The notes beneath the pieces were generated by a model. It ran no database searches, had not been told where the DNA came from, and saw nothing but the letters and a program-made list of their open reading frames with translations. From IMG/VR virus record IMGVR_UViG_3300044700_000691, positions 1 to 64,000 of that record: a stretch of DNA of 64,000 nt; one strand, given 5' to 3'. Below are positions 1-64,000 of this stretch, one piece after another. Within the stretch, counting starts at the first letter, position 1, and every line of letters begins with the position of its first letter. A program made the position numbers and the translations under genes.

Positions 1-20
1 GTTACTTGATTTTCTTGCAT
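1..20 (-). CDS. 5' end of a gene running off the left edge (MQENQV...)
   Basis: ATG at 20, about 28 nt downstream of an early promoter box (48-56), same geometry as the other cassettes. Confidence 0.5.
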
Positions 21-47
21 ATTGTATATAGTTTAATTGATTATAAA

Positions 48-66
48 GTAAATATAAGTATTTTAT
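48..66 (-). promoter_or_regulatory. early promoter cassette, partial copy
   Basis: minus strand TATATTTAC box. Confidence 0.6.
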
Positions 67-314
67 TGATAAAATTGTATTTCGTCCACTATAAAAAAAT
101 GCTCCAAAATTAATACGTTTCTCAGATTGTTGAATTCCACAAAATCATCAAGATCATCAACATCCCATCCATCGGCCTCTCCTATTTCAGAAAAGAGTTT
201 TAATGACTTACTGATAATATCACCATATGACTCGGGAGACCAGGTATTTCCTATACATTCAACGACTTTTAACAGTCCAACCTCGTTGCTTTCGTTTTTT
301 ATTTGAAAAATCAT
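63..314 (-). CDS. hypothetical early protein, acidic, 83 aa
   Basis: ORF directly downstream of cassette 340-406. Confidence 0.75.
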   Translation of the reverse strand: MIFQIKNESNEVGLLKVVECIGNTWSPESYGDIISKSLKLFSEIGEADGWDVDDLDDFVEFNNLRNVLILEHFFIVDEIQFYQ

Positions 315-339
315 CTTTATTTGTTTTAATTAGTTATAA

Positions 340-406
340 GTAAATATAATACTTTTATTTGACAGTAAAAAACTTTTTGTTACTTATTTTCAAAAAGTTA
401 TTAACA
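340..406 (-). promoter_or_regulatory. early promoter cassette, full copy
   Basis: minus strand TGTTAATAAC-TTTTTGAAAATAAGT...TTTTTACTGTCAAATAAAAGTAT-TATATTTAC; resembles the Bacteroidota -33/-7 (TTTG/TAnnTTTG) promoter. Confidence 0.8.
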
Positions 407-423
407 CTGTAACTAAGTATAAC

Positions 424-936
424 CTATACCCCGATTGGGGTAAAGGTGTCGAAAAAGTCTACTGATGTCATTGCGGCTTTTACTCTCTCCAAACAAACAG
501 GTCCCATTGCAGTATTGATACTTTCTGGATGGGTTAATGGCAAGCCACATTTGCAGCAGGTCCCATTATGAAATAGACCTACTCGGGTTCCCAAAATTGT
601 AGGGTCCTTAATAGCAGCTACCACCCAGCCTAGAGCCTGTGCCAGTCGCGAGCTTGGTGTAACTCCTTTGCCCAATACATAGGTTAAGGGCTCGGCAAAT
701 AGGGTACCTGCAAACTGATGACCGCTACGCCCGTCCGCCAATAGAGAGATATTGACGTAGTAAATAGGCAGCATCTTTTTGCGATCCTCCTTGTCACGTA
801 ACTGCTTGATACGCACGTTCATGTGGGTAAGTTGTTCATTATTGCGGAAGGTGATGTTGGCTCTACCTGCAAGCGCCAAGGTTGGTAGTGACTTTGGATT
901 AAGGTTTGGCCGAGCTGCTCTGATTTGATTTGTCAT
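424..936 (-). CDS. DUF6011-like zinc-ribbon protein
   Basis: C-terminal CCKCGLPLTHPESINTAMGPVC motif. Confidence 0.7.
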   Translation of the reverse strand: MTNQIRAARPNLNPKSLPTLALAGRANITFRNNEQLTHMNVRIKQLRDKEDRKKMLPIYYVNISLLADGRSGHQFAGTLFAEPLTYVLGKGVTPSSRLAQALGWVVAAIKDPTILGTRVGLFHNGTCCKCGLPLTHPESINTAMGPVCLERVKAAMTSVDFFDTFTPIGV

Positions 937-959
937 ATGTAGTTAAGTTAATTGGTTAA

Positions 960-1026
960 GTAAATATAAGCAATTAGTTTGACAATAAAAAACTTTTATA
1001 CACTTATTTTCAAAAAGTTATTAACA
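960..1026 (-). promoter_or_regulatory. early promoter cassette, full copy
   Basis: near-identical to 340-406. Confidence 0.8.
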
Positions 1027-1118
1027 ATTTTCCTGTAATCCTAGCCAAATATAGAGGTAGGTCGGAGTATACCTCCCGCTTCCTTGTTCAGAACCGTCCC
1101 GTCTTATTGATTGATTGA
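1027..1118 (-). ncRNA. candidate small RNA or empty cassette (promoter with no ORF)
   Basis: full cassette at 1123-1190 points into about 90 nt of GC-richer sequence with only tiny ORFs and a GGAG/CTCC or GAGGTA/TACCTC hairpin. Confidence 0.3.
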
Positions 1119-1122
1119 CATA

Positions 1123-1190
1123 GTAAATATAAACAAAAAACCCCAAACTAAAAAATCTGGGGTCAATTATTTTTCAAAAAGTTATTAACA
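1123..1190 (-). promoter_or_regulatory. early promoter cassette with embedded terminator hairpin
   Basis: TATATTTAC and TGTTAATAAC boxes; minus strand stem CCCCAGA/TTTGGGG followed by T6. Confidence 0.75.
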
Positions 1191-1216
1191 AAAAAAGGGA
1201 GAACTTTCGCTCTCCC
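1191..1216 (-). terminator. intrinsic terminator
   Basis: minus strand GGGAGAGC-GAAA-GTTCTCCC followed by a T run. Confidence 0.75.
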
Positions 1217-1239
1217 AATTCTATCAATTAACTACTAAA

Positions 1240-1656
1240 CTAAAACTCACTTCGTAATACATCGAGTCTGGATTTTTCGTCGACGGTTAGTCCACTTAAA
1301 CCTTTAACTGAAATCAATTCCAATAAGTCATCCATTGTTAAGTGTGATGTGGAACTTGTTGGTGATGAGGTTTCACCTAAACCAAAAACTGATTTACGAA
1401 TTTTTTCTGGAAGATTAATATCGAAATCTTCTAAGGTCGTAACCATAAATGGAACTTCATTTAACTCACTATCGTTTTTAAAACGATCCCGAATTTGAGT
1501 TGGTGTCAACTCACTTTTAAAAACTGAGATAATAATTCCAGGAAGTGGAAGAATTTTTGCGTCAGTTTTGTTTAAAATAATTTCAGACATTAATACTTCT
1601 GAAACTCTTGGGTCTGGTCCCATTCCGAAACGGGCGAACACGATTTGATTTGACAT
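1240..1656 (-). CDS. hypothetical protein with DUF6576-like C-terminal motif
   Basis: MDDLLELISVKGLSGLTVDEKSRL resembles the Bacteroidota DxILDKIxxxGxxSLTxxEK motif. Confidence 0.6.
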   Translation of the reverse strand: MSNQIVFARFGMGPDPRVSEVLMSEIILNKTDAKILPLPGIIISVFKSELTPTQIRDRFKNDSELNEVPFMVTTLEDFDINLPEKIRKSVFGLGETSSPTSSTSHLTMDDLLELISVKGLSGLTVDEKSRLDVLRSEF

Positions 1657-1681
1657 ATGTTATTTTTTAATTGGTTATAGA

Positions 1682-1748
1682 GTAAATATAATACTTTTAT
1701 TTGACAGTAAAAAACTTTTTATTAATTATTTTCATAAAGTTATTAACA
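1682..1748 (-). promoter_or_regulatory. early promoter cassette, full copy
   Basis: repeat match. Confidence 0.8.
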
Positions 1749-1760
1749 ATTTGGGAGAGA

Positions 1761-1979
1761 CTAATCTTCTCTCTCCCATTCTTCAATGATCTCCGCACCA
1801 TAAAGTTCGCCACGACTTCCAAATCCAAATGTTCCTTCAAGAGTTGGACGACATAGGATTACTTTGAAGTTATATTCGTCTTCTTTGCAACACTCATTAA
1901 ACTCCGCTTGGGCTTTGTCTAGGTTTTCAGTTAAGAAATAGGAATCACCATCGTGATTAAGATTAATAATTACATACAT
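1761..1979 (-). CDS. hypothetical early protein, 72 aa
   Basis: ORF downstream of a cassette. Confidence 0.75.
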   Translation of the reverse strand: MYVIINLNHDGDSYFLTENLDKAQAEFNECCKEDEYNFKVILCRPTLEGTFGFGSRGELYGAEIIEEWERED

Positions 1980-2009
1980 ACATTTAAGGGTTTAGTTGAT
2001 TAATATAAA

Positions 2010-2066
2010 GCTAATATAATAAAAATAATTGACAGTAAAAAATATTTGAGCACGTATTTTCAAAAA
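2010..2066 (-). promoter_or_regulatory. early promoter cassette (TATATTAGC variant)
   Basis: repeat match, lacks the TGTTAATAA box. Confidence 0.7.
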
Positions 2067-2067
2067 A

Positions 2068-2223
2068 TTATGGGACTATAAAATCCCATAGCTCTTCGCC
2101 CGTAGGCTTGCCATCTCGCAGGATCTCGTAATTTGGATCCATGCCGCTGGACATGACATCATCGATAAGTTCTTGTAGAGTTGAGAATTCTTTCTTGTAG
2201 TAGCTGCAATCTAGTGTCCACAT
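2068..2223 (-). CDS. small hypothetical protein, 51 aa (MWTLDCSYYKKEF...WDFIVP), not in the ORF track
   Basis: translated by hand; sits directly behind cassette 2250-2317. Confidence 0.75.
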   Translation of the reverse strand: MWTLDCSYYKKEFSTLQELIDDVMSSGMDPNYEILRDGKPTGEELWDFIVP

Positions 2224-2249
2224 ATCTTCTTTAGTTAATTGGTTATAGA

Positions 2250-2317
2250 GCTAATATAATAAAAAATCCTCAAAGAAAAAAATCTTTGAGGACTTATTTT
2301 AAGAAAAGTTATTAACA
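2250..2317 (-). promoter_or_regulatory. early promoter cassette with embedded terminator hairpin
   Basis: stem TCCTCAAAG/CTTTGAGGA plus T6 on the minus strand, between the two boxes. Confidence 0.75.
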
Positions 2318-2321
2318 ATTC

Positions 2322-2549
2322 TTATAGTTCCATAACCAACTGGGCTAGCGTGCTAGCAAGCCAGTCTTGAATCTCCTTAAAAGCAGAGTCTGCTTCTTCT
2401 TGAGTGCCAAACGAAATGGTCTTAATTTGACGAGTAGTTTCCGGAAATGTAATACGGATTACCGCATTATTCAATTGGATTTCTTCGCCACCACCTAGGC
2501 AATATATTACCTTTGTGTCTTCTCTGTGTAGTACTAGTGTCTTTACCAT
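2322..2549 (-). CDS. hypothetical protein, 75 aa
   Basis: ORF translationally coupled to the upstream gene. Confidence 0.7.
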   Translation of the reverse strand: MVKTLVLHREDTKVIYCLGGGEEIQLNNAVIRITFPETTRQIKTISFGTQEEADSAFKEIQDWLASTLAQLVMEL

Positions 2550-2908
2550 TACTTAGTTGTGTTAGTTGTATTGGACTTAGGTGTAGTCTTTGCAGCTGGC
2601 TTGCCAGCCTTCTGCGCAGGTTTTGTAGAGGGCTTAGACGTCTTTGCAGTTGTCTTAGTTGTCTCTTTAGCAGGCTTCGTTGAATCTTTCTTACGAGAGT
2701 TCTTCTCAGCTTTAGTAGGGGCAGGCTTTACAGTTTCTTCGGCTACGATTGGATAAGGTTTTTTAACCTCTTCAACTTTTGCTTTAGGAATCTCATTAAC
2801 AACAGTTGACCATTTCTCGAATGAATCTACTACTTGCTTGTCCTTAACTACTTCTTGTTCTGCTTTACCTAACAATCCTTTAAACCAGTTTGCGATCGCT
2901 TTAAACAT
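2549..2908 (-). CDS. protein with Lys/Thr/Ala/Pro-rich basic tail (possible DNA binding)
   Basis: low-complexity KPAKETTKTTAKTSKP tail. Confidence 0.7.
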   Translation of the reverse strand: MFKAIANWFKGLLGKAEQEVVKDKQVVDSFEKWSTVVNEIPKAKVEEVKKPYPIVAEETVKPAPTKAEKNSRKKDSTKPAKETTKTTAKTSKPSTKPAQKAGKPAAKTTPKSNTTNTTK

Positions 2909-2972
2909 GAATATAAGTATTATTTTGATATCTTTTATTAGAATAAGCCAAAAGGTTTTAATACTAACCCAG

Positions 2973-3000
2973 AACAGGAGGTCGCTGGGACACTCCTGTT
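2973..3000. other. intergenic hairpin without U-tract
   Basis: AACAGGAG-GTC...GAC-A-CTCCTGTT inverted repeat upstream of 2549..2908. Confidence 0.45.
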
Positions 3001-3032
3001 GGATTATATTTCTTGATATAATAGAAACTATA

Positions 3033-3335
3033 TTACTGTGCTAAGAGTGCTGTCAACTCAATGAGAGCTTGCTCTGTAACAATATGGTTGTAACCACCAA
3101 TATGCCATTCAATCATTTCGTCTTTCCCAATTGGTCTATACTCTTTCCAATCATAAATTGTAAATATCTGTCCGTCTTCCAACTCGCACCTCCAGTCGAA
3201 GTTTACTTTATCCTCGCCAGTATTATCGCTATGCTGGGGCTCACCAATTGCTTGGGCTAATTGGTTATAAGAACATGTAATTACAGTGTCGTGGAACGAG
3301 GTTCCTGATCCAGGGTTAAAGCTTAGTTTTGCCAT
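3033..3335 (-). CDS. hypothetical phage protein, 100 aa
   Basis: ORF in leftward operon. Confidence 0.8.
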   Translation of the reverse strand: MAKLSFNPGSGTSFHDTVITCSYNQLAQAIGEPQHSDNTGEDKVNFDWRCELEDGQIFTIYDWKEYRPIGKDEMIEWHIGGYNHIVTEQALIELTALLAQ

Positions 3336-3356
3336 AGTTATATTTGATTTAATTGA

Positions 3357-3596
3357 TTACTTTAATTTCTTATACCATTCTAATATACCCACCATTTTTT
3401 GAATCTTTAGCTCTAGACCAAAGTTGCTTCCAACGAGACGACCTACTTTCATAGGATAATATCCCATCCCGTCTTTACCAGTTTCGTCCTTATCGATTTC
3501 TTTAATGGAGTTAGAGTGTTCCTCTAATTGAGTAATAAAGGAATCTATATCCTTCATTAATTCGTCATAGGCTCTCGCCTTTTCGTGTATCTTCAT
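3357..3596 (-). CDS. hypothetical protein, 79 aa
   Basis: ORF in operon. Confidence 0.75.
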   Translation of the reverse strand: MKIHEKARAYDELMKDIDSFITQLEEHSNSIKEIDKDETGKDGMGYYPMKVGRLVGSNFGLELKIQKMVGILEWYKKLK

Positions 3597-3602
3597 ATCT
3601 TT

Positions 3603-3914
3603 TTATTTTAATAGTTTAGTTGGTATTCCTACATTATAGACTAAGTTTGCAAAGAATTTTAATCCTTTGTATGTTGTATAATCTGCGCGACCAATCGCAC
3701 CCATAAGATCGTTAGCAACAAAGCTCTGTACAAAGCTTCCACCTTCATATCCTACCTTCCACTTAGTGCAGAGAATCGAGGTTCCTATATCAATAATATG
3801 AACTCTTTCACTTTCCGATAGGTCGACGAGTTCTGTCCATTGAGCATTATTATCAAGGTATATTTCTACCTCTGCCCTTACGATGTTAATCTGTTCTTCT
3901 CTTGTCATTTTCAT
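3603..3914 (-). CDS. hypothetical protein, 103 aa
   Basis: ORF in operon. Confidence 0.75.
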   Translation of the reverse strand: MKMTREEQINIVRAEVEIYLDNNAQWTELVDLSESERVHIIDIGTSILCTKWKVGYEGGSFVQSFVANDLMGAIGRADYTTYKGLKFFANLVYNVGIPTKLLK

Positions 3915-3930
3915 ATTGATTTGTTTATTA

Positions 3931-4212
3931 TTAAATTGCCTCAGTCAAACTAAGTGGAGCGATTATAATGCCTAATTTACCAGCTTCTTTTAAATGTATT
4001 TTGGTGCGGTTGATTTTAACAACTTCGAACGTTTTACCCGCAGCTTTAGGATGGTTAACTCTAACCGACATCCCAATTATTAAAGAACGTTTTACCATAC
4101 GCGCTTCTTGTCTGCGACGTAATTTAATAATGTCAATAAGATCTGCATTTAACTTTGAAAGGTCAGCAGTAGAAAGGGTGTTGATTTGAGAAAGGATTTG
4201 TGAGTAGTTCAT
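3931..4212 (-). CDS. hypothetical basic protein, 93 aa (SH3-like C-terminal half possible)
   Basis: first gene behind cassette 4239-4306. Confidence 0.75.
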   Translation of the reverse strand: MNYSQILSQINTLSTADLSKLNADLIDIIKLRRRQEARMVKRSLIIGMSVRVNHPKAAGKTFEVVKINRTKIHLKEAGKLGIIIAPLSLTEAI

Positions 4213-4238
4213 ATTATATCTTTGTTAGTTTGTTATAT

Positions 4239-4306
4239 GTAAATATAATAAAAAAACCTGAATTAAAAAAATCCAGGTTCATTTATTTTTAAAAAAGTTA
4301 TTAACA
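4239..4306 (-). promoter_or_regulatory. early promoter cassette with embedded terminator hairpin
   Basis: stem AACCTGGA/TTCAGGTT plus T run on the minus strand. Confidence 0.75.
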
Positions 4307-4308
4307 TT

Positions 4309-4452
4309 TTATTCTTCAGGTTTTCCATCTGGTCCCCATCTCTCTTTTTGTTCTTCTTCAAGATTATCAAGTTCTTTATCAAGATCCTTTAACCATTGGT
4401 CTAGCTCTTGTTGCGCAGCTGAGTCTGCCCCTTCTTTTTCTTTTGGATCCAT
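4309..4452 (-). CDS. small acidic protein, 47 aa (MDPKEKEGADS...), not in the ORF track
   Basis: hand translation; fills an operon gap. Confidence 0.6.
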   Translation of the reverse strand: MDPKEKEGADSAAQQELDQWLKDLDKELDNLEEEQKERWGPDGKPEE

Positions 4453-4461
4453 ACATCGAGA

Positions 4462-4626
4462 TTATTTTTTGCTTACTGCCCATATTTGTAAGAATGCCTT
4501 TAGCGGCAGATTCTTACGGTTTGCGAAGTGTTTAGCGGCGGCCAATCTGCCAGTTGTAAAAACTTTATCAACAGCCTCGGTTGATTTATCTAGTTTTGAG
4601 TAATAGTAATAGGTTCCTACTGACAT
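4462..4626 (-). CDS. small basic protein, 54 aa (MSVGTYYYYSK...), not in the ORF track
   Basis: hand translation; fills an operon gap. Confidence 0.65.
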   Translation of the reverse strand: MSVGTYYYYSKLDKSTEAVDKVFTTGRLAAAKHFANRKNLPLKAFLQIWAVSKK

Positions 4627-4663
4627 GATTCCTGGTTATATTATAGTATTATCTATTATTGTA

Positions 4664-4975
4664 CTATCGATTCGACTGCCGGGTTTCGCCTGTGCGACGA
4701 TTATATGCAAACTTTTCTCTTAGGCCAAGGTCTTCGTAAAGTAATATACCATTATTAAAAGAGAGAGGTTCTTGATTGGGTAATCCTAATCTATACATAC
4801 CTCTATTCTCGCCGGTTGCAGTAAAGAAATTAACCTCGCCTGTTTGAGACATGCAGCAGACCTCTTCTGAATCCCAACCTATAAGTTCATAGTTACCTAA
4901 TACAAACTGGGTTCGGGTCCCGTTGTCGTGCACCACGCTTGCAATACTACCCTGTTCTTCGACATAACTTATCAT
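4664..4975 (-). CDS. hypothetical protein, 103 aa
   Basis: ORF with 4-nt overlap with the upstream gene. Confidence 0.75.
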   Translation of the reverse strand: MISYVEEQGSIASVVHDNGTRTQFVLGNYELIGWDSEEVCCMSQTGEVNFFTATGENRGMYRLGLPNQEPLSFNNGILLYEDLGLREKFAYNRRTGETRQSNR

Positions 4976-5373
4976 AGTTTTCCTCCTTTTAATTGTTTAG
5001 TAAAGTCTTCTGGCTTTATGAATCCATCTTGAAGCATGTCTTCGTAGGCTGCGCCTTTTGCAGACTGCTTGTACATTACCTCGCCTGATTCGCTAAGCGC
5101 TGCATCAATTAATCCAGCGTCTACCATTTCAGAAATAGTATTTCTTATTTGGGCTTTCGCTGCAGAGTCTATCACTGCACTGACCTGCTCTTCAGTCAAG
5201 TTAGGATTTACAAAAGGAACTATATCATCCTTCATATTTTCCAGTGCAGCATTAGTTATATCAAGTAAAAGAGTTTCTTGATCTAGATCCCCTGCCTTAT
5301 CATTCTCTATAATTACTTCTGTTACTTCTAGCGCATAGCCTTTAGCTATCCATTGTTTAATTTGATCTGACAT
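4972..5373 (-). CDS. hypothetical acidic protein, 133 aa
   Basis: ORF downstream of the sigma gene. Confidence 0.75.
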   Translation of the reverse strand: MSDQIKQWIAKGYALEVTEVIIENDKAGDLDQETLLLDITNAALENMKDDIVPFVNPNLTEEQVSAVIDSAAKAQIRNTISEMVDAGLIDAALSESGEVMYKQSAKGAAYEDMLQDGFIKPEDFTKQLKGGKL

Positions 5374-5389
5374 TTTCTTTAGGATTTAA

Positions 5390-6106
5390 TTAGTTAAAAG
5401 TTTTACGTAATTTGTGACGAGCTAATCGAAGAGTTTGATTTACTTTAGAAACTTCCATTCCTAATTCATCAGCAGTTTCTTTAGCAGAGCGAGCTTCGCC
5501 TCTGTCGATTCCATAGAAAGTCTCGATTACCTTGCGATCATGGTCATTTAATTTGCTTAACACTGCGGCAACTTGTTGCTCAACGCTTTGTTCTTCAAAT
5601 GGATCCACGAATTCTGCACGAAGAATAAGATCGCCTAAGGTATTAGAACCATCTTCGCCGATTGGCTTGTCTAATCTAATATTAGTTAAGTTGATATCTT
5701 CGCCAGCCATTTTGCGCTTGTAGATATCGTATTCCTGATTCATAGGTAATCGTACAGTACGACCATACTCGCCTAGTGCAGTATTTAACTTCTTACGAAT
5801 CCAGAACTGTGCATAGGTAATAAACTTAACATCTTTTTCTGGAGTAAAACGCTTTGCAGCTTCGATAAGACCGCAGTTAGCTTCCATAATAAGATCGTCG
5901 ACAGGCAAGCCTAGTCCAATAAACTTATTCGCTAAGCTGACAGCGAACTTAAGGTTAGCATTTACTAGGGAGTGCATTGCAGCCTCGTCGCCGGCCTGAA
6001 TCCGGATAGCTAATTCTTTTTCCGCAGCCTTGCTTAAAGGCTTCGCCAGTTTGTCAATACTTTTAAAGTATGCTGGTAAGTTGGTTGATGCTTCAAATTT
6101 TGCCAT
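5390..6106 (-). CDS. RNA polymerase sigma-70 family factor (RpoD/RpoS-like, no region 1.1)
   Basis: region 1.2 (YFKSIDK..LSKAAEKELA), region 2 (LVNANLKFAVSLA, DDLIMEANCGLIEAAKRF, KFITYAQFWIR) and region 4 HTH. Confidence 0.92.
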   Translation of the reverse strand: MAKFEASTNLPAYFKSIDKLAKPLSKAAEKELAIRIQAGDEAAMHSLVNANLKFAVSLANKFIGLGLPVDDLIMEANCGLIEAAKRFTPEKDVKFITYAQFWIRKKLNTALGEYGRTVRLPMNQEYDIYKRKMAGEDINLTNIRLDKPIGEDGSNTLGDLILRAEFVDPFEEQSVEQQVAAVLSKLNDHDRKVIETFYGIDRGEARSAKETADELGMEVSKVNQTLRLARHKLRKTFN

Positions 6107-6137
6107 AGTTATTTTTTTAGATTGATTGATTTATAAT

Positions 6138-6194
6138 TTAAATATAATACTTTTATTTGACATAGTACAATGTTTTTTAATAAAGTTATTAACA
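6138..6194 (-). promoter_or_regulatory. early promoter cassette driving the sigma gene
   Basis: TATATTTAA box; TGTTAATAAC about 10 bp closer than in most copies. Confidence 0.75.
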
Positions 6195-6225
6195 TTGTCT
6201 ACTAGGGAGTGGCCCTAGCCGGGGT

Positions 6226-6618
6226 CTAGCCAAAGATTATATCTTCAAAGAACACGCTTTGTAGTACAACATCCGCAGTGCATGCATCGTCGTTTTCGTT
6301 TATCATATCTAGGAGATGGCTGGCTGGGGTCAAGGCCACGCGTTCATGTACATCCGCTAGGGTTACAGATCTAGTGTATTCGCCTTCACAGCCAATATCT
6401 ACTAGGGTAATCTTGTTACCATCACGTAAGATCTGCATTAAGACATCTTCAAAACAAGGGCTAGCACCGCCTGCTTTTAGTTTTGCAGCTGCGGTTTGGT
6501 ATTCCTTGTCGTCGAAATCCAGTTCTAAATCATAACCGCTAGTTACGTAGCCTAAGCCGTTACACATTGCGTTAAAGAATATTTCTTCCGCTTCATTTTT
6601 TTCTAAGAGTATTTTCAT
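6226..6618 (-). CDS. hypothetical protein, 130 aa
   Basis: ORF behind a cassette. Confidence 0.8.
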   Translation of the reverse strand: MKILLEKNEAEEIFFNAMCNGLGYVTSGYDLELDFDDKEYQTAAAKLKAGGASPCFEDVLMQILRDGNKITLVDIGCEGEYTRSVTLADVHERVALTPASHLLDMINENDDACTADVVLQSVFFEDIIFG

Positions 6619-6636
6619 GTTTGTTTATTTTATAAA

Positions 6637-6692
6637 GTAAATATAACTAAAATTATTGACAGTAAAAAATCTTTTTTCAAAAGTTATTAATA
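6637..6692 (-). promoter_or_regulatory. early promoter cassette
   Basis: repeat match. Confidence 0.75.
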
Positions 6693-6693
6693 A

Positions 6694-6900
6694 TTAGTCT
6701 TGTTCTAATATCTCAGTTACTTCAAATGTAACCATGTCAAAGGTTTCATCAATTGTTTCTTTATCATAGCCGGACTCTACTAAATGTTCGCGCGTACACT
6801 TCTCAGCATCGTCCGTTGTTTCGGCACGGATGTGGAAGATAATTGGACTTTCAAAATTTCCATCAAAGTCTGTAACTGATGTACAAAATAATCTTTTCAT
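6694..6900 (-). CDS. hypothetical acidic protein, 68 aa
   Basis: ORF behind a cassette. Confidence 0.75.
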   Translation of the reverse strand: MKRLFCTSVTDFDGNFESPIIFHIRAETTDDAEKCTREHLVESGYDKETIDETFDMVTFEVTEILEQD

Positions 6901-6926
6901 AATCTATAGGGTTTAATTGGTTATAA

Positions 6927-6994
6927 GTAAATATAATACTTTTATTTGACAGTAAAAAACTTTTAGGCACTTATTTTCCTAAAAGTTATTAACA
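6927..6994 (-). promoter_or_regulatory. early promoter cassette, full copy
   Basis: repeat match. Confidence 0.8.
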
Positions 6995-6996
6995 AT

Positions 6997-7176
6997 TTAC
7001 AGGATCTGCATCCCTACGTTTAATAATTCGTTTTTTAGGTTTCCATGCATTTTTTCAGTGCCACTAATTGAGAGAATTATCGTTGGCCCCTGTAGGGAAA
7101 CTATGTAATCCTGTTGGGTAAATCCATAAAGCTTTAGGAAAGCCTCTGCCTTTTCAATAATTTGCTTCTTTTTCAT
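6997..7176 (-). CDS. hypothetical protein, 59 aa (start moved to MKKKQII)
   Basis: track start 7212 lies inside the promoter; ATG at 7176 has the usual leader. Confidence 0.7.
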   Translation of the reverse strand: MKKKQIIEKAEAFLKLYGFTQQDYIVSLQGPTIILSISGTEKMHGNLKNELLNVGMQIL

Positions 7177-7198
7177 GTTATTAGGTTTTAAGTTATAA

Positions 7199-7235
7199 GT
7201 AAATATAACCAATTAAGTTGACACTAAAAAACTTT
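7199..7235 (-). promoter_or_regulatory. early promoter cassette, short copy
   Basis: TTTTTAGTGTCAA...TATATTTAC. Confidence 0.7.
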
Positions 7236-7238
7236 GTA

Positions 7239-7427
7239 TCACTTTTTTTCTTTCATTAAATAAATCGAAAGGAATGGGGTGCCAAAGATTATAACATAAA
7301 AACAAATAGCAACTAGGATTGGCGACGAGGGTTTGGCTGGAATTTCCATTGGACCATCAGTTGCGCACATAAGAATAAAGACTAATAACCAGCTAAAGAA
7401 TAAAAGGGTTCCGATAAATTGTTTCAT
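7239..7427 (-). CDS. small two-TM membrane protein
   Basis: two hydrophobic segments. Confidence 0.7.
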   Translation of the reverse strand: MKQFIGTLLFFSWLLVFILMCATDGPMEIPAKPSSPILVAICFYVIIFGTPFLSIYLMKEKK

Positions 7428-7455
7428 AGTAAAAGGTTTAATTATTAATTGATAT

Positions 7456-7495
7456 GTAAATATAACTAAAATACTTGAAAGTAAAAAATTTATTT
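7456..7495 (-). promoter_or_regulatory. early promoter cassette, short copy
   Basis: repeat match. Confidence 0.65.
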
Positions 7496-7569
7496 TAGGG
7501 AATCTTTCCTAAAAGAAAAAGGCCCTATTACTAGGACCCTCTCTCATTATTAACCAATCAATCAAACTA

Positions 7570-7959
7570 TTATTTCTTCTCTCTACTAATAACTATCTTA
7601 CCAACTTTAGAATCTCTTTTGGCAATAGCGACATCAACAGTTAGGATTCCGTCGATAAGCTTGGCTGTAATAGATTCTCTACGGCTAGGCAGACCAAACT
7701 GGAATTCCTGCGCAGGAATCCAACTGGCTTTCTTAGCCTTAACAACTAGATAATCATTAACAATATCGATATCAATTTCTTCTTCAGTACGGCCAGCAAT
7801 AATCATTCGATACTGTGCAAGTTCGTCTGTAATTTTGACATCATAGTTGTCTGACTGATGTGTAGTTGACATTAGTGTAGACCACATTGGGTCGCGTAAT
7901 CCTTTTAGGATTTCTTGAGTTAGGCTCGGTTCTCCCGAGAAAAAAGTACGTAATAACAT
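7570..7959 (-). CDS. small heat-shock protein (Hsp20/alpha-crystallin)
   Basis: AGRTEEEIDIDIVNDYLVVK, ITAKLIDGILTVDV and a C-terminal IxI. Confidence 0.8.
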   Translation of the reverse strand: MLLRTFFSGEPSLTQEILKGLRDPMWSTLMSTTHQSDNYDVKITDELAQYRMIIAGRTEEEIDIDIVNDYLVVKAKKASWIPAQEFQFGLPSRRESITAKLIDGILTVDVAIAKRDSKVGKIVISREKK

Positions 7960-7988
7960 GTTACATATAATTATTTTAATATTAATAG

Positions 7989-8062
7989 ATCAAATTTGGT
8001 GCCAAATACTATTTTATGACAAAGTGTCCTACCAACTCAAGGTCAATAGGACAATGTGTCAT
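7989..8062 (-). promoter_or_regulatory. sigma54-like promoter with paired upstream palindromic sites
   Basis: minus strand TGGCAC-N5-TTGAT (7989-8004); inverted 16-mers at 8016-8031 and 8047-8062, each containing GACA-N3-TGTC. Confidence 0.5.
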
Positions 8063-8075
8063 GTTAAATATAGTA

Positions 8076-8315
8076 TTACTTATATTTAGATAGGATTTCT
8101 CTATGGACATGGTTAGCCCAACTATTAAAATCCGCCTGCTCCTTTGGTTCAACCGTTCGCATAACACGAGGACCATTACCATAGCTAAGATCTAAGGTTT
8201 CGCCAACCGGCTCAGTTATCATGTTCCTACGAATTAACATCTCTATTCCGCTTAGGAATCTTATGATACCTGTTTTTACCTTTTTCACTGCCGATTGTTG
8301 TTTATTATTTGTCAT
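8076..8315 (-). CDS. hypothetical protein, 79 aa
   Basis: ORF in operon. Confidence 0.7.
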   Translation of the reverse strand: MTNNKQQSAVKKVKTGIIRFLSGIEMLIRRNMITEPVGETLDLSYGNGPRVMRTVEPKEQADFNSWANHVHREILSKYK

Positions 8316-8316
8316 A

Positions 8317-8493
8317 TTATTGAACTTTAAGTTTAGTTAATAATTCTTTCTTAATCATTTCTGGCCAGGCTTTCGCAAATAGCGGGGTCTTGCCTTGATC
8401 TTCGATTGCTTGAATCTCCTTTTGGACTCCTTCGACCCATAATTCTAATCCAGCCCTTAGTGCTTCTTTTTCTACGTTAGTTAGTTTTGCCAT
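8317..8493 (-). CDS. small protein, 58 aa (MAKLTNVEKEAL...), not in the ORF track
   Basis: hand translation. Confidence 0.7.
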   Translation of the reverse strand: MAKLTNVEKEALRAGLELWVEGVQKEIQAIEDQGKTPLFAKAWPEMIKKELLTKLKVQ

Positions 8494-8498
8494 AACCT

Positions 8499-8645
8499 TT
8501 ATTTTTTATTTACTTCGTAATTATTGACTGCATCAATTACTATTTTACAAATGGTATCAAGTACTTCGTCATCATGTCCATCTAAGTAAGTAATTAGGTT
8601 AAACTGTAAAATTTCTTTTAACTCTCTTGTTGTTTTAATTTCCAT
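8499..8645 (-). CDS. small protein, 48 aa (MEIKTTRELKEIL...), not in the ORF track
   Basis: hand translation; first gene behind cassette 8673. Confidence 0.7.
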   Translation of the reverse strand: MEIKTTRELKEILQFNLITYLDGHDDEVLDTICKIVIDAVNNYEVNKK

Positions 8646-8672
8646 ATCCTTTTTGTTTTTATTGATTATACT

Positions 8673-8722
8673 GTAAATATAATACTTTTATTTGACAGTA
8701 AAAAATTTTTAATAGATTATTT
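8673..8722 (-). promoter_or_regulatory. early promoter cassette
   Basis: repeat match. Confidence 0.75.
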
Positions 8723-8851
8723 TTAATCCATCCATTTACCATCATGTATCAAATGCCAAAACCTATGCTTTAATACTTCGATTATTAGGGAACCTAAGCT
8801 ATCGCACTTGTAAACTCCAGCACCTTTTACTATAAGTTTGAATTTAGACAT
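8723..8851 (-). CDS. small protein, 42 aa (MSKFKLIVKGAG...), not in the ORF track
   Basis: hand translation; AT-rich start region. Confidence 0.6.
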   Translation of the reverse strand: MSKFKLIVKGAGVYKCDSLGSLIIEVLKHRFWHLIHDGKWMD

Positions 8852-8873
8852 TATATTTGTTGTTTAATAATTA

Positions 8874-9158
8874 TTACTTCATTTTAATTAAGGGTACGAT
8901 CGAGACCTGGCAGTGCTGGGCTTCGGGATTGTATAATGCTTCTTCTTCAGTATTCCACTTGCTCCTATCCCATAGGAGAACTGGCCTGCTCGCCGCTTCT
9001 CGACATAGGGTTTTGTATTCAATATTTAGGGTCTTTGCATCCAGTTGGACCTTAGTAAATTGGTGTACCCCTTTCAGTGTGGTTAGCACGCTGCGACCGG
9101 TTAGGATATCTGAATTCCAGATCTCGACTAACCATAGCCTGTCTTTCTTTGTCTTCAT
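8874..9158 (-). CDS. hypothetical protein, 94 aa
   Basis: ORF in operon. Confidence 0.7.
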   Translation of the reverse strand: MKTKKDRLWLVEIWNSDILTGRSVLTTLKGVHQFTKVQLDAKTLNIEYKTLCREAASRPVLLWDRSKWNTEEEALYNPEAQHCQVSIVPLIKMK

Positions 9159-9159
9159 A

Positions 9160-9369
9160 TTATCTTATACTCCCTTTAGTATCACTAGATTCTCTTGAGA
9201 ATCCAGCAATCGCGTATAGTATTCCCATTGCTCCGCTTAACATAAAGAATCCCATTTCATTTAATGTTCCTGCAAATGGGATAACCTTTCCGACATGACC
9301 GCTCGCAGTTAAGAACGCAATTGATAAGAATAAGACTGAACCCAATAAAAATTTAATAGATGCTTTCAT
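9160..9369 (-). CDS. small two-TM membrane protein
   Basis: two hydrophobic segments; behind cassette 9398. Confidence 0.7.
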   Translation of the reverse strand: MKASIKFLLGSVLFLSIAFLTASGHVGKVIPFAGTLNEMGFFMLSGAMGILYAIAGFSRESSDTKGSIR

Positions 9370-9397
9370 AATAGATTGTTTAGGTTATTAATGATAT

Positions 9398-9455
9398 GTA
9401 AATATAAACAATTAAGTTGACACTAAAAAACTTTTTATTACTTATTTTTCAAAAA
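9398..9455 (-). promoter_or_regulatory. early promoter cassette
   Basis: repeat match. Confidence 0.75.
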
Positions 9456-9479
9456 AAAACCTGCCTTACGGGGCAGGTT
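9451..9479 (-). terminator. intrinsic terminator
   Basis: AACCTGCC/GGCAGGTT stem with a T run on the minus strand. Confidence 0.75.
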
Positions 9480-9501
9480 CAAGGCTTAAGAGATTCTCTA
9501 C

Positions 9502-9810
9502 TTAGACAAGTTGAGAATTCTTGATACGACCGCGGGTCATATCGAAAGCTTTGTTTACAATCTTTGCATTTTGGTACAAGCCACCGATAACTTCACTTGT
9601 GTAGTTAGGCGAGAATCCAGTACGTGCAGCTACTTTCACTAAGTCGCCTTGACGTAGACGAGAGTTAATAACTGCTAATTTTGCTGTGTAAGGCAATTTG
9701 CGATAGGTCATGCCTATCTTGGTTTGGTTTGCTGTGTTTGACATTGTAGTCGGTTTGGTTTTAAATTTTGCAGTAAATGCTGCAAATGCTTTCTTTATAG
9801 ACATAGACAT
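9502..9810 (-). CDS. small basic helix-turn-helix DNA-binding protein
   Basis: GDLVKVAARTGFSPNYTSEVIGG HTH-like segment; true start may be further in. Confidence 0.6.
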   Translation of the reverse strand: MSMSIKKAFAAFTAKFKTKPTTMSNTANQTKIGMTYRKLPYTAKLAVINSRLRQGDLVKVAARTGFSPNYTSEVIGGLYQNAKIVNKAFDMTRGRIKNSQLV

Positions 9811-9834
9811 TTTATATTGTTTAGATTATTATAC

Positions 9835-10062
9835 CTACCCCTTTGGCTTATTGGCATCTGCGATAGCACTCCTAATTGCACCAGTTCCCATTACTGTCTT
9901 GCCGATAACCATCCAGCCCATTGCGGAGAGCCAGGTAATTTCGTGTAGACCTTGATCAGGGCCAATGCTATTCCATATTACCTTAAGAAAAAAGGCTTCG
10001 AGCATAAAGCTACAGACACCGACAAATAGTTTGTAAATTGCTTCTTTTGTTTTAGTTGACAT
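9835..10062 (-). CDS. small membrane protein, 75 aa
   Basis: hydrophobic segments. Confidence 0.7.
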   Translation of the reverse strand: MSTKTKEAIYKLFVGVCSFMLEAFFLKVIWNSIGPDQGLHEITWLSAMGWMVIGKTVMGTGAIRSAIADANKPKG

Positions 10063-10127
10063 ATTATATCCAGTTTAAGATTTTAAATAATACTTTCGCG
10101 ACTATAAAGAACACGATTATCTTTAGG

Positions 10128-10158
10128 GCTAATATACCCAATTTCTCGATAGTTGACA
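10128..10158 (-). promoter_or_regulatory. degenerate early promoter cassette
   Basis: TGTCAA...TATATTAGC. Confidence 0.45.
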
Positions 10159-10167
10159 AGAGGCTGG

Positions 10168-10470
10168 TCATATGCTGCTGTTGAAAAATAGCTTTACCTC
10201 TTTACGACCTCTAGTATTACCAAGCTTTACCTCGCTCTCGGTAATTTCTATTTCAATTACCCTGACCCCATTTGCAAAATGGTGCTTATCAAATCTGAGT
10301 CTCCCTTCGTTGGTAAATCTCTCGACAACTTCGCCACCTCTTAGCCTGCTAAACTCGGCCTCGCTAAGGGTTAACTCTTGCCCAATACTCCAGTGGACAG
10401 GCTTTACACTACGACCTGACTCTTCGCGAATAGGTTCGGTAACGGTTAATTTAAATTCTTTGTGTATCAT
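10168..10470 (-). CDS. hypothetical protein, 100 aa
   Basis: ORF behind cassette 10492. Confidence 0.7.
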   Translation of the reverse strand: MIHKEFKLTVTEPIREESGRSVKPVHWSIGQELTLSEAEFSRLRGGEVVERFTNEGRLRFDKHHFANGVRVIEIEITESEVKLGNTRGRKEVKLFFNSSI

Positions 10471-10491
10471 CGTATATCATTTAGTTATAGA

Positions 10492-10538
10492 GTAAATATA
10501 ACCAATTAACTTGACACCCAAAAATAAAGTTATTAACA
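10492..10538 (-). promoter_or_regulatory. early promoter cassette
   Basis: TATATTTAC, with TGTTAATAAC about 20 bp closer than in most copies. Confidence 0.75.
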
Positions 10539-10718
10539 ATTATCCCAGCTAGTCGGGCTATCTTCAGCTGTTACCTGCCAAAACTGGCCAAGGTTATCGC
10601 GCACAGTTAGCACGTCTGGTGCTACTACTTCTACAATACCCGTGATAGGGGCTTCTAGCTCTTCGAATTTCTGTAACCATTGGATAGTATCTCCCGGTTT
10701 AAAGTCTTGTATCTGCAT
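10533..10718 (-). CDS. small SH3/KOW-like protein, 61 aa
   Basis: FKPGDTIQW...GIVEVV pattern. Confidence 0.65.
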   Translation of the reverse strand: MQIQDFKPGDTIQWLQKFEELEAPITGIVEVVAPDVLTVRDNLGQFWQVTAEDSPTSWDNC

Positions 10719-10721
10719 ATG

Positions 10722-11027
10722 TTATAGTTTGTTTATAGCTGCTTCGCGTTTAACCCGATAGAATAACTCAGCAGCCCATTCATATTCTTCCCTAGCAACC
10801 GCCACGTCGAGCGCAGTAATACAGGCATGGTATAGAGCATGTAATAAGTATTCAAGATACTCTGCACTCCAATCCTCTTCGCCTGCTGTTTTACCTAGGT
10901 CTTCGACTATCTTGCCTAGACAGTGGCGTATCGCCTGCTGGTCTCGACCTACTCCTTCCAGCCCAGTAAGGATTCGGTCTTTAATTAGTGTAGATAAGTA
11001 TTCAGGCATCTCCTTTTGGTTTAGCAT
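10722..11027 (-). CDS. hypothetical protein with UVR-like motif
   Basis: AVAREEYEWAAEL. Confidence 0.7.
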   Translation of the reverse strand: MLNQKEMPEYLSTLIKDRILTGLEGVGRDQQAIRHCLGKIVEDLGKTAGEEDWSAEYLEYLLHALYHACITALDVAVAREEYEWAAELFYRVKREAAINKL

Positions 11028-11033
11028 TATAGT

Positions 11034-11041
11034 TATTATAC
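11034..11041 (-). promoter_or_regulatory. middle-class promoter box GTATAATA (representative; also at 9827, 18326, 19157, 33941, 38341, 40537, 41136, 47538, 48458, 63979)
   Basis: exact 8-mer just upstream of minus-strand non-structural genes. Confidence 0.6.
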
Positions 11042-11094
11042 TAGGCTAGGGGTATAGGTTTACCTGCGCAGAGTAGGTACAGGGCTAGTGCAAT

Positions 11095-11492
11095 ACCTCC
11101 TGCTGGACCGGCTGGAGACCTGCCTGGAGCTGCTGGTCAGGCTAGCCCAGGAGGCTATATAATACCTACCCAGGACCGGTCTGGTACTGCTCCTGGCTGC
11201 CCTGGGGACCGTCCTGGCAGCTGTCTCCAGGTGACTCCTGGGGTACACCAGGACAGGTCCAGACTGCTCCTGGGTGACCCTGGGGAGCTGTCCAGGGGCT
11301 GCCCCGGGGCCTATCCCTGGTATAAGTTTTTGTAGCCAGGGGGAAGCAAGCATTTTTACTTTTTTCTCTTGTCTCCCCGGCTTGGCTAGTGGTCCAGACC
11401 TTTTTGCCTAGATTCATTTATCCAGGGGCTTTTCCTCGGGGCATTTCTACTGGTGGCGAATTTCCCCTGGCTTGGGGGCTGTTGTCCAGGTC
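11095..11492. repeat. GC-rich non-coding array of 17 CCWGG motifs at the strand switch
   Basis: CCWGG at 11123, 11147, 11170, 11192, 11201, 11213, 11227, 11237, 11248, 11269, 11279, 11292, 11316, 11336, 11422, 11466, 11486. Confidence 0.8.
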
Positions 11493-11500
11493 TTTTGCTA

Positions 11501-11507
11501 ATAAATA
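11501..11507 (+). promoter_or_regulatory. late-class promoter ATAAATA (representative; also + at 14318, 18367, 19195, 24669, 25548, 28288, 33961 and - at 13964, 32561, 33122, 42451, 46450, 50213, 53610, 57118, 63909)
   Basis: resembles T4 late TATAAATA; precedes structural and leader-bearing genes. Confidence 0.65.
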
Positions 11508-11532
11508 TCTTTATAACTATAACAATATTATT

Positions 11533-11958
11533 ATGAACAGGATTAAAAGATTTAGTGAGTATCTAGTAGAGGCAGTAGCCTTAGATCAATTGGCTACTCA
11601 ATTAGGTGGTACCGTGGAACCTATCGAGGGGGTAACAGACTGGTCAGCAGTTAGAGGTTATCTAGATATTAACCGTGAAAAACTTAAGACCAGCTTAGAA
11701 AAGGCAACTGGAGATAAGATAACTGCCATGGTAGTTATTAAGGTTACTGATATCTATGCTGAAGACAAGAGGGACGGGGTAACTCCTGATCCAGACTGGT
11801 TAGGTGCAGATCCAATTGTAGACGATGCAACTCCAGATCTACAAGAAATGGTTAAGGTAGTTATTTCAGCAATACAGCAGAGTCTTGCTAAATCCGATAC
11901 AGCAACCCTAGCTAAGTTTAGTACAGCAGGTAAAGGCATCAAAACAAGTAGATATTAA
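11533..11958 (+). CDS. putative capsid-internal protein (leader MNRIKRFSEYLVE), 141 aa
   Basis: start moved from 11389 to the ATG after the late promoter; capsid-targeting-sequence (CTS)-like leader. Confidence 0.75.
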   Translation: MNRIKRFSEYLVEAVALDQLATQLGGTVEPIEGVTDWSAVRGYLDINREKLKTSLEKATGDKITAMVVIKVTDIYAEDKRDGVTPDPDWLGADPIVDDATPDLQEMVKVVISAIQQSLAKSDTATLAKFSTAGKGIKTSRY

Positions 11959-11961
11959 TCT

Positions 11962-12612
11962 ATGAAACATATCAGACTATACAAAGATTTTATTACCGAA
12001 GAGGTCCAGTCTGGTGTTGTGCACTGCAGTGGTAAAAGCTGTAACTGGAGTTGGAATCTAGCGGATGGCTTGGATGGCGGCGAAACCAATCCCTATCTAT
12101 GTCACAAGTGCTGGCATGACAATACCCCTGCTATTACCGAATCTGCGGATCCTTTCTGGACCCAATATGTTAGACTTGTTGATCTAGGTATGATTGATCT
12201 AGAGGATTGGAGCAAGATTAAAGATGATGTAGTATTGCTAGTTAAGGAGCGGTTAGCCAGTCACTACCCTAATTTAGATGTAGAAAAACTGGCATTTGAC
12301 GAAATCAGGATCCACCAGCAGGGTAAAGGCGGGCGCGATCCTTATTATAGTGTCTATATTGATAAGGGCGTTAACTATAGTTATAAGGTATGGAATTGCA
12401 GATTGGTAATTCGTTTTCAAAAGGCAGCCGGTCGACTTGATAGTAGTCAGCTTATTACGGTACCTGACTATTTCTGGGAAAGACCAATTGGTGGGTATCA
12501 ATGGATACCAAGCACGGTTGCACAGAGTAGGTGGATAGCAGACGAAATTATCAAGTGGATGGACAAGGTCTTTGTACCATTTATCGGTGTTGAAATAGAA
12601 GAAACCAACTAA
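11962..12612 (+). CDS. putative capsid-internal protein with N-terminal Cys cluster (zinc ribbon)
   Basis: leader MKHIRLYKDFITE; CxxxxC...CxxC; RLVDLGM motif. Confidence 0.75.
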   Translation: MKHIRLYKDFITEEVQSGVVHCSGKSCNWSWNLADGLDGGETNPYLCHKCWHDNTPAITESADPFWTQYVRLVDLGMIDLEDWSKIKDDVVLLVKERLASHYPNLDVEKLAFDEIRIHQQGKGGRDPYYSVYIDKGVNYSYKVWNCRLVIRFQKAAGRLDSSQLITVPDYFWERPIGGYQWIPSTVAQSRWIADEIIKWMDKVFVPFIGVEIEETN

Positions 12613-12614
12613 CT

Positions 12615-13187
12615 ATGAAATATTTAAAACCATACCGCCTATTTGAATCCGCTGAAGAGATTGCCGCAGCTAGGCGCATGTTGGCACTAGGCTTAATAGA
12701 ACCCGAGGATTTTAAACAGAAATTACAGGAGCTTGGTTTGGATAAACAGTATCGTAGCGAATTTGTTGCCGCCCTCAAGACCCTATTTGCGGATCTTGGG
12801 CTAGAGTGGCGGGATTGGGCAACAGGCCGCCAGGCGGATAATGGTACAGTCGTGCTTAAAATTAGCCCAGCTGATGCAGCCGAAATTCTCTTTACTGCTG
12901 ACTTGCCTAAGGGCTTAAGCCCTGCTCAAGAGGCACGCTATGCAAAGATAAAAGGGGAGCTGCAGCAGTGGCAGCGTCAAATGGAGATGGAGACCTCATT
13001 GAGCTCTAGGTTTGAATACTGGATTTTCCCAGGTTCTCTACGTAACTCTGGTCGAATTGGCCAACCAACCTCTAACCGTCAGGTTATATTCGATGGCTTA
13101 ACTGAGCCGGGTACAGCCCTGGCCAGATTTATGTACCAAGTTGCACTTGATGCCCATGGTCGTAGTTGGCGCTGGGGTAGGCGCTAG
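12615..13187 (+). CDS. putative capsid-internal protein
   Basis: leader MKYLKPYRLFE; RMLALGL motif. Confidence 0.75.
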   Translation: MKYLKPYRLFESAEEIAAARRMLALGLIEPEDFKQKLQELGLDKQYRSEFVAALKTLFADLGLEWRDWATGRQADNGTVVLKISPADAAEILFTADLPKGLSPAQEARYAKIKGELQQWQRQMEMETSLSSRFEYWIFPGSLRNSGRIGQPTSNRQVIFDGLTEPGTALARFMYQVALDAHGRSWRWGRR

Positions 13188-13253
13188 GCCTCACCACTCT
13201 TAACCCCAACCCCCTTGCGCGGGCGCACTCGGCGGGGTCCAGGAATACTGCAT

Positions 13254-13278
13254 AAAAAAAGAGGCTAGGCGCCTCTTT
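13254..13278. terminator. terminator between convergent genes
   Basis: AAAGAGGC/GCCTCTTT stem with an A run on the left. Confidence 0.65.
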
Positions 13279-13305
13279 AGTAATTTAAGATATAGGTGAG
13301 TCTAG

Positions 13306-13941
13306 CTAGGCTAGGTCTCCACCAATAAGATCCGCCTCAACCTGGGCTGGGGTCTTATCAAAATTTTCTCGCCAGTAATCAACTATAGTTTGGCCCTCAG
13401 TTGCCTGTTTATTATAGGTTACTTCACCATGTCCCCAAACTGCATCCTTTTCATAACCAAGATATTTCATTAGTTTAAAAGCTGCAACCACCTGGATAGG
13501 TAAAACATCAGCATCGTCTTTAGCAATAACCTCTACGCCCTGAGCAGTTTGATTCTGCAAGTCATGTGGGGCATCCTTTTGATCACTATGACCAGCATGC
13601 CAGCCAACTACACCATCAGGTAAGGTTTGAAATACTTTACCATCACGATCAATAACCCACTGGACTCCAAGTCCGCGATCATTTAAAACATTAACTACAT
13701 CCTCAGCACGGCCTCGACCTGCAGTATGGTGTACAACAAAATATTTGTCGTCTTTTAGCGGGTCCATTCGTGGCTGGGTCGCTTGGGCTGAAATATCTTC
13801 AATTTCTTGTTTAAACTCCTGTTTAAATTCCGAATCTGAGACTTCGGCAGAGTCTGCTCCCGGTTCGCCAGTAAAGGCAGACTTTACCTTATCTGCGATA
13901 TCGCCTAACCAGCTTTCAAATAATTTAATGTGTTGTGGCAT
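13306..13941 (-). CDS. N-acetylmuramoyl-L-alanine amidase (Amidase_2) with CTS-like leader
   Basis: VVHHTAG, WVIDRDG, GWHAG, GVEV and WGHGE motifs; leader MPQHIKLFE. Confidence 0.85.
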   Translation of the reverse strand: MPQHIKLFESWLGDIADKVKSAFTGEPGADSAEVSDSEFKQEFKQEIEDISAQATQPRMDPLKDDKYFVVHHTAGRGRAEDVVNVLNDRGLGVQWVIDRDGKVFQTLPDGVVGWHAGHSDQKDAPHDLQNQTAQGVEVIAKDDADVLPIQVVAAFKLMKYLGYEKDAVWGHGEVTYNKQATEGQTIVDYWRENFDKTPAQVEADLIGGDLA

Positions 13942-13976
13942 CCTATAATAGATTTATTTGAGTTATTTATTTGCCA

Positions 13977-14255
13977 CTATTCAGTCTGATGATCATAGTA
14001 CTGACTAAACTGAATAAATGCTGGTGGATTGACCTCGTTTAGCCACTCGAGCGTAAATTCAGTACGGGCAATTGTAACATTGGCAATAAATAGTTCGGCA
14101 TGCAGCGAATCAATTAGGGCCTCGCGCTGTTCAATAAATTGCTTTTGTGCGGCGACTTGCCCAGCCAGTTTGCGGTTTGACACAATTGAGCTAACCGCAA
14201 TGGTTAAAAGTACTAACCCAGTTGCAACGGCGGCAACAATACTTGATTTTTTCAT
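13977..14255 (-). CDS. N-terminal TM/signal plus coiled-coil protein
   Basis: hydrophobic N-terminus. Confidence 0.7.
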   Translation of the reverse strand: MKKSSIVAAVATGLVLLTIAVSSIVSNRKLAGQVAAQKQFIEQREALIDSLHAELFIANVTIARTEFTLEWLNEVNPPAFIQFSQYYDHQTE

Positions 14256-14347
14256 TATATTAAATTTTGTTCAAGATCTTATACCTAAGTATAATAAACA
14301 AGATCTTTCCTGGAAAGATAAATAACTACAAATAAACTAAAAAGTTA

Positions 14348-15892
14348 ATGGAAATTAAGAAATACCACGATTGGTTATTTGAAAAACAAAACCCAATTAG
14401 CGAGTGCGGTTGTGCAAGTCACTCATTTATTACCGAAAGTATTAGTATTGACCAGGTAATGGCCAATCACGAAGCAAATGCGATTCAACCAATTGACGAA
14501 GCCGGCGAGACATTTGGCCCGTTTGTTGCAGGCAAAGGCGGAAACTCTAAAGATATTTTATGTCTTTATGGATCAGGTTACTATTCAGTAGACCATACAA
14601 CCAAACCAAAGGTTGGCGAGCCTAAAACATTTAAAAACTCAGACAGATTTAAAGAAACTCTTGATAATATGATAGCTTTCCTTAAAGCGGAACCTGCTAA
14701 AACTTGGGTATCTAAAGTTATTATTAAATCTAGCGAATCAATTATTCCAAACTTTGATATGGAAGGCGGCACTGGCCAAAAGGCAACCGGTTGGTTATCT
14801 GAAAAGCGTAAAGAGAAAATTGCAGCATATGTTAGTGATGTACTTAAACCATTATTTCAGGCTGGAACTATTTCTAAATTACCAGAGGCTAGACTTATTT
14901 TTGAAGAGGCCAAAACCTTAACTGAACCGTCTGGCGGCTGGGATGATTATCGCACATGGATGAGAGAAGCTGACCCTGTAAAAAAGGCAGCAATGGCAAT
15001 TAATCTTGAATATACTAGACTTAAAAAGGGTTATGACGCAGATCAAAAAACAACTGTTCAATTTATAGTAGTTCAAGATGCAGGAATAGGTCAATGCGCA
15101 TTAGGTATGAAAATTTATGTTAACTATGATGATACAACAATTGGTCATTCATGTGACCATGCAAATTTTGAAATAACCGTGAATGGAATTCCTCTAAAAA
15201 CTTCATATGGTGGAAAGACTGAGTCGGGCTATATTCCAGCCGGTCTGCCTTTTGCAAGTATGAGTAATTCAAAAGGGCCAACCGATGAATTATACAAAGT
15301 CTATAGCGGTGCGGTTAACGGCGGTGTTAGACGAAACGTATTTCGTTTAGATGATGCTGCCCTAGTTAAGAAAATTGCATCAGCCGGCGACGGTAAGACA
15401 CTGGTAGTTAGAGCTAGGTGTATAAAAAATGGTGATGGCTATAGTGTACCTAAAGGGTTAGCTTGTCATACAGATGCACCTCACGTATGGATATATGGAT
15501 CTGACGGTAATATTACAAAAGGTTTCCCAACTTATCCTAAAACTGATAATGGCGAACTTGCTAAAACTGACCTATGCGGAAATAACCTAGGAGTTCAAAA
15601 TACAGCGGTTCCAAAAAGTGCAGACGCTAAAGGAGCAGTTACTACTGCAACCGGGCCTACCTTAACTGGAGTTAAAGTAGCATTTGCAGCAAATAAAGTT
15701 GGAACACTTAATTCTGACCAAGCTCTTCAAAATTACCTAACAAACGGCACAGTTGCTAAACAAAAAGATAATACCTATCTAGTAAATAAGGTATTTACAA
15801 TAAATAATGTTCAATACAATAAAGGTGATGTTATTAATAAAATTTTACCTAAGGGAACAGTTATAGCTCAGCCAGCTGTCCCTAACAGTTAA
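14348..15892 (+). CDS. putative virion/ejected protein, 514 aa, with a possible OmpA-like peptidoglycan-binding region
   Basis: leader MEIKKYHDWLFE; IKSSES..PN...LSEKR pattern; several Cys. Confidence 0.7.
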   Translation: MEIKKYHDWLFEKQNPISECGCASHSFITESISIDQVMANHEANAIQPIDEAGETFGPFVAGKGGNSKDILCLYGSGYYSVDHTTKPKVGEPKTFKNSDRFKETLDNMIAFLKAEPAKTWVSKVIIKSSESIIPNFDMEGGTGQKATGWLSEKRKEKIAAYVSDVLKPLFQAGTISKLPEARLIFEEAKTLTEPSGGWDDYRTWMREADPVKKAAMAINLEYTRLKKGYDADQKTTVQFIVVQDAGIGQCALGMKIYVNYDDTTIGHSCDHANFEITVNGIPLKTSYGGKTESGYIPAGLPFASMSNSKGPTDELYKVYSGAVNGGVRRNVFRLDDAALVKKIASAGDGKTLVVRARCIKNGDGYSVPKGLACHTDAPHVWIYGSDGNITKGFPTYPKTDNGELAKTDLCGNNLGVQNTAVPKSADAKGAVTTATGPTLTGVKVAFAANKVGTLNSDQALQNYLTNGTVAKQKDNTYLVNKVFTINNVQYNKGDVINKILPKGTVIAQPAVPNS

Positions 15893-15918
15893 TAGTATCA
15901 AGCTTAATATAAAACAAC

Positions 15919-15946
15919 AAAAGTCCTGCCAATGGCAGGACTTTTT
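15919..15946. terminator. bidirectional terminator
   Basis: AAAAGTCCTGCC-AAT-GGCAGGACTTTT between convergent genes. Confidence 0.85.
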
Positions 15947-15962
15947 ATTTAAATAGAGTCAA

Positions 15963-16364
15963 TTATAATTTAGAACCTGTGTAGTGGATAACACTTTCCA
16001 TATTGGATATGTGCAATACTACGGCAGTCGTGTTATTATCTGTAGTAAAGAATTCAATATTGTAGAATTTACCAGATAAATCGTTGATTACAAAAAGCTT
16101 AATAGTAGTTTCGGTAAATCCAGTTGAAGTAGTTAGGACCCGATAGTTAGTTTCTTTACCAATATCGTCAGTTAATACTACACAGCTGTCAGTGATTAAG
16201 GCCGATGATTTAGTGTTAATTTGATTACTCCATACTAAATATCCATTAACTTTACTAACACTTGCAGTTTCAACTGCACTTAAACTTAAGTTAATTTCGG
16301 TAGTTTGCGAAAATACTGTGATTGACGCTAAACAGGTTAAGATAGTTAAAATTTGCTTTTTCAT
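15963..16364 (-). CDS. secreted beta-rich protein with signal peptide
   Basis: MKKQILTILTCLASITVFSQ (Bacteroidota-style signal ending before Q). Confidence 0.75.
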   Translation of the reverse strand: MKKQILTILTCLASITVFSQTTEINLSLSAVETASVSKVNGYLVWSNQINTKSSALITDSCVVLTDDIGKETNYRVLTTSTGFTETTIKLFVINDLSGKFYNIEFFTTDNNTTAVVLHISNMESVIHYTGSKL

Positions 16365-16399
16365 ATTAAATCTAATTTTGGTTAAATTTAATATACTAA

Positions 16400-16771
16400 C
16401 TACTCTGCGCCTTTGGCAAGTTCATATTGTTTTAGGAATTCCCAAGTAGATTCATGAGAATAGCAAATAGGTTCGCCATTTTCGTCATGTGCTCCCCACC
16501 TGTCCCCTTCGACTTTAACCATTTTGCCATCGACCTTTTTATAACTTGGGGTTTTGCTAAAATCTTTGGTGCCAAAGTCAGCTTCCCACATAAACCAGGT
16601 TAGCCAGTCGACACCCTCGGGAGTCCAGATTTCACCCAATAGGTTATGGATGATTGTACTATAAGGATCAGTAAAATCAATCAGGTCGACCCCTAATTTA
16701 TTGAGGTCTTCTAATTGTCTAGAGGTCTTTTGTAGACCCAGTGTCAGTTTTAAGAAATTTTCGTATGTCAT
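16400..16771 (-). CDS. hypothetical protein, 123 aa
   Basis: ORF in operon. Confidence 0.75.
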   Translation of the reverse strand: MTYENFLKLTLGLQKTSRQLEDLNKLGVDLIDFTDPYSTIIHNLLGEIWTPEGVDWLTWFMWEADFGTKDFSKTPSYKKVDGKMVKVEGDRWGAHDENGEPICYSHESTWEFLKQYELAKGAE

Positions 16772-17007
16772 GATTTATTATAAATTTTTTCTTCTAAAAA
16801 TTTTAAGAGTAGTCTCTTGTCTGCAAATGATAGCCGATCCGCTACTGCTAAATCAAGCTCATCTTCAGTTGCAGTTTCGCATAGTAGATCCAATTCATCT
16901 TCACTAATTCGGCAAGTCTCCTTAATTAGGGAATCAAATAGCCCAAACATGCCGCCTTGTCGGTCTTCACCTAGGTCAACTCCCTTTCTTGATAGTCTAG
17001 TCTTCAT
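16768..17007 (-). CDS. hypothetical protein, 79 aa
   Basis: ORF with 4-nt overlaps. Confidence 0.7.
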   Translation of the reverse strand: MKTRLSRKGVDLGEDRQGGMFGLFDSLIKETCRISEDELDLLCETATEDELDLAVADRLSFADKRLLLKFLEEKIYNKS

Positions 17008-17612
17008 GCTGATATGTATAAAATTGTTGGATTATCTTTATGTACATCAACCTCTGGAAATTCTTCCTTAAATTTTTGTAGATTAAATGGTCGACAAATA
17101 ATATGAACTCCGCTGCGAGTCTTAATAAAATCCATTCGTGGTTCTCCACCAATTTCAAGCTGTAGTTCAATAATCTTTTCTCTTAATGCAATCATATCAG
17201 GGCTATGATTAAATCCATCAAGCGAAATATTGTCAATATCAATTATCCAACTTTTGTTAGGTTCATTTGAGTAGGCTCCACAAACTGATTCATAAGCTTT
17301 ACGAACAGACCTAAAATCCCTGTTCATAATTTGATCAGTTATTTTCTTTAGGGTATGAAAAGCCATCCTTTCAAATGATCGACGATTAAGATTAATACAG
17401 GCTCGCGCTCCATGAAAATCGCAAAGTGCAATAATTTCTGGGCCAACTTTGGCTAAGTGGTCATGGGACTTAATATAATATGTCTTGACCACAAGCGAAT
17501 TTGATCCAATTTCTGGATGGTCCTTTTTACGCTTGATAATTTGTAGATGATAGAAATCATCATCACTTCGGAATTGAAGTAGCTTGGAAATTTGGCTAAA
17601 ATTATTAGTCAC
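17004..17612 (-). CDS. archaeo-eukaryotic primase (prim-pol)-like protein
   Basis: WIIDID (motif I) and KTRSGVHII (motif II). Confidence 0.55.
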   Translation of the reverse strand: MTNNFSQISKLLQFRSDDDFYHLQIIKRKKDHPEIGSNSLVVKTYYIKSHDHLAKVGPEIIALCDFHGARACINLNRRSFERMAFHTLKKITDQIMNRDFRSVRKAYESVCGAYSNEPNKSWIIDIDNISLDGFNHSPDMIALREKIIELQLEIGGEPRMDFIKTRSGVHIICRPFNLQKFKEEFPEVDVHKDNPTILYISA

Positions 17613-17923
17613 TAGTCATCTATTTTAAAGGTTAAGACCTTCCAGTTAAAGTTAAACCAAACTTTAATCCAGATTAGGTCGAATCCAATATACCAACTTG
17701 GCGATAGGTTTGACTTGGCAAACATCGCCTTACCCTTTTTACGGGTGCCGACTGCCATGTCTTTTTTAAACCAAATACCTAACTGATAACGTCGATGCCA
17801 TAGTGTAATGTCATCCATCATTTTGGTTGAGTATTCAGAATTTCGGTAATTTTCCCACTTGTGACGAATTACCATGGTCGCTTTAAAGTGACCTAAATTA
17901 AGTGATTTAACTATGCCAGCCAT
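17612..17923 (-). CDS. hypothetical Trp-rich protein
   Basis: ORF in operon. Confidence 0.7.
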   Translation of the reverse strand: MAGIVKSLNLGHFKATMVIRHKWENYRNSEYSTKMMDDITLWHRRYQLGIWFKKDMAVGTRKKGKAMFAKSNLSPSWYIGFDLIWIKVWFNFNWKVLTFKIDD

Positions 17924-18321
17924 TGATTAGTTAGTTGTATTAATAAGTATGAAAGTTTATATCCAGTAAAAGCACCCAGTGCACTAGGAATTGGAAACAC
18001 TACCAATTTACCAAGGTCAGTTACATATTTAGGTCGATTGACAATTCGGCCCATATAAAAATAATAGGTAATATAGCCGATAAAAACGGCAAGGTCTGTT
18101 CGCGTTGCAATAAACACCACTAGGGTAGCACCAATAAATCCAAAGAGAAAATTATCTCTTACCCCTTCCCAAACCTCAGCCGGACTAGCCTCTTGCCAAT
18201 CCCTGACAATTTGCTGTATTTTTGTTTTCTTTTTCATCTTAAATCGTGGATCGAGTTTTGTTACGATCGGTATATTTGCACCTTTAATCCTGTGCCACAG
18301 TTCCCAGTTAATGATCGACAT
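17911..18321 (-). CDS. membrane protein (about 3 TM)
   Basis: hydrophobic segments; GTATAATA box upstream. Confidence 0.7.
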   Translation of the reverse strand: MSIINWELWHRIKGANIPIVTKLDPRFKMKKKTKIQQIVRDWQEASPAEVWEGVRDNFLFGFIGATLVVFIATRTDLAVFIGYITYYFYMGRIVNRPKYVTDLGKLVVFPIPSALGAFTGYKLSYLLIQLTNQWLA

Positions 18322-18378
18322 GTTTTATTATACACAAATTAGGCTATTTGATCCTCTATTGCGCAAATAAATATAATT

Positions 18379-18936
18379 ATGAAAGCACTAAAATTTAAAC
18401 AGTTTCTTAACGAAGGGGTCTTTGATTCTCCAGAAGAAGAAAAGATAAAGGCCAGACTAGGTGAATTAGGCCTGCGCCCTAAGCGTGAAATTGATTTAGA
18501 CGATCCAACTTCTTGGCAAGGTCTACACTCAAATTGTTGTGGAGCTCAATTTAATTTAAACTACGGCGTTTGTTCAGACTGCGGCGATTTTGCAACTCCA
18601 GAAGAAGCTGACGCCGATTATGAAGGAGGCGACGTATATGAAAGTGAAGAGGATTCTGCTAAAATTGAAGACCGCCTTAGAGACCTAGGGCTTGCGCCTA
18701 AGGAAGAATTTGACGAGCGTTGGGATAATATGATAGACGAGTGGGGTAGCGATCCAGAAATTGACCAAGCAATCCAAGCTCTTAGAAGAAAAACTAGCGA
18801 AATTATCAATAAGCATATTGATTTTGGCGATCCGGAGGACGAAGTAGAGTGGGACCAACGCCGTGAATGGATGAACGAACAAGGTGTTGACGATCTTGGC
18901 GAACTAGAATTTATGATTGTACAAGGTAACTACTAA
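18379..18936 (+). CDS. putative capsid-internal acidic protein with internal duplication and Cys cluster
   Basis: leader MKALKFKQFLNE; RLGELGLRPK and RLRDLGLAPK repeats; SNCCGA...CSDCGD. Confidence 0.8.
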   Translation: MKALKFKQFLNEGVFDSPEEEKIKARLGELGLRPKREIDLDDPTSWQGLHSNCCGAQFNLNYGVCSDCGDFATPEEADADYEGGDVYESEEDSAKIEDRLRDLGLAPKEEFDERWDNMIDEWGSDPEIDQAIQALRRKTSEIINKHIDFGDPEDEVEWDQRREWMNEQGVDDLGELEFMIVQGNY

Positions 18937-19151
18937 TTCTTTACTGGCACCTTTCGTGCAACTTGTGGTTTTTCTATCTGTATTCTAATAGTATCGCCAG
19001 CCTGGTGTGCAGTTCTACAATACACAGTTCCTTCAATACAGGTTTCTGCATCATATACACTATATTGGTATGTACCTTGAAAATCTGGTGTACCTGAGCC
19101 AGATGTTACTACTAAAACCAAATACGTAAAAAGTTTTCCTAATTCTATCAT
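18933..19151 (-). CDS. small exported protein
   Basis: hydrophobic N-terminus; GTATAATA box upstream. Confidence 0.6.
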   Translation of the reverse strand: MIELGKLFTYLVLVVTSGSGTPDFQGTYQYSVYDAETCIEGTVYCRTAHQAGDTIRIQIEKPQVARKVPVKN

Positions 19152-19222
19152 AATTCTATTATACCTAATGTCAGACTAATAGTACTAGATCTGGATAAAT
19201 AACTACAAATAGGATAAATTCA

Positions 19223-19852
19223 ATGTCATACTTTAAAAAATTTGGTGCATTTATCAATGAAGACGAATCTTCCGAAGAGAAATTGGCCAAGCTTGCTAGA
19301 TTAAAGGAACTTGGTTTACTTGATACAGATCAATATAGACAAGATTCCAAGAATATCCGAAAGGATGCAATGCTTTCGGCTACGTCTAGAGGCGAACACG
19401 CAGGAACAGCGCTTCCGGAAATTAGAGAAGTTTTAGATTCACCAGAAGCTCAATTACTAAAGGCCAAAGGTCTTGCAGTAGTTTCAAGCCCAACTCAACT
19501 CTTAAATGGTACCCTTGTTTGGGCAAAACCGGGTTATACAAGATCAACTGGTTGGGGTATAGGATTTTTTCCCGGTCCAAGTAAAATTCGCAGAATGACT
19601 CCTAAAGGAATTAATATTGGAGTATGGGGCCGCCGTATAGGTTCAATGGATATCGAAATGAAAGCTATCCCAAAATCAGCGTACTCGAATGAAACTGAAT
19701 TTTATAGAGTTGCAATGAAATGGGCAGCTGAACATATTGATTGGGATCAATTGGAAATGGCTGAAAGAAAGAGTCGTGAAGATTGGAGATATTATGTAAA
19801 AGGAAAAACTAAACAAGGTTATTTTAACGATGAGAATAATAGAATCATTTAA
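19223..19852 (+). CDS. putative capsid-internal protein
   Basis: leader MSYFKKFGAFINE; RLKELGL motif. Confidence 0.8.
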   Translation: MSYFKKFGAFINEDESSEEKLAKLARLKELGLLDTDQYRQDSKNIRKDAMLSATSRGEHAGTALPEIREVLDSPEAQLLKAKGLAVVSSPTQLLNGTLVWAKPGYTRSTGWGIGFFPGPSKIRRMTPKGINIGVWGRRIGSMDIEMKAIPKSAYSNETEFYRVAMKWAAEHIDWDQLEMAERKSREDWRYYVKGKTKQGYFNDENNRII

Positions 19853-21461
19853 TAGCTGGAAACGTTCGAGCAGACTCTTAACTGAGAATGTTCAGGCAGC
19901 TAAGCAATATATGTTAAAACGTTTTGCACAAGCAAAAGGAATTGAAGTTTCTGAAATTGCGCCAGAGGATCAGGCTAGAGTTTTTGCAAATGAAGATTAT
20001 AAAAAAGTTCTTCAGTTAATTCAGCCACTTCCTGGATATGCTTCAACCTTTGTTAAATTTAAATTTGACCACCGAGTTTCATTTGAACAGTTGCAGCAAT
20101 TGCTTGATAAAATCAAAGCAAATTCCCAATTTCTTGGAGAATTATCAATTCCACTTATTGAGTTTCCAAATCAAGATAAAGTAAATGGAGTTCCTGCATT
20201 TGAAGCCTTAATGGATGAGTTTAGTCAAATTGAAACTCGCCGTAAATCAAAATGGATTCTTAACGAATTGCCAGGAAATTTACGTAGAGCTGCTAGAGAA
20301 TTACCAAAAGAAGACTTACAGAGACTATTTAATGCAGCAACAATCATGAATGATTTAGGTCAAGAAGTTAAAGTGCGTCTCTTAAAGAAAGCAAAAGCTT
20401 TTACTAATCCAATTGATTTTATTGTTTATGCTGAAAGCTATGTTAAAGGTTACCTAAATTCTGATGTTCAAAGTAAAATTGATAAATTAGAAGAATTAGA
20501 ACCAGAAGGTTCTGTAATTTATGCAGATGATCGCTACTTAATGTTAAGTGCCCGAACTGAAAAAGCTCAAAAGGAATTATGTTCAGTTGCAAGTTGGTGT
20601 ATTAACAGAGGAAGTTTTAATAATAGTTCATATGGCGGAGGCGCTGTGCAAATTAATACATTTGATTTTGGTTTACCGCCAACTGATCCACGTCACCTAA
20701 TTGGAACAACTATTTCCTATGATGGTAAAGTTACATATAGTCATGATATTAATGATAAAAGTGTTAAACAAACTGACGATATTACTAAACACTTTAACCA
20801 GTTTGGCTATCCAGAAAAATTAATCAAAACCTTAATTACAGTATTTCCAATTGAAGCAATGATTAAAAAGGTAATTACTGAATTAAACCTTGATAAAAAA
20901 TCTCCAATCCAAGTATTGGAATCAGTTATTAAGGCAAGTTATAAAGTAAATCCAGAAGACGACCAAGAATCTGCTAGAGTAATTCTTAATATCCTAATGG
21001 AAAGAATTGCACCAGCAGTTAAGGAAGAAGAGATTGTTACTCTATATATGAAGTTTGGTGTAATGTCAATTTTCTCTGCTAAACTATTTAATATGTTACT
21101 TCCAAATATTAATCCTCAAACCAAAGCTGAGGTTATTCAAAATGCAAAGGCAATTTTAGATGAGATTAAAGGTTATGCCAGTACTGGATTATTTAAATAT
21201 CCACAATTACTAAATGCCGTTAAGAGTGAACCTAAAATTTTAGAACTACTTGGTGAAAGTATTGTAAATGAGTTCTATGCAGCTGAACCTGCAATTAAAG
21301 AGCCAGTAACTAAACCTAAAGTAACACCAAGACCAGGGCCAATCCCAACTAAAAAACCATCAGTTAAGCCTGAACCAAGCGCAACTGCTGAAGATGTTAT
21401 TAAGAGGTTTGAAATGGAATTAAAAAAATTAGGTACTACACCAAAGGAATTCCTTAAGTAA
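19830..21461 (+). CDS. large putative capsid-internal protein, 543 aa (helical, with WC motif)
   Basis: leader MRIIESFNSW...LLTE; ELCSVASWCI; Pro/Lys-rich linker. Confidence 0.8.
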   Translation: MRIIESFNSWKRSSRLLTENVQAAKQYMLKRFAQAKGIEVSEIAPEDQARVFANEDYKKVLQLIQPLPGYASTFVKFKFDHRVSFEQLQQLLDKIKANSQFLGELSIPLIEFPNQDKVNGVPAFEALMDEFSQIETRRKSKWILNELPGNLRRAARELPKEDLQRLFNAATIMNDLGQEVKVRLLKKAKAFTNPIDFIVYAESYVKGYLNSDVQSKIDKLEELEPEGSVIYADDRYLMLSARTEKAQKELCSVASWCINRGSFNNSSYGGGAVQINTFDFGLPPTDPRHLIGTTISYDGKVTYSHDINDKSVKQTDDITKHFNQFGYPEKLIKTLITVFPIEAMIKKVITELNLDKKSPIQVLESVIKASYKVNPEDDQESARVILNILMERIAPAVKEEEIVTLYMKFGVMSIFSAKLFNMLLPNINPQTKAEVIQNAKAILDEIKGYASTGLFKYPQLLNAVKSEPKILELLGESIVNEFYAAEPAIKEPVTKPKVTPRPGPIPTKKPSVKPEPSATAEDVIKRFEMELKKLGTTPKEFLK

Positions 21462-21462
21462 T

Positions 21463-22752
21463 ATGAAAACAATAAAACAATTTTTACAAGAGGCAAGTTT
21501 ACAGGGAAATCCTGGCACGCCTGGCGAATATTTAAAAGGAGTTGAACGCCGAGCAATGCAAGATGTTCAAGGTACTGAGCAGAGACTGGGCAGAGAAATG
21601 GGTCAGTTTATGCAGTTGGTTGGACAAGTTCAGCAAATGCAAACCCCTCAGGTTAAGGCTCAATTAGAAAAACTTGCAGAATATATTATTTTGCAACAGT
21701 ATGGTTCAATCTTGGGTCAAACTAAATTAATTATTAAATTTCCAAAAGAGGGAGAAATCCAACAAATGATGGAACCAGTTGAAATGGAAACACCAGCTGA
21801 CCAAAAGGAAATTACTGATGCAGGTACAATTGCCGCAATTAATAAACGTAAAATAGGCAATGCAATTATGCAGGGCGAAGCTAAAAATGCAAAACTTATG
21901 TTAGCTTTACCTGAAACTATGGATGGAATGATTAAGATTTTTGGACCAGCTGGTGCTGCAAAAATGATAGATCTTCTTAAGAAAATTACAGATATTGCAT
22001 CTGCACTTGATTGGAGAATTCCAATGGAAGTTCAAAAGCAGATGTGGGAACGAGATAAGAGTGGATTTAGTGGTTCAGTTGATGTTGATTGGAAACCAAT
22101 TAAGAATGACGAGCAAACTGCAGACGAAATCATTAAGTCCTTAGAGAGTGGAGATATCCAAACTCCAGAAATCGAAGATTCGCTTAATGAAATGGAACCT
22201 ACCATTACTGCACTTGGTACAGATTTTGCAATGTTATTACATGAAACAATTAAAGGTATTTACAAATTAATTGGTGCTGCTGCAATTCCCGAAGATGAAG
22301 AAGAGGCAGAAAAGGTGATTGCAAGTACTGGAACACTTAGCGATGAATTAGAAGATTTAAGATATGGGCCATATTTAGCGGCAGATCTTAGAGATTTTAT
22401 AAACAGATTTACAGATAACGTTGAGGTTGAAAATATTAGAGAACATGTATTTGGCAAACTAATGCAAATGGAATCTACGCAATTTTTACAGTTAATGAAA
22501 GAAATCTTTAGTGAAGATGCTGGAGCAACTGCAAAAATAAAAGATATTATTCTAGAAATTCAACAAGAGATAAAGGATTGGGAAAGAGGCCAATTTGATG
22601 AAGAGGTTCCAGATTTTGGAATGGCTCCTACTCAAAACGAACCAGCTGACCTATCACAATTAAGTAAAAGAGAAATTCAGGAATTACTGGATGCTGCTCT
22701 AGATGCAGGCGATTACGCTGAGGTTGGAAAACTTGCAAAATATTTAGATTAA
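21463..22752 (+). CDS. putative capsid-internal protein, 429 aa, with HE motif and C-terminal UVR-like helix pair
   Basis: leader MKTIKQFLQE (close to T4 MKTYQEFIAE); LLHETIKG; LDAALDAGDYAEVGKL. Confidence 0.8.
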   Translation: MKTIKQFLQEASLQGNPGTPGEYLKGVERRAMQDVQGTEQRLGREMGQFMQLVGQVQQMQTPQVKAQLEKLAEYIILQQYGSILGQTKLIIKFPKEGEIQQMMEPVEMETPADQKEITDAGTIAAINKRKIGNAIMQGEAKNAKLMLALPETMDGMIKIFGPAGAAKMIDLLKKITDIASALDWRIPMEVQKQMWERDKSGFSGSVDVDWKPIKNDEQTADEIIKSLESGDIQTPEIEDSLNEMEPTITALGTDFAMLLHETIKGIYKLIGAAAIPEDEEEAEKVIASTGTLSDELEDLRYGPYLAADLRDFINRFTDNVEVENIREHVFGKLMQMESTQFLQLMKEIFSEDAGATAKIKDIILEIQQEIKDWERGQFDEEVPDFGMAPTQNEPADLSQLSKREIQELLDAALDAGDYAEVGKLAKYLD

Positions 22753-22753
22753 T

Positions 22754-23389
22754 ATGAAAATTAAAAGATTTAATCAATTTATAAATGAAAGCGACGGTTA
22801 TCTAGAAGAACCAGCCGATTCAGCATTTAACGAAATCTTAGAACAAATTGCAGATGGTATGGATAGCTGGAGCGGTTACCGGGCATATCTAGATGAAAAT
22901 AATAGCACGCTACATATTGATCAGGATTGGAATATTGATGACCTAAACTTTCAGGGCGAAGAACCTAGGGTTTATGCAAGTTATGCAGTTAGACTTAGGC
23001 TTGCTTTTCAAGATGATGAATCCGAATTATCACCAGAATTAGTTAGACTTTGGAAATTGGGCTTAGCCCCAGTTACAGATTTAATTAAAGGATTTAACCA
23101 TTCATGGGCATTTCAAATTGATTCAAAGGACGTTTCGCAATTAGACATTGCCGATGGCGATTTAAGTAGTTATGAATTTATATCAATTGAAGATCTTACT
23201 GGCGGTTCCATGAATAATTTAGATGATATTGACTCTTTTTGTAGTGAACTTGTAGAAACTCTTAACGATTGGCGAGATGAAAATACTTGGATGTTACACG
23301 AGAGAGTTCAAGAAGAATTAGACGAAATCTCTGGACCAAATGAAGACGATGAAGAAGACGACGACGAAAAAGATCCTGATAAAGATTAA
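22754..23389 (+). CDS. very acidic putative capsid-internal protein
   Basis: leader MKIKRFNQFINE; D/E-rich; RLWKLGL motif. Confidence 0.8.
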   Translation: MKIKRFNQFINESDGYLEEPADSAFNEILEQIADGMDSWSGYRAYLDENNSTLHIDQDWNIDDLNFQGEEPRVYASYAVRLRLAFQDDESELSPELVRLWKLGLAPVTDLIKGFNHSWAFQIDSKDVSQLDIADGDLSSYEFISIEDLTGGSMNNLDDIDSFCSELVETLNDWRDENTWMLHERVQEELDEISGPNEDDEEDDDEKDPDKD

Positions 23390-23393
23390 GATA

Positions 23394-23478
23394 GTTGAGG
23401 TTTAATACCTCACTTTAGGACCGGGACTAGTTCACGGGTTGGGCAGAGAAAAGTTCGCTACTATCTCTGCCCTTTTTT
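23394..23478 (+). ncRNA. candidate structured RNA complementary to 23S rRNA H69-H70
   Basis: three hairpins; TTAGGACCG, TAGTT-C-ACGG and TTCGCTAC are reverse complements of the conserved 23S segment CCGUAACUAUAACGGUCCUAAGGUAGCGAA. Confidence 0.5.
23441..23478 (+). terminator. intrinsic terminator with a 14-nt loop
   Basis: GGGCAGAGA/TCTCTGCCC plus T6. Confidence 0.75.
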
Positions 23479-23959
23479 ATTTACGAGGTTCAGTGTTACC
23501 AATAAATTGGTTAAAGACATGTTGGACTAACCATGGTTCAACGTTTGGAATCATTTGTAAAAATTCAAGTTCCCATAAATAGCAGTCTGCCTCTTCTGCA
23601 CTACCGCTACTATAATTAATAGTATTAATAGAGATCCATAGGTGTTTGCTCTCGTGAACAATTACTGCAGCTATATTGTTTATTGAATTTAATTTAAAAT
23701 CATCCCTGGATATTACGATTGTACCCAGTTCACTTCCTTTGCCAGGTTGTGTAGTTGAAGTTTTTCCATTCCACATTGAAATATGATTGCACGATTCTTG
23801 AACCATTTGCCAATGCTTCGGCGAAGTTTTCTTAATTAAAACTAGAGCTGAATCAACTTTAGTCGACCAACTGTCTCCGCCTTTATCGACAACTATTTGA
23901 GCATTTGCCCAATTAGTTATAAAAAACAGGATAATTATAATTAAAAAATGTCTCAACAT
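23477..23959 (-). CDS. secreted zincin-like metallopeptidase
   Basis: signal peptide; IVHESKH...EEADCY. Confidence 0.7.
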   Translation of the reverse strand: MLRHFLIIIILFFITNWANAQIVVDKGGDSWSTKVDSALVLIKKTSPKHWQMVQESCNHISMWNGKTSTTQPGKGSELGTIVISRDDFKLNSINNIAAVIVHESKHLWISINTINYSSGSAEEADCYLWELEFLQMIPNVEPWLVQHVFNQFIGNTEPRK

Positions 23960-23963
23960 AGCT

Positions 23964-23992
23964 AAAAAAAGCCGAGGTTTTACGCTCGGCTC
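23964..23992 (-). terminator. intrinsic terminator
   Basis: AGCCGAG/CTCGGCT stem with a T run on the minus strand. Confidence 0.7.
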
Positions 23993-24003
23993 TAAATTTT
24001 TAA

Positions 24004-24627
24004 TTAAAGATCTTTTGGTTCTTTGCCGGTCGCTTTTCTTATAAAAGCAGCGGCTGCTGCTTCAGGATCCTTCGCCCAACCAAAATATTTTTTAGATTTT
24101 TGTTTAAAATCTTTTGAGCCAGCTTCCTGATCTCTAAGCATTTTTTTCATTTCTGCTTTTTTTAGATTTGGAAATTTCTTATCGGCATCCTTTAAAACTT
24201 CTGCTCTTTTCTTTTCTAAGATAATAAAGTCTGAGCACTTCATAACACGTCTACTTTCAAAACCATTGTAGGAGGGCTCGTCGTCTACTACAGAATCAAT
24301 CCATTGCTGTTTTTTCTGATTCGCTCTTTGCGCTTTTACTTCAGCCTGTTCTCTACGGCTATTATAACCAGTATCTTCGGCTGAAAGTTTTTTATGTAGA
24401 TCTAGTATTTTAATTGCAAGATCTTTTTTCATAGGGTGACCTTTTGGAAGTTCTCTAAGTTTAGCTTGTAGTGATTTTAGCTCAGCTTCATCACCAGATC
24501 CATACTCTGGTTCTTCTTTTTCAATTGGTTCAAACTCATCTGCAAAATCAAAGTTTGCAGCTGGAATTGTGTCAAAGTCGTCTGGGTTGAACTCCAGGTC
24601 GTCTTCTTCATGGAATCTAGGTTTCAT
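24004..24627 (-). CDS. hypothetical protein with acidic N-terminus and basic C-terminus
   Basis: internal CTS-like segment VMKCSDFIILE. Confidence 0.75.
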   Translation of the reverse strand: MKPRFHEEDDLEFNPDDFDTIPAANFDFADEFEPIEKEEPEYGSGDEAELKSLQAKLRELPKGHPMKKDLAIKILDLHKKLSAEDTGYNSRREQAEVKAQRANQKKQQWIDSVVDDEPSYNGFESRRVMKCSDFIILEKKRAEVLKDADKKFPNLKKAEMKKMLRDQEAGSKDFKQKSKKYFGWAKDPEAAAAAFIRKATGKEPKDL

Positions 24628-24703
24628 TGGAATAGACTCGTTATTTTAGTTTATCTATCTTAGTGACGATAAATAATAATGTAGTACAAGATAATTAAAC
24701 AAT

Positions 24704-25555
24704 ATGCAAAACATGCAAGTTAAACAATTTACTGACTGGATAACCGAAGCAATCGCACCAGCAAAGCCATATACAAAAAAACTGTCTGAGCTGAATCCTC
24801 AACGTAAATACATAGGTGATACTTATAATACAGACCTGTTTTTAAGGTTTAAGCACCTAGCCTCAATTCGTGATAAACACGGAAAAAGAATTGGAGTTGA
24901 GAAATGGTTTGAAATTGCGCAAATCGAAGACAAAGGATTTTATTCAGCCGCGTTAGCCGATCAAATGGGCCAGCCTGATGTTAGAGAATTATGGAGAGAC
25001 ATGATGGGTCGTAATGCAAGCAAAGTCAAGGGCCAAGTTAATTTTAAAGATCCATTTAAGGGAAACGAAGATACTGAAGATGAAGTTAGAGACCTAAGCC
25101 TTAGTGAAAGTATTGAAGAACCTATTACAATGTCAGCTCAACTGGATCCAAGCTGGACTCTAGTTATTACCTATCCAAATGATAGTTTATACAATACTAC
25201 TAAACCATACTTTGAAAAACTTGGAATTGCATTTGCCAATTTAGAAAATCAAACTATCTATTTTGATGGATCAGAGGTAAGCGAATCATATTTTACAAAG
25301 GATCATATGCTTGCGGTTGAGGCTCATGAAATTGGTCACTCAATTGCAAATCATCAAGGCGAACCTTACTATTCAACAAGACAGGAGCAGGAGGCAGATT
25401 GGCTTGGTATTAATCTATTAATTCAGCACAATAAAACAAAGGCTTCTAATCTATTAGCCGAAAGATTTAACCAACAATACAAAATGGATTACACAGAATT
25501 ATCTGATTCCGAGAAGCTTACTGAGTTCCTTGAAGATTACTTATCAGATAAATAA
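24704..25555 (+). CDS. putative capsid-internal protein with C-terminal zinc metallopeptidase domain
   Basis: leader MQVKQFTDWITE; AHEIGH...EQEAD. Confidence 0.75.
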   Translation: MQNMQVKQFTDWITEAIAPAKPYTKKLSELNPQRKYIGDTYNTDLFLRFKHLASIRDKHGKRIGVEKWFEIAQIEDKGFYSAALADQMGQPDVRELWRDMMGRNASKVKGQVNFKDPFKGNEDTEDEVRDLSLSESIEEPITMSAQLDPSWTLVITYPNDSLYNTTKPYFEKLGIAFANLENQTIYFDGSEVSESYFTKDHMLAVEAHEIGHSIANHQGEPYYSTRQEQEADWLGINLLIQHNKTKASNLLAERFNQQYKMDYTELSDSEKLTEFLEDYLSDK

Positions 25556-25572
25556 TAAAAAATCCTTTAATT

Positions 25573-25869
25573 ATGGCAATACCTAAAATCGGAGATATTA
25601 AGAAGTTTTCATTTGGTGAAATGACTTCAAACGATACTGGCAAAACTTCTTCTACCTCAACGGCTGGAGTTTACATTATTTTTATTGGAGGTCTATGTTT
25701 CCTATTAGGTTGCATTGACAAAATGTTTTTAGATAAATCTATTGACATTATCAACCAATCTGTAATGTTTACAACAATCGGAGCAGCTTTGCTTGGTGTT
25801 AAGAATATTGTGGGAGGTAAGAAATCTGAAACTTTAACCGAAGAAACTCCAACTGACGAACCTAAATAA
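25573..25869 (+). CDS. two-TM membrane protein, holin candidate
   Basis: two TM segments, charged C-terminal tail, late promoter upstream. Confidence 0.55.
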   Translation: MAIPKIGDIKKFSFGEMTSNDTGKTSSTSTAGVYIIFIGGLCFLLGCIDKMFLDKSIDIINQSVMFTTIGAALLGVKNIVGGKKSETLTEETPTDEPK

Positions 25870-25892
25870 GATTATCCAATATTGATAAACTG

Positions 25893-25920
25893 AAAGAGGA
25901 GACCCAGTCTCCTCTTTTTT
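25893..25920 (+). terminator. intrinsic (possibly bidirectional) terminator
   Basis: AAAGAGGAGAC/GTCTCCTCTTT plus T run. Confidence 0.8.
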
Positions 25921-26179
25921 ATTTTAACATGTTTGTAAGGTAGTGTCCAATAAAGCAGTGTATTCTGGGCCAGCCTAATTTTGCCCTAAATGAATTTTCT
26001 AAATCAGTTAGTGGTTGAGCGCCTCCAGTCCAAATAAAATTTATTAACATAAAGATTACTGGAAATGCAACCCATGCTGGAGAATGTATGAGTAGATGAG
26101 GTAGGTAGCATGCCATACAAAAAAGTAAAAGTCCATGCAGTGTAATTGTTAGGGTTAGGCAGAGTTTGTGTGTTATCAT
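25919..26179 (-). CDS. membrane protein (DUF2784-like)
   Basis: two TM segments then PLTDLENSFR...FIGHY. Confidence 0.65.
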   Translation of the reverse strand: MITHKLCLTLTITLHGLLLFCMACYLPHLLIHSPAWVAFPVIFMLINFIWTGGAQPLTDLENSFRAKLGWPRIHCFIGHYLTNMLK

Positions 26180-26364
26180 TTTATGGGGTCTATGTAAAAC
26201 TTTTTATAGTCATAAAGATCCGCACACTTTTCATATTCTTCCCTGGATTCTAACCAGTGGATTACTTCATCTATTCTTGACCAGTATTTGGAATTATATC
26301 CATACTTATCAAGGTCCTTAAAGACCTTTTCCATTTCCTCATCGGACGTATTCTTCTTTACCAT
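26176..26364 (-). CDS. small protein with UVR-like motif
   Basis: LESREEYEKCADL. Confidence 0.7.
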   Translation of the reverse strand: MVKKNTSDEEMEKVFKDLDKYGYNSKYWSRIDEVIHWLESREEYEKCADLYDYKKFYIDPIK

Positions 26365-27316
26365 GCGAATATGAATATTTTGGCTGTACCTTTATAGTAT
26401 ATTTAACCTCAAGGTTAAGCAAAATATTCATGCACTCAACAAAGTCCGCTGTATGCAAATTCAAGACACTTTGATAATCGTCTTTACGATATCCTCCAAA
26501 TAGAGCGCAACTTACTGGAAGAGGCCTGCCTAACTTTTTATCCATGGATTTAACCCAATTCCAAAAAATTGTAGAGCACTCTAACCATTGTTCAGTTGAA
26601 CACTGAAATCCTAAATCATCCCATTCATGCGAGTCTGCACCATGACACCATACAACATATCCAATTTGGCCAGTTAAGATAGCCTCTTCTAATTTTTGTA
26701 GATTCCATTTAAGATTATTAATATATGAAGTACCTCTGCCAATTGGATTAATATTAAATTCAGAAGGAACAGCTTTATCTAAATCTTTAACAAATGCCCT
26801 AGCATCTTCAACCGAATTTCCAAAGTGTCCGTCTAGATCTAAATAAGCTCCGCTTAATCCAAACTCTTGTAGGATTTTAATTGATGCAATAACTTGACCA
26901 CTAAATGTACAGAAGCCGCTGCCTCCATCTGGTCGAGCATGGTGAAATCCGCTAGTTGGACTAAAATGAACCTGATCTGGTTCTACAATAGAACCCCGTA
27001 TTGCAGCGTGCAGTGATGCATTAGTATAGCGAACTGACTCTGCAAATTGAGTAGACCAGTCGAGTCCATTTGATTCACAGCCTTTTTGTCCACTAAAGAA
27101 TGAATTTACATATCTTTTAGTGTGGGCAATCTTAAAATCTTTATTTGTATATGGTGTAAAATCTTCAACAATATCAAAATGTTCGCCTAATCCCTCTGCC
27201 TCAAAATTTTCAAGTAACCTCTTTGGTTTTAGCGGAGACTTGCTAAAATTACCACCGGAGTCCTTTGCTAGGACCTGTTTAGGTGTGTAGTGTACTTTAA
27301 TTGTATTTTTTCTCAT
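26339..27316 (-). CDS. histone deacetylase family (HDAC/AcuC-like) amidohydrolase
   Basis: GFHHA...GFCTF, LDLDGHFGN, GADSH..D and GGY. Confidence 0.9.
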   Translation of the reverse strand: MRKNTIKVHYTPKQVLAKDSGGNFSKSPLKPKRLLENFEAEGLGEHFDIVEDFTPYTNKDFKIAHTKRYVNSFFSGQKGCESNGLDWSTQFAESVRYTNASLHAAIRGSIVEPDQVHFSPTSGFHHARPDGGSGFCTFSGQVIASIKILQEFGLSGAYLDLDGHFGNSVEDARAFVKDLDKAVPSEFNINPIGRGTSYINNLKWNLQKLEEAILTGQIGYVVWCHGADSHEWDDLGFQCSTEQWLECSTIFWNWVKSMDKKLGRPLPVSCALFGGYRKDDYQSVLNLHTADFVECMNILLNLEVKYTIKVQPKYSYSHGKEEYVR

Positions 27317-27522
27317 AATCCTTGTAATATAGTGATACCAGAAATGGCCGAGACCAATTGGTCTAGCCTTTCTATATCTAATAATACCAAAAGATCTGTA
27401 AAAATGGCACCTGGGTATTCGTATTCAATTAGACTCTCTAGCTGCTCCAGGGCTACTCTGGTGACTGCCAGGGACTCATTTGGAACCCGAATTAGGTAAC
27501 TAGTTGTCATCGTCCTCATCAT
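27313..27522 (-). CDS. hypothetical protein, 69 aa
   Basis: ORF in operon; contains a GC-rich CCWGG patch. Confidence 0.55.
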   Translation of the reverse strand: MMRTMTTSYLIRVPNESLAVTRVALEQLESLIEYEYPGAIFTDLLVLLDIERLDQLVSAISGITILQGL

Positions 27523-28237
27523 CTAAGAAATCATCTGGTGAGCCGATTTCTATTTCTTTACTAAGCTCTTCAATTTCATCAACATATTCCATTAATTCAG
27601 TAAATGAAAGCTTAGCTTCTTTATTTAGTTCGTCAATCATATATTCTTTTTCTTCTGGCGAACCGTACCTTGCAATTTCAAGCAAAAACCCAGAAATAAT
27701 ATCAAATAGGGTCCATCTGCGTTCAGCTTCAACTGCAATTTCATAAGTTTGATCGTTTGGAATATCTAGAGCAGTCTGTTCGCATATTACAAATTTACAT
27801 AGGTCCCTTAACATAATAAAATCTAGGTCAGTAATAACATCCGAGTCACTGCCTACTATTGTGCTAACTCCAAGTAGATTTGGAACAATATCTAAAATCG
27901 TCATATCCGAAGATGCCGTCATTCTGACTTTCCACGCCAATTCGATATAATCGAGCGCCGGTTGTTTAATTGAGGCCATATACGCCTCTTGTAAAAAAAG
28001 GTCAAAATCTACTTCATTAAGATAACCATTAAAAATTAAGTTAACTTCATCAGCAAAGTCTCCAATTATTAAAAGAAGATTGCTAACTGTAACGTCATTA
28101 TCAAATTCAGCAAAATTACCAAAATAGCTTGATAGTCTTCCAGTTATTCTGGTTTCTTTAATGGGCTGGCCAGTTTCTGGATCCCAATCAACTTGATAGA
28201 ATCCATCGGACTTTATTAAAATGCTCTTGTGTATCAC
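27500..28237 (-). CDS. hypothetical acidic protein, 245 aa
   Basis: long ORF. Confidence 0.8.
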   Translation of the reverse strand: MIHKSILIKSDGFYQVDWDPETGQPIKETRITGRLSSYFGNFAEFDNDVTVSNLLLIIGDFADEVNLIFNGYLNEVDFDLFLQEAYMASIKQPALDYIELAWKVRMTASSDMTILDIVPNLLGVSTIVGSDSDVITDLDFIMLRDLCKFVICEQTALDIPNDQTYEIAVEAERRWTLFDIISGFLLEIARYGSPEEKEYMIDELNKEAKLSFTELMEYVDEIEELSKEIEIGSPDDFLDDEDDDN

Positions 28238-28317
28238 AGGTACCGAATTTTTATTTTTTATACTCTAGAAAAATATTTTGAACCCAAATAAATATCTATA
28301 GAAATATTTAATAAACT

Positions 28318-30129
28318 ATGCACAAATCATTCCTGGACCTAGTACTAGAGTCTAATCAAGTCGAAGAAATGGCTCTACAGCCAGAACAGTTTCCAGATAA
28401 TTATCTAAAGAAGGCAAAGGACCGTCAAGCCCTTGCTAGAGAAATTGCGCCATTGGCTAAAAGCTTTCAAGAAGCTTTGGTTAATTTAAATTGGAGAGAA
28501 ATTACCTGGCAAACCAGAGGAAGCTCATTCTATCCACTGCTGCCTGCACCAATTATGGCAATCTATACTGAGGCTAAAGGTAAAATTACTGGAGGCGGCG
28601 ATTCATTTATTAGTAATTATATGAATAGTAATTTTGGTAAATGGGCTGATGCTAATAACCAAAGCGACTGTATTCATATGGAAGTAGACTCAAGCGGTCG
28701 TTCACACTTTCCAGGTGGAGGAATTCCAAGTTCGCTCAGAGGAGCTCGGCTTGGTTATAAATTGTATAGAGCCCTACTTGAACAAAAGAAATGGTTAAAA
28801 TCAAATACGGCTGGAACCCTAGAAAAAGATAATGCATGGGCATCTTTAATTTCTCCAAAATTAAATGCAGACGGATCCCTTAGTGAGGATGACGTACATG
28901 CAATTCTTGGACCAGACTGTGTATTTGCAATGATTAAAACAATCAGTAATGATCAAAAAATTAGATTTGCAACAAGTTTCCTAGATAATAATGTTAGCTA
29001 CAATAATGTAACTCCAAGAAATTTTGGAATTGATGATGAATTAAAAGCTATTTTACCAGCTGATGTAATGGCAAGGTTTGATCCAGCTGAAAGAGAAAGA
29101 TTAGAACGCGAACGTAGAGAAAGAGAAAATCTTGAAGCAGCTGAACGCGCAAGAGCATATGGCACTGAACGAGGAATTCAATGGGAAGCTCAACCAGAAA
29201 TTGGAGATATTGTTTATGTTAGACAATATGCAAACGGCAGAGATACCTCAATTCCAGTTAGGGTATTAGCCGGAGTTCTTAATAATACTGTAATTGCAAT
29301 TACAGTTCCAAATTATATTGATTGGGTTGAAAGAGGTAGCGAGGCAAGCCAACTTTCTTCTTTTGATACTAGAACCTGTAACAATAATCCTGAAGCAATT
29401 AAAGCTCAATTTGTTAAAGTAGATCCTGCACAAATCCCAGGAATCGAGGATGATTCAACTGTGATTAGAAGCAGATATAGTTCAACTGATTGGCGAATAG
29501 TTAAAGATTTTATTATAAACCTAATTGATCCAGAAGTTGCAGCTAGAATAAGAGCTGAACGTGAAGAAAGGGAACGTACTGAAAGAGAAGAGCGCGAAAG
29601 AATTGAAGCTGAACGTCAAATACAGCGTGCACAAAATGAAGAAAGATTTGGGCCAAGCGTAGAAACTTTCTTAGACGATCAATATAAAGCATCACTAGAA
29701 GGTCGTAGTCCAGGTGGAACATACGGTACCAAGCAACTTAAGCGTGGTCAAATGACAGATATTGCACTTTCACCAGATCAAATGGATAGATTTAATAGAA
29801 GAAAATCTACACCAGTATTTGCACCAGTTAGAACCAACTATTTAAATACAATCAATGGATATTCAATCGAAGAACCAATTGATGGATTAGGTCTTACAAG
29901 ATTCCGTTTAGAAAGATTTGATAGCAAGCGTGCAACTACACCAAACGAAATGCTCTATATTGCATCGCATAATACATATTATGGAATTGTTGCACCAGTT
30001 GACTATTATGTAGTTAACCGTGCTAGAAACGAAGAGTATATTTACTTAAGAGTTTTTGATAATACAAGCGGTCGTGCAAGAAAAATTGCAATTAGGGTTG
30101 CTGCACTACGTAAAATCGTTGCCTATTAA
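28318..30129 (+). CDS. putative capsid-internal multidomain protein with GNAT-like acetyltransferase domain
   Basis: leader MHKSFLDLVLE; IPSSLRGARLGYKLYRALL (GNAT motif A-like); two E/R-rich single-helix linkers. Confidence 0.7.
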   Translation: MHKSFLDLVLESNQVEEMALQPEQFPDNYLKKAKDRQALAREIAPLAKSFQEALVNLNWREITWQTRGSSFYPLLPAPIMAIYTEAKGKITGGGDSFISNYMNSNFGKWADANNQSDCIHMEVDSSGRSHFPGGGIPSSLRGARLGYKLYRALLEQKKWLKSNTAGTLEKDNAWASLISPKLNADGSLSEDDVHAILGPDCVFAMIKTISNDQKIRFATSFLDNNVSYNNVTPRNFGIDDELKAILPADVMARFDPAERERLERERRERENLEAAERARAYGTERGIQWEAQPEIGDIVYVRQYANGRDTSIPVRVLAGVLNNTVIAITVPNYIDWVERGSEASQLSSFDTRTCNNNPEAIKAQFVKVDPAQIPGIEDDSTVIRSRYSSTDWRIVKDFIINLIDPEVAARIRAEREERERTEREERERIEAERQIQRAQNEERFGPSVETFLDDQYKASLEGRSPGGTYGTKQLKRGQMTDIALSPDQMDRFNRRKSTPVFAPVRTNYLNTINGYSIEEPIDGLGLTRFRLERFDSKRATTPNEMLYIASHNTYYGIVAPVDYYVVNRARNEEYIYLRVFDNTSGRARKIAIRVAALRKIVAY

Positions 30130-30881
30130 TTAACAGGAAACATTTCGTAGAATTTATCAAGCCTTTCTAAGAATTTATTATAATACAATTTAAGATCCTC
30201 AGTATTCATTTCGAAATATTGAGGATCCATTGTTTGCTCGTTAGAGATCCAAATCTGTGCCTGAGAAATCTTAATTTTATATCTATCCCAAACCGCAACT
30301 GAGTACGCTGCAACTTGAAGTTTATAATCTTCAATCCACTCTTCCCTTTTTGGTTTACGTGAAGTTTTAAAATCAATTACCGCAAACGAACCATCAACTA
30401 ATTCTGAAACATTATCAACAGTTCCAGCATATCCGCCGTTTCTATGAGTCCACAGAAACTGTTCCTGCATTACAGTTTTCTTGATTCGGTCAAACGAACC
30501 TGATCTAATGTAATTATAGAACATCATTCCGCCAACAATCTTAGCACGATTATCCTGTTTGTCAATTTCCTCGTCTAATCGGGTAAGTCCCAATGTTTCC
30601 TCTAATCGAGTTTGAGTAGTCATTGAACCTGGAAGATTAAGATAAATTTCGCAAAGTCTGTGCATAATATTGCCACGGTCTAGTGCATTTTGACTTACTC
30701 GAGTTGCCTCAGCTTCGCCAACCCGTTCTTTCCATTTATCAATACCTGTAGTATCGGCAGTTGATCCTAAAATAGTCGTTACACTTGGAAATGGTCCCAA
30801 TTGACCATGTTCTTCAGAATTTACTTGGTAATATCTTTTATTGTTAAGCGTTACTCGCTTAATTGTGTCGTTAGTTTGCAT
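30126..30881 (-). CDS. PD-(D/E)XK exonuclease (RecB/Cas4-like phage family)
   Basis: PSVTTIL, RGNIMH, GYAGTVD, VIDFKTS, QVAAY. Confidence 0.85.
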   Translation of the reverse strand: MQTNDTIKRVTLNNKRYYQVNSEEHGQLGPFPSVTTILGSTADTTGIDKWKERVGEAEATRVSQNALDRGNIMHRLCEIYLNLPGSMTTQTRLEETLGLTRLDEEIDKQDNRAKIVGGMMFYNYIRSGSFDRIKKTVMQEQFLWTHRNGGYAGTVDNVSELVDGSFAVIDFKTSRKPKREEWIEDYKLQVAAYSVAVWDRYKIKISQAQIWISNEQTMDPQYFEMNTEDLKLYYNKFLERLDKFYEMFPVN

Positions 30882-31480
30882 CGTAGTTCTTCTATCTTGT
30901 CAATCATCCAATCGACGTTGACTGGTTTATAATCTGTTATACACGCACAAGCTGACATGGTTCCCGCTAATGGGTGGATGTGCCTGTGAGAGTGTCCATA
31001 TAGGTGGTATGCTCCACGATATTTGCCATTCCATTCATAAAGAGGATAGTGAAATAGCACAAATCTTTTAAAACCCCAATCGCTATCGTCTTTAATCATA
31101 ATTTCTTTGTAGTTTGTAAATTCTACAATATCCATTACTTCTCTTAAATTATAGAGCCAGGCTTGATCTATGTGAAGATCATGGTTACCAATAATCCAGT
31201 GGACTTTTCCAGGAAGTTTTCCAAATTTTCCTAGGTTTTCACGAATGTGTTTAAATTTAGTTCGCTCCATTGCAAGATCACCTAAGAAAAAAACGTGATC
31301 GTCTTCGCCTACTGTCTCATGCCAGTTTTTGGCAATGGTTTGGTCGTGCTCTTTAATATCAGCAAAGTTGTGTAATCCTTCTTCGAATCGTAAGACATTT
31401 CCATGTCCTATATGTAAATCGCTAATGAACCAAGTGGTGGCTCTGTCAAATGTGTTTTCTGCACTAAATATTTGTTCCAT
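30851..31480 (-). CDS. calcineurin-like metallophosphoesterase
   Basis: SDLHIGH, LGD, GNHD, HYP, GHSH. Confidence 0.9.
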   Translation of the reverse strand: MEQIFSAENTFDRATTWFISDLHIGHGNVLRFEEGLHNFADIKEHDQTIAKNWHETVGEDDHVFFLGDLAMERTKFKHIRENLGKFGKLPGKVHWIIGNHDLHIDQAWLYNLREVMDIVEFTNYKEIMIKDDSDWGFKRFVLFHYPLYEWNGKYRGAYHLYGHSHRHIHPLAGTMSACACITDYKPVNVDWMIDKIEELRCKLTTQLSE

Positions 31481-32540
31481 CTAATAGTTTATTACTAACA
31501 TACTCGAATGCAGTTTCAGCGTCTTGCATTACTTTATCTTTCTGTTGGTTAGCTAAATCAGTTAAGGCTTTATCGTATTTAGATGAAGTTCTGTGTTTAT
31601 GTAGTTTTTGTGCATAAATCTTAACAACCTCTTCTAAAAGTTCCTTTGAACTATTATACTTAAAATTTGGTAAATCATACGTGCCAGTTTTTTCAAGAGT
31701 TCTGGCAAATCCTAAGATTCCATTACAAATTTGTTCAAGTGAAAGTTGTGTTACATCAATTCCAGGATGTTCATTTAGGTAATCATCAATTACAAGTTCG
31801 CGTTTAGTTCCAGAGAATTCATCAACAAATTCAGCAAGATGTAAAATAAATTTAGAGAAATCTCTTGTGATAATCTTTTCCTCAACATCTTTACGCATAT
31901 TGGGTCCAACCAATTCTCCATTTTTAATTTTAGCAACAACTCCACGATCAGTAACAGATACGTCTAGCGCATTGCCAAAAGATTGATATAAAAATCCTAC
32001 TACAAAACCTTTAATTCCTCTAATTGGAGTATATCGAGCCTTTGCCCATTCGGCTGAATAGGTAAATGTTGGAATAATATCAACTTGAACTGGGCCTGCG
32101 CTTAGGTTAATTACAAGTTTTAGACTGCCATCTGAAATTGCATCGCTCTCCTCTGCATCAATTTCAGGTTGAGGATTTGCCTGAATCCACTTCAGCATAA
32201 GCTGATTGTATTCTTTCATGGTATCAATTTCAACTCGTCTTGATTGAGGTTCAGTTAATGGATATTCAACTAAAATGTCAACGTCGCCGTATGCTTTGTC
32301 TGGGTTCTCTTCTAAATCCTGTTTAAAATAAACGCCAGATCCACCTGGACCAAGTACTTTTAGCGGAGCCATATCCAATTTTTCTAGATGAGTATTAAAT
32401 TTACCAAAAATAAATTCCAATACTTTAACTGACTCCTGTAGAACAGTTGGTGTAATTTTAGTCCCCTGAGTTTTTGTTGTTGCCCAACCTCCCATTTCCT
32501 GTATTTTTAAAAATCCTGTAAAAGATTCAATGATTCTCAC
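31464..32540 (-). CDS. pol-beta superfamily nucleotidyltransferase-like protein with CTS-like leader
   Basis: GGSG...YGDVDILV...VQVDII; leader MRIIESFTGFLKIQE. Confidence 0.65.
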   Translation of the reverse strand: MRIIESFTGFLKIQEMGGWATTKTQGTKITPTVLQESVKVLEFIFGKFNTHLEKLDMAPLKVLGPGGSGVYFKQDLEENPDKAYGDVDILVEYPLTEPQSRRVEIDTMKEYNQLMLKWIQANPQPEIDAEESDAISDGSLKLVINLSAGPVQVDIIPTFTYSAEWAKARYTPIRGIKGFVVGFLYQSFGNALDVSVTDRGVVAKIKNGELVGPNMRKDVEEKIITRDFSKFILHLAEFVDEFSGTKRELVIDDYLNEHPGIDVTQLSLEQICNGILGFARTLEKTGTYDLPNFKYNSSKELLEEVVKIYAQKLHKHRTSSKYDKALTDLANQQKDKVMQDAETAFEYVSNKLLDGTNI

Positions 32541-32559
32541 TGCGATTAAGTAATTTTAG

Positions 32560-33117
32560 TTATTTATCGAAACCTAATTTCTTTAGCTCTGCAATAGTTT
32601 CCTTGGCACTAGTATGTAAAATGCCAGTTCCTCCAGCTGCAATCCATGCATCTAATTTCTTTGGAGTATCATCAATCAAGATATCGCTTGGGCCAGTTGC
32701 AAATTCAAATTTGTTACTATAAAAAATAGTCCTTTCTTTACCGGTCCAGTCCTCTAGTTTTGTAATATATGGAAAGTCCCAGTTTAGATTGCGCTTAAGC
32801 CATTTTGCTTTACCTGTAATTGAATTAGGATCAAGCGATGGTGAAGACAGGATAGTTGGGTTAAACTTTCGAATAAATGTCCAAAGGTCAATACCATCAG
32901 TCATCCATTCCATGCCGGCCCAAAATGGTTCGCCGGCTTTTCCAACCAGTTTCCAACTTGCATTTTTTGAATATTCCTTTTGAAATTCAGCTATTGTCAT
33001 TCCAGCCTCCTTTTCAAACTGAGAATCCCAATCTGAAAGTACTCCATCCATATCGCAAAATATTCGCGCTGTCTGGACACTCTCATTAAATTGTGTGTAT
33101 GGTTTAATGTGTTGCAT
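32560..33117 (-). CDS. HAD-family 5'(3')-deoxyribonucleotidase with CTS-like leader
   Basis: FCDMDGVL, ILSSP, K..W, ILIDD; leader MQHIKPYTQFNE. Confidence 0.85.
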   Translation of the reverse strand: MQHIKPYTQFNESVQTARIFCDMDGVLSDWDSQFEKEAGMTIAEFQKEYSKNASWKLVGKAGEPFWAGMEWMTDGIDLWTFIRKFNPTILSSPSLDPNSITGKAKWLKRNLNWDFPYITKLEDWTGKERTIFYSNKFEFATGPSDILIDDTPKKLDAWIAAGGTGILHTSAKETIAELKKLGFDK

Positions 33118-33124
33118 ATTATAT

Positions 33125-33925
33125 TTATTGTTGTAGGCTTGGTACCCAATGAGTAGTTCTGCCGTCTGCTGTTTTTTCTCTAATTACTGTATTTCCATGA
33201 GGATCTTCCCGTTTGCCATATACTTCAAATTCAAACACAAAGTCGCCAGTTTCGCCTGTCACCTGTTGATAGTTTCTAATACTTGCTCCACCTTGCTTAT
33301 AGGATGACCTACTTATTAGCTTAGCATAATCCCATAATAAAGAAACGTCATTATCAGTAAGGTCTCTAACTAATCTATGTGGGGAGATCTTTGTTCTGTA
33401 TAACATTTCGCATTTAATATAGTTTCCTATTCCTGCAAAAAGGCGCTGATCCATTAGTGCCTCAACTATAGTTTTGTTTGGAACCCGTTCAAACGATCTT
33501 ATTGTATCATACATAGTTGCACTTTGGTCATTGAGTGCATCAACCCCTAGGGTTTTTAATTTTGCATCCAATTCAACCTTAGTTGCAAATTTAAGCGTAC
33601 CAAATCGGCGCTGGTCAACAAAAAATAGCTCTAGGCCATCATCAAATACTAATTTAATATGAGAATGCGGCTTTTCATAGATTGACCAAAAGCCGCTCAT
33701 ACCTAGAGTAATCCAGATAGACATGCCCTCTTCTAATTCCAGCCAGATGAATTTACCCTTAACTCCGCCTCCAACTACCTCCAGGGGCAGCCCCAGGGTC
33801 TCCAGGCCGCTTGGGGGAGTCTTTAGGAAGCGCCCTCCAAGTATTTCTACGTTAACTAATTTTTTATTAATGCAGTGGTTTCTTAAACCTTCATATACTC
33901 GTCTGCACTCAGGTCCTTCTGGCAT
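33125..33925 (-). CDS. Fpg/Nei family DNA glycosylase/AP lyase
   Basis: N-terminal MPEGPE, KGK, DQRRFG, H2TH LMDQRLFAGIGNY, C-terminal GRTTHWVP without zinc-finger cysteines. Confidence 0.92.
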   Translation of the reverse strand: MPEGPECRRVYEGLRNHCINKKLVNVEILGGRFLKTPPSGLETLGLPLEVVGGGVKGKFIWLELEEGMSIWITLGMSGFWSIYEKPHSHIKLVFDDGLELFFVDQRRFGTLKFATKVELDAKLKTLGVDALNDQSATMYDTIRSFERVPNKTIVEALMDQRLFAGIGNYIKCEMLYRTKISPHRLVRDLTDNDVSLLWDYAKLISRSSYKQGGASIRNYQQVTGETGDFVFEFEVYGKREDPHGNTVIREKTADGRTTHWVPSLQQ

Positions 33926-33990
33926 AATTGTTGTTTTTAATATTATACCTATTTGCGCAAATAAATAACTGTAAAATAGATCTATTTAAA

Positions 33991-34413
33991 ATGATTTACA
34001 ATTTCAAAGATTTCGTTACTAAGGTTGACGAGAACGTAAACTCTAATGAGTTTTTAAACAAATTCGGTTTAACTGAAGAAGAAGATGCGGCAGAAGCTGA
34101 TGCTCCAGTTGAAGAAGAGCCAACTGAAGAAGCTCCTGAAGAAGGTGCTGATTTAGAAGCTTTCAAAAAAGAACACCTTGATGTAATGTTCAATGAACTT
34201 TCATCTGATGATTTCGATTCATTCTATTCTAGCGAATTCAAAGAGTGGAAAGAAATGGAAGATGGTGAAGAAAAGGAAGCTAAAAAAGAAGAGATTCTTA
34301 ATAAAATTAAGGATATGTTCCAATTAGGCGAAGAAGAGAAAGAAGAAGAAGCTCCTGAAGAAGGTGAAGAACCTGCTGAAGAACCAGCTGCTGAGGAAAC
34401 TCCAGAAGCATAA
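33991..34413 (+). CDS. extremely Glu-rich late protein, 140 aa (core/scaffold or DNA-mimic candidate)
   Basis: start moved to the ATG after the late promoter; leader MIYNFKDFVTKVDE; EEAPEEG repeats. Confidence 0.75.
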   Translation: MIYNFKDFVTKVDENVNSNEFLNKFGLTEEEDAAEADAPVEEEPTEEAPEEGADLEAFKKEHLDVMFNELSSDDFDSFYSSEFKEWKEMEDGEEKEAKKEEILNKIKDMFQLGEEEKEEEAPEEGEEPAEEPAAEETPEA

Positions 34414-34426
34414 TTAAATTTTTCCT

Positions 34427-34834
34427 ATGAAATCTCAACAAAAAGCAAAGCTTAAAGAAGAGGGTATCAAAATTGTTGAATTTGCAAAAGCAAATAAAAG
34501 TAAGTGGCGCTATATTCTATATGTAATAGGCGGCCTACTTGTTTTTTATGGATTAGTTTATGTTTTTACTCCAAAGCCACAAATGCCAGTAGAGTATAAA
34601 GCAATTATTGATTCGTTAACTGTTGCAAATAAAGAGTTAGAGGCAAAACAACTAAAAATCGATAGTTCAATTAAGGTTTATGAAACCGAAGTAAAGGCGA
34701 TTGATTTTCAGGTTGATAATATTAAAGAAAAGACTACAATTATTCGTGAATTTTATCATGAAAAAAGCGCAGCCGCTTCTACTTACAATTCAACCCAAAT
34801 TGATTCTTTCTTTAAAGCTAGATACAATTATTAA
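34427..34834 (+). CDS. TM-anchored coiled-coil protein (i-spanin-like candidate)
   Basis: single TM then coiled coil. Confidence 0.65.
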   Translation: MKSQQKAKLKEEGIKIVEFAKANKSKWRYILYVIGGLLVFYGLVYVFTPKPQMPVEYKAIIDSLTVANKELEAKQLKIDSSIKVYETEVKAIDFQVDNIKEKTTIIREFYHEKSAAASTYNSTQIDSFFKARYNY

Positions 34835-34835
34835 T

Positions 34836-35237
34836 ATGAAGAACTTACTTTTTATAATTGCACTATTTCCAGTTTTTGCATTTGCACAAACTGCACCACA
34901 AGATACAGTTAAAATTCCAGCACCTGTTGCAAAACAGATTGTTAAAGATTTAATTAGTGGTGATAGCGCAAAAGCTGAACTTACTCTTGTAAATAAACAA
35001 CTTTTTTTACTTAATCAAAAAATAGTATTAAAGGACAGTATTATTTCTGGACATGTTCAAAAGGGCAGTATGTACGAAGATCGTATTAAAAACGAGCAAT
35101 TGAAATTTGAAACTCAAGGATTATGGGTTAAAGATCTTCAAAAGCAAAATAAGAAACTTAAAACCAAATTAACATTTACTAAAGTTATTAGTGGAATATT
35201 AATTGGTAGCTTAGGATATCTCTACATTATGAAATAG
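34836..35237 (+). CDS. signal peptide + coiled coil + C-terminal TM protein (lysis accessory candidate)
   Basis: start moved to MKNLLFIIALFPVFAFAQ. Confidence 0.65.
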   Translation: MKNLLFIIALFPVFAFAQTAPQDTVKIPAPVAKQIVKDLISGDSAKAELTLVNKQLFLLNQKIVLKDSIISGHVQKGSMYEDRIKNEQLKFETQGLWVKDLQKQNKKLKTKLTFTKVISGILIGSLGYLYIMK

Positions 35238-35276
35238 TTTAACTGTAACAAATATTGAATAAATTTGTTACACAAT

Positions 35277-35313
35277 AAAAAAGGGACAGCTATTAGCCGT
35301 CCCTTTCTTTTTT
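35277..35313. terminator. bidirectional terminator
   Basis: AAAGGGAC-AGCT/AGCC-GTCCCTTT flanked by A and T runs. Confidence 0.75.
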
Positions 35314-35328
35314 ACATGAGGTATAAGA

Positions 35329-35526
35329 TTATTCGATAATTCCAAGAATCTTAGATTCTTGAACTGCTTCAACTGTCATTGCTGAAATTCCATCTCCAAA
35401 TCTAGCTCGGATTTTTGATTCTGCATCAGATACAGAGGTTGCACTTACGACATACAATTCTTTAATGAATTTACGTTTACCGCTTTCGGTTTCGGTCTCA
35501 AATTTGATTCTTACTAAATAATACAT
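35329..35526 (-). CDS. DUF4494-like protein (Bacteroidota family)
   Basis: RIKFETETESGKRKFIKELYVVSATSVSDAE. Confidence 0.7.
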   Translation of the reverse strand: MYYLVRIKFETETESGKRKFIKELYVVSATSVSDAESKIRARFGDGISAMTVEAVQESKILGIIE

Positions 35527-35549
35527 AGGTTTTTGATTTATAGGTTATT

Positions 35550-35765
35550 CTACTTTAACATTGATTTAAGTTCTGTTAAAACTTCCTCGTTTGTGCGACC
35601 GGCTCTGACCATTTCATACATTTTATCGAGCATATCTACAGATAGACTATCGCCCATTACTGCATCAATTTTTTTAATTGCAACAAACTCTCTAGGGCCA
35701 GTGCCAGTTTCAAGTCGTTCAATAAAATCAATAGGGTCTGGAATAAAATACTTGTTGAATCCCAT
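35550..35765 (-). CDS. hypothetical protein, 71 aa
   Basis: ORF in operon. Confidence 0.7.
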   Translation of the reverse strand: MGFNKYFIPDPIDFIERLETGTGPREFVAIKKIDAVMGDSLSVDMLDKMYEMVRAGRTNEEVLTELKSMLK

Positions 35766-35768
35766 GGT

Positions 35769-35984
35769 TTATGATTTAAGGTAATCGTATGTGCCTTTGA
35801 TATTGGCGTTTAGAAATTTACCAAATGATTCAGCTTCACACAACTCAGCATAGACTGATTCGGAAACTCCAACATAGGTATAGGTTGTGCCACTTTTAAA
35901 TTGAACGTAAAGTTCGTTTAGGGACTGGTCATATCCAAATGCATCAACAGTTGATGATGTTACTGAGGTTAATTCTACATTCAT
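35769..35984 (-). CDS. KTSC domain protein
   Basis: VTSSTV..FGYD....LYVQFKSG.TY.Y.GV....Y..L..AESFGKF. Confidence 0.9.
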   Translation of the reverse strand: MNVELTSVTSSTVDAFGYDQSLNELYVQFKSGTTYTYVGVSESVYAELCEAESFGKFLNANIKGTYDYLKS

Positions 35985-36010
35985 ATTAATAAGTTTATAG
36001 AGATAATATA

Positions 36011-36235
36011 CTAAGATTTCTTTGGTTTTTCCCTAAAGAATAAAAAATAAAGTCCAAAAAAGAATGCCGATAGGCAATAGAAAATAGCGTCCGTAATCCA
36101 GTATGAACCGGTCCATTTCATTACCAGAGCAAAGAGGGCATCGAATCCAAGAGGGTTGAAGAATGTAGCTAGGATCAGGATCCATGTCCCTATCAGGCTC
36201 TTCTGATTGTTTTTTAATTTGGTGAATACTGTCAC
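36011..36235 (-). CDS. small two-TM membrane protein
   Basis: hydrophobic FFNPLGFD...; GTG start. Confidence 0.6.
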   Translation of the reverse strand: MTVFTKLKNNQKSLIGTWILILATFFNPLGFDALFALVMKWTGSYWITDAIFYCLSAFFFGLYFLFFREKPKKS

Positions 36236-36317
36236 TTTCCATGGTATTAGATATTTTCTCAGTAGAGAAAAGGATTAATTGAATAAACTGAGGATTTGTA
36301 GAAATCTTAATTATTTA

Positions 36318-36551
36318 TTACCACTTAGGTTCTTCCAATGGACAGGCCTCGCCTTTAGTTGCAGTCTTTGCAAAAATATAGCAGCCGCACTCACCGCACT
36401 GACCACTTGCTCCTAGAAATTTGTCGCACTCATAACAAATAGAGAGCCTTTCATTTCTAATATCGTCGCCAACAAATAAATCATCAAAGATTCCTTTGAT
36501 TTTTGTTCGTACCTCGGTTGAGTTACAGTTCTTGCAATCGCTCATGATCAA
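36318..36551 (-). CDS. DUF6171-like Cys-rich zinc-binding protein
   Basis: RLSICYEC...CGECGC...ACP..PKW. Confidence 0.7.
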   Translation of the reverse strand: MIMSDCKNCNSTEVRTKIKGIFDDLFVGDDIRNERLSICYECDKFLGASGQCGECGCYIFAKTATKGEACPLEEPKW

Positions 36552-37482
36552 GTTGAATATAATTTTCTAATAAAGTATTATACTGCTCACGATATTTTAG
36601 AACAGCTAAGTCTTTGGCTTTTGCCTCGACCTCAATATCTAGAGTTAGGCCATATGGATTAATTTTTTCATAGATATAATCAGCATGGGATCTGGCAATA
36701 ACTGAAGAATCCTCGAATGTTTTCCTTGAACTTGAGTAGTGAGTTAGCGGCGTACATGACCAAGTTGAAGCTGCAAGTTTTAGTGCAGCCTCTTCAGTTA
36801 AGCCACTAGTATTAAATCGGTGATGGTGAAAATCAAAGGTGATTGGTGTACCAATTCTTGCAGTAATTAAGTCAAACAAGTCTTGTACTGAGTATTGAGT
36901 AGCCTTATCATCATTTTCAACCACAAGCCGGCTTTGCGCAGCTTTACTGAGTAACCTAAAATTTTGGCAAAATCTATCAGCTGCGGATTCTTTATCTCCA
37001 TATGTTCCACCTACATGGATATTAATAGGAAATCTATGATCGGTTGGTAAACCCATAAGATCCATAATTTCAGCGTGTTGGTTTAGATCCTTGATTGTTT
37101 TAGTAACAACACTTGGCGTTGGTGATGGTAAAACATCAAACTGACCTGGGTGCATTGATAACCTGATATTATTTGCAAGTACAAATTTGCCAATGGCCTG
37201 CATATCTGGTAAAATTTCTTGGAAATTAGGAAGCTCTTGAATTTCATATTCTGACATCCATGGAAAAACATCGCTAGACATACGATAAACGTAAATGCCA
37301 TTTGCAAGATTCCATTCCAAAATAGTTAAGATATCTTTGATATTTTGATGAGCCAACTCGCTGCAATATTGCACGCCCTTTTGTTGAAAGGTTTTTTTAA
37401 TCATTCCACGATTTGCAGTAACCTTTCTATCTAGTGACAAGTTAATGCAGCAATAGCCAAGGCGAGTTGTTTCGTTTATCAT
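36523..37482 (-). CDS. uvsE: UV damage endonuclease (UVDE)
   Basis: RLGYCCIN, YRMSSD.FP, RLSMHPGQF, LVVENDD, FDFHHH, HADY, EVEAKAKD. Confidence 0.93.
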   Translation of the reverse strand: MINETTRLGYCCINLSLDRKVTANRGMIKKTFQQKGVQYCSELAHQNIKDILTILEWNLANGIYVYRMSSDVFPWMSEYEIQELPNFQEILPDMQAIGKFVLANNIRLSMHPGQFDVLPSPTPSVVTKTIKDLNQHAEIMDLMGLPTDHRFPINIHVGGTYGDKESAADRFCQNFRLLSKAAQSRLVVENDDKATQYSVQDLFDLITARIGTPITFDFHHHRFNTSGLTEEAALKLAASTWSCTPLTHYSSSRKTFEDSSVIARSHADYIYEKINPYGLTLDIEVEAKAKDLAVLKYREQYNTLLENYIQLDHERLQEL

Positions 37483-37494
37483 AAAACTAATATA

Positions 37495-37713
37495 CTAAAT
37501 ACTATTCATTTTTGTGAGCTCTTCACACTTTTCAAATTCTTCCTTTTCTTCAAAATAGTCAATCATTTCAACTAAAAGGTCTGCTTTTTCTTTTTCATCA
37601 AATGGAATATCAGTTGGCCATGTAAAAGAATTTGCACTTAGGTGTTTGTACATTTCTTCCATCATGTCAAGGTACATGCTTTCTAAAGCTGCACTATAAT
37701 CAATAGTTCGCAT
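37495..37713 (-). CDS. small protein with UVR-like motif
   Basis: FEEKEEFEKCEEL. Confidence 0.7.
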   Translation of the reverse strand: MRTIDYSAALESMYLDMMEEMYKHLSANSFTWPTDIPFDEKEKADLLVEMIDYFEEKEEFEKCEELTKMNSI

Positions 37714-38323
37714 TCTGATAATTATTTGTGGCTTTACGGATTACCTCAACAACATCAATTGCATCATCTAATCCATCGTGCGTAACATGATTTTCAAGAC
37801 CAATGCGTTCTTTGCATTTTCCAAGACCAGGCAAAGCTTGATCGTTTTTCCAATCTGTAACCAATACAGCTGGATCAATAATACGATTTCTAATTTTAAT
37901 CTTAGTATTCCAAGTTGGAATTAGCGTCTCTAACCAAACTTTATCAAATGCTGCAAAGTTTTTACCCGCTGCATTAATAATTACTCTGTCACCATCTACT
38001 TCACAACCATTAAATGCTGCCCAATTTGCAAACGCAGTAGCAACCATTTGTGGAGTTAAGATATTGTGTTTTTTGCGATAATCTCCGCGCTCTTCTCTTG
38101 GAATCTTTTCCATGCCAGCAATTATCTTAATAAGGTTCATGTTCATATTAAAAGCATATGCTGAACCGCTATAGTGTGGATGTTCAATTACACAATTGAA
38201 AGTAGGCAACTCTGAGATTGGCTTAACATCATTTGTATCTTCAATTATTGCGCCAATCTGTAAGACCTGACAAGTCTGTGGATCTAATCCAGTTGTTTCT
38301 AAATCAATTGATATGTATTTCAT
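37700..38323 (-). CDS. DEDDh 3'-5' exonuclease (DnaQ-like)
   Basis: SIDLETTGL, GKNFAAFD, HDGLDDA. Confidence 0.88.
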   Translation of the reverse strand: MKYISIDLETTGLDPQTCQVLQIGAIIEDTNDVKPISELPTFNCVIEHPHYSGSAYAFNMNMNLIKIIAGMEKIPREERGDYRKKHNILTPQMVATAFANWAAFNGCEVDGDRVIINAAGKNFAAFDKVWLETLIPTWNTKIKIRNRIIDPAVLVTDWKNDQALPGLGKCKERIGLENHVTHDGLDDAIDVVEVIRKATNNYQNANY

Positions 38324-38347
38324 TTCTTTATATTTTATACTATTATA

Positions 38348-38758
38348 CTAATCTAAGATATCCCATGGCAAATCTCCGTCTTCAATCGGCGTAGATTTCT
38401 TTGGTGTATTCGGAGATGCTCCAAATAAGTCATTCATGATTTCATCGTCAGTCATGTCTTGCTCATCTAAAATTTGATTAGATTTTGCAATATGAATTTG
38501 AGTTGCTTCAATTGTATTGAAGTATTTGATTTGGCCGCTAGGACTTTCCCATTTACGACCGGCTAATTTATAGCCAACCTGAATTTGATCTCCAGGCTTT
38601 GCTGGATCCAGCATTTCGCATTTTTCTTGGATTGCAACAAAGGTTACATACTGTGGGTACTTATCGTTAGTCCCGACTACAAATTCTCTTTTTTTGAATT
38701 TGGCTGATACAAATTGAGTATCGTCTACGTTAATTAAGGTTCCGCTAAATGTTGACAT
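38348..38758 (-). CDS. DUF3127-family OB-fold protein (SSB-like)
   Basis: FKKREFVV...YPQYV.F...GRKW....YFNTI plus acidic tail DLPW. Confidence 0.8.
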   Translation of the reverse strand: MSTFSGTLINVDDTQFVSAKFKKREFVVGTNDKYPQYVTFVAIQEKCEMLDPAKPGDQIQVGYKLAGRKWESPSGQIKYFNTIEATQIHIAKSNQILDEQDMTDDEIMNDLFGASPNTPKKSTPIEDGDLPWDILD

Positions 38759-38759
38759 A

Positions 38760-39236
38760 TTAAAAGTTTGGGTTTGTTATTTTTAAATCATAATTATTAA
38801 AGTTTGCAAATAATTCTTTATCTGCTTGTAGTCGAGCATCGACTGTGTGACCTGGCATAACTCTTTCAGTAAGGCGTTGTCTGCGTGGATCTTCTGCGAT
38901 ATCAAAAAATATTACAAATGATTTTGCACGATCCTCTGGCGAAAGATGTGATAGACCACTCGGCGTCATAATAAAAACATCATCACGATAAAACTGTTCG
39001 ATCGTGGTGCCGTACGTCCAACCATTAAAATCAATTACTTCATAAAATTTACCGGAGTCAATCATTTGCTGACACTCAGTTTGACTTAAAAAGAAGTAAT
39101 CCTGGCCGTCTACTTCACCCGGTCTTGGTGGACGTGTTGTATAACTTACAGCATAAGTCATGCCTCTTTCCTCAAGGCGTTTTCTCATATAATCTTTACC
39201 TGATGCGCCAGGTCCCGCTAAAATAATTCTTGGCAT
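38760..39236 (-). CDS. gmk: guanylate kinase-like protein
   Basis: GPGASGKD, SYTTRPPRPGEVDGQDYFF, YGT. Confidence 0.85.
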   Translation of the reverse strand: MPRIILAGPGASGKDYMRKRLEERGMTYAVSYTTRPPRPGEVDGQDYFFLSQTECQQMIDSGKFYEVIDFNGWTYGTTIEQFYRDDVFIMTPSGLSHLSPEDRAKSFVIFFDIAEDPRRQRLTERVMPGHTVDARLQADKELFANFNNYDLKITNPNF

Positions 39237-40546
39237 TATATTGTTCTTGTTTTTTCGTAAATTGCTTTAATAACTGGAAATCTTAAAGAGTGCTGACCAT
39301 GTTGGTCGGTTGTTTCTTCAAAATATTGAACTGTAATTGTTTTACCAATAATTTGACTAGGGTTTTTGTAAAATTGTCGACGCTGTTCAATTGAAAAACC
39401 TGAACCTACTCTAACTTGATTTCCTCTATGCGTAATAAAAATATTACCTAGCATTTCTTCTTCGACTTCGCGACCATCTTCAATAACTCTATGAGTTGAA
39501 TTTTCAACTCCTTCTACAATGTATTCAGCATCCCAGAATTTTTTAACTTTAAGAATTTCATCACTGCGTTTTCCAATATATGGGGTATCTTTTCTTAACA
39601 TTAAGCCTTCCCAACCTTGAGCAGTTGAATTAGTAATTTCAGTTTGCAGGTGCTCCTCTGACTCTATTAGTGTCTGCTTTAGTAGAGTAGTATTTTTTAA
39701 GTCAATTCCACTAAACAGTAGAGCCGCAATTGTAATACGATCCCTAAATTTTCTGTCACTAGTTGAAGTTTGGCTATTAAACTCTTCTAGGGTTAAACAG
39801 TCAAATACTAAATATTTTGGATTTTTTATGGTATGGTTTTTTCGGCCAATTTCTTTAATAATTCCTTGAAAATCTTCTTGACCTGCATCATTCATCATGC
39901 AAACCTCGCCGTCAAGCACAGTATCTACTAAATTTAATTTTTTAATATCTGCCTTTAAGGTAGCTAGAGTTAGGAACTCATTACCACCTCTAGAAAAGAA
40001 CTTAACTTCTCCATCTGCATCAATTATTGCAGCACAGCGAACTCCATCTAATTTACGGCTCATGTACCAGTGATCTTCTAGCCTAACTTTCTTTTTAGTC
40101 CTATCATCATATGGCATGGCTAGTGCAACGTCAAAGGTTGGAATTGTTCCAGGTAAGATTGAATTAATTAAGGTCGTAGTTGCTCTAGTTTTTAGGTTGC
40201 GATCTAAGATACTATAGATCACTTCTGAGAACTCCAAATTCTTAGCTATAAAACCATTAACACAAGCTATTGCAGAGTTGCCAGTGACACGACGTTCATT
40301 CAGGTCGTTTAACAGACTAAATAGATCATCATAATTATCAAAAGAGAGCTCCTGTCTCTTTTTTAAGTTGGCCGGCGTAACATAATACTGCTTGAATGGA
40401 GAGTATGTATACTCTAGGATCTTTCTAAGATATGGGCTATTGAATTGTTGCAGGACTGCCTTTTTATCGTTGGTCGACGAAGTTACATTCATTGCCTCAA
40501 TAAAGTCCTGTATTGATTTGAGATTGTTCATATACATATTATACAA
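39236..40546 (-). CDS. ATP-dependent DNA ligase (start may be 40531)
   Basis: KLDGVR, LDGE, FD, EGLMLR, LKVK, SLRFP. Confidence 0.93.
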   Translation of the reverse strand: MYNMYMNNLKSIQDFIEAMNVTSSTNDKKAVLQQFNSPYLRKILEYTYSPFKQYYVTPANLKKRQELSFDNYDDLFSLLNDLNERRVTGNSAIACVNGFIAKNLEFSEVIYSILDRNLKTRATTTLINSILPGTIPTFDVALAMPYDDRTKKKVRLEDHWYMSRKLDGVRCAAIIDADGEVKFFSRGGNEFLTLATLKADIKKLNLVDTVLDGEVCMMNDAGQEDFQGIIKEIGRKNHTIKNPKYLVFDCLTLEEFNSQTSTSDRKFRDRITIAALLFSGIDLKNTTLLKQTLIESEEHLQTEITNSTAQGWEGLMLRKDTPYIGKRSDEILKVKKFWDAEYIVEGVENSTHRVIEDGREVEEEMLGNIFITHRGNQVRVGSGFSIEQRRQFYKNPSQIIGKTITVQYFEETTDQHGQHSLRFPVIKAIYEKTRTI

Positions 40547-40572
40547 AAAAGGAGACCAAATAGGTCTCCTTT
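40545..40572 (-). terminator. intrinsic terminator
   Basis: AAAGGAGACC/GGTCTCCTTT with T6 on the minus strand. Confidence 0.8.
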
Positions 40573-40596
40573 AGCTATATAAAAGACGCCAATTAA

Positions 40597-41112
40597 TTAG
40601 GCGGGAGTTTCCTCAGTTTGCGGAGCCTCTACTGGAGTTTCCAAAGTCTTAATTGCCTTGTCTAACTCATGTACTTTAGAGTATGCAGTGTTTAATTGGA
40701 AAGAAACTTTGAATAGAGCCTGTGCATTGTGTAAACCTGTGAATTTTGCACGGTTTAGGAAATACAGACAAGATTCAATACATGCGGCCGGCAATCTAAC
40801 CGAGCTAACCTCAGAGTTTTTACCTTCGCCTTTATGGTTTTCAATTTCTCCCAATAACATATTGTGATTTTGTAGAATAACGAAAGCTTCGTTAGGTCCA
40901 GTAAATTCAACACTATTTTTTAGGAAATTTCTTAACCACTTAAGATCTTCTTGCGTCATTGATGGAACATCAAAATGACCACGTCTTTGTGCTTTAAGTT
41001 TTTCAATTTCGGATAATTCTGGTTGAGGCTCTTCCACCTCTGGAGTTGCATCAGTAATTTGATCAACCTGTTCTAAAATTTGCTCGTCTTGAGTTACAGT
41101 TTCGTTTGACAT
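40597..41112 (-). CDS. hypothetical protein (start moved to MSNETV)
   Basis: GTATAATA box at 41136 lies inside the longer track ORF. Confidence 0.7.
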   Translation of the reverse strand: MSNETVTQDEQILEQVDQITDATPEVEEPQPELSEIEKLKAQRRGHFDVPSMTQEDLKWLRNFLKNSVEFTGPNEAFVILQNHNMLLGEIENHKGEGKNSEVSSVRLPAACIESCLYFLNRAKFTGLHNAQALFKVSFQLNTAYSKVHELDKAIKTLETPVEAPQTEETPA

Positions 41113-41149
41113 AAATATCTTTGTTTTTGTTAAGATATTATACCAAACT

Positions 41150-41632
41150 CTATTCGATAGTTTCAATCAATCGTTGAGCAATTATCTGCTGAGAACGCGA
41201 TAATTTAGTAATTGCCTCTTGTATTGGGATAAATCCAGCCCAATCTACCTCCTCGGCCTGTAGTTGTTCTTTAGGTACCTTCGGCGAAGCAAGGCCAATT
41301 TGTTCAAGGCTCTCAATGCGTACGTCAAAATAAGCGCAGCGACTGTGAGGAATACCGCGACGGTAAAATACAAAATATTTCTCATGTTTATCAATTAGTT
41401 CTGGATCTACCGTAATCCCGGTCTCTTCCCTTGTCTCACGAATTGCGCAAGTTAAAAGATCTTCACCATCTTCGATTCCACCTTTAGGAATGCCAAATGG
41501 TTGGTTCTTCCAACTTGCATCAGAAGGATGAATTAATAAAAGTTTTCCTTCCCAGATAATAGCCAAGCCGGCTGCTCGAATTTCAAGCTGCTTTTCGCTC
41601 TCTGCTAAATAATCTGTGAATGTAAAAATCAT
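41150..41632 (-). CDS. NUDIX hydrolase with CTS-like leader
   Basis: PKGGIEDGEDLLTCAIRETREETGI Nudix box; leader MIFTFTDYLAE. Confidence 0.9.
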   Translation of the reverse strand: MIFTFTDYLAESEKQLEIRAAGLAIIWEGKLLLIHPSDASWKNQPFGIPKGGIEDGEDLLTCAIRETREETGITVDPELIDKHEKYFVFYRRGIPHSRCAYFDVRIESLEQIGLASPKVPKEQLQAEEVDWAGFIPIQEAITKLSRSQQIIAQRLIETIE

Positions 41633-41823
41633 TTATTGTCTGCATCGTTCTTTTTTTGAATGTACTTTGCTTTATTAATTTCAGATCTTCTTTTAACACT
41701 AGGTTTTACAAATTCTTTACGATCACGTAAATTTTGTAACTGTTTAGTGTCAATGACCTTTCTTTTTAATTGTTTGAGTGCTCTTTCCAAAGACTCTGAA
41801 TTTCTTATATCAATTATTAACAT
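41629..41823 (-). CDS. rpsU: ribosomal protein bS21
   Basis: MLII.I...ESLERALKQLKRK....LRDRKEFVKPSVKRR (Bacteroidota type). Confidence 0.9.
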   Translation of the reverse strand: MLIIDIRNSESLERALKQLKRKVIDTKQLQNLRDRKEFVKPSVKRRSEINKAKYIQKKNDADNK

Positions 41824-41826
41824 AAA

Positions 41827-42432
41827 TTAAAAATCAGTGTCAATTGACTTTGAAACTGGCCCAGTTGAAAAGTTAAGCGTCCATGAAAAGGTGTCTGAGT
41901 CGTTAGCTCCTTCAAAAGTATCGAAAAGACTATCATCAGCTCTGCCAGTCATCCATCCAGAAACTTCAGTTAAATTTAAATTCATTTTCTTTGAAAGAGA
42001 TACCATTGTAGCATCACTTGCATATTTACCATTTGCTGCAACATCCTTGGTTAATTGTGCAAGAGTCGTAGTAAGATCATCCAATGTAGGTTTGCAGTCC
42101 AATTCCCATTGCTGTTCTAGTGCGGCCCAAGCCGTTTTTTCATTATCGTTCCACGTGCTTTTGAATTTATTCCAAAATGGATTTGCTTCAACAAACATAG
42201 CGATTAACCAATCTTGTAGTTTCTTAAAACCTGCGTCTAGCTTAGCGGTTAAAGCCTCTTTTTCTTTGGCAATAGCCTCTGCAGTAGGACCTGCTGGCGT
42301 ATTATTTGCGGGCTCTGCCTTTTTTGAAGCCACGGTACTGCTTTTTTGACCAGATGAGCTTGCGGAAGAAGCTTGTCCAAATCTTCCTGTTTGTTCGACT
42401 AAAAAGTCTGAAAATCTTTTAATATTTTTCAT
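41827..42432 (-). CDS. putative capsid-internal protein
   Basis: leader MKNIKRFSDFLVE. Confidence 0.8.
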   Translation of the reverse strand: MKNIKRFSDFLVEQTGRFGQASSASSSGQKSSTVASKKAEPANNTPAGPTAEAIAKEKEALTAKLDAGFKKLQDWLIAMFVEANPFWNKFKSTWNDNEKTAWAALEQQWELDCKPTLDDLTTTLAQLTKDVAANGKYASDATMVSLSKKMNLNLTEVSGWMTGRADDSLFDTFEGANDSDTFSWTLNFSTGPVSKSIDTDF

Positions 42433-42453
42433 TTTTTAATTTATTTTAATTAT

Positions 42454-43854
42454 TTATTTAATTGGAGAGGCTGTTATGGCAGATTTAATAATTGTAAGCA
42501 AACCATCATCAAATTTTCCAGCAGCTGTTCCCTTTACTACAGATTCAAAATCTTTAAATCCTTTTGATTCACTATACGTTTGACCGTGTTTAAATCCTGA
42601 GAATTTTTTAATAGCGGCAAACATATTTTCATACGACCCTGCACTATTTTTATTCATATTGGTTTTAAAGTAAGTTTTAACTTTATCTATTGTAGAAACA
42701 TCTGGGGTTCCCCAAGTTGTCTTGTCAGATACAACTACTCCTGCAAAAATCTTTAACACTTGATCTTCAGTTGTTATATTAGTTCCATCAAATCCAGCAG
42801 TGGCGGCTGCTGAGGCTGTAGCAGCAGTTGGATCAACAATTGCGCCGGCTGCTAAATCCGAGATTATGAATGGAGCATAATATTCCGCACTTTCTGGATC
42901 TTTCATAAATTCTAGTGAATTTAACTTAATTTTTCCAGCGTTTAATCCTAATACCACTACGGCATGCGCCATTTTAGAGTAAAGATCTTGTGTTAATTCA
43001 TTAACGTTGACTTTAGAAAAATTTGACTGGTCGAATTTGGCAGCTTTGGCAAACAGATTTATTAAAGCGGCCTGAAGTGGTTCCGAATAAATTAGGTTCT
43101 GCCCAGCAGCGCCTGGCTCAGCTTTAGCCATTCCATCTGGTAGTTTAGAAATAAATTTCCAAAATATTGGAACAATATCACCGCTTGTTGTAACTGCAAC
43201 CCGTGCCTTTCCAATCTTCTTAGTGACTTTCTTTATGTAAGTTGAGTACAGACCAATATCATTATAATACCATTTGTATGCTGGACCGTCTCCATCTAAG
43301 AATGACGCTGCCGTAAATACAGTCGCAGGTTTTGTATCAGCTGCGATTTTCTTATCGTCGGCCGGCTTACCTGTGCCTGGCTCCTTAAAATACTTTTGAA
43401 ATGAACCATCTGCACCCATTAAATAAGTCATTCTGTTATCAATACCAGAGGCTATTTTTTGATTTGCTGGAATAGCTTGAGTATTAATTGTATCAGGATA
43501 AAAAAGATAGATCCATCCTGTAAATTCTCCTAGATCTTTTCCAATTATTCTATTTTTTTGAGTTGATACATTAGCTCTAATAATACCTACTTCATGCGTT
43601 GGGTCAGATCCTTTAATTGCAGTTAGGACCTGCTGAGCATCACCGTCCTTAGCATTATTAATTGTATTAATTAACTCCTTAACATCTCCCAATAATGGAT
43701 TTTTAGCTGGCCAGCTAAATTGGTATTGCCATTTTATTCTAATGCTACCTTCGCCAGCTGGTAAAGTGATAGGCTGCGCAAGCAGCTTAAACTTAGTTTC
43801 AGTTTCAGTAGCAGTTTGCTCAAATAGAGCAGTTATGTTTTTTATGGTTTTCAT
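42454..43854 (-). CDS. putative virion/ejected protein, 466 aa
   Basis: leader MKTIKNITALFE; late operon. Confidence 0.8.
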   Translation of the reverse strand: MKTIKNITALFEQTATETETKFKLLAQPITLPAGEGSIRIKWQYQFSWPAKNPLLGDVKELINTINNAKDGDAQQVLTAIKGSDPTHEVGIIRANVSTQKNRIIGKDLGEFTGWIYLFYPDTINTQAIPANQKIASGIDNRMTYLMGADGSFQKYFKEPGTGKPADDKKIAADTKPATVFTAASFLDGDGPAYKWYYNDIGLYSTYIKKVTKKIGKARVAVTTSGDIVPIFWKFISKLPDGMAKAEPGAAGQNLIYSEPLQAALINLFAKAAKFDQSNFSKVNVNELTQDLYSKMAHAVVVLGLNAGKIKLNSLEFMKDPESAEYYAPFIISDLAAGAIVDPTAATASAAATAGFDGTNITTEDQVLKIFAGVVVSDKTTWGTPDVSTIDKVKTYFKTNMNKNSAGSYENMFAAIKKFSGFKHGQTYSESKGFKDFESVVKGTAAGKFDDGLLTIIKSAITASPIK

Positions 43855-43858
43855 TATA

Positions 43859-46426
43859 TTAAAACATTTTAAGTAAGTCGCTAGCAGTCACCGAACCTCC
43901 AAAGAAATTTGGTCTATACGATGGATCGGCATCCAGTTTTTCAAATTCAGATTTGATTAATTGTGCTTCTCCAGGAGATGGATAAAAACTAATTGAGCCA
44001 GTTGTTGCTACATTGCCGGCTGTACGTTTATAATTATTTTCATACTCTTTAAGGGCACTCTTAAGTTTAGATTTAATTGATTCATATTCCATGTCCTGTG
44101 TCATTACCGCAGCTAACATATACCATAGTCCGCCGTGTTGCCAGTCGGTTCCGACTCTTTCTGAAATTACTTCTTGAATAGTGGCATCGGCTGGTAATTC
44201 GGTCATCATACCTGCATCTGAAATTGGAGAAGATATTCCCATTTGTTTTAGGGTAGCATCGACTGCTTCTTGATTAGCAATAGTAGCTTCACTACTAACT
44301 CCAGCTGCAACAAAATCTTGTTTTGGGCCGTTTTTAACTAGTGCACTATCCTTAGATGGAACGGTTGCGGCTAGCGCAAGTTCGTCTATTGCTTTATTTA
44401 CGTGACTTTGACAAATATCAACATAGCTAAGAGGACCTACTATTGCATTACCTCTTTTTGCTTTTTCTAATTCTTGTGATATTTCATCTGCTGCCGTAGT
44501 AGGTGTAGCATCTTCTGCCTCTAACAAAAACTGAGATCGACTTAGGATAAATTTAGTAGATTCCTTTTTTAAACCTAACGTACCCAATGCCTCAATACCT
44601 CCCATATCGCCTTGACCTAACTCTGCAATTGGACATCTAAGCGGAGCACCAATTACGTTTTTAGCAATAATTAGTTTATTTCGCATAACTCTACTTTTTC
44701 TAAGAGCTTGTGACCAGGTTCCTCCAACTTTTGCTAAATCGTCAAACCTTTTAATTGCACTAGATCCAGCTTTTGCAATATCAGCATATACCTCTGGATT
44801 TTTTGCAAAAAGTCTATACATTCCAACTACACCTGGGCCAGCTTCTTCTAATTTGGCTAGCGCCGCGGGGTTAGACAAAATTCCATTAAAAAATTTACTT
44901 AATTTGGCTGGATCATCTGAAATCTCTGCAACCAATCTAGCACTAAAGTTTGCACCTTTTTTAGTTGATATTTCAGCTGCATTGCCAGTTAATCTAATTA
45001 AATCATCGGCTGGTAAATCGCTAATACGTTTCATTCCAGCAAATAGCGCCTCAGCTTTACGACCCTCCATCCAAGCAGATTTAAGCTTTTCAATTTGGCT
45101 AAGGTCGCTTGCTGTAAGAGGAACACCGTCAACTTTTTTAATTTCTTTCCATACAGAAATATATTCATCCCAACCTTTTTCTAAGAATTTGTCTAGATCC
45201 TTTCCTCCTGTTTTAAGAAGATCATCACTAATTTTAAGATTTGAATTTATAACGTCAATTAGTCTGCCGCCTTTAACAAAGCGCCCTGCTCCAGGTAATC
45301 CCTTTTCAATACGAGTTTGAAGAATTCCTTCAATACGTTTAACTTCTGCCATATTACCTGCGGCTTTTGCTGCAGTTAATTCAGACATTTTAGTTACTAC
45401 TCCAGCATCATTAACTACATCTGCTCCGATCTTAGTAACAATATCACTTCCAGTATCTGCTACTTTACTGGCATCTCCACTCTTGATTGCAGCTGTAATA
45501 TCATCTGAACCCTTAGTTGTAAGAGCTGCCATATCATCAATTGCAGAATCTAGATTTTTGGTAATTGGCGTAACTGCCGTGTCTAGCCATTTTCCAAGCT
45601 TTTTACCAAGCCCGCCGAATAACATACTTACTGGCCATGATCTCAATAGTGCTTCAATGCCTCGACCTACTCCTTTTGCAAGGTTTATAAAAAATGTAAT
45701 AACTGGCTTTGCTCCAGAAAATATCTGTAAGAATTTAGCAAGTGTTGTAGGATCTTCTTTGGCAAGAGCCTTAACAATGCCTGCGTCAGCTTTACCTGTT
45801 TTAAATGCAACTTCAGCTAAATTGTTTATTTTCTTAAAGCCTTTTGCTAATTTTAATGCTTTGGCTGCATCACCAATTCCCGGTAGAGCTGCTGCAATTA
45901 CACTAATTAATGCTGATCCGTATTGACCTTCTAGTAAGTAAATTACCGCGTTTAGTCCATCTGCAACAATATCAATAGGAAAGCCAAAATATGAAGCTGG
46001 AATAAATCCAATAATATCTAATAATAAGTGTACGATACCTAGCGGCGAACCATTTTCGGTTAGGGCGTTCCAAATTGATCTAAGAGTATCAAAAAAGTCC
46101 TCGTTAACTGAATAGTAATGTTCAATTACTGAATCAAGGTTAAAATTAGATTCTGTAAATAGGGTAACACCAGTCGTTCCCATTGCATATAAAATATGCT
46201 CTAATTTAGAATTTTCAGAAAATCCAGACTGGCTAAGAGCAGCATCGTATCTTTGCGAATTTTCAATAAATTCATCTGATACTGATTCAGGCAAGACTGG
46301 TTTAATTGTGTCCAGCATTTGCATTAGGTCTGGACCAACTTCATTTAAGAAGTCAAATAGTGGATTAGAGTTATCAGATTCGTTAATTACAAATTGATCT
46401 CTACTTAAAATATATTTTGATGCCAT
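43859..46426 (-). CDS. large putative ejected protein with pre-toxin TG-like hydrophobic hairpin, 855 aa
   Basis: HLLLDIIGFIP...ADGLNAVIYLLEGQY..ALIS..AALPGIGDAAK; leader KYILSRDQFVINE repeated internally as KFILSRSQFLLE. Confidence 0.75.
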   Translation of the reverse strand: MASKYILSRDQFVINESDNSNPLFDFLNEVGPDLMQMLDTIKPVLPESVSDEFIENSQRYDAALSQSGFSENSKLEHILYAMGTTGVTLFTESNFNLDSVIEHYYSVNEDFFDTLRSIWNALTENGSPLGIVHLLLDIIGFIPASYFGFPIDIVADGLNAVIYLLEGQYGSALISVIAAALPGIGDAAKALKLAKGFKKINNLAEVAFKTGKADAGIVKALAKEDPTTLAKFLQIFSGAKPVITFFINLAKGVGRGIEALLRSWPVSMLFGGLGKKLGKWLDTAVTPITKNLDSAIDDMAALTTKGSDDITAAIKSGDASKVADTGSDIVTKIGADVVNDAGVVTKMSELTAAKAAGNMAEVKRIEGILQTRIEKGLPGAGRFVKGGRLIDVINSNLKISDDLLKTGGKDLDKFLEKGWDEYISVWKEIKKVDGVPLTASDLSQIEKLKSAWMEGRKAEALFAGMKRISDLPADDLIRLTGNAAEISTKKGANFSARLVAEISDDPAKLSKFFNGILSNPAALAKLEEAGPGVVGMYRLFAKNPEVYADIAKAGSSAIKRFDDLAKVGGTWSQALRKSRVMRNKLIIAKNVIGAPLRCPIAELGQGDMGGIEALGTLGLKKESTKFILSRSQFLLEAEDATPTTAADEISQELEKAKRGNAIVGPLSYVDICQSHVNKAIDELALAATVPSKDSALVKNGPKQDFVAAGVSSEATIANQEAVDATLKQMGISSPISDAGMMTELPADATIQEVISERVGTDWQHGGLWYMLAAVMTQDMEYESIKSKLKSALKEYENNYKRTAGNVATTGSISFYPSPGEAQLIKSEFEKLDADPSYRPNFFGGSVTASDLLKMF

Positions 46427-46452
46427 TTAGTAGTAGGGCCATTTTTCTTTAT

Positions 46453-47559
46453 TTATCTACACGGAAACAGGTTTGAAATACATTTAGAATAGATGGCAGC
46501 TCGGTCAGAGGGGCTAGAATCTTTAAAAAATGCTAAAATTTCTTCTAACTTATGTAAATCTGTAAATCCAAGAGCTTCATGGATACGATAGTCCATATAA
46601 GATACCGGTATTGCACCAAAAATAAGGCTTTCGTATACCCTGGCTGGATAAAATCCTCGCTCTAGATATAGATCCTTTGAGATATTTAGACTTATTGCTG
46701 AACCTGCATATTCATTCCAAATATCAGATCGGTCAGTTCTCTTTATTAATTTAATATTCTTTTCTTGAAAATCACTAGTTAGGGCCGGATCAAGTTTACC
46801 AGCAATTGCAACATCGTATTTTTTACCAGTGAATGATTTAAAATCAGCAGACGTCTTTATTGCATCAACCACAATTGGATTTTTAGCATGACCTACTTTA
46901 TAATTACCAAATGAAATATTTCCATAATAAAATACTTTGTCATTTCTTTCAAATCTGTCAGTTTCGTCTAACCATACCTTTTCACAGGCTTTAATAAAAT
47001 CCTTTGATACATTTGGATAGTCTATTGATGGAATTTCAAATGTTATTCCTTGAGATTTACAAAAATCAACAAATTCTGGATCAAGTGAAAGATCTGTATC
47101 TAATATTACAACTTTATTGGCTTGACCAGTTTGAATTGCTGCTTTAATAAGAAGTTCAAACTGTCGCGCATCAGTTAACTGTTTAGTTAAGGTTGAAAGA
47201 TTTCTAAATCTGGCTTTTAGGAAAATTTTATCGTATCTGCCCTTTTCAATATTTTCAGCAACTTTAGCAAATCCTAAATTATAGGACCTGATTCTTTCTT
47301 TAGTAAACTTTTCAAATACTGGAGTAACTGGGCTGGTTGGCCAAATTGGAGACTTTTGAGTTGCGCCAACTTGATCGTGTGATAAGTATGAATAAAAATC
47401 TACCTTATCAATATGGTGATGATTACACAATTGATCTATTAAACCAATTTGGTAAAAAGTATGTCCTGGTATATCAGTTGAAAAATCTCCAAGATATCCA
47501 AAATATGCATATAGTGCAGCTGGCGTGTTCATATCTTTATTATACAATAGTTTCATCAT
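46453..47559 (-). CDS. GT-B glycosyltransferase-like protein (start may be 47532)
   Basis: FYYGN...ISLNISK...FYPARVYESLIFGAIP, typical of GT-B C-terminal domains. Confidence 0.65.
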   Translation of the reverse strand: MMKLLYNKDMNTPAALYAYFGYLGDFSTDIPGHTFYQIGLIDQLCNHHHIDKVDFYSYLSHDQVGATQKSPIWPTSPVTPVFEKFTKERIRSYNLGFAKVAENIEKGRYDKIFLKARFRNLSTLTKQLTDARQFELLIKAAIQTGQANKVVILDTDLSLDPEFVDFCKSQGITFEIPSIDYPNVSKDFIKACEKVWLDETDRFERNDKVFYYGNISFGNYKVGHAKNPIVVDAIKTSADFKSFTGKKYDVAIAGKLDPALTSDFQEKNIKLIKRTDRSDIWNEYAGSAISLNISKDLYLERGFYPARVYESLIFGAIPVSYMDYRIHEALGFTDLHKLEEILAFFKDSSPSDRAAIYSKCISNLFPCR

Positions 47560-47567
47560 AAGATTAC

Positions 47568-47594
47568 AAAAAAAGCCGAGTATTACTCGGCTTT
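47568..47594 (-). terminator. intrinsic terminator
   Basis: AAAGCCGAGTA/TACTCGGCTTT with a T run on the minus strand. Confidence 0.8.
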
Positions 47595-47613
47595 AATAAA
47601 AAGTTAATTTAGA

Positions 47614-48432
47614 TTAGCCTCTCTTTACTGCAGCAAAGTGAGTAATCCAGGTTTTAGTGTTTTCAACATTTGGACATACATAAATGTCATCAAAGTTGGC
47701 TTTAAAAATATCTAAGATTTCATTAAATTTTTCAACTCGGCCTTTAGATAAGTTACGATAGTGGAAGTGGTATTCAATAATTGCGATTCTGATATTTGAC
47801 CAATCCTCTACAGATTTAATCAAGTCATATTCTAAGCCTTCAACATCCATTTTTAGGCAAGTTGCCTCTTTAAGAGCATCTTTAAAGTTTTTAGCTGGAA
47901 CTGTTACTTGAGTACGGCCTCTAACTGGAAGCAGTGAGTGTTTGCCTGAATCCCATGCTAAAAAGAAATCTACATTTTTTGTATCATCATCTGATACAAG
48001 TGCAGCTTCAATCATTTCGCATCGATCAGCTACGCCATTTTCTCCAAGATTAAGTTCAGCAAACTCAATATTATTATGGAAAGGCTCATATGACAAAACC
48101 TTCTTGATACGAGGAAACTGTGTTAAGAGTCTAGTTGCAAAAATGCCGATATGCCCGCCTGCATCTAACCAAACGTCTTCCTGATCTAAATTTTCTAGTT
48201 GAAATTGATGACCATTAGTATTCCAATCGGTTCTAAATAGTGGACTAAAGTATTCCCCGCCTGTAGCAGTTTTACTGATGTTTTGATTAATATTGTATTT
48301 AACTTCATCTTCTGATCTTACGAATAAACTGTAATTGAAATAGGGTGTGTCTTTTTTAGTATGGATTAAGAGTCCGCGTTCTCTAGCTTCTTCTAAACTA
48401 ATCAATACATCTGCTGTTTTCTGTTTTGCCAT
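47614..48432 (-). CDS. FkbM-family SAM-dependent methyltransferase
   Basis: WLDAGGHIGIF, SYEP, LKMDVEGLEY, IIEYH. Confidence 0.88.
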   Translation of the reverse strand: MAKQKTADVLISLEEARERGLLIHTKKDTPYFNYSLFVRSEDEVKYNINQNISKTATGGEYFSPLFRTDWNTNGHQFQLENLDQEDVWLDAGGHIGIFATRLLTQFPRIKKVLSYEPFHNNIEFAELNLGENGVADRCEMIEAALVSDDDTKNVDFFLAWDSGKHSLLPVRGRTQVTVPAKNFKDALKEATCLKMDVEGLEYDLIKSVEDWSNIRIAIIEYHFHYRNLSKGRVEKFNEILDIFKANFDDIYVCPNVENTKTWITHFAAVKRG

Positions 48433-48469
48433 GTTACTACTTTAAGTATGTTTAGAATATTATACTAAT

Positions 48470-48496
48470 AAAAAAGCCCGAGTTACCTCAGGCTTT
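48470..48496 (-). terminator. intrinsic terminator
   Basis: minus strand AAAGCCTGAG/CTCGGGCTTT plus T run. Confidence 0.75.
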
Positions 48497-48522
48497 AAAA
48501 AAATATTTAGGTATTCTAAAAA

Positions 48523-50190
48523 TTACATAGTTTCAACTTCTGGCGTAATCTCCTTTTCTGGAGCAGTTTTACCATTACTTAGTTGATATTCTTTAGACGC
48601 AGTGTCTACTCCAGAGATTTCAACTGGTTCGCCTTCATGCATTACTTTATCACCAATCGAAAATGCTGTACCAGCTTCTCCAATAATTGGGTCAGTCTCT
48701 AAACTATCATCTAGTGTAAGATATTCGTCTTTAAGACCTACTATACTTGAGTTAATTGTATGCTTAAGAGTTTCAAGTTGATCTTGAGTTTCTTCGTCAG
48801 CTTCAGCAATTACTGAATCTAATTGTTCAATAGACTCTTCTAATTTAGCAATATCAGATTTAATTACTAATTTTCTTTCATTAACACTTTTAATAAATTC
48901 TTGTCTTTCAGAAAGTTGGATTGCAAAAAGATCGCTTACGTCATAGTTAAAAGTTTCAGCAACATATTTGTGGAAACCTAGCGTATCGTATTTTCTAAGA
49001 CCTTGTCTGTCTAAAACAAAGATACCAGATTTTTCAGTATTGATTGCATAGCTTTGTGCACCTTCAGTAACAAATCTTTGAACGAATTCAAATTGAGCAA
49101 CCATATTTGCATTTTCTAAAATCTTTGCAACATTTTGCTTAAACGCAATTGTTTCAACAACTAGAGTTTTATAAATTTCTGAGCTATTTAAGTCTTCTGC
49201 GATATTACCATTGATTTCAAATGAAACTTCGCCTTCTGGAGAAACTTTAAATGCAATAGTATTTGCTTTACCTTTAGCTTCAACTCCATGTTCAGTTGGT
49301 TTAAAACCTAATTCTGTGTAAGCCTTTGCAGTTTGAGCAAATTCATCTTCTTGAGGAATTGATGCGAATGGAACCATTTCAGCTTCTTCTTCATCATTCA
49401 TATCAATAATATGGTTTTCAATTAACACTCTAACTCCCTTAGCAGTTTTAGTATAAATTCCAATTACTGGGTTAATTTTAGTAGAACCGTTACCTGAACC
49501 TAAACTAAATCCTCCATTTTGAGAAGATTCAAATTGAGCAAGTCTATTTAATAGGTTTTTAATAACTGGCTGTGCAGTAGCTTCAGCAAGAATCATAGTT
49601 AAGGCATCAACTGAAGTTCTACCTTCAAGTATAGCGGTTTCTAATTTTTCAGAAACTTTAGCATAGTATGCATTTGGAGCTTTCTTTAAATCTGCAATAG
49701 TATTAAAGATTGCAAGAGTTGCTCTATTTTCGGCAACATATTTAGTTAAGTCTGCAACTACAGCTTTAACGGTTGAATCAAATGAAAACGGAGAAAGTTT
49801 TGCAATAACTGATTCTATTACAATTGGCTCTGAATTTACAGAAGCATATTTCTCAATACCAGAAATAATAGTCTTAAGGATAGGATCAGCGTATGCGGCA
49901 GATTCTTTGATTTGAGCAATCTTAGGAAGAATTGCTGCACCATTTTCAATCATTTTTAACTTTTTGGCCGGTGTGTTTGACAATTCGTTAAATTTCTTAA
50001 CGATTGCATCAAGCTCACTATTTTGTAATTTTTCACTAACTTCAGCTAGATCGGCTAGTGCCTGCTCGATGTCGCCAGAAGCAGTAACGTTGGCTTCAAT
50101 GCCAGCGACGAACATCTGTAGCATTCTGCTCTCAGATACAGCGGTAGCTGTTTTTAATTCTTTGATTAAGTTTTTTGTTAAGTCGTTCAT
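48523..50190 (-). CDS. late coiled-coil protein, 555 aa (head core/structural candidate)
   Basis: late promoter; helical composition. Confidence 0.75.
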   Translation of the reverse strand: MNDLTKNLIKELKTATAVSESRMLQMFVAGIEANVTASGDIEQALADLAEVSEKLQNSELDAIVKKFNELSNTPAKKLKMIENGAAILPKIAQIKESAAYADPILKTIISGIEKYASVNSEPIVIESVIAKLSPFSFDSTVKAVVADLTKYVAENRATLAIFNTIADLKKAPNAYYAKVSEKLETAILEGRTSVDALTMILAEATAQPVIKNLLNRLAQFESSQNGGFSLGSGNGSTKINPVIGIYTKTAKGVRVLIENHIIDMNDEEEAEMVPFASIPQEDEFAQTAKAYTELGFKPTEHGVEAKGKANTIAFKVSPEGEVSFEINGNIAEDLNSSEIYKTLVVETIAFKQNVAKILENANMVAQFEFVQRFVTEGAQSYAINTEKSGIFVLDRQGLRKYDTLGFHKYVAETFNYDVSDLFAIQLSERQEFIKSVNERKLVIKSDIAKLEESIEQLDSVIAEADEETQDQLETLKHTINSSIVGLKDEYLTLDDSLETDPIIGEAGTAFSIGDKVMHEGEPVEISGVDTASKEYQLSNGKTAPEKEITPEVETM

Positions 50191-50253
50191 TATTCGACGA
50201 TCTATTTTTTATTATTTATCTGTGTAGTTTAATACGAATACACCAAATTAAAA

Positions 50254-52287
50254 CTATTGAAGAAGTTCACTTGACCCATACTGTTCACCGCTGTCAAACC
50301 GTGGTTTTCTTGGATATCGTACTGGTGAAGATTGTCTAATAGGATTAGTATTTGTTCTTGGAATATCTTCAACATTACCAGCTGGCTGCGATACTATGTC
50401 TTTAACCGAAGATGTTTTAAGTTTGGCATTTTCTGACTCAAGCTCAGTTATTCTAACCTTTAGCGATTCTACAGTATCTGTCAAATCTGATTCAGCTCTG
50501 GCTTTACTTAGTTGCTGAGCATTTTCTGTGTCTGCTGTTGAAATCTCATCTGATTTATACCACTTTCCAGTATATAGGGCAGAACGGCTGCCGTCTTTAC
50601 CTACGGTAACTATATAGAATTTAGCATCATCTAGGTTTTGAATTTTAGCCGTGATTGCAGAATCTACCTTAAATAATATTTCACCAAGATCAATATTTGC
50701 TTGAGCAGGGTCAGTAACATTGGCAACCGTTACCTTCGATGCAGCTGAGCCAAATACTAGTTCAAATCTACTAAATTGAGTTAAATCCATATTGTTTAAT
50801 CTAACCGCGCCTTGATTAGTAGTCGATTCAGTTTTTACCTGAAACATAAATGTGTTATCGAACGGCGTTACTGCAATTGATAGTAAACCTTGACCGTATG
50901 AAAGATTTGATACTTTGCCAGATCTTACTAGGTGATTTTTTTGAGATATTGCAATTGAATTTCTAACATAGAAAACTGGCACATATTGAGTAACTGTGTT
51001 TGTTATTACAGTAGGTTGAACTGCGGCGACAGCCGGTTGTTGAATTGCAGCAGGTTTAACCATTGATGGATCATTAAACACTTGAACTGAATCTGTTAAT
51101 TTTTTAACAATCACATTTGATATTTTATATGAATTTGGTTTATCTGCAAGATCCAATTTAAGTAGAGATTTTCCGTATTTGTTTGGATTAACTACAGTTA
51201 GGGATGCTGTTCTGATAATTTGTTCGTTAGTTACTCTATTTACAAGTCTAACTGAATAGTCTACGACCATTGTCACAGCTTCATTTGCATTCTTAAGAAT
51301 TGGTCTAAATATTAAAGGCTCATCAAAGTTAGTTTCTTGAAAAAACGTTGCATCACCGCTTTTAATAAAAGAGGATCCAATTTGTTCAAAGATAGTTAAT
51401 TGGTGAAAAATTATCCAGTCTTGACCAGTTCTTTTTTCAAGAATTCCGATAAACTCTTCTGGAAAACCCTGATCCCAAGTTGCAAAAAATTCTAAATAGT
51501 CGCCGTCTATAGCTTCTCTAACCTTTGCTCCAACCAGATCAAAGTCGTTTCCTTGTGAAATTTGTGCATTATACGCTTGTGTAATATCAATTGTAGTATA
51601 AATTTCATCTTGAGTCGCTAGGTCTGGCCCAAATGCACACTCAAATAAATTTACAGTAATTGGATTATCTTTAACTAAACCTATACCATTTGTAATTTGG
51701 TAAGCAAACGTATTTGCCTGGTTTGGCGAAGTATAGAAAGCCTCATCCATATTTTTTATAGATGGGACAATTATATCAATATATCGATCATATAGGGTAT
51801 TTCCAATAATAAGCGGCCGTGTAGTGTAGAGAAGAACATCGCCGAGGGTTGTTGCATTTAATAAAATATTTGCTAAAATCAGTGAATTACCATTGTTCAT
51901 GTCCTGTCTAATTGATAGGACCATATTGGTAAACTCTGTGAATTGAAAGCCGGTTGCAATATAAAATCTAACTCTATCTGCTATAATTGATCCACCTGGA
52001 ACAACAGTTTCGGTTAATGTTGTATCGTATTCAGTATAGTTTGGACTGTTTTCTGAATCAAGATATACAAAGCGGCCTCCATTAGTTGCCTGAGGAATGA
52101 CAGTTAAGTCTTTAATGTTTCCAGTTTCATATAGTGCAGAATCTGGATTATACATGAATATTTCGTTATCACCATTCTTTAATGTATAAAATGGTGAAGT
52201 TATTATGATTGGATTAGATGGTGATAGAGACTCGTATTGATACTCTAGCAAACAATATTCCGTTAACTTAATAAATCTAGATTGCAT
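50254..52287 (-). CDS. putative structural protein, 677 aa
   Basis: long beta-rich ORF in the structural cluster. Confidence 0.75.
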   Translation of the reverse strand: MQSRFIKLTEYCLLEYQYESLSPSNPIIITSPFYTLKNGDNEIFMYNPDSALYETGNIKDLTVIPQATNGGRFVYLDSENSPNYTEYDTTLTETVVPGGSIIADRVRFYIATGFQFTEFTNMVLSIRQDMNNGNSLILANILLNATTLGDVLLYTTRPLIIGNTLYDRYIDIIVPSIKNMDEAFYTSPNQANTFAYQITNGIGLVKDNPITVNLFECAFGPDLATQDEIYTTIDITQAYNAQISQGNDFDLVGAKVREAIDGDYLEFFATWDQGFPEEFIGILEKRTGQDWIIFHQLTIFEQIGSSFIKSGDATFFQETNFDEPLIFRPILKNANEAVTMVVDYSVRLVNRVTNEQIIRTASLTVVNPNKYGKSLLKLDLADKPNSYKISNVIVKKLTDSVQVFNDPSMVKPAAIQQPAVAAVQPTVITNTVTQYVPVFYVRNSIAISQKNHLVRSGKVSNLSYGQGLLSIAVTPFDNTFMFQVKTESTTNQGAVRLNNMDLTQFSRFELVFGSAASKVTVANVTDPAQANIDLGEILFKVDSAITAKIQNLDDAKFYIVTVGKDGSRSALYTGKWYKSDEISTADTENAQQLSKARAESDLTDTVESLKVRITELESENAKLKTSSVKDIVSQPAGNVEDIPRTNTNPIRQSSPVRYPRKPRFDSGEQYGSSELLQ

Positions 52288-52314
52288 TTTTGCTCTATAC
52301 TAATTTTTATGGAC

Positions 52315-52539
52315 TTACGATAAAAGTTCGTTTAACGTAATTTTTTTATCGACTATTCCTATATTATCTATTAGCATGTGTTCGCGATCTCTTAGCGACT
52401 CTAGTCTGCTCAATAATAAATCTTTTTGTAATTCTAGGTTAGAAGCCATCATTTCAAGCCTTTCTAATTCTTCAAATATTTGAGAATATTCAAGGACGAT
52501 ACCCTTTGCTTCAATTTTGATATTTGTTGGTATTTCCAT
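52315..52539 (-). CDS. small coiled-coil protein
   Basis: heptad pattern. Confidence 0.7.
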   Translation of the reverse strand: MEIPTNIKIEAKGIVLEYSQIFEELERLEMMASNLELQKDLLLSRLESLRDREHMLIDNIGIVDKKITLNELLS

Positions 52540-52543
52540 ATTA

Positions 52544-53593
52544 TTATAATTTAACTCTAAGTTGGCCAGACTTCATTAAGTTTAGCATTTGCATAAGATA
52601 TACTGCTGAATTATCCGACTGTCCGCCTGGCATAACCACAGTATTTCCGCCGCCGGCTGTTGGCATTTCCATATTAGGTTGAGCTTGGCCTTGATTAACT
52701 GTATTAGTATTATACTGAGAATTTTCGCTTGTTACAAAATTTGATGAATTAGTTAAAGTTTGGGTATTTTCTGCCATTTGCTTAAGTGCAGATAACGAGG
52801 CAGCTCCAAAATCGGGTTTAACAATATCCTTTGTAATTTGAAGCGTACTTTTATTTGGTTCGCTAAATGTCATATTTTTACTAACTTCGCCTGGGGCTGA
52901 GGTGGCTCCGCCTACCCCGCCGTTAAGTATATTTGTTGCAAAGTTAGAAATAGTTTCAGATAGATTTGAAACATTCTGTGAAGTTTGGTCAAATCTAGTC
53001 TCTTGTGAATTTATTAAGTTAGTTGATGCAACTGCAGCAATATTTTCAGGCTGAGTCAGTTTAGGTTTTTCAGTTAACTCTGTAACCAGTGCGCCTATTG
53101 TATTTGAGATTGAACTTATTGAACTTTCTTTTTCAAGTTCAGCTGTTTGGGTAAGTTGATTAGTTATAATAGATTGAATATCAGAAAATCTGTTATCGGA
53201 TTGTCCCTGAATTAATTGTCGAATCTCTTCTTTATCACTAGTAATAGTTTCGATTTTATTAAATCTTTGCTCAAAATAGGATGCAAGTGGATCAAGCGCA
53301 GCATTTGAATTTTGCTGAACTGCCTGAAAGGTTTTAACATCATCTTTAATAGAAACTGACTCCTGTGCCGATTTAATTTTAGCAAATTCAGCTTGGATTT
53401 GAGCAAAATACTCTAGCGGATTAAAATTAGGTATAGTTAGCTCGGTTTCAGTTTTTAACTGACCTTGTGCAACATTAGGAGACTCTTCTGGCTTGTTAAA
53501 ATTAACGAGTCCAGATAGATTTAAATTTATCCCAGGCAGAATAGGTTCTGGCTGACCCTCGGCAATCTTAGCAAGATCAATAAAAAGTTCCAT
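52544..53593 (-). CDS. Q/S/T/N-rich late protein (tail/baseplate hub associated candidate)
   Basis: late promoter; follows the hub chaperone genes. Confidence 0.7.
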   Translation of the reverse strand: MELFIDLAKIAEGQPEPILPGINLNLSGLVNFNKPEESPNVAQGQLKTETELTIPNFNPLEYFAQIQAEFAKIKSAQESVSIKDDVKTFQAVQQNSNAALDPLASYFEQRFNKIETITSDKEEIRQLIQGQSDNRFSDIQSIITNQLTQTAELEKESSISSISNTIGALVTELTEKPKLTQPENIAAVASTNLINSQETRFDQTSQNVSNLSETISNFATNILNGGVGGATSAPGEVSKNMTFSEPNKSTLQITKDIVKPDFGAASLSALKQMAENTQTLTNSSNFVTSENSQYNTNTVNQGQAQPNMEMPTAGGGNTVVMPGGQSDNSAVYLMQMLNLMKSGQLRVKL

Positions 53594-53637
53594 CTATACT
53601 TCTTTTTGTTATTTATTGAAATTTTTTCGAAAATTGA

Positions 53638-53829
53638 TTACGCCAACTTTCCTGGTAAATTTGGAAGACCAGCGTCTAGCTCAGATTCAATTCGAGCATT
53701 GTTATCAGAAATCTGTTTATTTGTGATAGTTAAGTAGATTGAATATTCATAAAATGGTAGGCTGTACAATACATCTAGCGATTGATTCAGCTTCACGGCT
53801 AAGAACTTGTTAGTTTCAAACAAGTTCAC
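53638..53829 (-). CDS. small baseplate hub/tail assembly chaperone partner (possibly a frameshift extension)
   Basis: NLFETNKFL...SLDVLYSLPFYEYSIYL resembles the small ORF that follows gp26-like genes in T4-like phages. Confidence 0.6.
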   Translation of the reverse strand: MNLFETNKFLAVKLNQSLDVLYSLPFYEYSIYLTITNKQISDNNARIESELDAGLPNLPGKLA

Positions 53830-54769
53830 TAAATCCAGTTGAAATAAGGAAAAGATCTTTAACAGTGAAGCTGGAGTCCAAAAAAATTCGTGAGTCTATT
53901 TTAGATCCACACAGAGGGCAGTCTGCTTTAAGCAACTGTCTTTTGGCCTTTTGTATTTCATCCGCAAATTTTGAAATAAAGGTAAATTTCGGAATATTCC
54001 AGGTTAAACTTTCATGATTTAGAGCAGAATATGCTGAAATATCTAAAGATTCCCAATTTCCAACTAGATAAGGTACAATCTTTATAAAGGCTTTGTCTAT
54101 TTCTTGGCCAGTCGCAGTTAATTCAATTATGATTTCTCTAAGTCTATTCATAGTACCTAGAGTTGGCATATAGATATTAAATTCTGCATTCATTTTTTCA
54201 GATTTAACTGAATAGGCTCTATCTTCGCTTGAATAAAACTGTGTTAATTCATCTGGAAAATCAAATATTCTAAGCATTGAACTTTCAATTGGAAGCCTTT
54301 CAGAATATTTAGTCTCGCTACAGTTACACTCAAATCGGTGTGGCAGGTGGTTTTCACCATTTGGAAAAGTTAATTCTTGTATTTTGAAGATAATAAAGAA
54401 TCTGTCAATTTCTAAGATTTCTTTCCATGAAACAATTTCATCATCTATTCTAACCTCAGAACAGCGTTCTAAGATATAGTTTAATTGATCATCGATTGAT
54501 AACATATCAGTTTCATCGATGGTTGACCAGTGTCTAATTTCAGCAACAGTTGCTGATTTAATAGCTAGACTAAAACCGTCTACGTAAAATTTGCCTTTAC
54601 TTGGAAGATTTTCAAGTGGAATATTCTTTAACCCAAGTTCGTTAGGTTGAGAAAGTTTCGCCTTTGTTTTAGATTTTTCTTTAGTTGCAGCTTTGCCAGT
54701 ATTTACGCCTGACTTTTTATCTAGTTGGTCTAGATATTCTTGAGCCGCATTTGGATCGATTTCTTGCAT
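53816..54769 (-). CDS. T4 gp26/gp51-like baseplate hub assembly protein
   Basis: LPSKGKFY, IKSATVAE, IDRFFIIFKIQELT, CxC, CPLCG. Confidence 0.7.
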   Translation of the reverse strand: MQEIDPNAAQEYLDQLDKKSGVNTGKAATKEKSKTKAKLSQPNELGLKNIPLENLPSKGKFYVDGFSLAIKSATVAEIRHWSTIDETDMLSIDDQLNYILERCSEVRIDDEIVSWKEILEIDRFFIIFKIQELTFPNGENHLPHRFECNCSETKYSERLPIESSMLRIFDFPDELTQFYSSEDRAYSVKSEKMNAEFNIYMPTLGTMNRLREIIIELTATGQEIDKAFIKIVPYLVGNWESLDISAYSALNHESLTWNIPKFTFISKFADEIQKAKRQLLKADCPLCGSKIDSRIFLDSSFTVKDLFLISTGFSELV

Positions 54770-54789
54770 TGTATTAATACAGACCTTTT

Positions 54790-55248
54790 CTAGTCTTGTA
54801 TTAAAAACTGAATAAAGGTTTTTGTATGACTAGATGAACCTTCGTTAACTGTCATAAGGGAAGATGCGTATACTTCAACCTTTTTATTAGATTGAGAGTC
54901 TCTAATAAAAGCTCTAATTACCTGGTGTTTTCTGTCTAGTTCAAATCCCATGAAACGACCAAATACTTTAGCTGAACCGCCTTTTTGGTGTTGAGAATTT
55001 ACTTCAACTCCGCTTAGTCTTTTACCTGGTCTAAATTGATCATTGAGTTCCTGTACAAGTGCATCAAATTCAGAAGTTTCAACTTCCTGTGGAATCGATA
55101 AGTCCGCTAGTGGTAAAAGCTTAATTGTAATTCCAGGACTAAATGACGAGGTTGATGCAGAAAAGCCATAGTCACCACGGCCTTGAAATGGAATACTGCT
55201 TATAAAGCTATTCTTTTGTCCAAATGACATTACTGGTCTCATTAACAA
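54790..55248 (-). CDS. hypothetical protein, 152 aa
   Basis: ORF in late operon. Confidence 0.7.
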   Translation of the reverse strand: MLMRPVMSFGQKNSFISSIPFQGRGDYGFSASTSSFSPGITIKLLPLADLSIPQEVETSEFDALVQELNDQFRPGKRLSGVEVNSQHQKGGSAKVFGRFMGFELDRKHQVIRAFIRDSQSNKKVEVYASSLMTVNEGSSSHTKTFIQFLIQD

Positions 55249-56030
55249 TCACAATTATTTGGGTCAGCGTCAGTTTTTGTTTTAATTAATAAAACACTAA
55301 CATTAACACTAAATGCTGAGCTTGGGTTAGCCAGCGTTAAGCTATTTAAAATTTTAGTAGGATCCGCCGTATCTTCTGGTGCAAAGTACATATAGGCAGG
55401 TCCAACACTAAAGTTAGATGCGCTTGTTCCGCCATTTGCAAGAACTGAAGATATTCCACAGGTTAAGTGGTATTGATCTGGAGAAATTTCTGCGCCATCT
55501 TCATCAAGGGTAGGATAGTTTACATATACAATAATACCCTTTACATAAGCTTTATTTAGATTTAATACTTCAGTAAAAGTTAATACAGAAGCAGCTGCGG
55601 TTGCAGTCGCCTGTGCAGATAAAGTTAAGGCTGTTCCAGCAATTGCTAAAACCGTTGTTCCTGCTAAAATACCGCTTCCTGAAACTTTAGTACCAACTTT
55701 AATTAGTGGATTGGCTGCGGCTAGGGTTACTGCTGCACTATTAAGTGTAGTAGCAGCGGTTGAGGTTGTTCCTCCAAATAAACTATTTGTAAATATTGTT
55801 GCTGTTTCGCCTTGACAAATTTCCAACTCTTGTTTAGCATATGAATCGGTTGGATAAGCTAATTTGCCGAAATCACATAAATCAACTTGGCTAACATTTT
55901 TGTCTACTATTGAAAAGCAGTTATCAATAAGTCTAAGTGACTTTTTGACAGGCACTGGATCGCATAACCTAGCCATGCCAGCGTTAACTCGCTTATAGCT
56001 CGGATCACCTTTAAATTTAACGTAAGACAT
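55242..56030 (-). CDS. putative structural (fibre/decoration) protein
   Basis: KVGTKVSGSGILAGTTVLAI...LTLS..ATAT module seen in virion proteins. Confidence 0.65.
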   Translation of the reverse strand: MSYVKFKGDPSYKRVNAGMARLCDPVPVKKSLRLIDNCFSIVDKNVSQVDLCDFGKLAYPTDSYAKQELEICQGETATIFTNSLFGGTTSTAATTLNSAAVTLAAANPLIKVGTKVSGSGILAGTTVLAIAGTALTLSAQATATAAASVLTFTEVLNLNKAYVKGIIVYVNYPTLDEDGAEISPDQYHLTCGISSVLANGGTSASNFSVGPAYMYFAPEDTADPTKILNSLTLANPSSAFSVNVSVLLIKTKTDADPNNCDC

Positions 56031-56063
56031 TAGCAGTCGTTCTTTTTATTATTTACCTCCAAA

Positions 56064-56819
56064 TTATTGGGTAATTCCTCTAGAGAGTCTTTCATCTGCG
56101 GAGAGTCTTCGGGTATCTCTATCTGGAATTTCCAGTAAATCAATATGCCTAGGTTTAGTTAAGTCAACTTCAATTGGTCCAGTAGATTTCACTGATTCTG
56201 GCTGAGTCTCCTTTTTAACCTTAGGCGTTTTAATTGGTTTCGGTGATTCTATTTTAGGTTCATCTGTGTGTTCGTATGCACCGCTGTTTCCAATTTGAAA
56301 ATCATCACTAACTTGAGGAATGACAGATTCAGGTAAATCTGATATTTTAGGTTCTTCTGCCAAAATTTCTGGTTCAGCCTTAGGCTCTTCTGGTTTAATA
56401 TAGTCAACCAGAGATTTAATAAAACCTAACGCGACAATTGGTAAAACTGCGCCTGAAATAATCGCAAGGATACGCTTTTGATAAATTAGGTCCTCTTCTT
56501 GAAGGCCAAACAGTTCAACCCAACCTGTAAAATTTTCTAGGTGTGAAAATGCATAATAGGTATTTCCCATTGCCTGCATAGCAGTTAAAAGTATAAAAAG
56601 TCCCCAAACAATACCCTTATTCATTTTATCTAAAACAATAATAGATGCTAAGGAAGCTGCTGCTCCGACTTCAAATCCAATTGCTAGAGAAATGGCTAGC
56701 CACGTTGGATTAGACAATTTAAAAAAGTCTACTACGTGGATTGTTGAAATAATTGATACTAGGAGATATAGAGTAACAAAAGAACCAATTATAAAGTAAT
56801 GGGCTGCTCTAGATTTCAT
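56064..56819 (-). CDS. multi-pass (4 TM) membrane protein with Pro/Glu/Lys-rich tail
   Basis: four hydrophobic segments. Confidence 0.8.
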   Translation of the reverse strand: MKSRAAHYFIIGSFVTLYLLVSIISTIHVVDFFKLSNPTWLAISLAIGFEVGAAASLASIIVLDKMNKGIVWGLFILLTAMQAMGNTYYAFSHLENFTGWVELFGLQEEDLIYQKRILAIISGAVLPIVALGFIKSLVDYIKPEEPKAEPEILAEEPKISDLPESVIPQVSDDFQIGNSGAYEHTDEPKIESPKPIKTPKVKKETQPESVKSTGPIEVDLTKPRHIDLLEIPDRDTRRLSADERLSRGITQ

Positions 56820-57094
56820 TATTGTGCTCCAAGTTTTTTTAATTCAACATCAATTTCAGATTGACGCTGAACATCTAGCATTTTACGATCGGTTGCTTGA
56901 ATCATTCGTTTTTCTGCTTTAAGACCCTCTATTTCAAGGTCCTTTTTTGTTGCTATCGAATCTAGAGTTGTTAATTGTTTCTTTATTTTAACAACCTCGC
57001 GATCTACACCGCAAGATTTCATATAGGTTAAAATTAATAAGAATATTACTACCTTTAATCCGTGTTTCTGTAAAAATTGTTCTACTTTGTTCAT
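56819..57094 (-). CDS. small lipoprotein-like coiled-coil protein
   Basis: hydrophobic stretch ending YMKSC, then coiled coil. Confidence 0.65.
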   Translation of the reverse strand: MNKVEQFLQKHGLKVVIFLLILTYMKSCGVDREVVKIKKQLTTLDSIATKKDLEIEGLKAEKRMIQATDRKMLDVQRQSEIDVELKKLGAQ

Positions 57095-57120
57095 AATTTA
57101 ATATTATTTGATACTGTTAT

Positions 57121-57618
57121 TTATTTGGCATTTAACATGTTCCAAACATATGCCCAATCCACTAGACTACCTGCTGGCAGTACAAACTGCATAATTATAA
57201 ATGCGGCAATTAGCGGATACGCTATTACATAAAAAAATCTTTCAAGATTAATTTCCTTAAACTCAAAATCCATCCATATTAAATATGCATAGACCTCTGG
57301 CGTTTTAATTCTCCTAAAGCCGGTTTTAACAAAATCGATAATTCCCAATTTTGTAATTGGGTCATTATAATCGGCAAGCGATTCTTTAACCTGGTTTATT
57401 TCAAATCCAAGCAAATCATCCGTATTCAATAAGACCTCAGGTTGAAGATTTTTAACATAGTATAGTCGACCAAAGCTAGTTCGTCTTAAGTTAAGCTTTT
57501 GAAGGTCGCCGGCTGCTTCTAATTCGGTAATTATCCCAAGATATTTTCTAAATAGGGCTAATTCTTTGATTAGCGCAACTAGTTTCTTAATAAAGACTAT
57601 TGGATTTACGTATTTCAT
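57121..57618 (-). CDS. hypothetical protein with C-terminal TM
   Basis: ORF; hydrophobic C-terminus. Confidence 0.7.
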   Translation of the reverse strand: MKYVNPIVFIKKLVALIKELALFRKYLGIITELEAAGDLQKLNLRRTSFGRLYYVKNLQPEVLLNTDDLLGFEINQVKESLADYNDPITKLGIIDFVKTGFRRIKTPEVYAYLIWMDFEFKEINLERFFYVIAYPLIAAFIIMQFVLPAGSLVDWAYVWNMLNAK

Positions 57619-58262
57619 TAAAAAAGATCCTTTATTTTTTCGACTAGTTCCGGATTAGTTTCCAAAACCGAGTCTTTTAGTATTTTACGAGCTTTTCGTA
57701 TTTTAGTTTTAACTGTATTAAGGTTCATATCGTATTTGTTTGCGATATCAGCGCCTTTCATTTTATTTAGTTCCTTATCAATTAGGATAGATTTTTCCAA
57801 AGACTCTGGCATTTCTTCAATTGCAAGCATAGTTGCAGTGTATAAGTTTTCCAAAGAATACTCCTTTTCTAAATTATCTCGACTATCATCAACTAAAAAC
57901 AGAGAATTTCCAATTAAATCAATATCAGTAGTCGTGTGCTGCTTAAGTTTATGCAAATGTAATAGTGATTCATTTCGCGCAATAGTATAGATCCAAGTAG
58001 TAAATCTGTATTTTGGATTGTAACTATCAAGCGACTTAAATATCTTAAAGAACGTATTGTGTAGAGCCTCTTCAGTTTCGTCCTTATCTTTAAAGAACTT
58101 CCAAATAAAGTATTTAAGTTTCGGTTCCATAATACGAACCAATCGGTTCCGGTCCCTTTCGGAGAAAGTTTTTGCTAAAATTGCCTCAGCTAACTGTTGC
58201 ATTTCATCGTTAAGTCGACGGTTTAAATCTTCGTAACCCGTTAGCTTTTTGTTTATTGCCAT
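57618..58262 (-). CDS. ECF-type sigma-70 factor
   Basis: ETEEALHNTFFKIFKSLDSY...FTTWIYTIARN; region 4 IANKYDMNLNTVKTKIRKARK. Confidence 0.88.
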   Translation of the reverse strand: MAINKKLTGYEDLNRRLNDEMQQLAEAILAKTFSERDRNRLVRIMEPKLKYFIWKFFKDKDETEEALHNTFFKIFKSLDSYNPKYRFTTWIYTIARNESLLHLHKLKQHTTTDIDLIGNSLFLVDDSRDNLEKEYSLENLYTATMLAIEEMPESLEKSILIDKELNKMKGADIANKYDMNLNTVKTKIRKARKILKDSVLETNPELVEKIKDLF

Positions 58263-58304
58263 AAAAGTGTTTTTCTAGATAGTGTTATTGTGTACTAGGT
58301 TAAT

Positions 58305-59006
58305 TTACCAATTAATTTTATTTGTGGTCTTCCATTTCTCATATCTTTCTGTAATTTCTATTAAAATTTTATTACGAACGATATCTGAGTCTCCAAATGT
58401 GTGAATTCCCATTCCTTTAATACCATTCATCATTTCAATAAATTTAGGAAGTGCCACTTTGTCTCTTGATATGTCATATTGACTTACATCTCCGCAAATT
58501 AATACCTTTGAATTTTTTCCCATTCTGGTAATAAACAGCATCAACTGTCTAAAATCTGCATTTTGTGCTTCATCTAATACCATTAGACAATTGTCAAATG
58601 TTGCTCCTCGCATATATGCCATTGGTCTAAATTCAATAAGACCATCACCTTCTAATTTAACTAAGTTATCCCAGCCAATAATTTTTTCAAAGTTAGTTCG
58701 ATAACTTTCCATAAATGGATCGATTTTCTCTTTAATATCTCCTGGCAAAAATCCAAGCTTTTCTCCAGATTCCTGAATTGGTTTGGATAAAATTATTTTC
58801 TGTATTTTGTCTTCTGTGTGTAATTTCATAGAAGCATAACATGCTACAAACGTTTTACTTGTTCCAGCTGGTCCATAACATAAAGTTATATCATTATTTA
58901 GAATAGTATCAAGATAGTCTTTTTGTGAAGGCTTTAATGAAACCTGTTTTAGCAAGTCTGGAATCGACTGTGCAGCAGTACCTCTTCTTTTTGTGGATCT
59001 TTGCAT
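58305..59006 (-). CDS. phoH: PhoH-family ATPase
   Basis: GPAGTSKT, LGFLPGD, AYMRGATF, LDEAQN, GDVSQ.D, DIVR. Confidence 0.93.
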   Translation of the reverse strand: MQRSTKRRGTAAQSIPDLLKQVSLKPSQKDYLDTILNNDITLCYGPAGTSKTFVACYASMKLHTEDKIQKIILSKPIQESGEKLGFLPGDIKEKIDPFMESYRTNFEKIIGWDNLVKLEGDGLIEFRPMAYMRGATFDNCLMVLDEAQNADFRQLMLFITRMGKNSKVLICGDVSQYDISRDKVALPKFIEMMNGIKGMGIHTFGDSDIVRNKILIEITERYEKWKTTNKINW

Positions 59007-59272
59007 TAGTTAATGTTATTTTTAATTTGCTCAATTAGTGACATACAAGTATGACACATTTCGTAATCTTCGAGTTCTTCGAAGTGTTTTTTTGCTTTTT
59101 CAATTGCATCTTCCCATCCATCTCTTAACACAAATGCATCAATTTCGGATTCGGCAACTTTAACATTTGGCAATTCAGCAACATCAGTATTCTTCTCTAT
59201 TGCTAGTTGAATTGCTGAGACAGTTCTTCTAAAAATAACATCTCTATCTCGAGTTAAGTCAAAATTAATCAT
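59006..59272 (-). CDS. small protein with UVR-like motif
   Basis: FEELEDYEMC. Confidence 0.7.
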   Translation of the reverse strand: MINFDLTRDRDVIFRRTVSAIQLAIEKNTDVAELPNVKVAESEIDAFVLRDGWEDAIEKAKKHFEELEDYEMCHTCMSLIEQIKNNIN

Positions 59273-59278
59273 TCTCCA

Positions 59279-61237
59279 CTAGTTTTTTTGATCTCCATAA
59301 AATCCAGACAAAGTCTGCTTATATGAATCTAAGTAATTTGCATCGAACACTTGTCTTTGTCCTGGTTTTTTCATTTGTGGCGTATCGTTTAGATAACCTA
59401 CTAAATCTGATGTAATCTTGGATGAGCCGTCTCCCTGAATTGAATTTAAAATTGTTTCAGTTACGGCCTTTTTATATTCTTCACTAGTTCTATCCCAAAC
59501 CTCTGTACCTAACTCTAAAAAGCTTGGAGAGTCAAAAAACGCCGCCGAGTTGACGCAAGTCATTGCTAAGTCGTCATTACCGCTTTGGCTTCGGTATGTA
59601 CCATTGGTTGATCTACCAAATGAACCAAGTTCCATTACGGTTTTACTTTCGTTTGGCAAAATCTTATTTACGTTAACATGATACTTAAATCTTTCGCAGA
59701 ATTTAATTTTATTAGTAACACTTAATTTAAGACCTGGTTTAAGTAGTTTAGTTGCTTCAGTATGTTTAGAGTGGATTAACTGGCCCGGCCAATACTGTTC
59801 GTTGCTTGAGATCTTATCCAAAATAAAGTCCCCCTTGTGGTTTAATTCTATTAGGACTTTAATATTTTCAAAATTAAATAGTCTGTAAACTAAATATTCT
59901 AATACTTGAGCATATTCATTAATTGTTTGTCGATTACTTCTCCAAGTTGCAACCTGTACAAGAGAAATACAGTCTAATTCAGATTTAATTAGATTTTTAA
60001 TTGGCTCTAGCGTTTTTATTGGAAGGGCTACTGCTTTAAAAATATTAATAACTGAAAAGTCTTTGCCTGTTCCATCTGCAGTATCGACTGAAAATACATA
60101 TTGATCTGGAGAATTTCTAAAGTCCTGTTCGTCCCAATCCTTTAGGTTAGGGTGAACTGTAAAATTACCTTCCATTAAGGCAAGTACTTCTGGATCCCAA
60201 TTGATTTTAAGAGGTTCTTCGTATTTGGTTGCAATACTAAATATTTTCTTAAGATCCTTTGACGATAATAGTAATCTATCTGAAGAAAAGAATTGCAATC
60301 CATATTCCTGGTTAAAATCTTCTTCTGATCCCATGTTTGCAATAGTTTCAGCTTTCCATTTATCATCTCTGCCTGGAACTTGCCACCAGTCAACTCTAAG
60401 TGGAGCATAGGTATTTAGTCCATTTAGTGCATCCATATAGATTTCATAGAATCTGTTCATTCCATTTGGAGTTGATGTAATAATAATCTTGGATGTAGTT
60501 GATGCAGAAATAGTAGGGTAAATTGCTCGATAAAAGAAATCTAGGTAAGCTGGCGAAATATGCGCAAACTCATCAATGTATAGTAGGTGAATGGTAAAAC
60601 CAATACCTGTATTTTTAGTGGTGGTACGTCCAATTAATCTACAGCCATTATCGAACTTCATCGACATAACGTTATTTGAAATACAGCCGGGTTTTAGGAA
60701 AAATGGCAGATTTTCAAAAATAGATTTGATTTTATCAACAACCTCTTTGGTGGTTGACGCAATATTGGCAACAGCTAATACGTTTTTATCAGTATGGAAA
60801 ATAAGATACCATGCAACAAACACGCCAGACATTACAGTTTTACCAATTTGGCGGCTTGCCATTAAGATATTAAATCGACTTGCGCCAAATCCTCTAATAA
60901 TTTCCTCTTGGTAATCACGTAAGATAATTTGTTCAACACCATATTCAGTTAAAACCTGAGCATACTTATTTGCAAAGTAGACAACGTCAGATTTACACTT
61001 TTTTATCTCTTCGAGTTCTTCTGGAGAATATTCAAATACTAAGTTTGGTTTTTTCCAAGCGGGATCATTGTCTTTAAATGGCGAGTTTTTGATAGTTTTA
61101 ATATCAATTAAACCATTTTCAAAATCAGCTAGTAACTGATCAATCTTTTTAGTAGTCCAAACTGAACTATTTTCAGTGTCATCTAGTTTAGATAGTTGTA
61201 CGCTGGTTCGACCGCCCGATGCTATAAAGTCTTTCAT
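59279..61237 (-). CDS. terL: terminase large subunit (T4 gp17-like)
   Basis: LRDYQ, ASRQIGKT, LLYIDEFAH, TSTPNG, FNQEY, VDTADG.G.D, DDLAM. Confidence 0.95.
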   Translation of the reverse strand: MKDFIASGGRTSVQLSKLDDTENSSVWTTKKIDQLLADFENGLIDIKTIKNSPFKDNDPAWKKPNLVFEYSPEELEEIKKCKSDVVYFANKYAQVLTEYGVEQIILRDYQEEIIRGFGASRFNILMASRQIGKTVMSGVFVAWYLIFHTDKNVLAVANIASTTKEVVDKIKSIFENLPFFLKPGCISNNVMSMKFDNGCRLIGRTTTKNTGIGFTIHLLYIDEFAHISPAYLDFFYRAIYPTISASTTSKIIITSTPNGMNRFYEIYMDALNGLNTYAPLRVDWWQVPGRDDKWKAETIANMGSEEDFNQEYGLQFFSSDRLLLSSKDLKKIFSIATKYEEPLKINWDPEVLALMEGNFTVHPNLKDWDEQDFRNSPDQYVFSVDTADGTGKDFSVINIFKAVALPIKTLEPIKNLIKSELDCISLVQVATWRSNRQTINEYAQVLEYLVYRLFNFENIKVLIELNHKGDFILDKISSNEQYWPGQLIHSKHTEATKLLKPGLKLSVTNKIKFCERFKYHVNVNKILPNESKTVMELGSFGRSTNGTYRSQSGNDDLAMTCVNSAAFFDSPSFLELGTEVWDRTSEEYKKAVTETILNSIQGDGSSKITSDLVGYLNDTPQMKKPGQRQVFDANYLDSYKQTLSGFYGDQKN

Positions 61238-61239
61238 AC

Positions 61240-61965
61240 TTAAATAATTTCAAAAATGGTTGAGTTTAGATCTTCATCATCTTCATCACGTTGAATTAAA
61301 TGTTCCAATCCGCGCTCAGTCATTAGCGAATTTTTTTCGTTTGGATTAGTTAACCTATTATCAAACTCTTGATCACTCCTTTCTCCTTGAATTTCTTTCA
61401 TAATATTCTTGGTTCCAGCTGTGACATAATATTCGCCAGCTTTAATTGCATTTACTGAAGAGGCTGGAAGACCTGCTTGGTCTCCTCTTGAATCAACTTC
61501 GCTACGCATTTTCCTGTACGTATCCTCTAGGAAAAGCATATAGTTGGCTTGAGTTTTAGTAACCATAGTAAGACGATCCTGTAATTGAGACATTACTTCA
61601 AATAAACGCGGATGTGCTGCACCCTGGTTTATTTCTTCCATAATTCTTTCAATTGCCATCTTAATAGTTTTATGCTGAAAGAACATAGTCTCGATATTCA
61701 TATTATCGAGGTCTTTCTTTTGTTTTAGGTAATCATGTTGAGTAATTAAACCTAAGTCTACATAAAATTTAAATAGGGAATCTGTGATCTCAAGAGCTTT
61801 AGTCTTGAAGCCTGAACTCATTTCTTCAAAATCAATTGGTGGATTTTGTTCAAGTTCGTTAAAACGATCGTCGACTATATCATTTTCTGAAGTATCTCCA
61901 GAATATGAGCTCAAAAAGCTTTCGAGTTCGTTTTTTATTTGTGTTTTCTTCTCTTTGCTGATCAC
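61240..61965 (-). CDS. terS: terminase small subunit candidate (T4 gp16-like)
   Basis: immediately upstream of terL; HPRLFEVMSQL and AGTKNIM resemble gp16 motifs. Confidence 0.65.
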   Translation of the reverse strand: MISKEKKTQIKNELESFLSSYSGDTSENDIVDDRFNELEQNPPIDFEEMSSGFKTKALEITDSLFKFYVDLGLITQHDYLKQKKDLDNMNIETMFFQHKTIKMAIERIMEEINQGAAHPRLFEVMSQLQDRLTMVTKTQANYMLFLEDTYRKMRSEVDSRGDQAGLPASSVNAIKAGEYYVTAGTKNIMKEIQGERSDQEFDNRLTNPNEKNSLMTERGLEHLIQRDEDDEDLNSTIFEII

Positions 61966-61972
61966 TGGACTT

Positions 61973-62218
61973 TTAGTTTAGTTTTGTCGTGTTCTTATCC
62001 AGGGCTGGGTTAGCAAATATTTTTATTTTTTTGACCGCTTCAATATTGTTAAAAACTATTGCATCTAGTTTTAATAAAAATCTATCCATAAAGGCAGACA
62101 CTCCAAGCATATATGGAGATACTGTTTTTTCAATAATCTTATCTTTATATGAAAACCCTAAATATAGGCGATTTTCTTTTCTCTCAATGGATTTTCTAAA
62201 AATTGAATCTCTATGCAT
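61973..62218 (-). CDS. hypothetical protein, 81 aa
   Basis: ORF between the baseplate and terminase genes. Confidence 0.65.
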   Translation of the reverse strand: MHRDSIFRKSIERKENRLYLGFSYKDKIIEKTVSPYMLGVSAFMDRFLLKLDAIVFNNIEAVKKIKIFANPALDKNTTKLN

Positions 62219-62220
62219 AG

Positions 62221-63888
62221 TTAGTTTAATCTTGTTTCATCTCTAAAGAAGATGTTAATTGCACAAAGTTTATCATCTGACATTCCAGATTCATAAACGT
62301 TGCCAGTTTTATCCCTAAAACCGCCTCTAATAATTGCAAACTCATTTGGCTTAATAATAATATCATTAAATGAATCTAGTCCATCCAGTGGCGCATTTAC
62401 CATATTTGGATTGTTAATTGCAGATGCCTCATTAGCTTCACCGATAATTTGAATACTAACTGAATCGACTCCGCTAATTCCCTCTACTAGTTTAATTAAA
62501 TCACTTTTTGGAATACGATCTTTACGCGTGTTATTAACAAAATAGGATCCTATTTGTTCAACGATTTGACCTTTAATTGAATCTTTATCGTAATCCGCAA
62601 ATGTAACCAAGCTAATATTTAAAGCATATTTCTTTGGAATTGGATCTAGTAGTCTAACTGTGGTTGATATAAGTTCGGTTCCAGATTTTTTAATATATTT
62701 TAATAATTCTGTTTTTTGGAATGCAGTTAACTTAAATCGATCCTCGATTAGGTTAAAGTAGTCAACTCCACGTGCAAATATTTTAGTAATATCTGGTACT
62801 AAGAATATATTAATTACCCGATTGTCATCAGGATCTAGCGTAACCCTAACCGAAGAAAACATTTGTAGTTTTCTCATTAGGACTTCATAATTATCAACAT
62901 TAACCAGTGCAAAGTTTTTACTTGCCTTTGGCGCAAGCAGTCTAGTTAAAGCTAGTGACTCTGGATCTGTTCCAAAATTTGGCGAATTTACACAGCTTAC
63001 TGTTACCATATCAGTAAGAGTTACCTCTTCACCTATTGTGTTTAGTGCAGTATCAGTAAATGTAAAAATTAATTCAGATAAGGCATCTGTAACAATATTA
63101 CCAACTGCACCTTCTGTTATTAAATATTCAACAATAATTTCAGCTCCAGTTGGTGGAATTTTTCCAAATGAACCATTTCCAAAATAGATATCAAGACCAT
63201 TAGTAATACCAGTTTTGCAAACATAACAGTTACCATTTCTTGGAATATCTAGCATTGATTGGTAATTTTCCCAGCGCTCTCCATTAACATAGACGTTAAC
63301 TAGGAACTGGTCAATTAAAAAGTTATTTGGATATCCTAACTGTAAACTTTGAAAAGCTTCTCCAGTACTACCAAAGGTTTGTTGCTGAAGTCTACCCTGT
63401 CTAATTGTAAAGTTTAAGCCAGTCGTACCTTTCATATCTAATCGAGCTTCGTCTCCTGGCATTTCCACTACATAATTTAATCCATTGTTTTCACAATTAA
63501 GATTCATGTATTTTGTAAAAATTAATCTATTGCCTGGAATTTTAGTAAAGTCTACTTTTAAACTTGGCTTAACCTGAATCGTGCCGACTGCTGATAGAGC
63601 TCGGCTGGGATTGTGTCCAGATAGTGAAGCTAGTGAATAGACTGAAGATGGGCGGTTTGCCTCATAAATATTAAGTTCAGTAATCGAGTCTTCTATATAG
63701 AATAAAATCAGCTCAGTTAAGTTATGTAAAACTATCAAAAGCTGACCAAACGGGGAAGCTAACGTAAAAATGTCGCCGCTCGTTTTAAATTTCTGTTGTA
63801 GAAACTGCACAGACTCCCTGTATAGTTCGGTAGCATTTGTGCTTAGCCCTTTAAAAAGCTTGTATGTTGGTGAAAGTGTTTCAGCCAT
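62221..63888 (-). CDS. baseplate wedge subunit (T4 gp6-like)
   Basis: A...SSVYSLA...GH.P, IYFGNG.FGKIP..GA.I.VEYL.T.G..GN, G.DPES. Confidence 0.85.
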   Translation of the reverse strand: MAETLSPTYKLFKGLSTNATELYRESVQFLQQKFKTSGDIFTLASPFGQLLIVLHNLTELILFYIEDSITELNIYEANRPSSVYSLASLSGHNPSRALSAVGTIQVKPSLKVDFTKIPGNRLIFTKYMNLNCENNGLNYVVEMPGDEARLDMKGTTGLNFTIRQGRLQQQTFGSTGEAFQSLQLGYPNNFLIDQFLVNVYVNGERWENYQSMLDIPRNGNCYVCKTGITNGLDIYFGNGSFGKIPPTGAEIIVEYLITEGAVGNIVTDALSELIFTFTDTALNTIGEEVTLTDMVTVSCVNSPNFGTDPESLALTRLLAPKASKNFALVNVDNYEVLMRKLQMFSSVRVTLDPDDNRVINIFLVPDITKIFARGVDYFNLIEDRFKLTAFQKTELLKYIKKSGTELISTTVRLLDPIPKKYALNISLVTFADYDKDSIKGQIVEQIGSYFVNNTRKDRIPKSDLIKLVEGISGVDSVSIQIIGEANEASAINNPNMVNAPLDGLDSFNDIIIKPNEFAIIRGGFRDKTGNVYESGMSDDKLCAINIFFRDETRLN

Positions 63889-64000
63889 CTTGGCGAATTC
63901 TTTTTTATTATTTATTAGGGATAATTGAACTTTGGAAAAGATTTTACGTCGCTCAAGACTAAATAGATAATTCTTTAGTATTATACTAAGAAATATGGGG

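What the first reader, a model, noticed from the sequence alone, without database searches (positions are those of the whole stretch)
11962..23389. Second shared tag R-[LM]-x-x-L-G-[LM] about 10 residues after the predicted cleavage Glu
Seen: ES-ADPFWTQYV-RLVDLGM (11962), ES-AEEIAAAR-RMLALGL (12615), EG-VFDSPEEEKIKA-RLGELGL and ES-EEDSAKIED-RLRDLGL (twice in 18379), ED-ESSEEKLAKLA-RLKELGL (19223) and ES-ELSPELV-RLWKLGL (22754), in otherwise unrelated proteins. Inference: a short amphipathic helix left near the new N-terminus after prohead-protease cleavage. It could be an ejection-order signal, a docking motif for the capsid wall or core, or a motif binding one host target. I do not recognise it as a described motif.
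Basis: seen in the sequence. Interest (0 to 1): 0.7.

Follow-up and report, generated by a model that had tools for sequence, protein, structure and literature searches.

The report
Shared helix-turn tag on phage capsid cargo
In an uncultured T4-like phage, several unrelated proteins that look destined for packaging inside the capsid share, besides their cleavable leader, a short R-L-x-x-L-G-L helix-turn-helix element. Its key charged residue has switched in step in all of them between phage lineages, which suggests that one common, still unknown partner reads it.

Summary
R-[LM]-x-x-L-G-[LM] occurs 7 times in the 216.8-kb genome against 0.15 expected. All seven sit in six proteins with a T4-type capsid-targeting leader (6/19 leader proteins vs 0/247 others). 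The proteins show no other similarity, and the codons of the copies differ, so conservation acts on the protein.

Structure prediction places the motif at the end of one helix plus the Gly turn of a roughly 30-residue helix-Gly-helix hairpin. This hairpin usually opens a mature cargo module. Five of the six window copies lie 9-13 residues after an h-x-Glu protease-type site. Gene splits and fusions in relatives show that the internal sites match leader ends. About half of all copies across relatives have no such site.

The motif recurs in relatives (15 copies vs 0.19 expected in one). Other lineages carry an acidic variant ([DEQ]-L-x-x-[LM]-G-[FLI]). The Arg-to-acid switch is concerted across four unrelated families. 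It accounts for 2 of only 5 such columns among 21,639.

My best reading is a cleavage-resistant docking tag read in trans by one partner, which I could not identify. It resembles SHOCT in shape but fails that family's threshold. I found no description of it in the literature searched.

The parts
11962..12612 (+). Cargo gene (216 aa). It has a leader MKHIRLYKDFITE (aa 1-13) and a Cys-rich zinc-ribbon-like insert (aa 22-50). An internal protease-type site AITE|S has its Glu at aa 60 (nt 12139-12141). The motif module follows.
   Evidence: In relative G001 (locus L092) the orthologue has a leader ...IKPYRLVE|S directly before the motif and lacks the insert.
12172..12192 (+). Motif copy RLVDLGM (aa 71-77 of ORF 11962), followed by IDLEDW
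12615..13187 (+). Cargo gene (190 aa) with leader MKYLKPYRLFE|S (aa 1-11). It also carries two weaker L-x-x-L-G-L units: KLQELGL (nt 12720-12740) and FADLGL (nt 12786-12803).
   Evidence: It is fused to the 11962 homologue in P0124 through an internal VTE|S site. Its only similarity to 11962 is the motif.
12675..12695 (+). Motif copy RMLALGL (aa 21-27 of ORF 12615), followed by IEPEDF. This is the copy that gives the weak SHOCT hit.
18379..18936 (+). Cargo gene (185 aa). The order of elements is: leader MKALKFKQFLNE|G, motif 1, Cys-rich zinc-ribbon-like stretch, internal site VYE|S (Glu at aa 88, nt 18640-18642), motif 2, acidic C-terminal domain.
   Evidence: In L004 the second half is a separate 109-aa gene with its own leader (FVNE|NEDDSSRIEDRLRDLGL). 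Orthologues are shown.
18454..18474 (+). Motif copy RLGELGL (aa 26-32 of ORF 18379)
18673..18693 (+). Motif copy RLRDLGL (aa 99-105 of ORF 18379), followed by APKEEF
   Evidence: The orthologous position reads RLRGLGL in G004 and G006, HLRNLGI in G009 and ELKSMGF in G005.
19223..19852 (+). Cargo gene (209 aa) with leader MSYFKKFGAFINE|D and hairpin aa 17-55 (nt 19271-19387). The beta-rich domain that follows has no known fold match.
19298..19318 (+). Motif copy RLKELGL (aa 26-32 of ORF 19223). The model shows helix 17-29, loop 30-34 and helix 35-55.
   Evidence: The Gly (G31) is invariant in 33 homologues down to 37% identity, while the Arg varies between lineages.
22754..23389 (+). Cargo gene (211 aa, very acidic) with leader MKIKRFNQFINE|S. 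The motif is internal, and no conserved cleavage-type site lies upstream.
23045..23065 (+). Motif copy RLWKLGL (aa 98-104 of ORF 22754), followed by APVTDL
   Evidence: It is conserved as RLIQLGL in the G004 orthologue.

Best explanation
SHOWN. R-L-x-x-L-G-L is the end of helix 1 plus the glycine turn of a roughly 30-residue helix-Gly-helix hairpin. A fuller consensus is [acidic helix]-R-L-x-[DE]-L-G-L-[IVA]-[DEP]-x-x-[DE]-aromatic. In this T4-like phage lineage it is strongly concentrated in proteins with a capsid-targeting-type leader. It typically forms the first folded element after a prohead-protease-type site (h-x-Glu). This holds both after the N-terminal leader and after internal sites in multi-module proteins.

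INFERRED. Each mature cargo fragment therefore keeps one hairpin after the leader is cut off. The hairpin acts as a second, cleavage-resistant address or docking element that one common partner recognises in trans. The main argument is that the invariant Arg (with the flanking Leu residues) has been replaced by Asp, Glu or Gln in concert. This happened in several unrelated protein families of the same genome in other lineages, as expected if all copies must keep fitting the same partner.

UNKNOWN. The partner is not identified. Candidates are a persistent head component, the hairpins of other internal proteins, or a host factor met after ejection. Cleavage, packaging and binding have not been observed.
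For: - Enrichment: 7 copies vs 0.15 expected in G000, and 15/0.19, 10/0.18 and 3/0.11 in relatives G004, G006 and G009.
- Restriction to leader proteins: 6/19 vs 0/247 in G000 and 8/23 vs 5/305 in G004.
- Selection at protein level: Arg, Leu and Gly codons differ among the copies, and flanking DNA is 17-47% identical.
- Unrelated carriers: no BLASTP similarity, and the two AlphaFold2 models have different architectures.
- Same local structure in two unrelated proteins: H17-29 / loop / H35-55 in 19223, and H183-190 / loop / H198-255 in 177777.
- Module logic: 54% of 37 copies have [ILFVM]-x-E 3-14 residues upstream vs 27% background. Gene fission and fusion show internal sites equal leader ends. 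P0122 has three modules and P0126 two, each starting E|S...RLxDLGL.
- Concerted flavour: in leader proteins the core starts with R in 25/35 cases in G000, G004, G006 and G009, and in 0/11 in G005, G010 and G013 (Fisher 2.6e-5).
- Four unrelated families (177777, 165764, 18379-C, 19223) all switch together.
- Among 21,639 gap-free columns of 67 conserved families, only 5 are basic in all R-genomes and non-basic in all E-genomes. Two of the five are the motif Arg of two different proteins.
- The Gly is invariant across 33 homologues of 19223 and 11 of 177777.
Against: - No partner was found. No conserved phage protein, the major capsid protein included, shows a complementary acid-to-base column.
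- The R and acidic groups could each descend from a single switch. The capsid-protein tree is poorly resolved, so the independent events are few.
- About half of the copies are internal with no cleavage site, so 'tag at the new N-terminus' is not general.
- In the models the hairpin has pLDDT of about 75-85, and in fissions and fusions it always travels with the downstream domain. It may therefore be an integral structural element.
- L-x-x-L-G-L-x-[DE] is also a generic helix-cap and hairpin sequence. Similar strings occur in an arylsulfatase and in a designed protein.
- Leader identification rests on a small HMM built from this genome.
- No experimental data exist for this uncultured phage.
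Confidence: 0.42

Rival explanations
1. The motif is a purely structural element. It would be a favourable helix C-cap and alpha-alpha hairpin that starts many small domains. It was either inherited from an old N-terminal module spread by domain shuffling among internal-protein genes, or it converged, and it has no partner in trans.
For: - The hairpin is modelled with fair confidence as part of each protein.
- It always moves with the downstream domain in gene splits and fusions.
- Similar strings occur in unrelated solved proteins.
- The 11962-type modules in P0122 and P0126 look like repeats of one domain that begins with the hairpin.
Against: - It does not explain why the motif is nearly confined to leader-bearing proteins.
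- It does not explain why the exposed-type Arg is invariant over deep divergence in some lineages, yet is replaced by an acidic residue in four unrelated families at once in others.
Confidence: 0.25
2. The motif serves after ejection. It would be a short docking motif through which many injected proteins bind one host protein, such as a chaperone, a protease adaptor or a membrane or nucleoid factor. The R and E flavours would then reflect different hosts.
For: - No complementary change was found in any conserved phage protein.
- The carriers are diverse, mostly acidic cargo proteins. In T4, diverse internal proteins act against host defences (PMC3012670).
- The flavour differs between phage lineages.
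Against: - The hosts are unknown. The only hint is Bacteroidota.
- Nothing ties the flavour to a host.
- The motif is part of a folded hairpin rather than a disordered linear motif.
Confidence: 0.15
3. The motif is a divergent SHOCT domain (Pfam PF09851), a known short two-helix module of unknown function, recruited to the start of phage cargo modules.
For: - Size and shape are the same: about 28-30 residues, two helices, a conserved Gly at the turn, and an acidic residue plus an aromatic early in helix 2.
- The 12615 copy hits SHOCT at E 0.02-0.05.
- 2 of 21 copies hit at E<=5.
- hhalign of the motif profile against 27 true SHOCT domains aligns Gly to Gly over 24 columns with P 0.002. Reversed controls give 0.19-0.25.
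Against: - The scores are far below Pfam's cut-off (13.7 vs 27 bits), and hhalign probability is only 13.7%.
- The SHOCT model scores unrelated phage ORFs higher (16-19 bits).
- The hydrophobic register of helix 1 differs.
- SHOCT is mostly C-terminal (PMC3581485), whereas this element opens modules.
- SHOCT's own function is unknown, so membership would not give a mechanism.
Confidence: 0.12
4. The motif is a substrate determinant for the prohead protease. A downstream helix would position or licence cleavage at the Glu roughly 10 residues upstream.
For: Cleavage-type sites are enriched 3-14 residues upstream (54% vs 27%). Every module of P0122, P0124 and P0126 begins E|S and then carries the motif.
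Against: - About half of the copies have no site upstream.
- Most leader proteins (13/19 in G000) and the capsid protein's own INE|A site lack the motif.
- The spacing ranges from 5 to about 22 residues.
- The protease family shows no column that co-varies with the flavour.
Confidence: 0.06

Closest known systems
T4 capsid targeting sequence (CTS) of internal proteins IPI, IPII, IPIII and Alt
   Same: Both are short sequences shared by otherwise unrelated proteins packaged in a T4-type head. Both occur in a genome with a gp21-type (Peptidase_S77) protease and h-x-Glu cleavage sites. The leaders of these same proteins look like CTSs (PMC3012670, PMC5694885).
   Different: The CTS is the N-terminal 10-20 residues and is removed. 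This motif lies after the cleavage site, or deep inside the protein, and would remain. T-even internal proteins are described as sharing 'only' the CTS (PMC3012670). Most carriers here are acidic, whereas T4 internal proteins are basic (the T4 point is from my own knowledge; the carriers' charge is).
SHOCT domain (Pfam PF09851 / PF20612)
   Same: Both are two-helix hairpins of about 28-30 residues with a conserved Gly at the turn and an acidic residue plus an aromatic at the start of helix 2. Both are fused to many different domains. There is a weak in-register profile match (PMC3581485).
   Different: The match is below the family threshold. The hydrophobic pattern in helix 1 differs, and the Arg is not a SHOCT feature. 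This element sits at the start of modules rather than at the C-terminus, and it occurs in phage cargo proteins.
Cargo-loading peptides of encapsulins and the C-terminal helix-turn-helix coat-binding domain of P22 scaffolding protein (analogy, from my own knowledge)
   Same: In both cases a short conserved element on cargo or scaffold binds the inside of an HK97-fold shell. The P22 element is also a helix-loop-helix with essential basic residues.
   Different: No binding to the capsid protein has been shown or predicted here, and the capsid protein shows no column that co-varies with the flavour. Those elements are C-terminal, and there is no sequence similarity.
Processed multi-fragment head proteins of giant phages (phiKZ, 201phi2-1, SPN3US)
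   Same: Many head and ejection proteins are cut after Glu by a related prohead protease, some at several sites (PMC5694885, PMC10052503).
   Different: In the papers I searched, no shared motif downstream of the cleavage sites is described for those phages. Their cleavage motif is A/S/G-x-E.

Membership tests
T4-type capsid targeting sequence (CTS) | Lies at the extreme N-terminus (10-20 residues) and ends in an h-x-Glu site cut by the prohead protease, so that it is removed | tested here: not met
   The motif begins 5-22 residues after the leader's Glu, or at aa 98-475 inside proteins. The leaders of the same proteins do fit the feature.
T4-type capsid targeting sequence (CTS) | The genome encodes a gp21-type prohead protease and a gp23-type capsid protein | tested here: met
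   PF03420 scores 50 bits at 157862-158215(-). PF07068 scores 164 bits at 154746-156002(-).
T4-type capsid targeting sequence (CTS) | Sufficient to direct a protein into the prohead core | not testable with these tools
   This needs packaging assays, and the phage is uncultured.
SHOCT (PF09851) | Score at or above Pfam's gathering threshold (27 bits) | tested here: not met
   The best copy (12615) scores 13.7 bits. Only 2 of 21 copies hit at E<=5.
SHOCT (PF09851) | About 30 residues, two amphipathic helices, a strongly conserved Gly and a conserved Glu, with no indels | tested here: inconclusive
   The helix-Gly-helix shape is modelled, and the Gly is invariant. An acidic residue plus an aromatic in helix 2 is common but not invariant. 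hhalign gives P 0.002 but probability 13.7%.
SHOCT (PF09851) | Predominantly at the C-terminus of proteins (89% within 50 residues of the end; PMC3581485) | tested here: not met
   Copies lie near N-termini or at the start of internal modules.
Shell-binding cargo tag (encapsulin loading peptide, P22 scaffold coat-binding domain) | Binds the inner surface of the HK97-fold capsid protein | not tested
   The capsid protein was never folded together with the hairpin. The only indirect check was for capsid-protein columns that co-vary with the R/E flavour, and none were found.

The most novel reading that the evidence does not exclude
The hairpin is a second sorting signal that survives cleavage, a lineage-specific 'address code' (R-L-x-x-L-G-L versus [DE]-L-x-x-[LM]-G-[FL]). 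Each fragment released by the prohead protease carries it. It would hold or order the cargo inside the head, or hand it to one partner after ejection. Cargo genes moving between phage lineages would then have to match the recipient's code.
Probability: 0.3. Interest if true: 0.75.

Novelty: new variant of a known kind. Interest (0 to 1): 0.6.

Why it matters
In T4, the only element known to be shared by internal (injected) proteins is the cleavable targeting leader. What happens to the cargo after the leader is cut off is poorly understood: where it sits, in what order it leaves, and how it is recognised.

A second, retained tag on about a third of the leader proteins (6/19 in G000) would give a handle on that question. 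The fact that it changes in step across unrelated proteins makes it more informative. It would also give a bioinformatic marker for finding cargo modules and internal cleavage points in uncultured large phages. If it proves to be a docking element, it could serve as a tool for loading or retaining foreign proteins in T4-type capsids.

The concerted charge switch is also a clean natural experiment for finding the partner by co-variation once more genomes are analysed.

Tried and rejected
- **Family searches.** Pfam and PHROGs on the ten neighbouring proteins gave no family that explains the motif. Only a weak phrog_26852 and a zinc-ribbon hit appeared.
- **Pfam on hairpin segments.** Only sub-threshold SHOCT hits resulted. 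The SHOCT model on the own genome and five relatives never crossed the cut-off, and its best hits were unrelated ORFs.
- **PDB profile search.** Nothing was significant. The FeoA, arylsulfatase and designed-protein strings were the only hits.
- **Foldseek with the 19223 model.** There was no PDB match, and only uncharacterised phage homologues in BFVD.
- **ESM Atlas on two hairpin segments.** No usable hit.
- **Profile search of 1.84 billion representatives.** It gave 9 hits. Two were spurious (a WD40 repeat protein and a repeat protein with ...SRLVxLGL). The rest were phage cargo-like proteins. A 33-position profile is too short to map the full distribution.
- **DNA repeat or gene conversion.** Rejected, because the codons are scrambled.
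- **Full-length paralogy.** Rejected.
- **Capsid protein as co-varying partner.** No charge-swap column was found. The scan across 67-70 conserved families found no acid-to-base complement.
- **Complex prediction.** The 165764-family mature part was folded with mature 19223. The tool gave no verdict (score 0.21, mark 0.32), so this is no evidence either way.
- **More distant phages.** Lak-B5 megaphage and the 462-kb uncultured phage that share the capsid protein at 34-41% identity had no match to the motif profile.
- **Nucleotide and protein searches of the phage collection.** Megablast with 19830-23389 and tblastn with 19223 both found nothing.
- **DNA binding.** I judge it unlikely, because the hairpins and most carriers are acidic.
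Full report
**Context**

The window is the first 64 kb of a 216,815-bp IMG/VR virus record with 36% G+C. The genome encodes a T4-type major capsid protein (PF07068, 164 bits) and a gp21-type prohead protease (PF03420, 50 bits). Its capsid protein is only 34-41% identical to anything in the phage collection. The nearest are an uncultured 462-kb phage and the Lak megaphages. It is therefore a distant, uncultured T4-like lineage. Many IMG/VR relatives exist with 60-93% capsid-protein identity.

About 19-27 proteins of the genome begin with a leader of the form M-K-x-I-K-x-F-x-x-F-I-x-E. This resembles the T4 capsid targeting sequence, a 10-20-residue N-terminal propeptide removed after Glu by the prohead protease (PMC3012670, PMC5694885).

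**Observation**

In a 266-ORF proteome of 67,492 residues the pattern R-[LM]-x-x-L-G-[LM] occurs 7 times against 0.15 expected. The seventh copy is outside the window, at 177777-178559(-), and it also lies in a leader protein. A near-copy, RIHDLGL, sits in a conserved leader-bearing protein at 165764-166483(-).

All copies lie in leader proteins: 6/19 against 0/247, Fisher 6e-8. The carriers show no BLASTP similarity to each other. For the adjacent genes 11962 and 12615, the motif is the only alignable stretch. The seven copies use different Arg, Leu and Gly codons, and the flanking DNA is unrelated. The conservation therefore acts on the protein and is not a DNA repeat.

**Anatomy**

Aligned copies show three parts in sequence:
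- an often acidic helix, frequently starting with Ser or Asp;
- then R-L-x-[DE]-L-G-L;
- then [IVA]-[DEP]-x-x-[DE]-aromatic.

AlphaFold2 on the 19223 family (33 sequences, pLDDT 81) gives helix 17-29, loop 30-34 (LGLLD) and helix 35-55. On the unrelated 177777 family (11 sequences, pLDDT 81) it gives helix 183-190, loop 191-197 and helix 198-255. The motif is thus the C-terminal cap and glycine turn of a helix-Gly-helix hairpin. The Gly is invariant in both families, down to 25-37% identity. The rest of the two models differs, one being beta-rich and the other alpha/beta with a long terminal helix. The 19223 model has no fold match in the PDB.

**Relation to cleavage sites**

In five of the six window copies an [ILV]-x-Glu lies 9-13 residues before the Arg. 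Three of these sites are the leader's own Glu (12615, 18379 first copy, 19223). Two are internal (11962 AITE|S and 18379 VYE|S).

Natural gene rearrangements show that the internal sites are equivalent to leader ends:
- In relative L004 the second half of 18379 is a separate 109-aa gene whose leader ends FVNE| directly before the motif.
- In G001 the 11962 orthologue lacks the zinc-ribbon-like insert and has its leader directly before the motif.
- In P0124 the homologues of 11962 and 12615 are fused through ...VTE|SAEEV...RRMLDLGL.
- P0122 has three modules and P0126 has two, each starting E|S and then RLxDLGL.

Over four genomes, 20 of 37 copies have such a site 3-14 residues upstream, against 27% of control positions (p 5e-4). 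The other half, including 22754 and 177777, have none. The hairpin usually opens a mature module, but not always.

**Distribution**

The motif profile finds further copies in relatives, nearly all in other leader-bearing proteins. The strict pattern occurs 15, 10 and 3 times in G004, G006 and G009, against 0.1-0.2 expected. It occurs zero times in G005, G010 and G013. In those three genomes the leader proteins carry a variant: [DE]-E-L-x-[AS]-[LM]-G-F in G005, and [DEQ]-L-x-[DE]-L-G-L in G013.

In leader proteins, the flavour-neutral core x-[LM]-x-x-[LMIF]-G-[LMIFV] starts with Arg in 25/35 cases in the first group and in 0/11 in the second (Fisher 2.6e-5).

Orthologue alignments show the same split in four unrelated families:
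- 177777: RLAELGL / RLVKLGL against ELIEFGI / ELKELGL / QLSEIGL / ELADMGL / ELVEVGA
- 165764: RIHDLGL / RLHGLGL against ELEDMGF / ELLDMGI / DLFDLGL / ELFTVGV / QLFDIGL
- 18379-C: RLRDLGL / RLRGLGL against ELKSMGF
- 19223: RLKELGL / RLVDLGL / RLREIGL against ALRDFAI

I then scanned 67 conserved families (21,639 gap-free columns). Only five columns are basic in all R-genomes and non-basic in all E-genomes. Two of the five are the motif Arg in two different proteins. With the stricter basic-versus-acidic test, these two are the only such columns.

The capsid-protein tree does not separate the two groups cleanly, but it is poorly resolved. One switch per family on a shared branch therefore cannot be excluded.

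**Interpretation**

Three facts point to a constraint shared by all copies in a genome, most simply one common binding partner: the concentration in leader proteins, the one-hairpin-per-module logic, and the concerted change of a charged residue across unrelated proteins. In multi-module proteins only the first module has a leader. The hairpin is therefore probably not what brings the protein into the prohead. It is more likely to act after cleavage, in retention, positioning, ejection, or function in the host. All of this is inference.

I could not identify the partner. No conserved phage protein shows a complementary acid-to-base column. That leaves open homotypic contacts among the hairpins, a less simple interface, a non-conserved phage protein, or a host factor. 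DNA binding is unlikely because the hairpins and most carriers are acidic.

**Comparison with known families**

The closest described object in shape is the SHOCT domain. It has about 30 residues, two helices, a conserved Gly and a conserved Glu, and its function is unknown (PMC3581485). The evidence for membership is weak:
- One copy hits the Pfam model at 13.7 bits, against a cut-off of 27.
- Only 2 of 21 copies hit at all.
- A profile-profile comparison with 27 genuine SHOCT domains (loci; extracted) aligns Gly to Gly with P 0.002, but with 13.7% probability. Reversed controls give P 0.19-0.25.
- The SHOCT model scores unrelated phage ORFs higher.

Membership is therefore not established, and I do not file the motif there.

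Relative to T4, the leader corresponds to the CTS, but the motif does not, because it lies after the cut. The T4 literature states that the internal proteins share only the CTS (PMC3012670). Neither the full-text searches nor the papers I read turned up a shared post-cleavage motif. The motif profile finds nothing in Lak-B5 or in the 462-kb uncultured phage.

**Verdict**

The functional proposals remain open. The concerted-flavour result is the strongest new evidence that the element is read in trans. I rate it a new variant of a known kind (a shared sorting or docking element on phage capsid cargo), with interest 0.6.

Noticed in passing
outside the window: genome 156284-158272 (-) = L314:4284-6272: The prohead protease is the N-terminal domain (aa 22-161, Peptidase_S77/S80) of a 662-aa protein. 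Residues ~290-440 hold about 11 tandem 14-residue repeats (I-x-Y-[ST]-E-Y-[LV]-A-E-[KN]-...). Each repeat has an h-A-Glu cleavage-type site, with the Glu exactly every 14 residues. The repeat is also seen as 42- and 84-bp DNA repeats. It looks like a protease-scaffold fusion built to be cut into 14-mers.
   Followed up: partly
window leaders (e.g. 19223-19261, 22754-22789) compared with L314:4284-6272: The cargo leaders (aromatic, +3 aromatic, +4 hydrophobic, +6 Glu: F-x-x-F-I-x-E) have the same pattern as one unit of the scaffold repeat (Y-x-E-Y-[LV]-A-E). The leader may mimic a scaffold repeat, co-assemble with it and be cut at the same position. This rests on inspection only.
   Followed up: no
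window 10001-14000: An island of higher G+C (0.44-0.45, against about 0.35 elsewhere) covers genes 11533-11958, 11962-12612 and 12615-13187. This suggests that these cargo genes were acquired from a relative with higher G+C.
   Followed up: no
window 11962-12612 (aa 22-50) and 18379-18936 (aa 52-70): Cys-rich zinc-ribbon-like stretches (C-x-x-x-x-C ... C-x-x-C; weak PF18073 hit) sit between a leader and an internal cleavage-type site. They are absent from the orthologues in close relatives. They look like small extra modules that would be cut off.
   Followed up: partly
window 24704-25555 (+) and 32560-33117 (-): Two leader-bearing proteins look like enzymes. One has an HExxH metalloprotease-like region (weak M48/M78 and phrog_87 hits). 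The other has a HAD-type D-x-D-G-V motif right after the leader. Both are candidate packaged enzymes.
   Followed up: no
window 19223-23389 and relatives G004 153652-157893 (-): The gene order 19223 / 19830 / 21463 families is conserved in G004, with homologues also in G005. In G004 and G006 the 21463-family protein carries a motif copy near its C-terminus after MLKE|N, and G000 lacks that copy.
   Followed up: partly
outside the window: genome 168413-170026 (-) vs capsid protein 154677-156266 (-): A 41-residue stretch of the capsid protein's N-terminal region (aa 48-88) is 49% identical to aa 472-512 of a 537-aa protein in the head gene cluster.
   Followed up: no
outside the window: genome 158385-159020 (-): The gene next to the protease encodes a 211-aa protein with a sub-threshold match to the DnaJ C-terminal (substrate-binding) domain (20 bits, cut-off 26.6).
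   Followed up: no
outside the window: genome 194088-195341 (-); L203: The thymidylate synthase-like protein's best genome hit (59%) is on a 254-kb contig binned in a 'Bacteroidetes' MAG, probably a related phage. Several Saprospiraceae MAGs follow. This is a host hint towards Bacteroidota.
   Followed up: no
window 11389-11958: The listed ORF starts at a GTG (11389), but the leader-type start MNRIKRFSEYLVE at the ATG at 11533 is the likely true start.
   Followed up: no
P0121 (1472 aa, from the representative search): A very large protein without a leader starts with two tandem copies of ...EDDK[IL]KRLRELGLIDDEP.... The motif therefore also occurs as an N-terminal repeat on a giant protein of unknown context.
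   Followed up: no

Follow-up and report, generated by a model that had tools for sequence, protein, structure and literature searches.

A conserved family of structured phage RNAs with two exposed segments complementary to 23S ribosomal RNA

A structured RNA of roughly 90 bases at the end of a phage operon belongs to a large, previously unannotated family of phage RNAs. Two exposed segments of the RNA stay fixed while the stems around them drift. Together these segments match, as antisense, one of the most conserved stretches of bacterial 23S ribosomal RNA. This suggests, but does not prove, that these phages address the ribosome by base pairing. On present evidence, a split antisense to the H69/H70 strand of 23S rRNA is the best reading, with a probability of about 0.4.

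The element was found in a window of 64,000 nucleotides (positions 1 to 64,000) of IMGVR_UViG_3300044700_000691, a 217-kb contig. The phage is myovirus-like, with a large terminase, a baseplate wedge protein and a DNA ligase, and it has no close relative among GenBank phages. The element fills the 87-nt gap between two convergent open reading frames (ORFs). It consists of a 5' flank (TAA-GATAG), a hairpin P1, a single-stranded joiner, a small hairpin P2, a 3-nt linker, and a hairpin P3 that is followed by a run of U. Both strands fold better than shuffled sequences (z = -3.3 and -4.8). The coordinates are collected in Table 1.

Table 1. Position of the RNA element, its parts and other features of the 64-kb window.
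Feature	Position	Strand	Description
Segment of higher GC	10001-14000		44-45% GC in a window that is otherwise 33-38% GC; may be a recently acquired segment
Upstream ORF	22754-23389	+	211 aa, acidic C-terminus, no family hit; its TAA stop (23387-23389) is the first three bases of the conserved 5' UAAGAUA of the element
Whole RNA element	23387-23477	+	Match to covariance model R1 (58 bits, E about 1e-15); only copy in the window
5' flank	23387-23395	+	Conserved, A-rich, UAAGAUAGU (family consensus UAAAGAUA)
Hairpin P1	23396-23412	+	6 bp, TGAGGT (23396-23401) paired with ACCTCA (23407-23412), loop UUAAU
Block (a)	23413-23423	+	CU-UUAGGACCG, within ACTTTAGGACCG (23412-23423); single-stranded up to the CCG that opens P2; complementary to 23S 1920-1930 (one G-U here)
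Hairpin P2	23421-23437	+	CCG/CGG plus GA/UC, loop CUAGU; TAGTT (23428-23432) and, after a bulged C, ACGG (23434-23437) are complementary to 23S 1908-1916 in this copy only
Hairpin P3	23441-23472	+	9-bp stem of an intrinsic terminator, GGGCAGAGA (23441-23449) paired with TCTCTGCCC (23464-23472), 14-nt loop
Block (b)	23454-23461	+	UUCGCUAC in the P3 loop (DNA TTCGCTAC); complementary to 23S 1930-1937
U-run	23473-23478	+	T6 of the terminator; overlaps the stop codon (23477-23479) of the convergent ORF
Downstream ORF	23477-23959	-	160 aa, convergent, weak phrog_1365 hit; not part of the element
Second hairpin	23968-23993		Between two - strand ORFs; scores as a terminator on both strands (9 pairs on -, 7 on +); no conserved loop
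Next ORF	24004-24627	-
ORF with histone-deacetylase-type domain	26339-27316	-	PF00850, E = 2.5e-16; unusual cargo for a phage
NUDIX hydrolase gene	41150-41632	-	Directly downstream of the bS21 gene
Ribosomal protein bS21	41629-41823	-	PF01165, E = 2e-12; 18 kb from the element

A sequence-only reading of this stretch had noted three blocks complementary to a single 30-nt target around the H69 bridge helix, E. coli 23S 1908-1937, with the last block in permuted order. This observation is correct. The 30-mer is present with 100% identity in the 23S gene of all 5426 E. coli genomes. It starts at base 1902 of the annotated 23S in one record, which is consistent with the position of about 1908 given for it. 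The pairings listed (one G-U, one bulge, and the permuted order) are right as well.

In this one copy, however, the match is within chance. A 9-mer plus 8-mer cluster hitting one 45-nt stretch of the rrn operon is reached by roughly one random or genomic 90-mer in ten, so that similar scores do arise for shuffled sequences. The gapped local alignment scores 23, against 19 for the opposite orientation. A cluster statistic based on k-mers of 6 or 7 proved too permissive to be informative and was replaced by the exact enumeration described below.

Conservation changes this picture. In three related contigs the flanking proteins are only 65-85% identical and the acidic tail of the upstream protein is rewritten, yet the intergenic element is almost unchanged and matches 23S better (CUUAGGACCG). 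An exact 23-mer core occurs in 41 IMG/VR contigs, and scans that fixed only part of the element raised this to more than 70 contigs and 45 distinct sequences. When only the 18-nt core was required, all 54 stretches returned also carried UUCGCUAC in the loop. When only GGGACUAGUU plus the loop was required, every one of the roughly 67 true members had UUAGGRCCG, with a single A/G variation.

The sequence-only reading had proposed that in related phages the stems should covary while the rRNA-complementary blocks stay fixed, and this is what was found. The covariance model R1 finds one copy in the window and 71 in the collected loci. On that alignment all 6 pairs of P1 and 8 of 9 pairs of P3 show compensatory double changes. 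In total 88.8% of cells are paired, against 41-51% when the partners are slid, and 0 of 500 shuffles reach the observed covariation. P2 has a 5' strand (CGGGAC) that is invariant within this subfamily and a 3' strand that is variable but complementary.

P3 is a canonical intrinsic terminator: a hairpin directly followed by a U-run, downstream of an ORF. The U-run is present in every short-type member, as the members with this terminator are called here. A consensus terminator scan missed P3 in the window only because its loop of 14 nt exceeds the limit of 8 used in that scan.

The same two blocks occur in a wider family. Requiring only UUAGGRCCG and UUCGCUAC at a distance of 20-50 nt returned at least 120 stretches, which fall into two groups. 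The first consists of more terminator-type members with quite different P2 hairpins, variable in sequence and length. Among them, two loci (L126 and L153) have a core that is an 18-nt exact antisense of 23S 1912-1929, while a third (L110) has a P2 loop that is a plain UUCG tetraloop.

The second group is a "long type" of about 95-117 nt without a terminator, with about 64 distinct sequences (loci L085-L200; for example L150:7696-7808, - strand). It has a closing stem, block (a), an optional P2, a hairpin whose loop (GGCUGCU) covaries with the 3' tail (GUGAGC) as a pseudoknot, and a two-part stem that displays A-UUCGCUAC. The tail is followed by a sigma-70-like or CATAAATA putative promoter. 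The loop GGCUGCU is antisense to the 16S 530 loop, but this was rejected as chance since that loop covaries with the tail as an internal pseudoknot. The long type has one copy per locus, and a second covariance model (R2), built for the long type, found no extra copies. A phage contig (L152:1884-2294, + strand) carries a tmRNA gene that matches the permuted and beta-proteobacterial tmRNA models (130 and 118 bits).

Together the two scaffolds give 148 distinct instances in phages of 26-52% GC from marine and freshwater samples, which fits an invariant partner common to many hosts. The invariance of both blocks across this wider family is partly imposed by the search patterns. The base before block (a), opposite G1929, is C in 109 instances, U in 32 and A in 7, where the antisense of 23S has C. 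The base before that is C in 93 of 148. The only variable position inside block (a), A/G, lies opposite U1923, so that A-U becomes G-U. The three bases after block (a) follow the 23S antisense in only about 30%. The third block of the sequence-only reading (TAGTT/ACGG) is not conserved, and the long type varies the A of UAGUU. The three blocks thus shrink to two robust ones, (CC)UUAGGRCCG and UUCGCUAC, which cover a contiguous 18 nt of 23S, positions 1920-1937 (CGGUCCUAAGGUAGCGAA).

For two blocks of 9 and 8 nt fixed in advance, the exact probability of both matching the rrn operon is 1.8e-6 (antisense, gap of 2 nt or less) to 3e-5 (either orientation, gap of 25 nt or less). The conserved, exposed segments are in this sense complementary to one rRNA site beyond chance. 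Since the finding was selected because of the complementarity, its apparent significance is inflated. A fairer figure is the probability that a chance match somewhere in a 90-nt element falls exactly on the invariant blocks, which is about 12 of 6806 placements. In a thermodynamic cofold scan of the whole rrn operon the H69-H70 window is the best site for 5 of 6 members, although the runner-up sites are only 1-3 kcal/mol worse.

Other details do not follow the logic of pairing. The base 5' of block (b) is A or G in 147 of 148 instances, although U would extend the pairing to A1938. One copy found without any pattern bias (L263) has U to C in block (a), a mismatch to A1928. The target is also base-paired and partly buried at the subunit interface in mature 70S ribosomes. 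Access to it is nevertheless conceivable, since an antisense PNA against H69 is reported to block translation and growth in E. coli (Kulik et al. 2017, as cited in PMC12828698).

What the analysis establishes is a + strand structured RNA module with a terminator, strong purifying selection on two exposed blocks, and a modular distribution at the ends of ORFs. It is predicted to be made from the + strand as the 3' end of the upstream transcription unit. That the two blocks act together as a split antisense is inferred from sequence alone, as are the transcript, its binding to ribosomes and any benefit to the phage. The stretch 1920-1937 comprises the 3' strand of H69, the H69-H70 linker and the 5' strand of H70, and in some members the P2 loop would add contacts to the H69 loop. 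Binding would be to nascent or immature 23S, or to free 50S subunits. It may block the formation of H69 and bridge B2a (anti-association, an assembly trap), or it may tether 50S subunits to the 3' end of abundant phage mRNAs; which of these applies is speculation.

The interpretations of the sequence-only reading are thus supported only in part. Its antisense reading is compatible with all the evidence. Its alternative of a - strand RNA that mimics H69 as a decoy for rRNA-directed toxins or enzymes is very unlikely. The - strand of L126 and L153 is nearly identical to H69, but G-U pairs outnumber A-C pairs 19 to 3 in P1 and P3, which favours the + strand as the RNA. In addition, the U-run follows P3 on the + strand only, and in most loci both neighbouring genes are on the + strand.

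A relic of a homing-endonuclease target site is equally improbable, although this region of 23S is a hotspot for rDNA-targeting mobile elements (I-CeuI, I-PpoI, R2, the Tetrahymena intron). Instead of a contiguous recognition sequence of about 19-26 bp, the best gapped alignment covers 24-26 nt with two gaps, and the GTAGCGAA part is displaced by about 30 nt in permuted order. The covariation is at the level of RNA, and no endonuclease gene was seen beside the copies examined. Finally, the suggestion of a ribosome-reprogramming module with phage bS21 is not supported. The bS21 gene is real, but it is distant from the element and unrelated to its distribution.

The genomic context shows that the element is not tied to one gene. 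The short type begins 0-8 nt after a stop codon, and often the UAA of its own 5' consensus is that stop codon. It follows at least 13 unrelated genes, most often an RNR large-subunit gene; another is a tail lysozyme. The long type often lies after a large LysM-containing protein and before a small regulator-like gene. Beyond these, the neighbouring proteins gave no functional clue. A search of metagenomes anchored on one of the upstream protein families, rather than on the motif, returned 80 marine and freshwater loci. Only about 4 of the 52 distinct ones had the element behind the gene, and they gave no informative block variants. Among these metagenome loci (L201-L280), a family of 103-138 aa proteins with the motif LTYHHF.VK.PYY..A.EGK is widespread in marine (TARA, GOS) and freshwater phage contigs, with more than 500 confirmed hits.

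This distribution, together with the terminator, points to the main rival explanation: a specialised 3'-end or terminator cassette that ends transcription units and stabilises the upstream mRNA. In this view the two blocks are read by a protein (a phage or host termination, processing or RNA-binding factor) or dock on each other in a tertiary fold, and the complementarity to 23S is a coincidence. The element always lies just after a stop codon, and in most loci just before the next gene or a putative promoter. Parts of it also occur alone: L062:679-731 (+) is the 5' flank AAGAUACC plus P1 followed directly by a U-run, and L107:6071-6167 (-) is a P3-like terminator with a near-consensus loop, AUUCACUAU. 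The compact pseudoknotted fold of the long type resembles those of aptamers and protein-binding RNAs, and the purine 5' of block (b) is conserved against the pairing logic.

However, this explanation has to accept both the coincidence calculated above and the 18-nt antisense in L126 and L153. No internal partner for either block, in the other block or in the rest of the RNA, was found by eye or by RNAalifold. A protein partner would be expected to co-drift across phages of such different GC content, and the loops of ordinary terminators are not conserved. The cassette reading is therefore somewhat less likely than antisense pairing, though not by a wide margin.

A cis-acting attenuator is unlikely. 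Here the blocks would sense a ligand, or the terminating ribosome of the upstream ORF, and set read-through into the downstream gene, for example nrdB after nrdA. In many loci the next + strand gene starts 30-120 nt after the element, and some of these gaps are too short for a promoter. The largest context is between the RNR large-subunit gene and a downstream gene of roughly 360 aa. The stop codon lies 17-33 nt before block (a) in the short type and usually 6-12 nt before it in the long type, so that a terminating ribosome would touch the element. On the other hand, in the window and in at least three other gene contexts the downstream gene is convergent, which leaves nothing to regulate and means that in the window the element cannot be a 5' leader. 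No antiterminator pairing was found, the long type has no terminator and is followed by a putative promoter of its own, and no riboswitch in Rfam matches even at E of 5 to 10.

A mobile or recombination cassette acting at the level of DNA, like the PeSL cassettes described below, is more doubtful still. Here the conserved sequence would serve homologous exchange between otherwise unrelated genes rather than an RNA function. The sporadic presence after unrelated genes would fit it. So would the flanking small paralogous ORFs that share the N-terminus MKIxISESQLK. Many otherwise unrelated small ORFs next to the element (in loci L017, L032, L036, L037, L056, L058 and others) start with the same peptide, MK(I/L)x(I/L)(S/T)E(S/E)QLK, which suggests shuffled gene cassettes or a shared 5' coding or regulatory segment. 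But the stems covary, so selection acts on RNA pairing and not on DNA identity, and conservation is confined to the unpaired blocks across very different phages.

The family is undescribed in the sources searched. No Rfam 15 family matched at its gathering score in the window or at the motif in 15 related loci, and permissive thresholds (E of 5 to 10) gave only noise. A scan of the window for tRNA and tmRNA found nothing. BLAST of the region and of two family members against 50,697 GenBank phage records gave no real hit. A scan of 185,579 bacterial and archaeal species genomes for the 18-nt core gave two hits, both attributed to chance: they have no loop block, score below 10 bits with the model, and one is the end of a convergent ORF. 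Literature searches for the sequence, for phage RNAs and H69, and for surveys of structured phage RNAs found nothing on this motif.

If the pairing is real, this would be the first natural RNA known to us that targets the large-subunit rRNA of bacteria by antisense. It would be made by viruses of many lineages, capturing or disabling free or immature 50S subunits, a mode of ribosome control for which no bacterial or phage example turned up in the literature searched. It would be aimed at the intersubunit bridge helix that antibiotics and synthetic antisense oligomers also target, and would open the directly testable question of how phages tune the pool of active ribosomes. Because the target sequence is the same in E. 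coli, the RNA can be tested in laboratory strains even though its own phages are uncultured. Even if the complementarity is incidental, the family is a large one in aquatic phages, absent from Rfam, with two scaffolds, well-supported secondary structure and unusually invariant loops.

Among known systems, the PeSL (promoter-early stem-loop) cassettes of T4-type phages (PMC2839356, PMC4122927) are also short intergenic cassettes with a terminator hairpin, placed between small variable genes of large myoviruses, often followed by a promoter, which in the present family is only putative, and sporadically present after unrelated genes. PeSLs are repeated within a genome and conserved as DNA, while the present element has one copy in the window and, with rare exceptions, one per locus. 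As to a following promoter, the next gene in the window is convergent. Relatives show the unconfirmed promoter-like sequences TTGACA..TATAAT or CATAAATA after the long type, and a recurrent TATTTATA box about 5-10 nt before the ATG of the next gene after the short type (L053:4465-4490, L056, L057, L058, L063). This box may be a promoter of these jumbo phages, and is the reverse complement of the T4 late-promoter box.

Bacterial sRNAs derived from 3'UTRs, such as CpxQ or SroC, share the terminator of an mRNA. Like them, the element lies directly after a stop codon, ends in the intrinsic terminator of the operon, has an A-rich 5' flank that could be a processing site, and has conserved single-stranded "seed" segments. 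Its seeds, however, would address rRNA rather than mRNAs, and there are two of them in permuted order, one inside the terminator loop.

Some eukaryotic viruses use complementarity to rRNA or bind ribosomal subunits, as in motif 1 of the calicivirus TURBS with 18S rRNA, or the 3' translation enhancers of plant viruses that bind 60S. These are likewise virus-encoded segments near a stop codon or in the 3' UTR with conserved complementarity to a universally conserved rRNA segment, but they mostly address the small subunit or bind by shape. Nothing comparable was found for phages or for 23S H69/H70 in the literature searched. The synthetic PNA against H69 is artificial, short and contiguous, while the phage RNA is structured and its blocks cover mainly the 3' strand of H69 and H70. 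Finally, T-box leaders recognize tRNA through two separate displayed segments that follow each other in the same 5'-to-3' order as their target sites, which is the "permuted" order seen here. Their sequence, fold and target are unrelated, and they are found in a 5' leader rather than at a 3' end.

What the first reader, a model, noticed from the sequence alone, without database searches (positions are those of the whole stretch)
27405..33810. Satellite copies of the CCWGG element hidden inside coding sequence
Seen: TCCAGGGGCAGCCCCAGGG at 33780-33798 (inside the Fpg/Nei gene; CCAGG at 33781, 33793, 33802) matches 11291-11309 TCCAGGGGCTGCCCCGGGG at 17/19, with palindromic core GGGGC-W-GCCCC. A second patch at 27410-27472 has three CCWGG and similar CTGCTCCAGG/GGTGAC words. 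Both patches are locally GC-rich against the genome codon bias. Inference: DNA-level sites maintained through synonymous codons, i.e. secondary binding sites of the same factor spaced along the genome.
Basis: seen in the sequence. Interest (0 to 1): 0.6.

Follow-up and report, generated by a model that had tools for sequence, protein, structure and literature searches.

The report
CCWGG mini-arrays inside two phage genes
Two short stretches inside genes of a 217-kb environmental phage are written in very rare codons that spell three CCWGG sites one DNA turn apart, like a conserved CCWGG-repeat element 16-22 kb away, and relatives keep them better than chance, so they probably act as nucleic-acid sites, though what reads them is unknown.

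Summary
The window is the first 64 kb of a 216.8-kb jumbo-myophage contig with 36% GC.

- **Fpg/Nei patch (33779-33808, minus strand).** It is the most extreme rare-codon cluster in the genome and holds 3 CCWGG in 26 bp (0.007 expected).
- **Second patch (27442-27479).** It lies in a conserved 69-codon ORF. In most relatives it also holds 3 CCWGG, spaced 10-12 bp.
- **Likeness to the main array.** Both patches are the two best matches in the genome to the intergenic CCWGG array at 11060-11500. The orthologous places are again the top two in relative G001.
- **The array itself.** It is a conserved non-coding element. Its core is 84-87% identical where flanking genes are 65-82%. The CC and GG positions are about four times more constant than W or non-site bases, and spacings run 9-14 or 20-24 bp.
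- **Constraint on the patches.** Their rare codons persist better than rare codons elsewhere in the same genes.
- **Limits.** Each CCWGG site has been lost by a synonymous change in some relative. More distant phages have the array but not the patches. Only two patches exist. No binding factor or methyltransferase was found.

Verdict: real, array-like and weakly constrained nucleic-acid sites. The "same factor" reading is plausible but unproven.

The parts
33779..33808 (-). Fpg/Nei patch: codons 40-49, GGC CTG GAG ACC CTG GGG CTG CCC CTG GAG (GLETLGLPLE). It carries three CCWGG at 33781, 33793 and 33802, spaced 12 and 9 bp.
33125..33925 (-). Fpg/Nei-family DNA glycosylase gene (266 aa), host of patch 1. 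The peptide motif GLxxLxLP is family-wide, so only the codon choice is unusual.
27442..27479 (-). Patch 2: GAG TCC CTG GCA GTC ACC AGA GTA GCC CTG GAG CAG. CCWGG lies at 27447 and 27468. The degenerate TCTGG at 27457-27461 is a true CCWGG (AGG codon) in 7 of 8 relatives that have the ORF. That gives three sites spaced 10 and 11 bp.
27313..27522 (-). Conserved 69-codon ORF (ORF69), host of patch 2. It overlaps the stop of the upstream gene and the start (ATGA) of the HDAC-like gene, and is in frame in 8 relatives.
27410..27414 (.). It has AT-rich flanks, lies 37 bp from the patch and is lost in L100 and L101. It is probably an ordinary Pro-Gly codon pair and not part of the mini-array.
11060..11500 (.). 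Main CCWGG array: 17 sites here and 16-23 in relatives. It lies between the divergent 101-aa (-) and 141-aa (+) genes. It is the reference element of which the two patches are satellites.

Best explanation
The two patches are three-unit mini-copies of the repeat that builds the conserved intergenic array. That repeat is CCWGG plus a G-rich flank, recurring once per helical turn. The patches are written into coding sequence by rare GC-ending codons, in frames such as NNC CTG GNN and ACC AGG GTA, without disturbing the proteins.

They arose in the common ancestor of the clade holding this phage, G001 and L100-L102. Since then they have been kept by weak to moderate purifying selection acting on the nucleotides.

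The most likely working is at the DNA level. A sequence-specific protein, phage or host, would read CCWGG with a degenerate centre and bind cooperatively to sites on one face of the helix. It would occupy the large array as its main site and the two three-site clusters 16 and 22.5 kb away as auxiliary sites.

**Shown:** the patches exist, they are statistically anomalous, they resemble the array, they are orthologous in relatives, they have a reduced synonymous rate, and the array conserves the motif itself.

**Inferred:** that anything binds, that the same factor reads all three places, and what it does.
For: - **Codon anomaly.** Patch 1 is the top rare-codon cluster in the genome, and patch 2 is at the 0.09th percentile.
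- **Clustering.** A CCWGG triple within 30 bp has p about 0.007.
- **Likeness to the array.** The patches are the two best genome-wide matches to the array, with the genome's own array and with a relative's as query. The orthologous places are again the top two in G001's 142 kb. Against a GC3-matched null, p is about 0.002 with the G001 core as query for both patches. With the window core it is 0.002 for Fpg and 0.025 for ORF69.
- **Spacing.** The patches have 9-12 bp spacing. The array's spacing is 9-14 or 20-24 bp.
- **Motif conservation in the array.** Minor-allele fractions are C1 2.1%, C2 4.8%, G4 0.5% and G5 3.7%. W is 10.6%, with A/T swaps at 5 of 19 sites. Non-site bases are 14.7%.
- **Array conservation.** The core is 84-87% identical where flanking genes are 65-82%.
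- **Synonymous constraint in the patches.** Searches show this. Amino-acid replacements at codons 42, 43 and 45 leave the pentamers intact. A 47-column block of patch 2 has only 2 variable columns in 6 sequences.
Against: - All three Fpg sites have each been lost through a synonymous change: GGC>GGT, CTG>CTA and CCC>CCT. Codon 44 flips at least 3 times on the tree.
- With 7 sequences, patch 2 ranks only in the 7th percentile of conservation.
- G004, G005 and G007 have the array but no patches, so the patches are dispensable.
- No DNA methyltransferase was found in the phage, and no DNA-binding neighbour was recognised.
- CTG46 is invariant although it lies outside any CCWGG.
- L100 keeps a hairpin instead of the motif.
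- The tests use few, related sequences. They are not fully independent.
Confidence: 0.42

Rival explanations
1. The patches are decaying relics of a one-off mutational event, now neutral. A short stretch in each gene would have been overwritten in the clade ancestor. The source could be template switching or micro-conversion that used the CCWGG-rich array (or a GC-rich homologue) as template. The patches have no function and are being eroded by AT-biased mutation.
For: - The patches are lineage-specific. They are absent from G004, G005 and G007, which all have the array.
- Sites are lost by synonymous changes towards common codons in 7 of 18 Fpg sequences, in the window (patch 2), in L032 and in L100.
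- Only two patches exist.
- With Leu fixed as CTG, three CCWGG in this peptide are not rare. My estimate from the codon context is about 1 in 8.
Against: - Alignments to the array reach only about 80% over 20-35 nt and need indels, so neither patch is a literal copy.
- The peptide stayed in frame and typical of its family.
- Rare codons in the patches persist significantly better than rare codons elsewhere, the opposite of faster decay.
- AGG and the GCA/GTA codons in patch 2 do not fit a GC-rich donor.
Confidence: 0.25
2. The constraint acts on RNA. The patches would be local hairpins in the minus-strand mRNAs, such as processing or regulatory sites. Alternatively they would be pairing sites for a transcript made from the plus strand of the array, which would be antisense to both mRNAs.
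For: - L100 changed both arms of patch 2. CCWGG is lost but an 8-bp stem GUCUCUGG/CCAGAGAC remains. L029-type sequences fold with z = -2.3 and L100 with z = -2.5.
- The array contains a sigma-70-like promoter (TGGTCA-18-TATAAT, 11134-11163, +) and two terminator-like hairpins on the plus strand.
- The plus strand of the array folds at -94 kcal/mol with z = -4.1.
- All best patch-to-array alignments are in the same genomic orientation, while both genes are on the minus strand.
Against: - The Fpg patch shows no structure (z = 0 to +1.2) and its GGGGCUGCCCC palindrome is not conserved.
- Patch 2 in the window and in L101 folds no better than shuffles.
- Array fold z-scores are inconsistent across relatives and show no strand preference.
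- RNAalifold finds little covariation, and two W swaps break predicted pairs.
- There is no Rfam match.
- Flank orientation is not asymmetric in the arrays.
- No expression data could be obtained.
Confidence: 0.17
3. The patches are translational pause sites. A cluster of rare codons would be selected to slow the ribosome for co-translational folding, and the CCWGG content would be incidental.
For: Patch 1 is the strongest rare-codon cluster in the genome, and its rare codons persist in the close clade.
Against: - This does not explain why both patches are the best matches to the array in two genomes.
- It does not explain the helical-turn spacing.
- Homologues in other clades have the same peptide motif but use common codons there.
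- The observed losses go to common codons without apparent penalty.
Confidence: 0.08
4. The patches are chance local GC-rich fluctuations with no special origin or role.
For: The 17/19 match alone is at chance level. Triples of CCWGG within 65 bp are only marginally enriched, p = 0.06.
Against: Shuffle and GC3-matched nulls are exceeded. The patches also occupy the same two orthologous places in G001, L101 and L102.
Confidence: 0.03

Closest known systems
Clusters of short palindromic methylation or binding sites in helical phase. Examples are the GATC clusters of E. coli oriC read by SeqA, and the Dam-dependent hexamer clusters of the phage P1 pac site (from my own knowledge, not tested here).
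   Same: There are many copies of a 4-5 bp palindrome one or two helical turns apart in a few hundred bp of non-coding DNA. The motif positions are conserved while the flanks drift. Small groups of 2-3 phased sites elsewhere can act as weaker sites.
   Different: The motif here is CCWGG, not GATC. No methyltransferase was found in the phage and the host is unknown. No origin or pac signal was found at the array. No modification data exist.
Centromere or iteron arrays with about 11-bp units (plasmid R1 parC/ParR, tubC/TubR), and chromosomal parS sites that lie inside coding sequence, such as parS in B. subtilis spo0J (from my own knowledge).
   Same: The main site is a degenerate tandem array with a period of about 11 bp, next to a small conserved gene. 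The additional sites are embedded in genes by codon choice.
   Different: The syntenic 101-aa neighbour is a four-helix bundle with no ribbon-helix-helix or HTH match. No partition NTPase was looked for. The satellites are dispensable in related phages.
Auxiliary operators inside genes, such as lac O2 in lacZ and gal OI in galE (from my own knowledge).
   Same: These are weaker copies of a primary regulatory site, placed in coding sequence and maintained through synonymous codons. Patch 1 lies about 120 nt into the first gene of a leftward operon.
   Different: The distances to the primary site are 16 and 22.5 kb, far beyond classical looping range. No repressor is known.
Conserved rare-codon clusters (translational pauses).
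   Same: Both are dense runs of the rarest codons that persist among close relatives.
   Different: The rarity here is tied to one DNA word shared with a non-coding element. It is not conserved in more distant homologues that have the same peptide.

Membership tests
Dcm/EcoRII-type CCWGG modification or restriction target | A cognate cytosine methyltransferase (C5 or N4) encoded with the sites | tested here: not met
   PF00145, PF01555 and PF02086 give no match in the 216.8-kb contig, which is 84% complete. A host enzyme cannot be excluded.
Dcm/EcoRII-type CCWGG modification or restriction target | Genome-wide avoidance or enrichment of the site | tested here: not met
   There are 241 sites outside the array against 229 +/- 7 in synonymous shuffles, so there is neither avoidance nor strong enrichment.
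Phased protein-binding repeat array (iteron / centromere / SeqA-type cluster) | Repeated motif at about one helical turn, with the motif positions more conserved than the spacers | tested here: met
   Spacings are 9-14 bp (109 cases) or 20-24 bp (42 cases) across 10 arrays. CC/GG minor-allele fractions are 0.5-4.8% against 14.7% for non-site bases. The satellites are spaced 12 and 9 bp, and 10 and 11 bp.
Phased protein-binding repeat array (iteron / centromere / SeqA-type cluster) | An identifiable DNA-binding protein for the repeat | tested here: inconclusive
   The flanking proteins have no Pfam DNA-binding domain. The 101-aa neighbour folds as a four-helix bundle (pLDDT 91) with no significant PDB match. 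Binding cannot be tested with these tools.
Replication origin or pac site | Coincidence with a GC-skew turning point or with genome termini | tested here: not met
   The cumulative GC-skew extremes of G000, G001 and G004 do not fall at the array. The termini are unknown because the contigs are linear fragments.
Structured non-coding RNA / mRNA hairpin | A conserved secondary structure supported by covariation, or a match to a known family | tested here: inconclusive
   There is no Rfam hit. The covariation term is -1.7 kcal/mol, with 7 of 117 pairs changed on both sides. Fold z-scores are inconsistent. One compensatory case exists in L100.
Conserved rare-codon (pause) cluster | Rare codons at the homologous position across the protein family | tested here: not met
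   Clades with 58-64% identity keep the GLxxLxLP motif but use CTA, CTT, CTC or TTA, and have 0-1 CCWGG.
Auxiliary operator in coding sequence | Similarity to a primary site, and a distance that allows looping | tested here: inconclusive
   The similarity is met. The distances of 16.2 and 22.5 kb are the same in G000 and G001 and are much larger than known loops.

The most novel reading that the evidence does not exclude
The 0.45-kb CCWGG array and its two in-gene mini-arrays are the cis-sites of an undescribed nucleoprotein or epigenetic system. The system would be conserved across a family of uncultured freshwater jumbo phages. A factor reading CCWGG in helical phase would nucleate on the array and also occupy secondary sites written into genes by rare codons. 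Possible roles are genome segregation, replication or packaging control, or a methylation-dependent switch.
Probability: 0.22. Interest if true: 0.75.

Novelty: new variant of a known kind. Interest (0 to 1): 0.5.

Why it matters
If the patches are real secondary sites, this is a clean natural case of a DNA-level code overlaid on protein code in a phage. Rare codons would be chosen and kept because they spell binding or modification sites. It would also point to an unknown factor and to a conserved non-coding element shared by a group of uncultured jumbo phages.

There are practical points as well. Extreme local rare-codon clusters can be used to find hidden cis-elements. Codon-optimising such genes for expression or engineering could remove function. 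If the patches turn out to be relics, they document how fragments resembling a repeat array can be seeded into genes.

Tried and rejected
- **GenBank phages.** blastn found no relative of either region.
- **Rfam.** No match at gathering thresholds or at E <= 5.
- **Other CCWGG triples.** Those at 65371, 153190 and 160141/160189 are AT-flanked Pro-Gly protein repeats, not array-like.
- **Collagen-like pseudogene reading of the array.** Rejected. Gly is not at every third residue and the sites fall in all three frames.
- **Phage-encoded methyltransferases.** None found.
- **Neighbouring proteins as the binding factor.**
  - No DNA-binding domain was found. The only full Pfam hit is the Amidase_2 endolysin at 13306-13941.
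  - The protein-atlas look-ups gave only "hypothetical protein" clusters.
  - The 101-aa protein model has no significant fold match.
- **Origin of replication by GC skew.** No support.
- **Strand asymmetry of the flanks (CCWGGG against CCCWGG).** Absent in the arrays, so I dropped the orientation argument.
- **Literal gene conversion from the array.** Alignments are too short and gapped.
- **P0004-based locus search.** Found nothing.
- **Logan and ENA contigs.** They could not be extended to reach the array.
- **Sequencing runs.** No reads were laid, and I did not try to get them another way.


Full report
**Context**

The window is the first 64 kb of a single 216,815-bp contig with 35.9% GC. 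The contig encodes a large terminase, a T4-type baseplate wedge protein and a DNA ligase. IMG/VR holds it as a virus record that is 84% complete. It is therefore an uncultured jumbo myophage. Its relatives come from freshwater and "marine"-labelled metagenomes.

The finding spans a leftward DNA-repair and nucleotide-metabolism operon:
- Fpg/Nei glycosylase, 33125-33925 (-)
- a metallophosphoesterase
- a PD-(D/E)XK nuclease
- a 69-codon ORF, 27313-27522 (-)
- an HDAC-like gene, 26339-27316 (-)

**1. The observation**

*Patch 1.* It reads on the coding (minus) strand as codons 40-49 of Fpg/Nei: GGC CTG GAG ACC CTG GGG CTG CCC CTG GAG. CTG, CCC and GGG are each about 4% of their synonymous sets in this genome. 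In a 10-codon scan of all genes this is the most extreme window of 65,261, at -19.9 with sd 2.7. The runners-up are mostly wrong-frame ORFs or a tRNA-like stretch.

*Patch 2.* It reads GAG TCC CTG GCA GTC ACC AGA GTA GCC CTG GAG and scores -11.2, the 0.09th percentile.

*Significance.*
- Three CCWGG within 30 bp occur once outside the main array, against 0.007 per synonymous-codon shuffle. Triples within 65 bp number 3 against 1.0 expected, p = 0.06.
- The 17/19 match by itself is not significant. There are two such matches genome-wide, and my own arithmetic expects about one.
- Both patches are the top two 40-nt windows of the whole genome for 7-mers shared with the array core.
  - This also holds when the array of a different phage (G001) is the query. 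They score 15 and 15, the next best scores 10, and no synonymous shuffle of 150 reached 15.
  - Against random GC3-only back-translations of the same peptides, p is about 0.002 with the G001 core for both patches. With the window core it is 0.002 for Fpg and 0.025 for ORF69.
- Other CCWGG triples in the genome are AT-flanked Pro-Gly repeats.
- No further phased pairs resemble the array.

So there are exactly two satellites.

**2. The reference element**

The array at 11060-11500 lies between a divergent 101-aa gene (-) and a 141-aa gene (+).

*Conservation.*
- I recovered nine relatives of the locus. All have a 470-540-bp spacer with 16-23 CCWGG.
- In a 10-sequence alignment the array core is 84-87% identical where the flanking genes are 65-82% identical.
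- The C, C, G and G positions have minor-allele fractions of 0.5-4.8%. W has 10.6%, with A/T swaps at 5 of 19 sites. Non-site positions have 14.7%.
- Spacings cluster at 9-14 and 20-24 bp.
- More distant complete genomes (G004 and G005, 271 kb, and G007) also carry one such array each, next to the 101-aa homologue.

This is the signature of a degenerate palindromic motif read in helical phase.

*The RNA reading is weaker.*
- There is no Rfam hit.
- The covariation term is small and some W swaps break predicted pairs.
- Fold z-scores vary from -0.9 to -4.9 without strand preference.
- Promoter-like and terminator-like sites do exist on the plus strand.

**3. The patches in relatives**

*Fpg.* The peptide GLxxLxLP is family-wide, so only the codons are special.
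- All 18 distinct sequences of the close clade (88-99% aa identity) carry the patch. Eleven have three sites and seven have lost one or two, always through synonymous changes: GGC>GGT, CTG>CTA and CCC>CCT.
- Clades at 58-64% identity use common codons and have 0-1 CCWGG.
- The patch is nevertheless slower than its gene.
  - Rare majority codons inside it carry 1.5 synonymous alternatives among 18 sequences, against 7.0 for 16 rare codons elsewhere (Mann-Whitney p = 0.0009). Three of 6 are invariant, against 0 of 16 outside.
  - Fitch counts of third-position changes on a tree built without the patch are 9 per 10 codons, against 19.8 +/- 6.1. That is the lowest 3% of windows.
- Replacements at codons 42, 43 and 45 spare the pentamers.

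*ORF69.*
- Of the eight relatives that have the ORF, seven have a true CCAGG (AGG codon) where the window has AGA. Six of those carry three CCWGG within 26 bp, and L032 has lost the third. L100 has lost two.
- Rare codons in the patch change less than elsewhere in the three-gene region: p = 0.06 for synonymous changes and 0.003 for any change.
- Overall diversity puts the patch only in the 7th percentile.
- The L100 version changed both arms so that an 8-bp hairpin remains. This hints at structure, or at a quasi-palindrome template-switch mutation.

*G001.* In its 142 kb the same two orthologous places are again the top two matches to its own array. In G004 there is no CCWGG satellite.

**4. 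Interpretation**

The data fit best with short, lineage-specific mini-arrays under weak to moderate nucleotide-level selection. They are most simply auxiliary sites for whatever reads the main array.

What limits the claim:
- Individual sites are lost.
- The patches are dispensable in array-bearing relatives.
- There are only two of them, both within 23 kb of the array. They are not spaced along the genome.
- No factor was found. The phage has no C5, N4/N6 or Dam-type methyltransferase.
- The neighbours have no DNA-binding domain.
- The syntenic 101-aa protein is a four-helix bundle without a fold match.
- GC skew gives no origin at the array.
- CCWGG is neither avoided nor broadly enriched, at 241 against 229 +/- 7.

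The rivals are a neutral relic of a templated mutation, an RNA-level hairpin or antisense pairing, a translational pause, and chance. They are weighed in the report sections. None is excluded except chance.

**5. Comparison and novelty**

The closest known analogues are recalled from my own knowledge and were not tested here:
- phased clusters of short palindromes (oriC GATC/SeqA, P1 pac)
- 11-bp centromere iterons (parC/ParR)
- sites embedded in genes (parS in spo0J, lac O2)

I do not file this under any of them, because no binding protein or methylase was found, and no link to an origin or pac site. I found no description of a CCWGG array of this kind in one literature search. That search was narrow. 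I rate the finding as a new variant of a known kind of thing, namely cis-sites overlaid on coding sequence. Interest is moderate and rests mostly on the conserved array behind the patches.

**Limits of this work**

- The sequences are few and related.
- The gene calls are my own crude ORF calls.

Noticed in passing
window 11060-11500; relatives L048, L091-L099; G004:160030-160330: The main CCWGG array is a conserved non-coding element across a whole group of jumbo phages. Its core is more conserved than the flanking genes. It always lies next to the 101-aa gene and occurs once per genome. The genes to the right of the 141-aa gene differ between relatives.
   Followed up: partly
L100:7840-7870 (orthologue of window 27442-27479): One relative lost two CCWGG sites of patch 2 but changed both arms so that a perfect 8-bp hairpin (GUCUCUGG/CCAGAGAC) remains. 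The cost is two amino-acid changes. This could be compensatory selection or a quasi-palindrome template-switch mutation.
   Followed up: partly
G004 and G005 (whole records): The control pattern GGWCC-N4-9-GGWCC-N4-9-GGWCC gives 7 matches per strand in G004 and G005, and none in G000, G001 or G007. These phages may hold a second kind of phased palindrome cluster.
   Followed up: no
G004:173414-173480: A GC-rich stretch shares 15 7-mers with the non-CCWGG half of G004's own array region (ccggtac/ggaccgg words). It may be a different kind of satellite in the distant clade.
   Followed up: no
window 11000-14000: This is an island of 45-46% GC in a 36% GC genome. It holds the array, three small genes without close relatives (one with a CxxC...CxxC motif, 11962-12612) and an Amidase_2 endolysin (13306-13941, -). 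Small membrane-protein genes lie nearby, so this is probably the lysis region.
   Followed up: partly
window 26339-40546: The phage carries an unusual DNA-repair and metabolism set. It comprises Fpg/Nei glycosylase, a PD-(D/E)XK nuclease, a calcineurin-like phosphoesterase, a histone-deacetylase-family protein and an ATP-dependent DNA ligase (39236-40546).
   Followed up: partly
G000:216495-216524 (outside the window): A stretch reading GGTCGTCAGTTCGAGTCTGGCCCCCGC looks like a tRNA T-arm near the contig end. It appeared as a false rare-codon outlier in a spurious ORF.
   Followed up: no
L029-L033, orthologue of window about 27520-27540: Five relatives have an extra CCTGG (GAC CTC CTG GAC) in the acidic C-terminal tail of the upstream gene. 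The window has TTC TTA GAT there.
   Followed up: no
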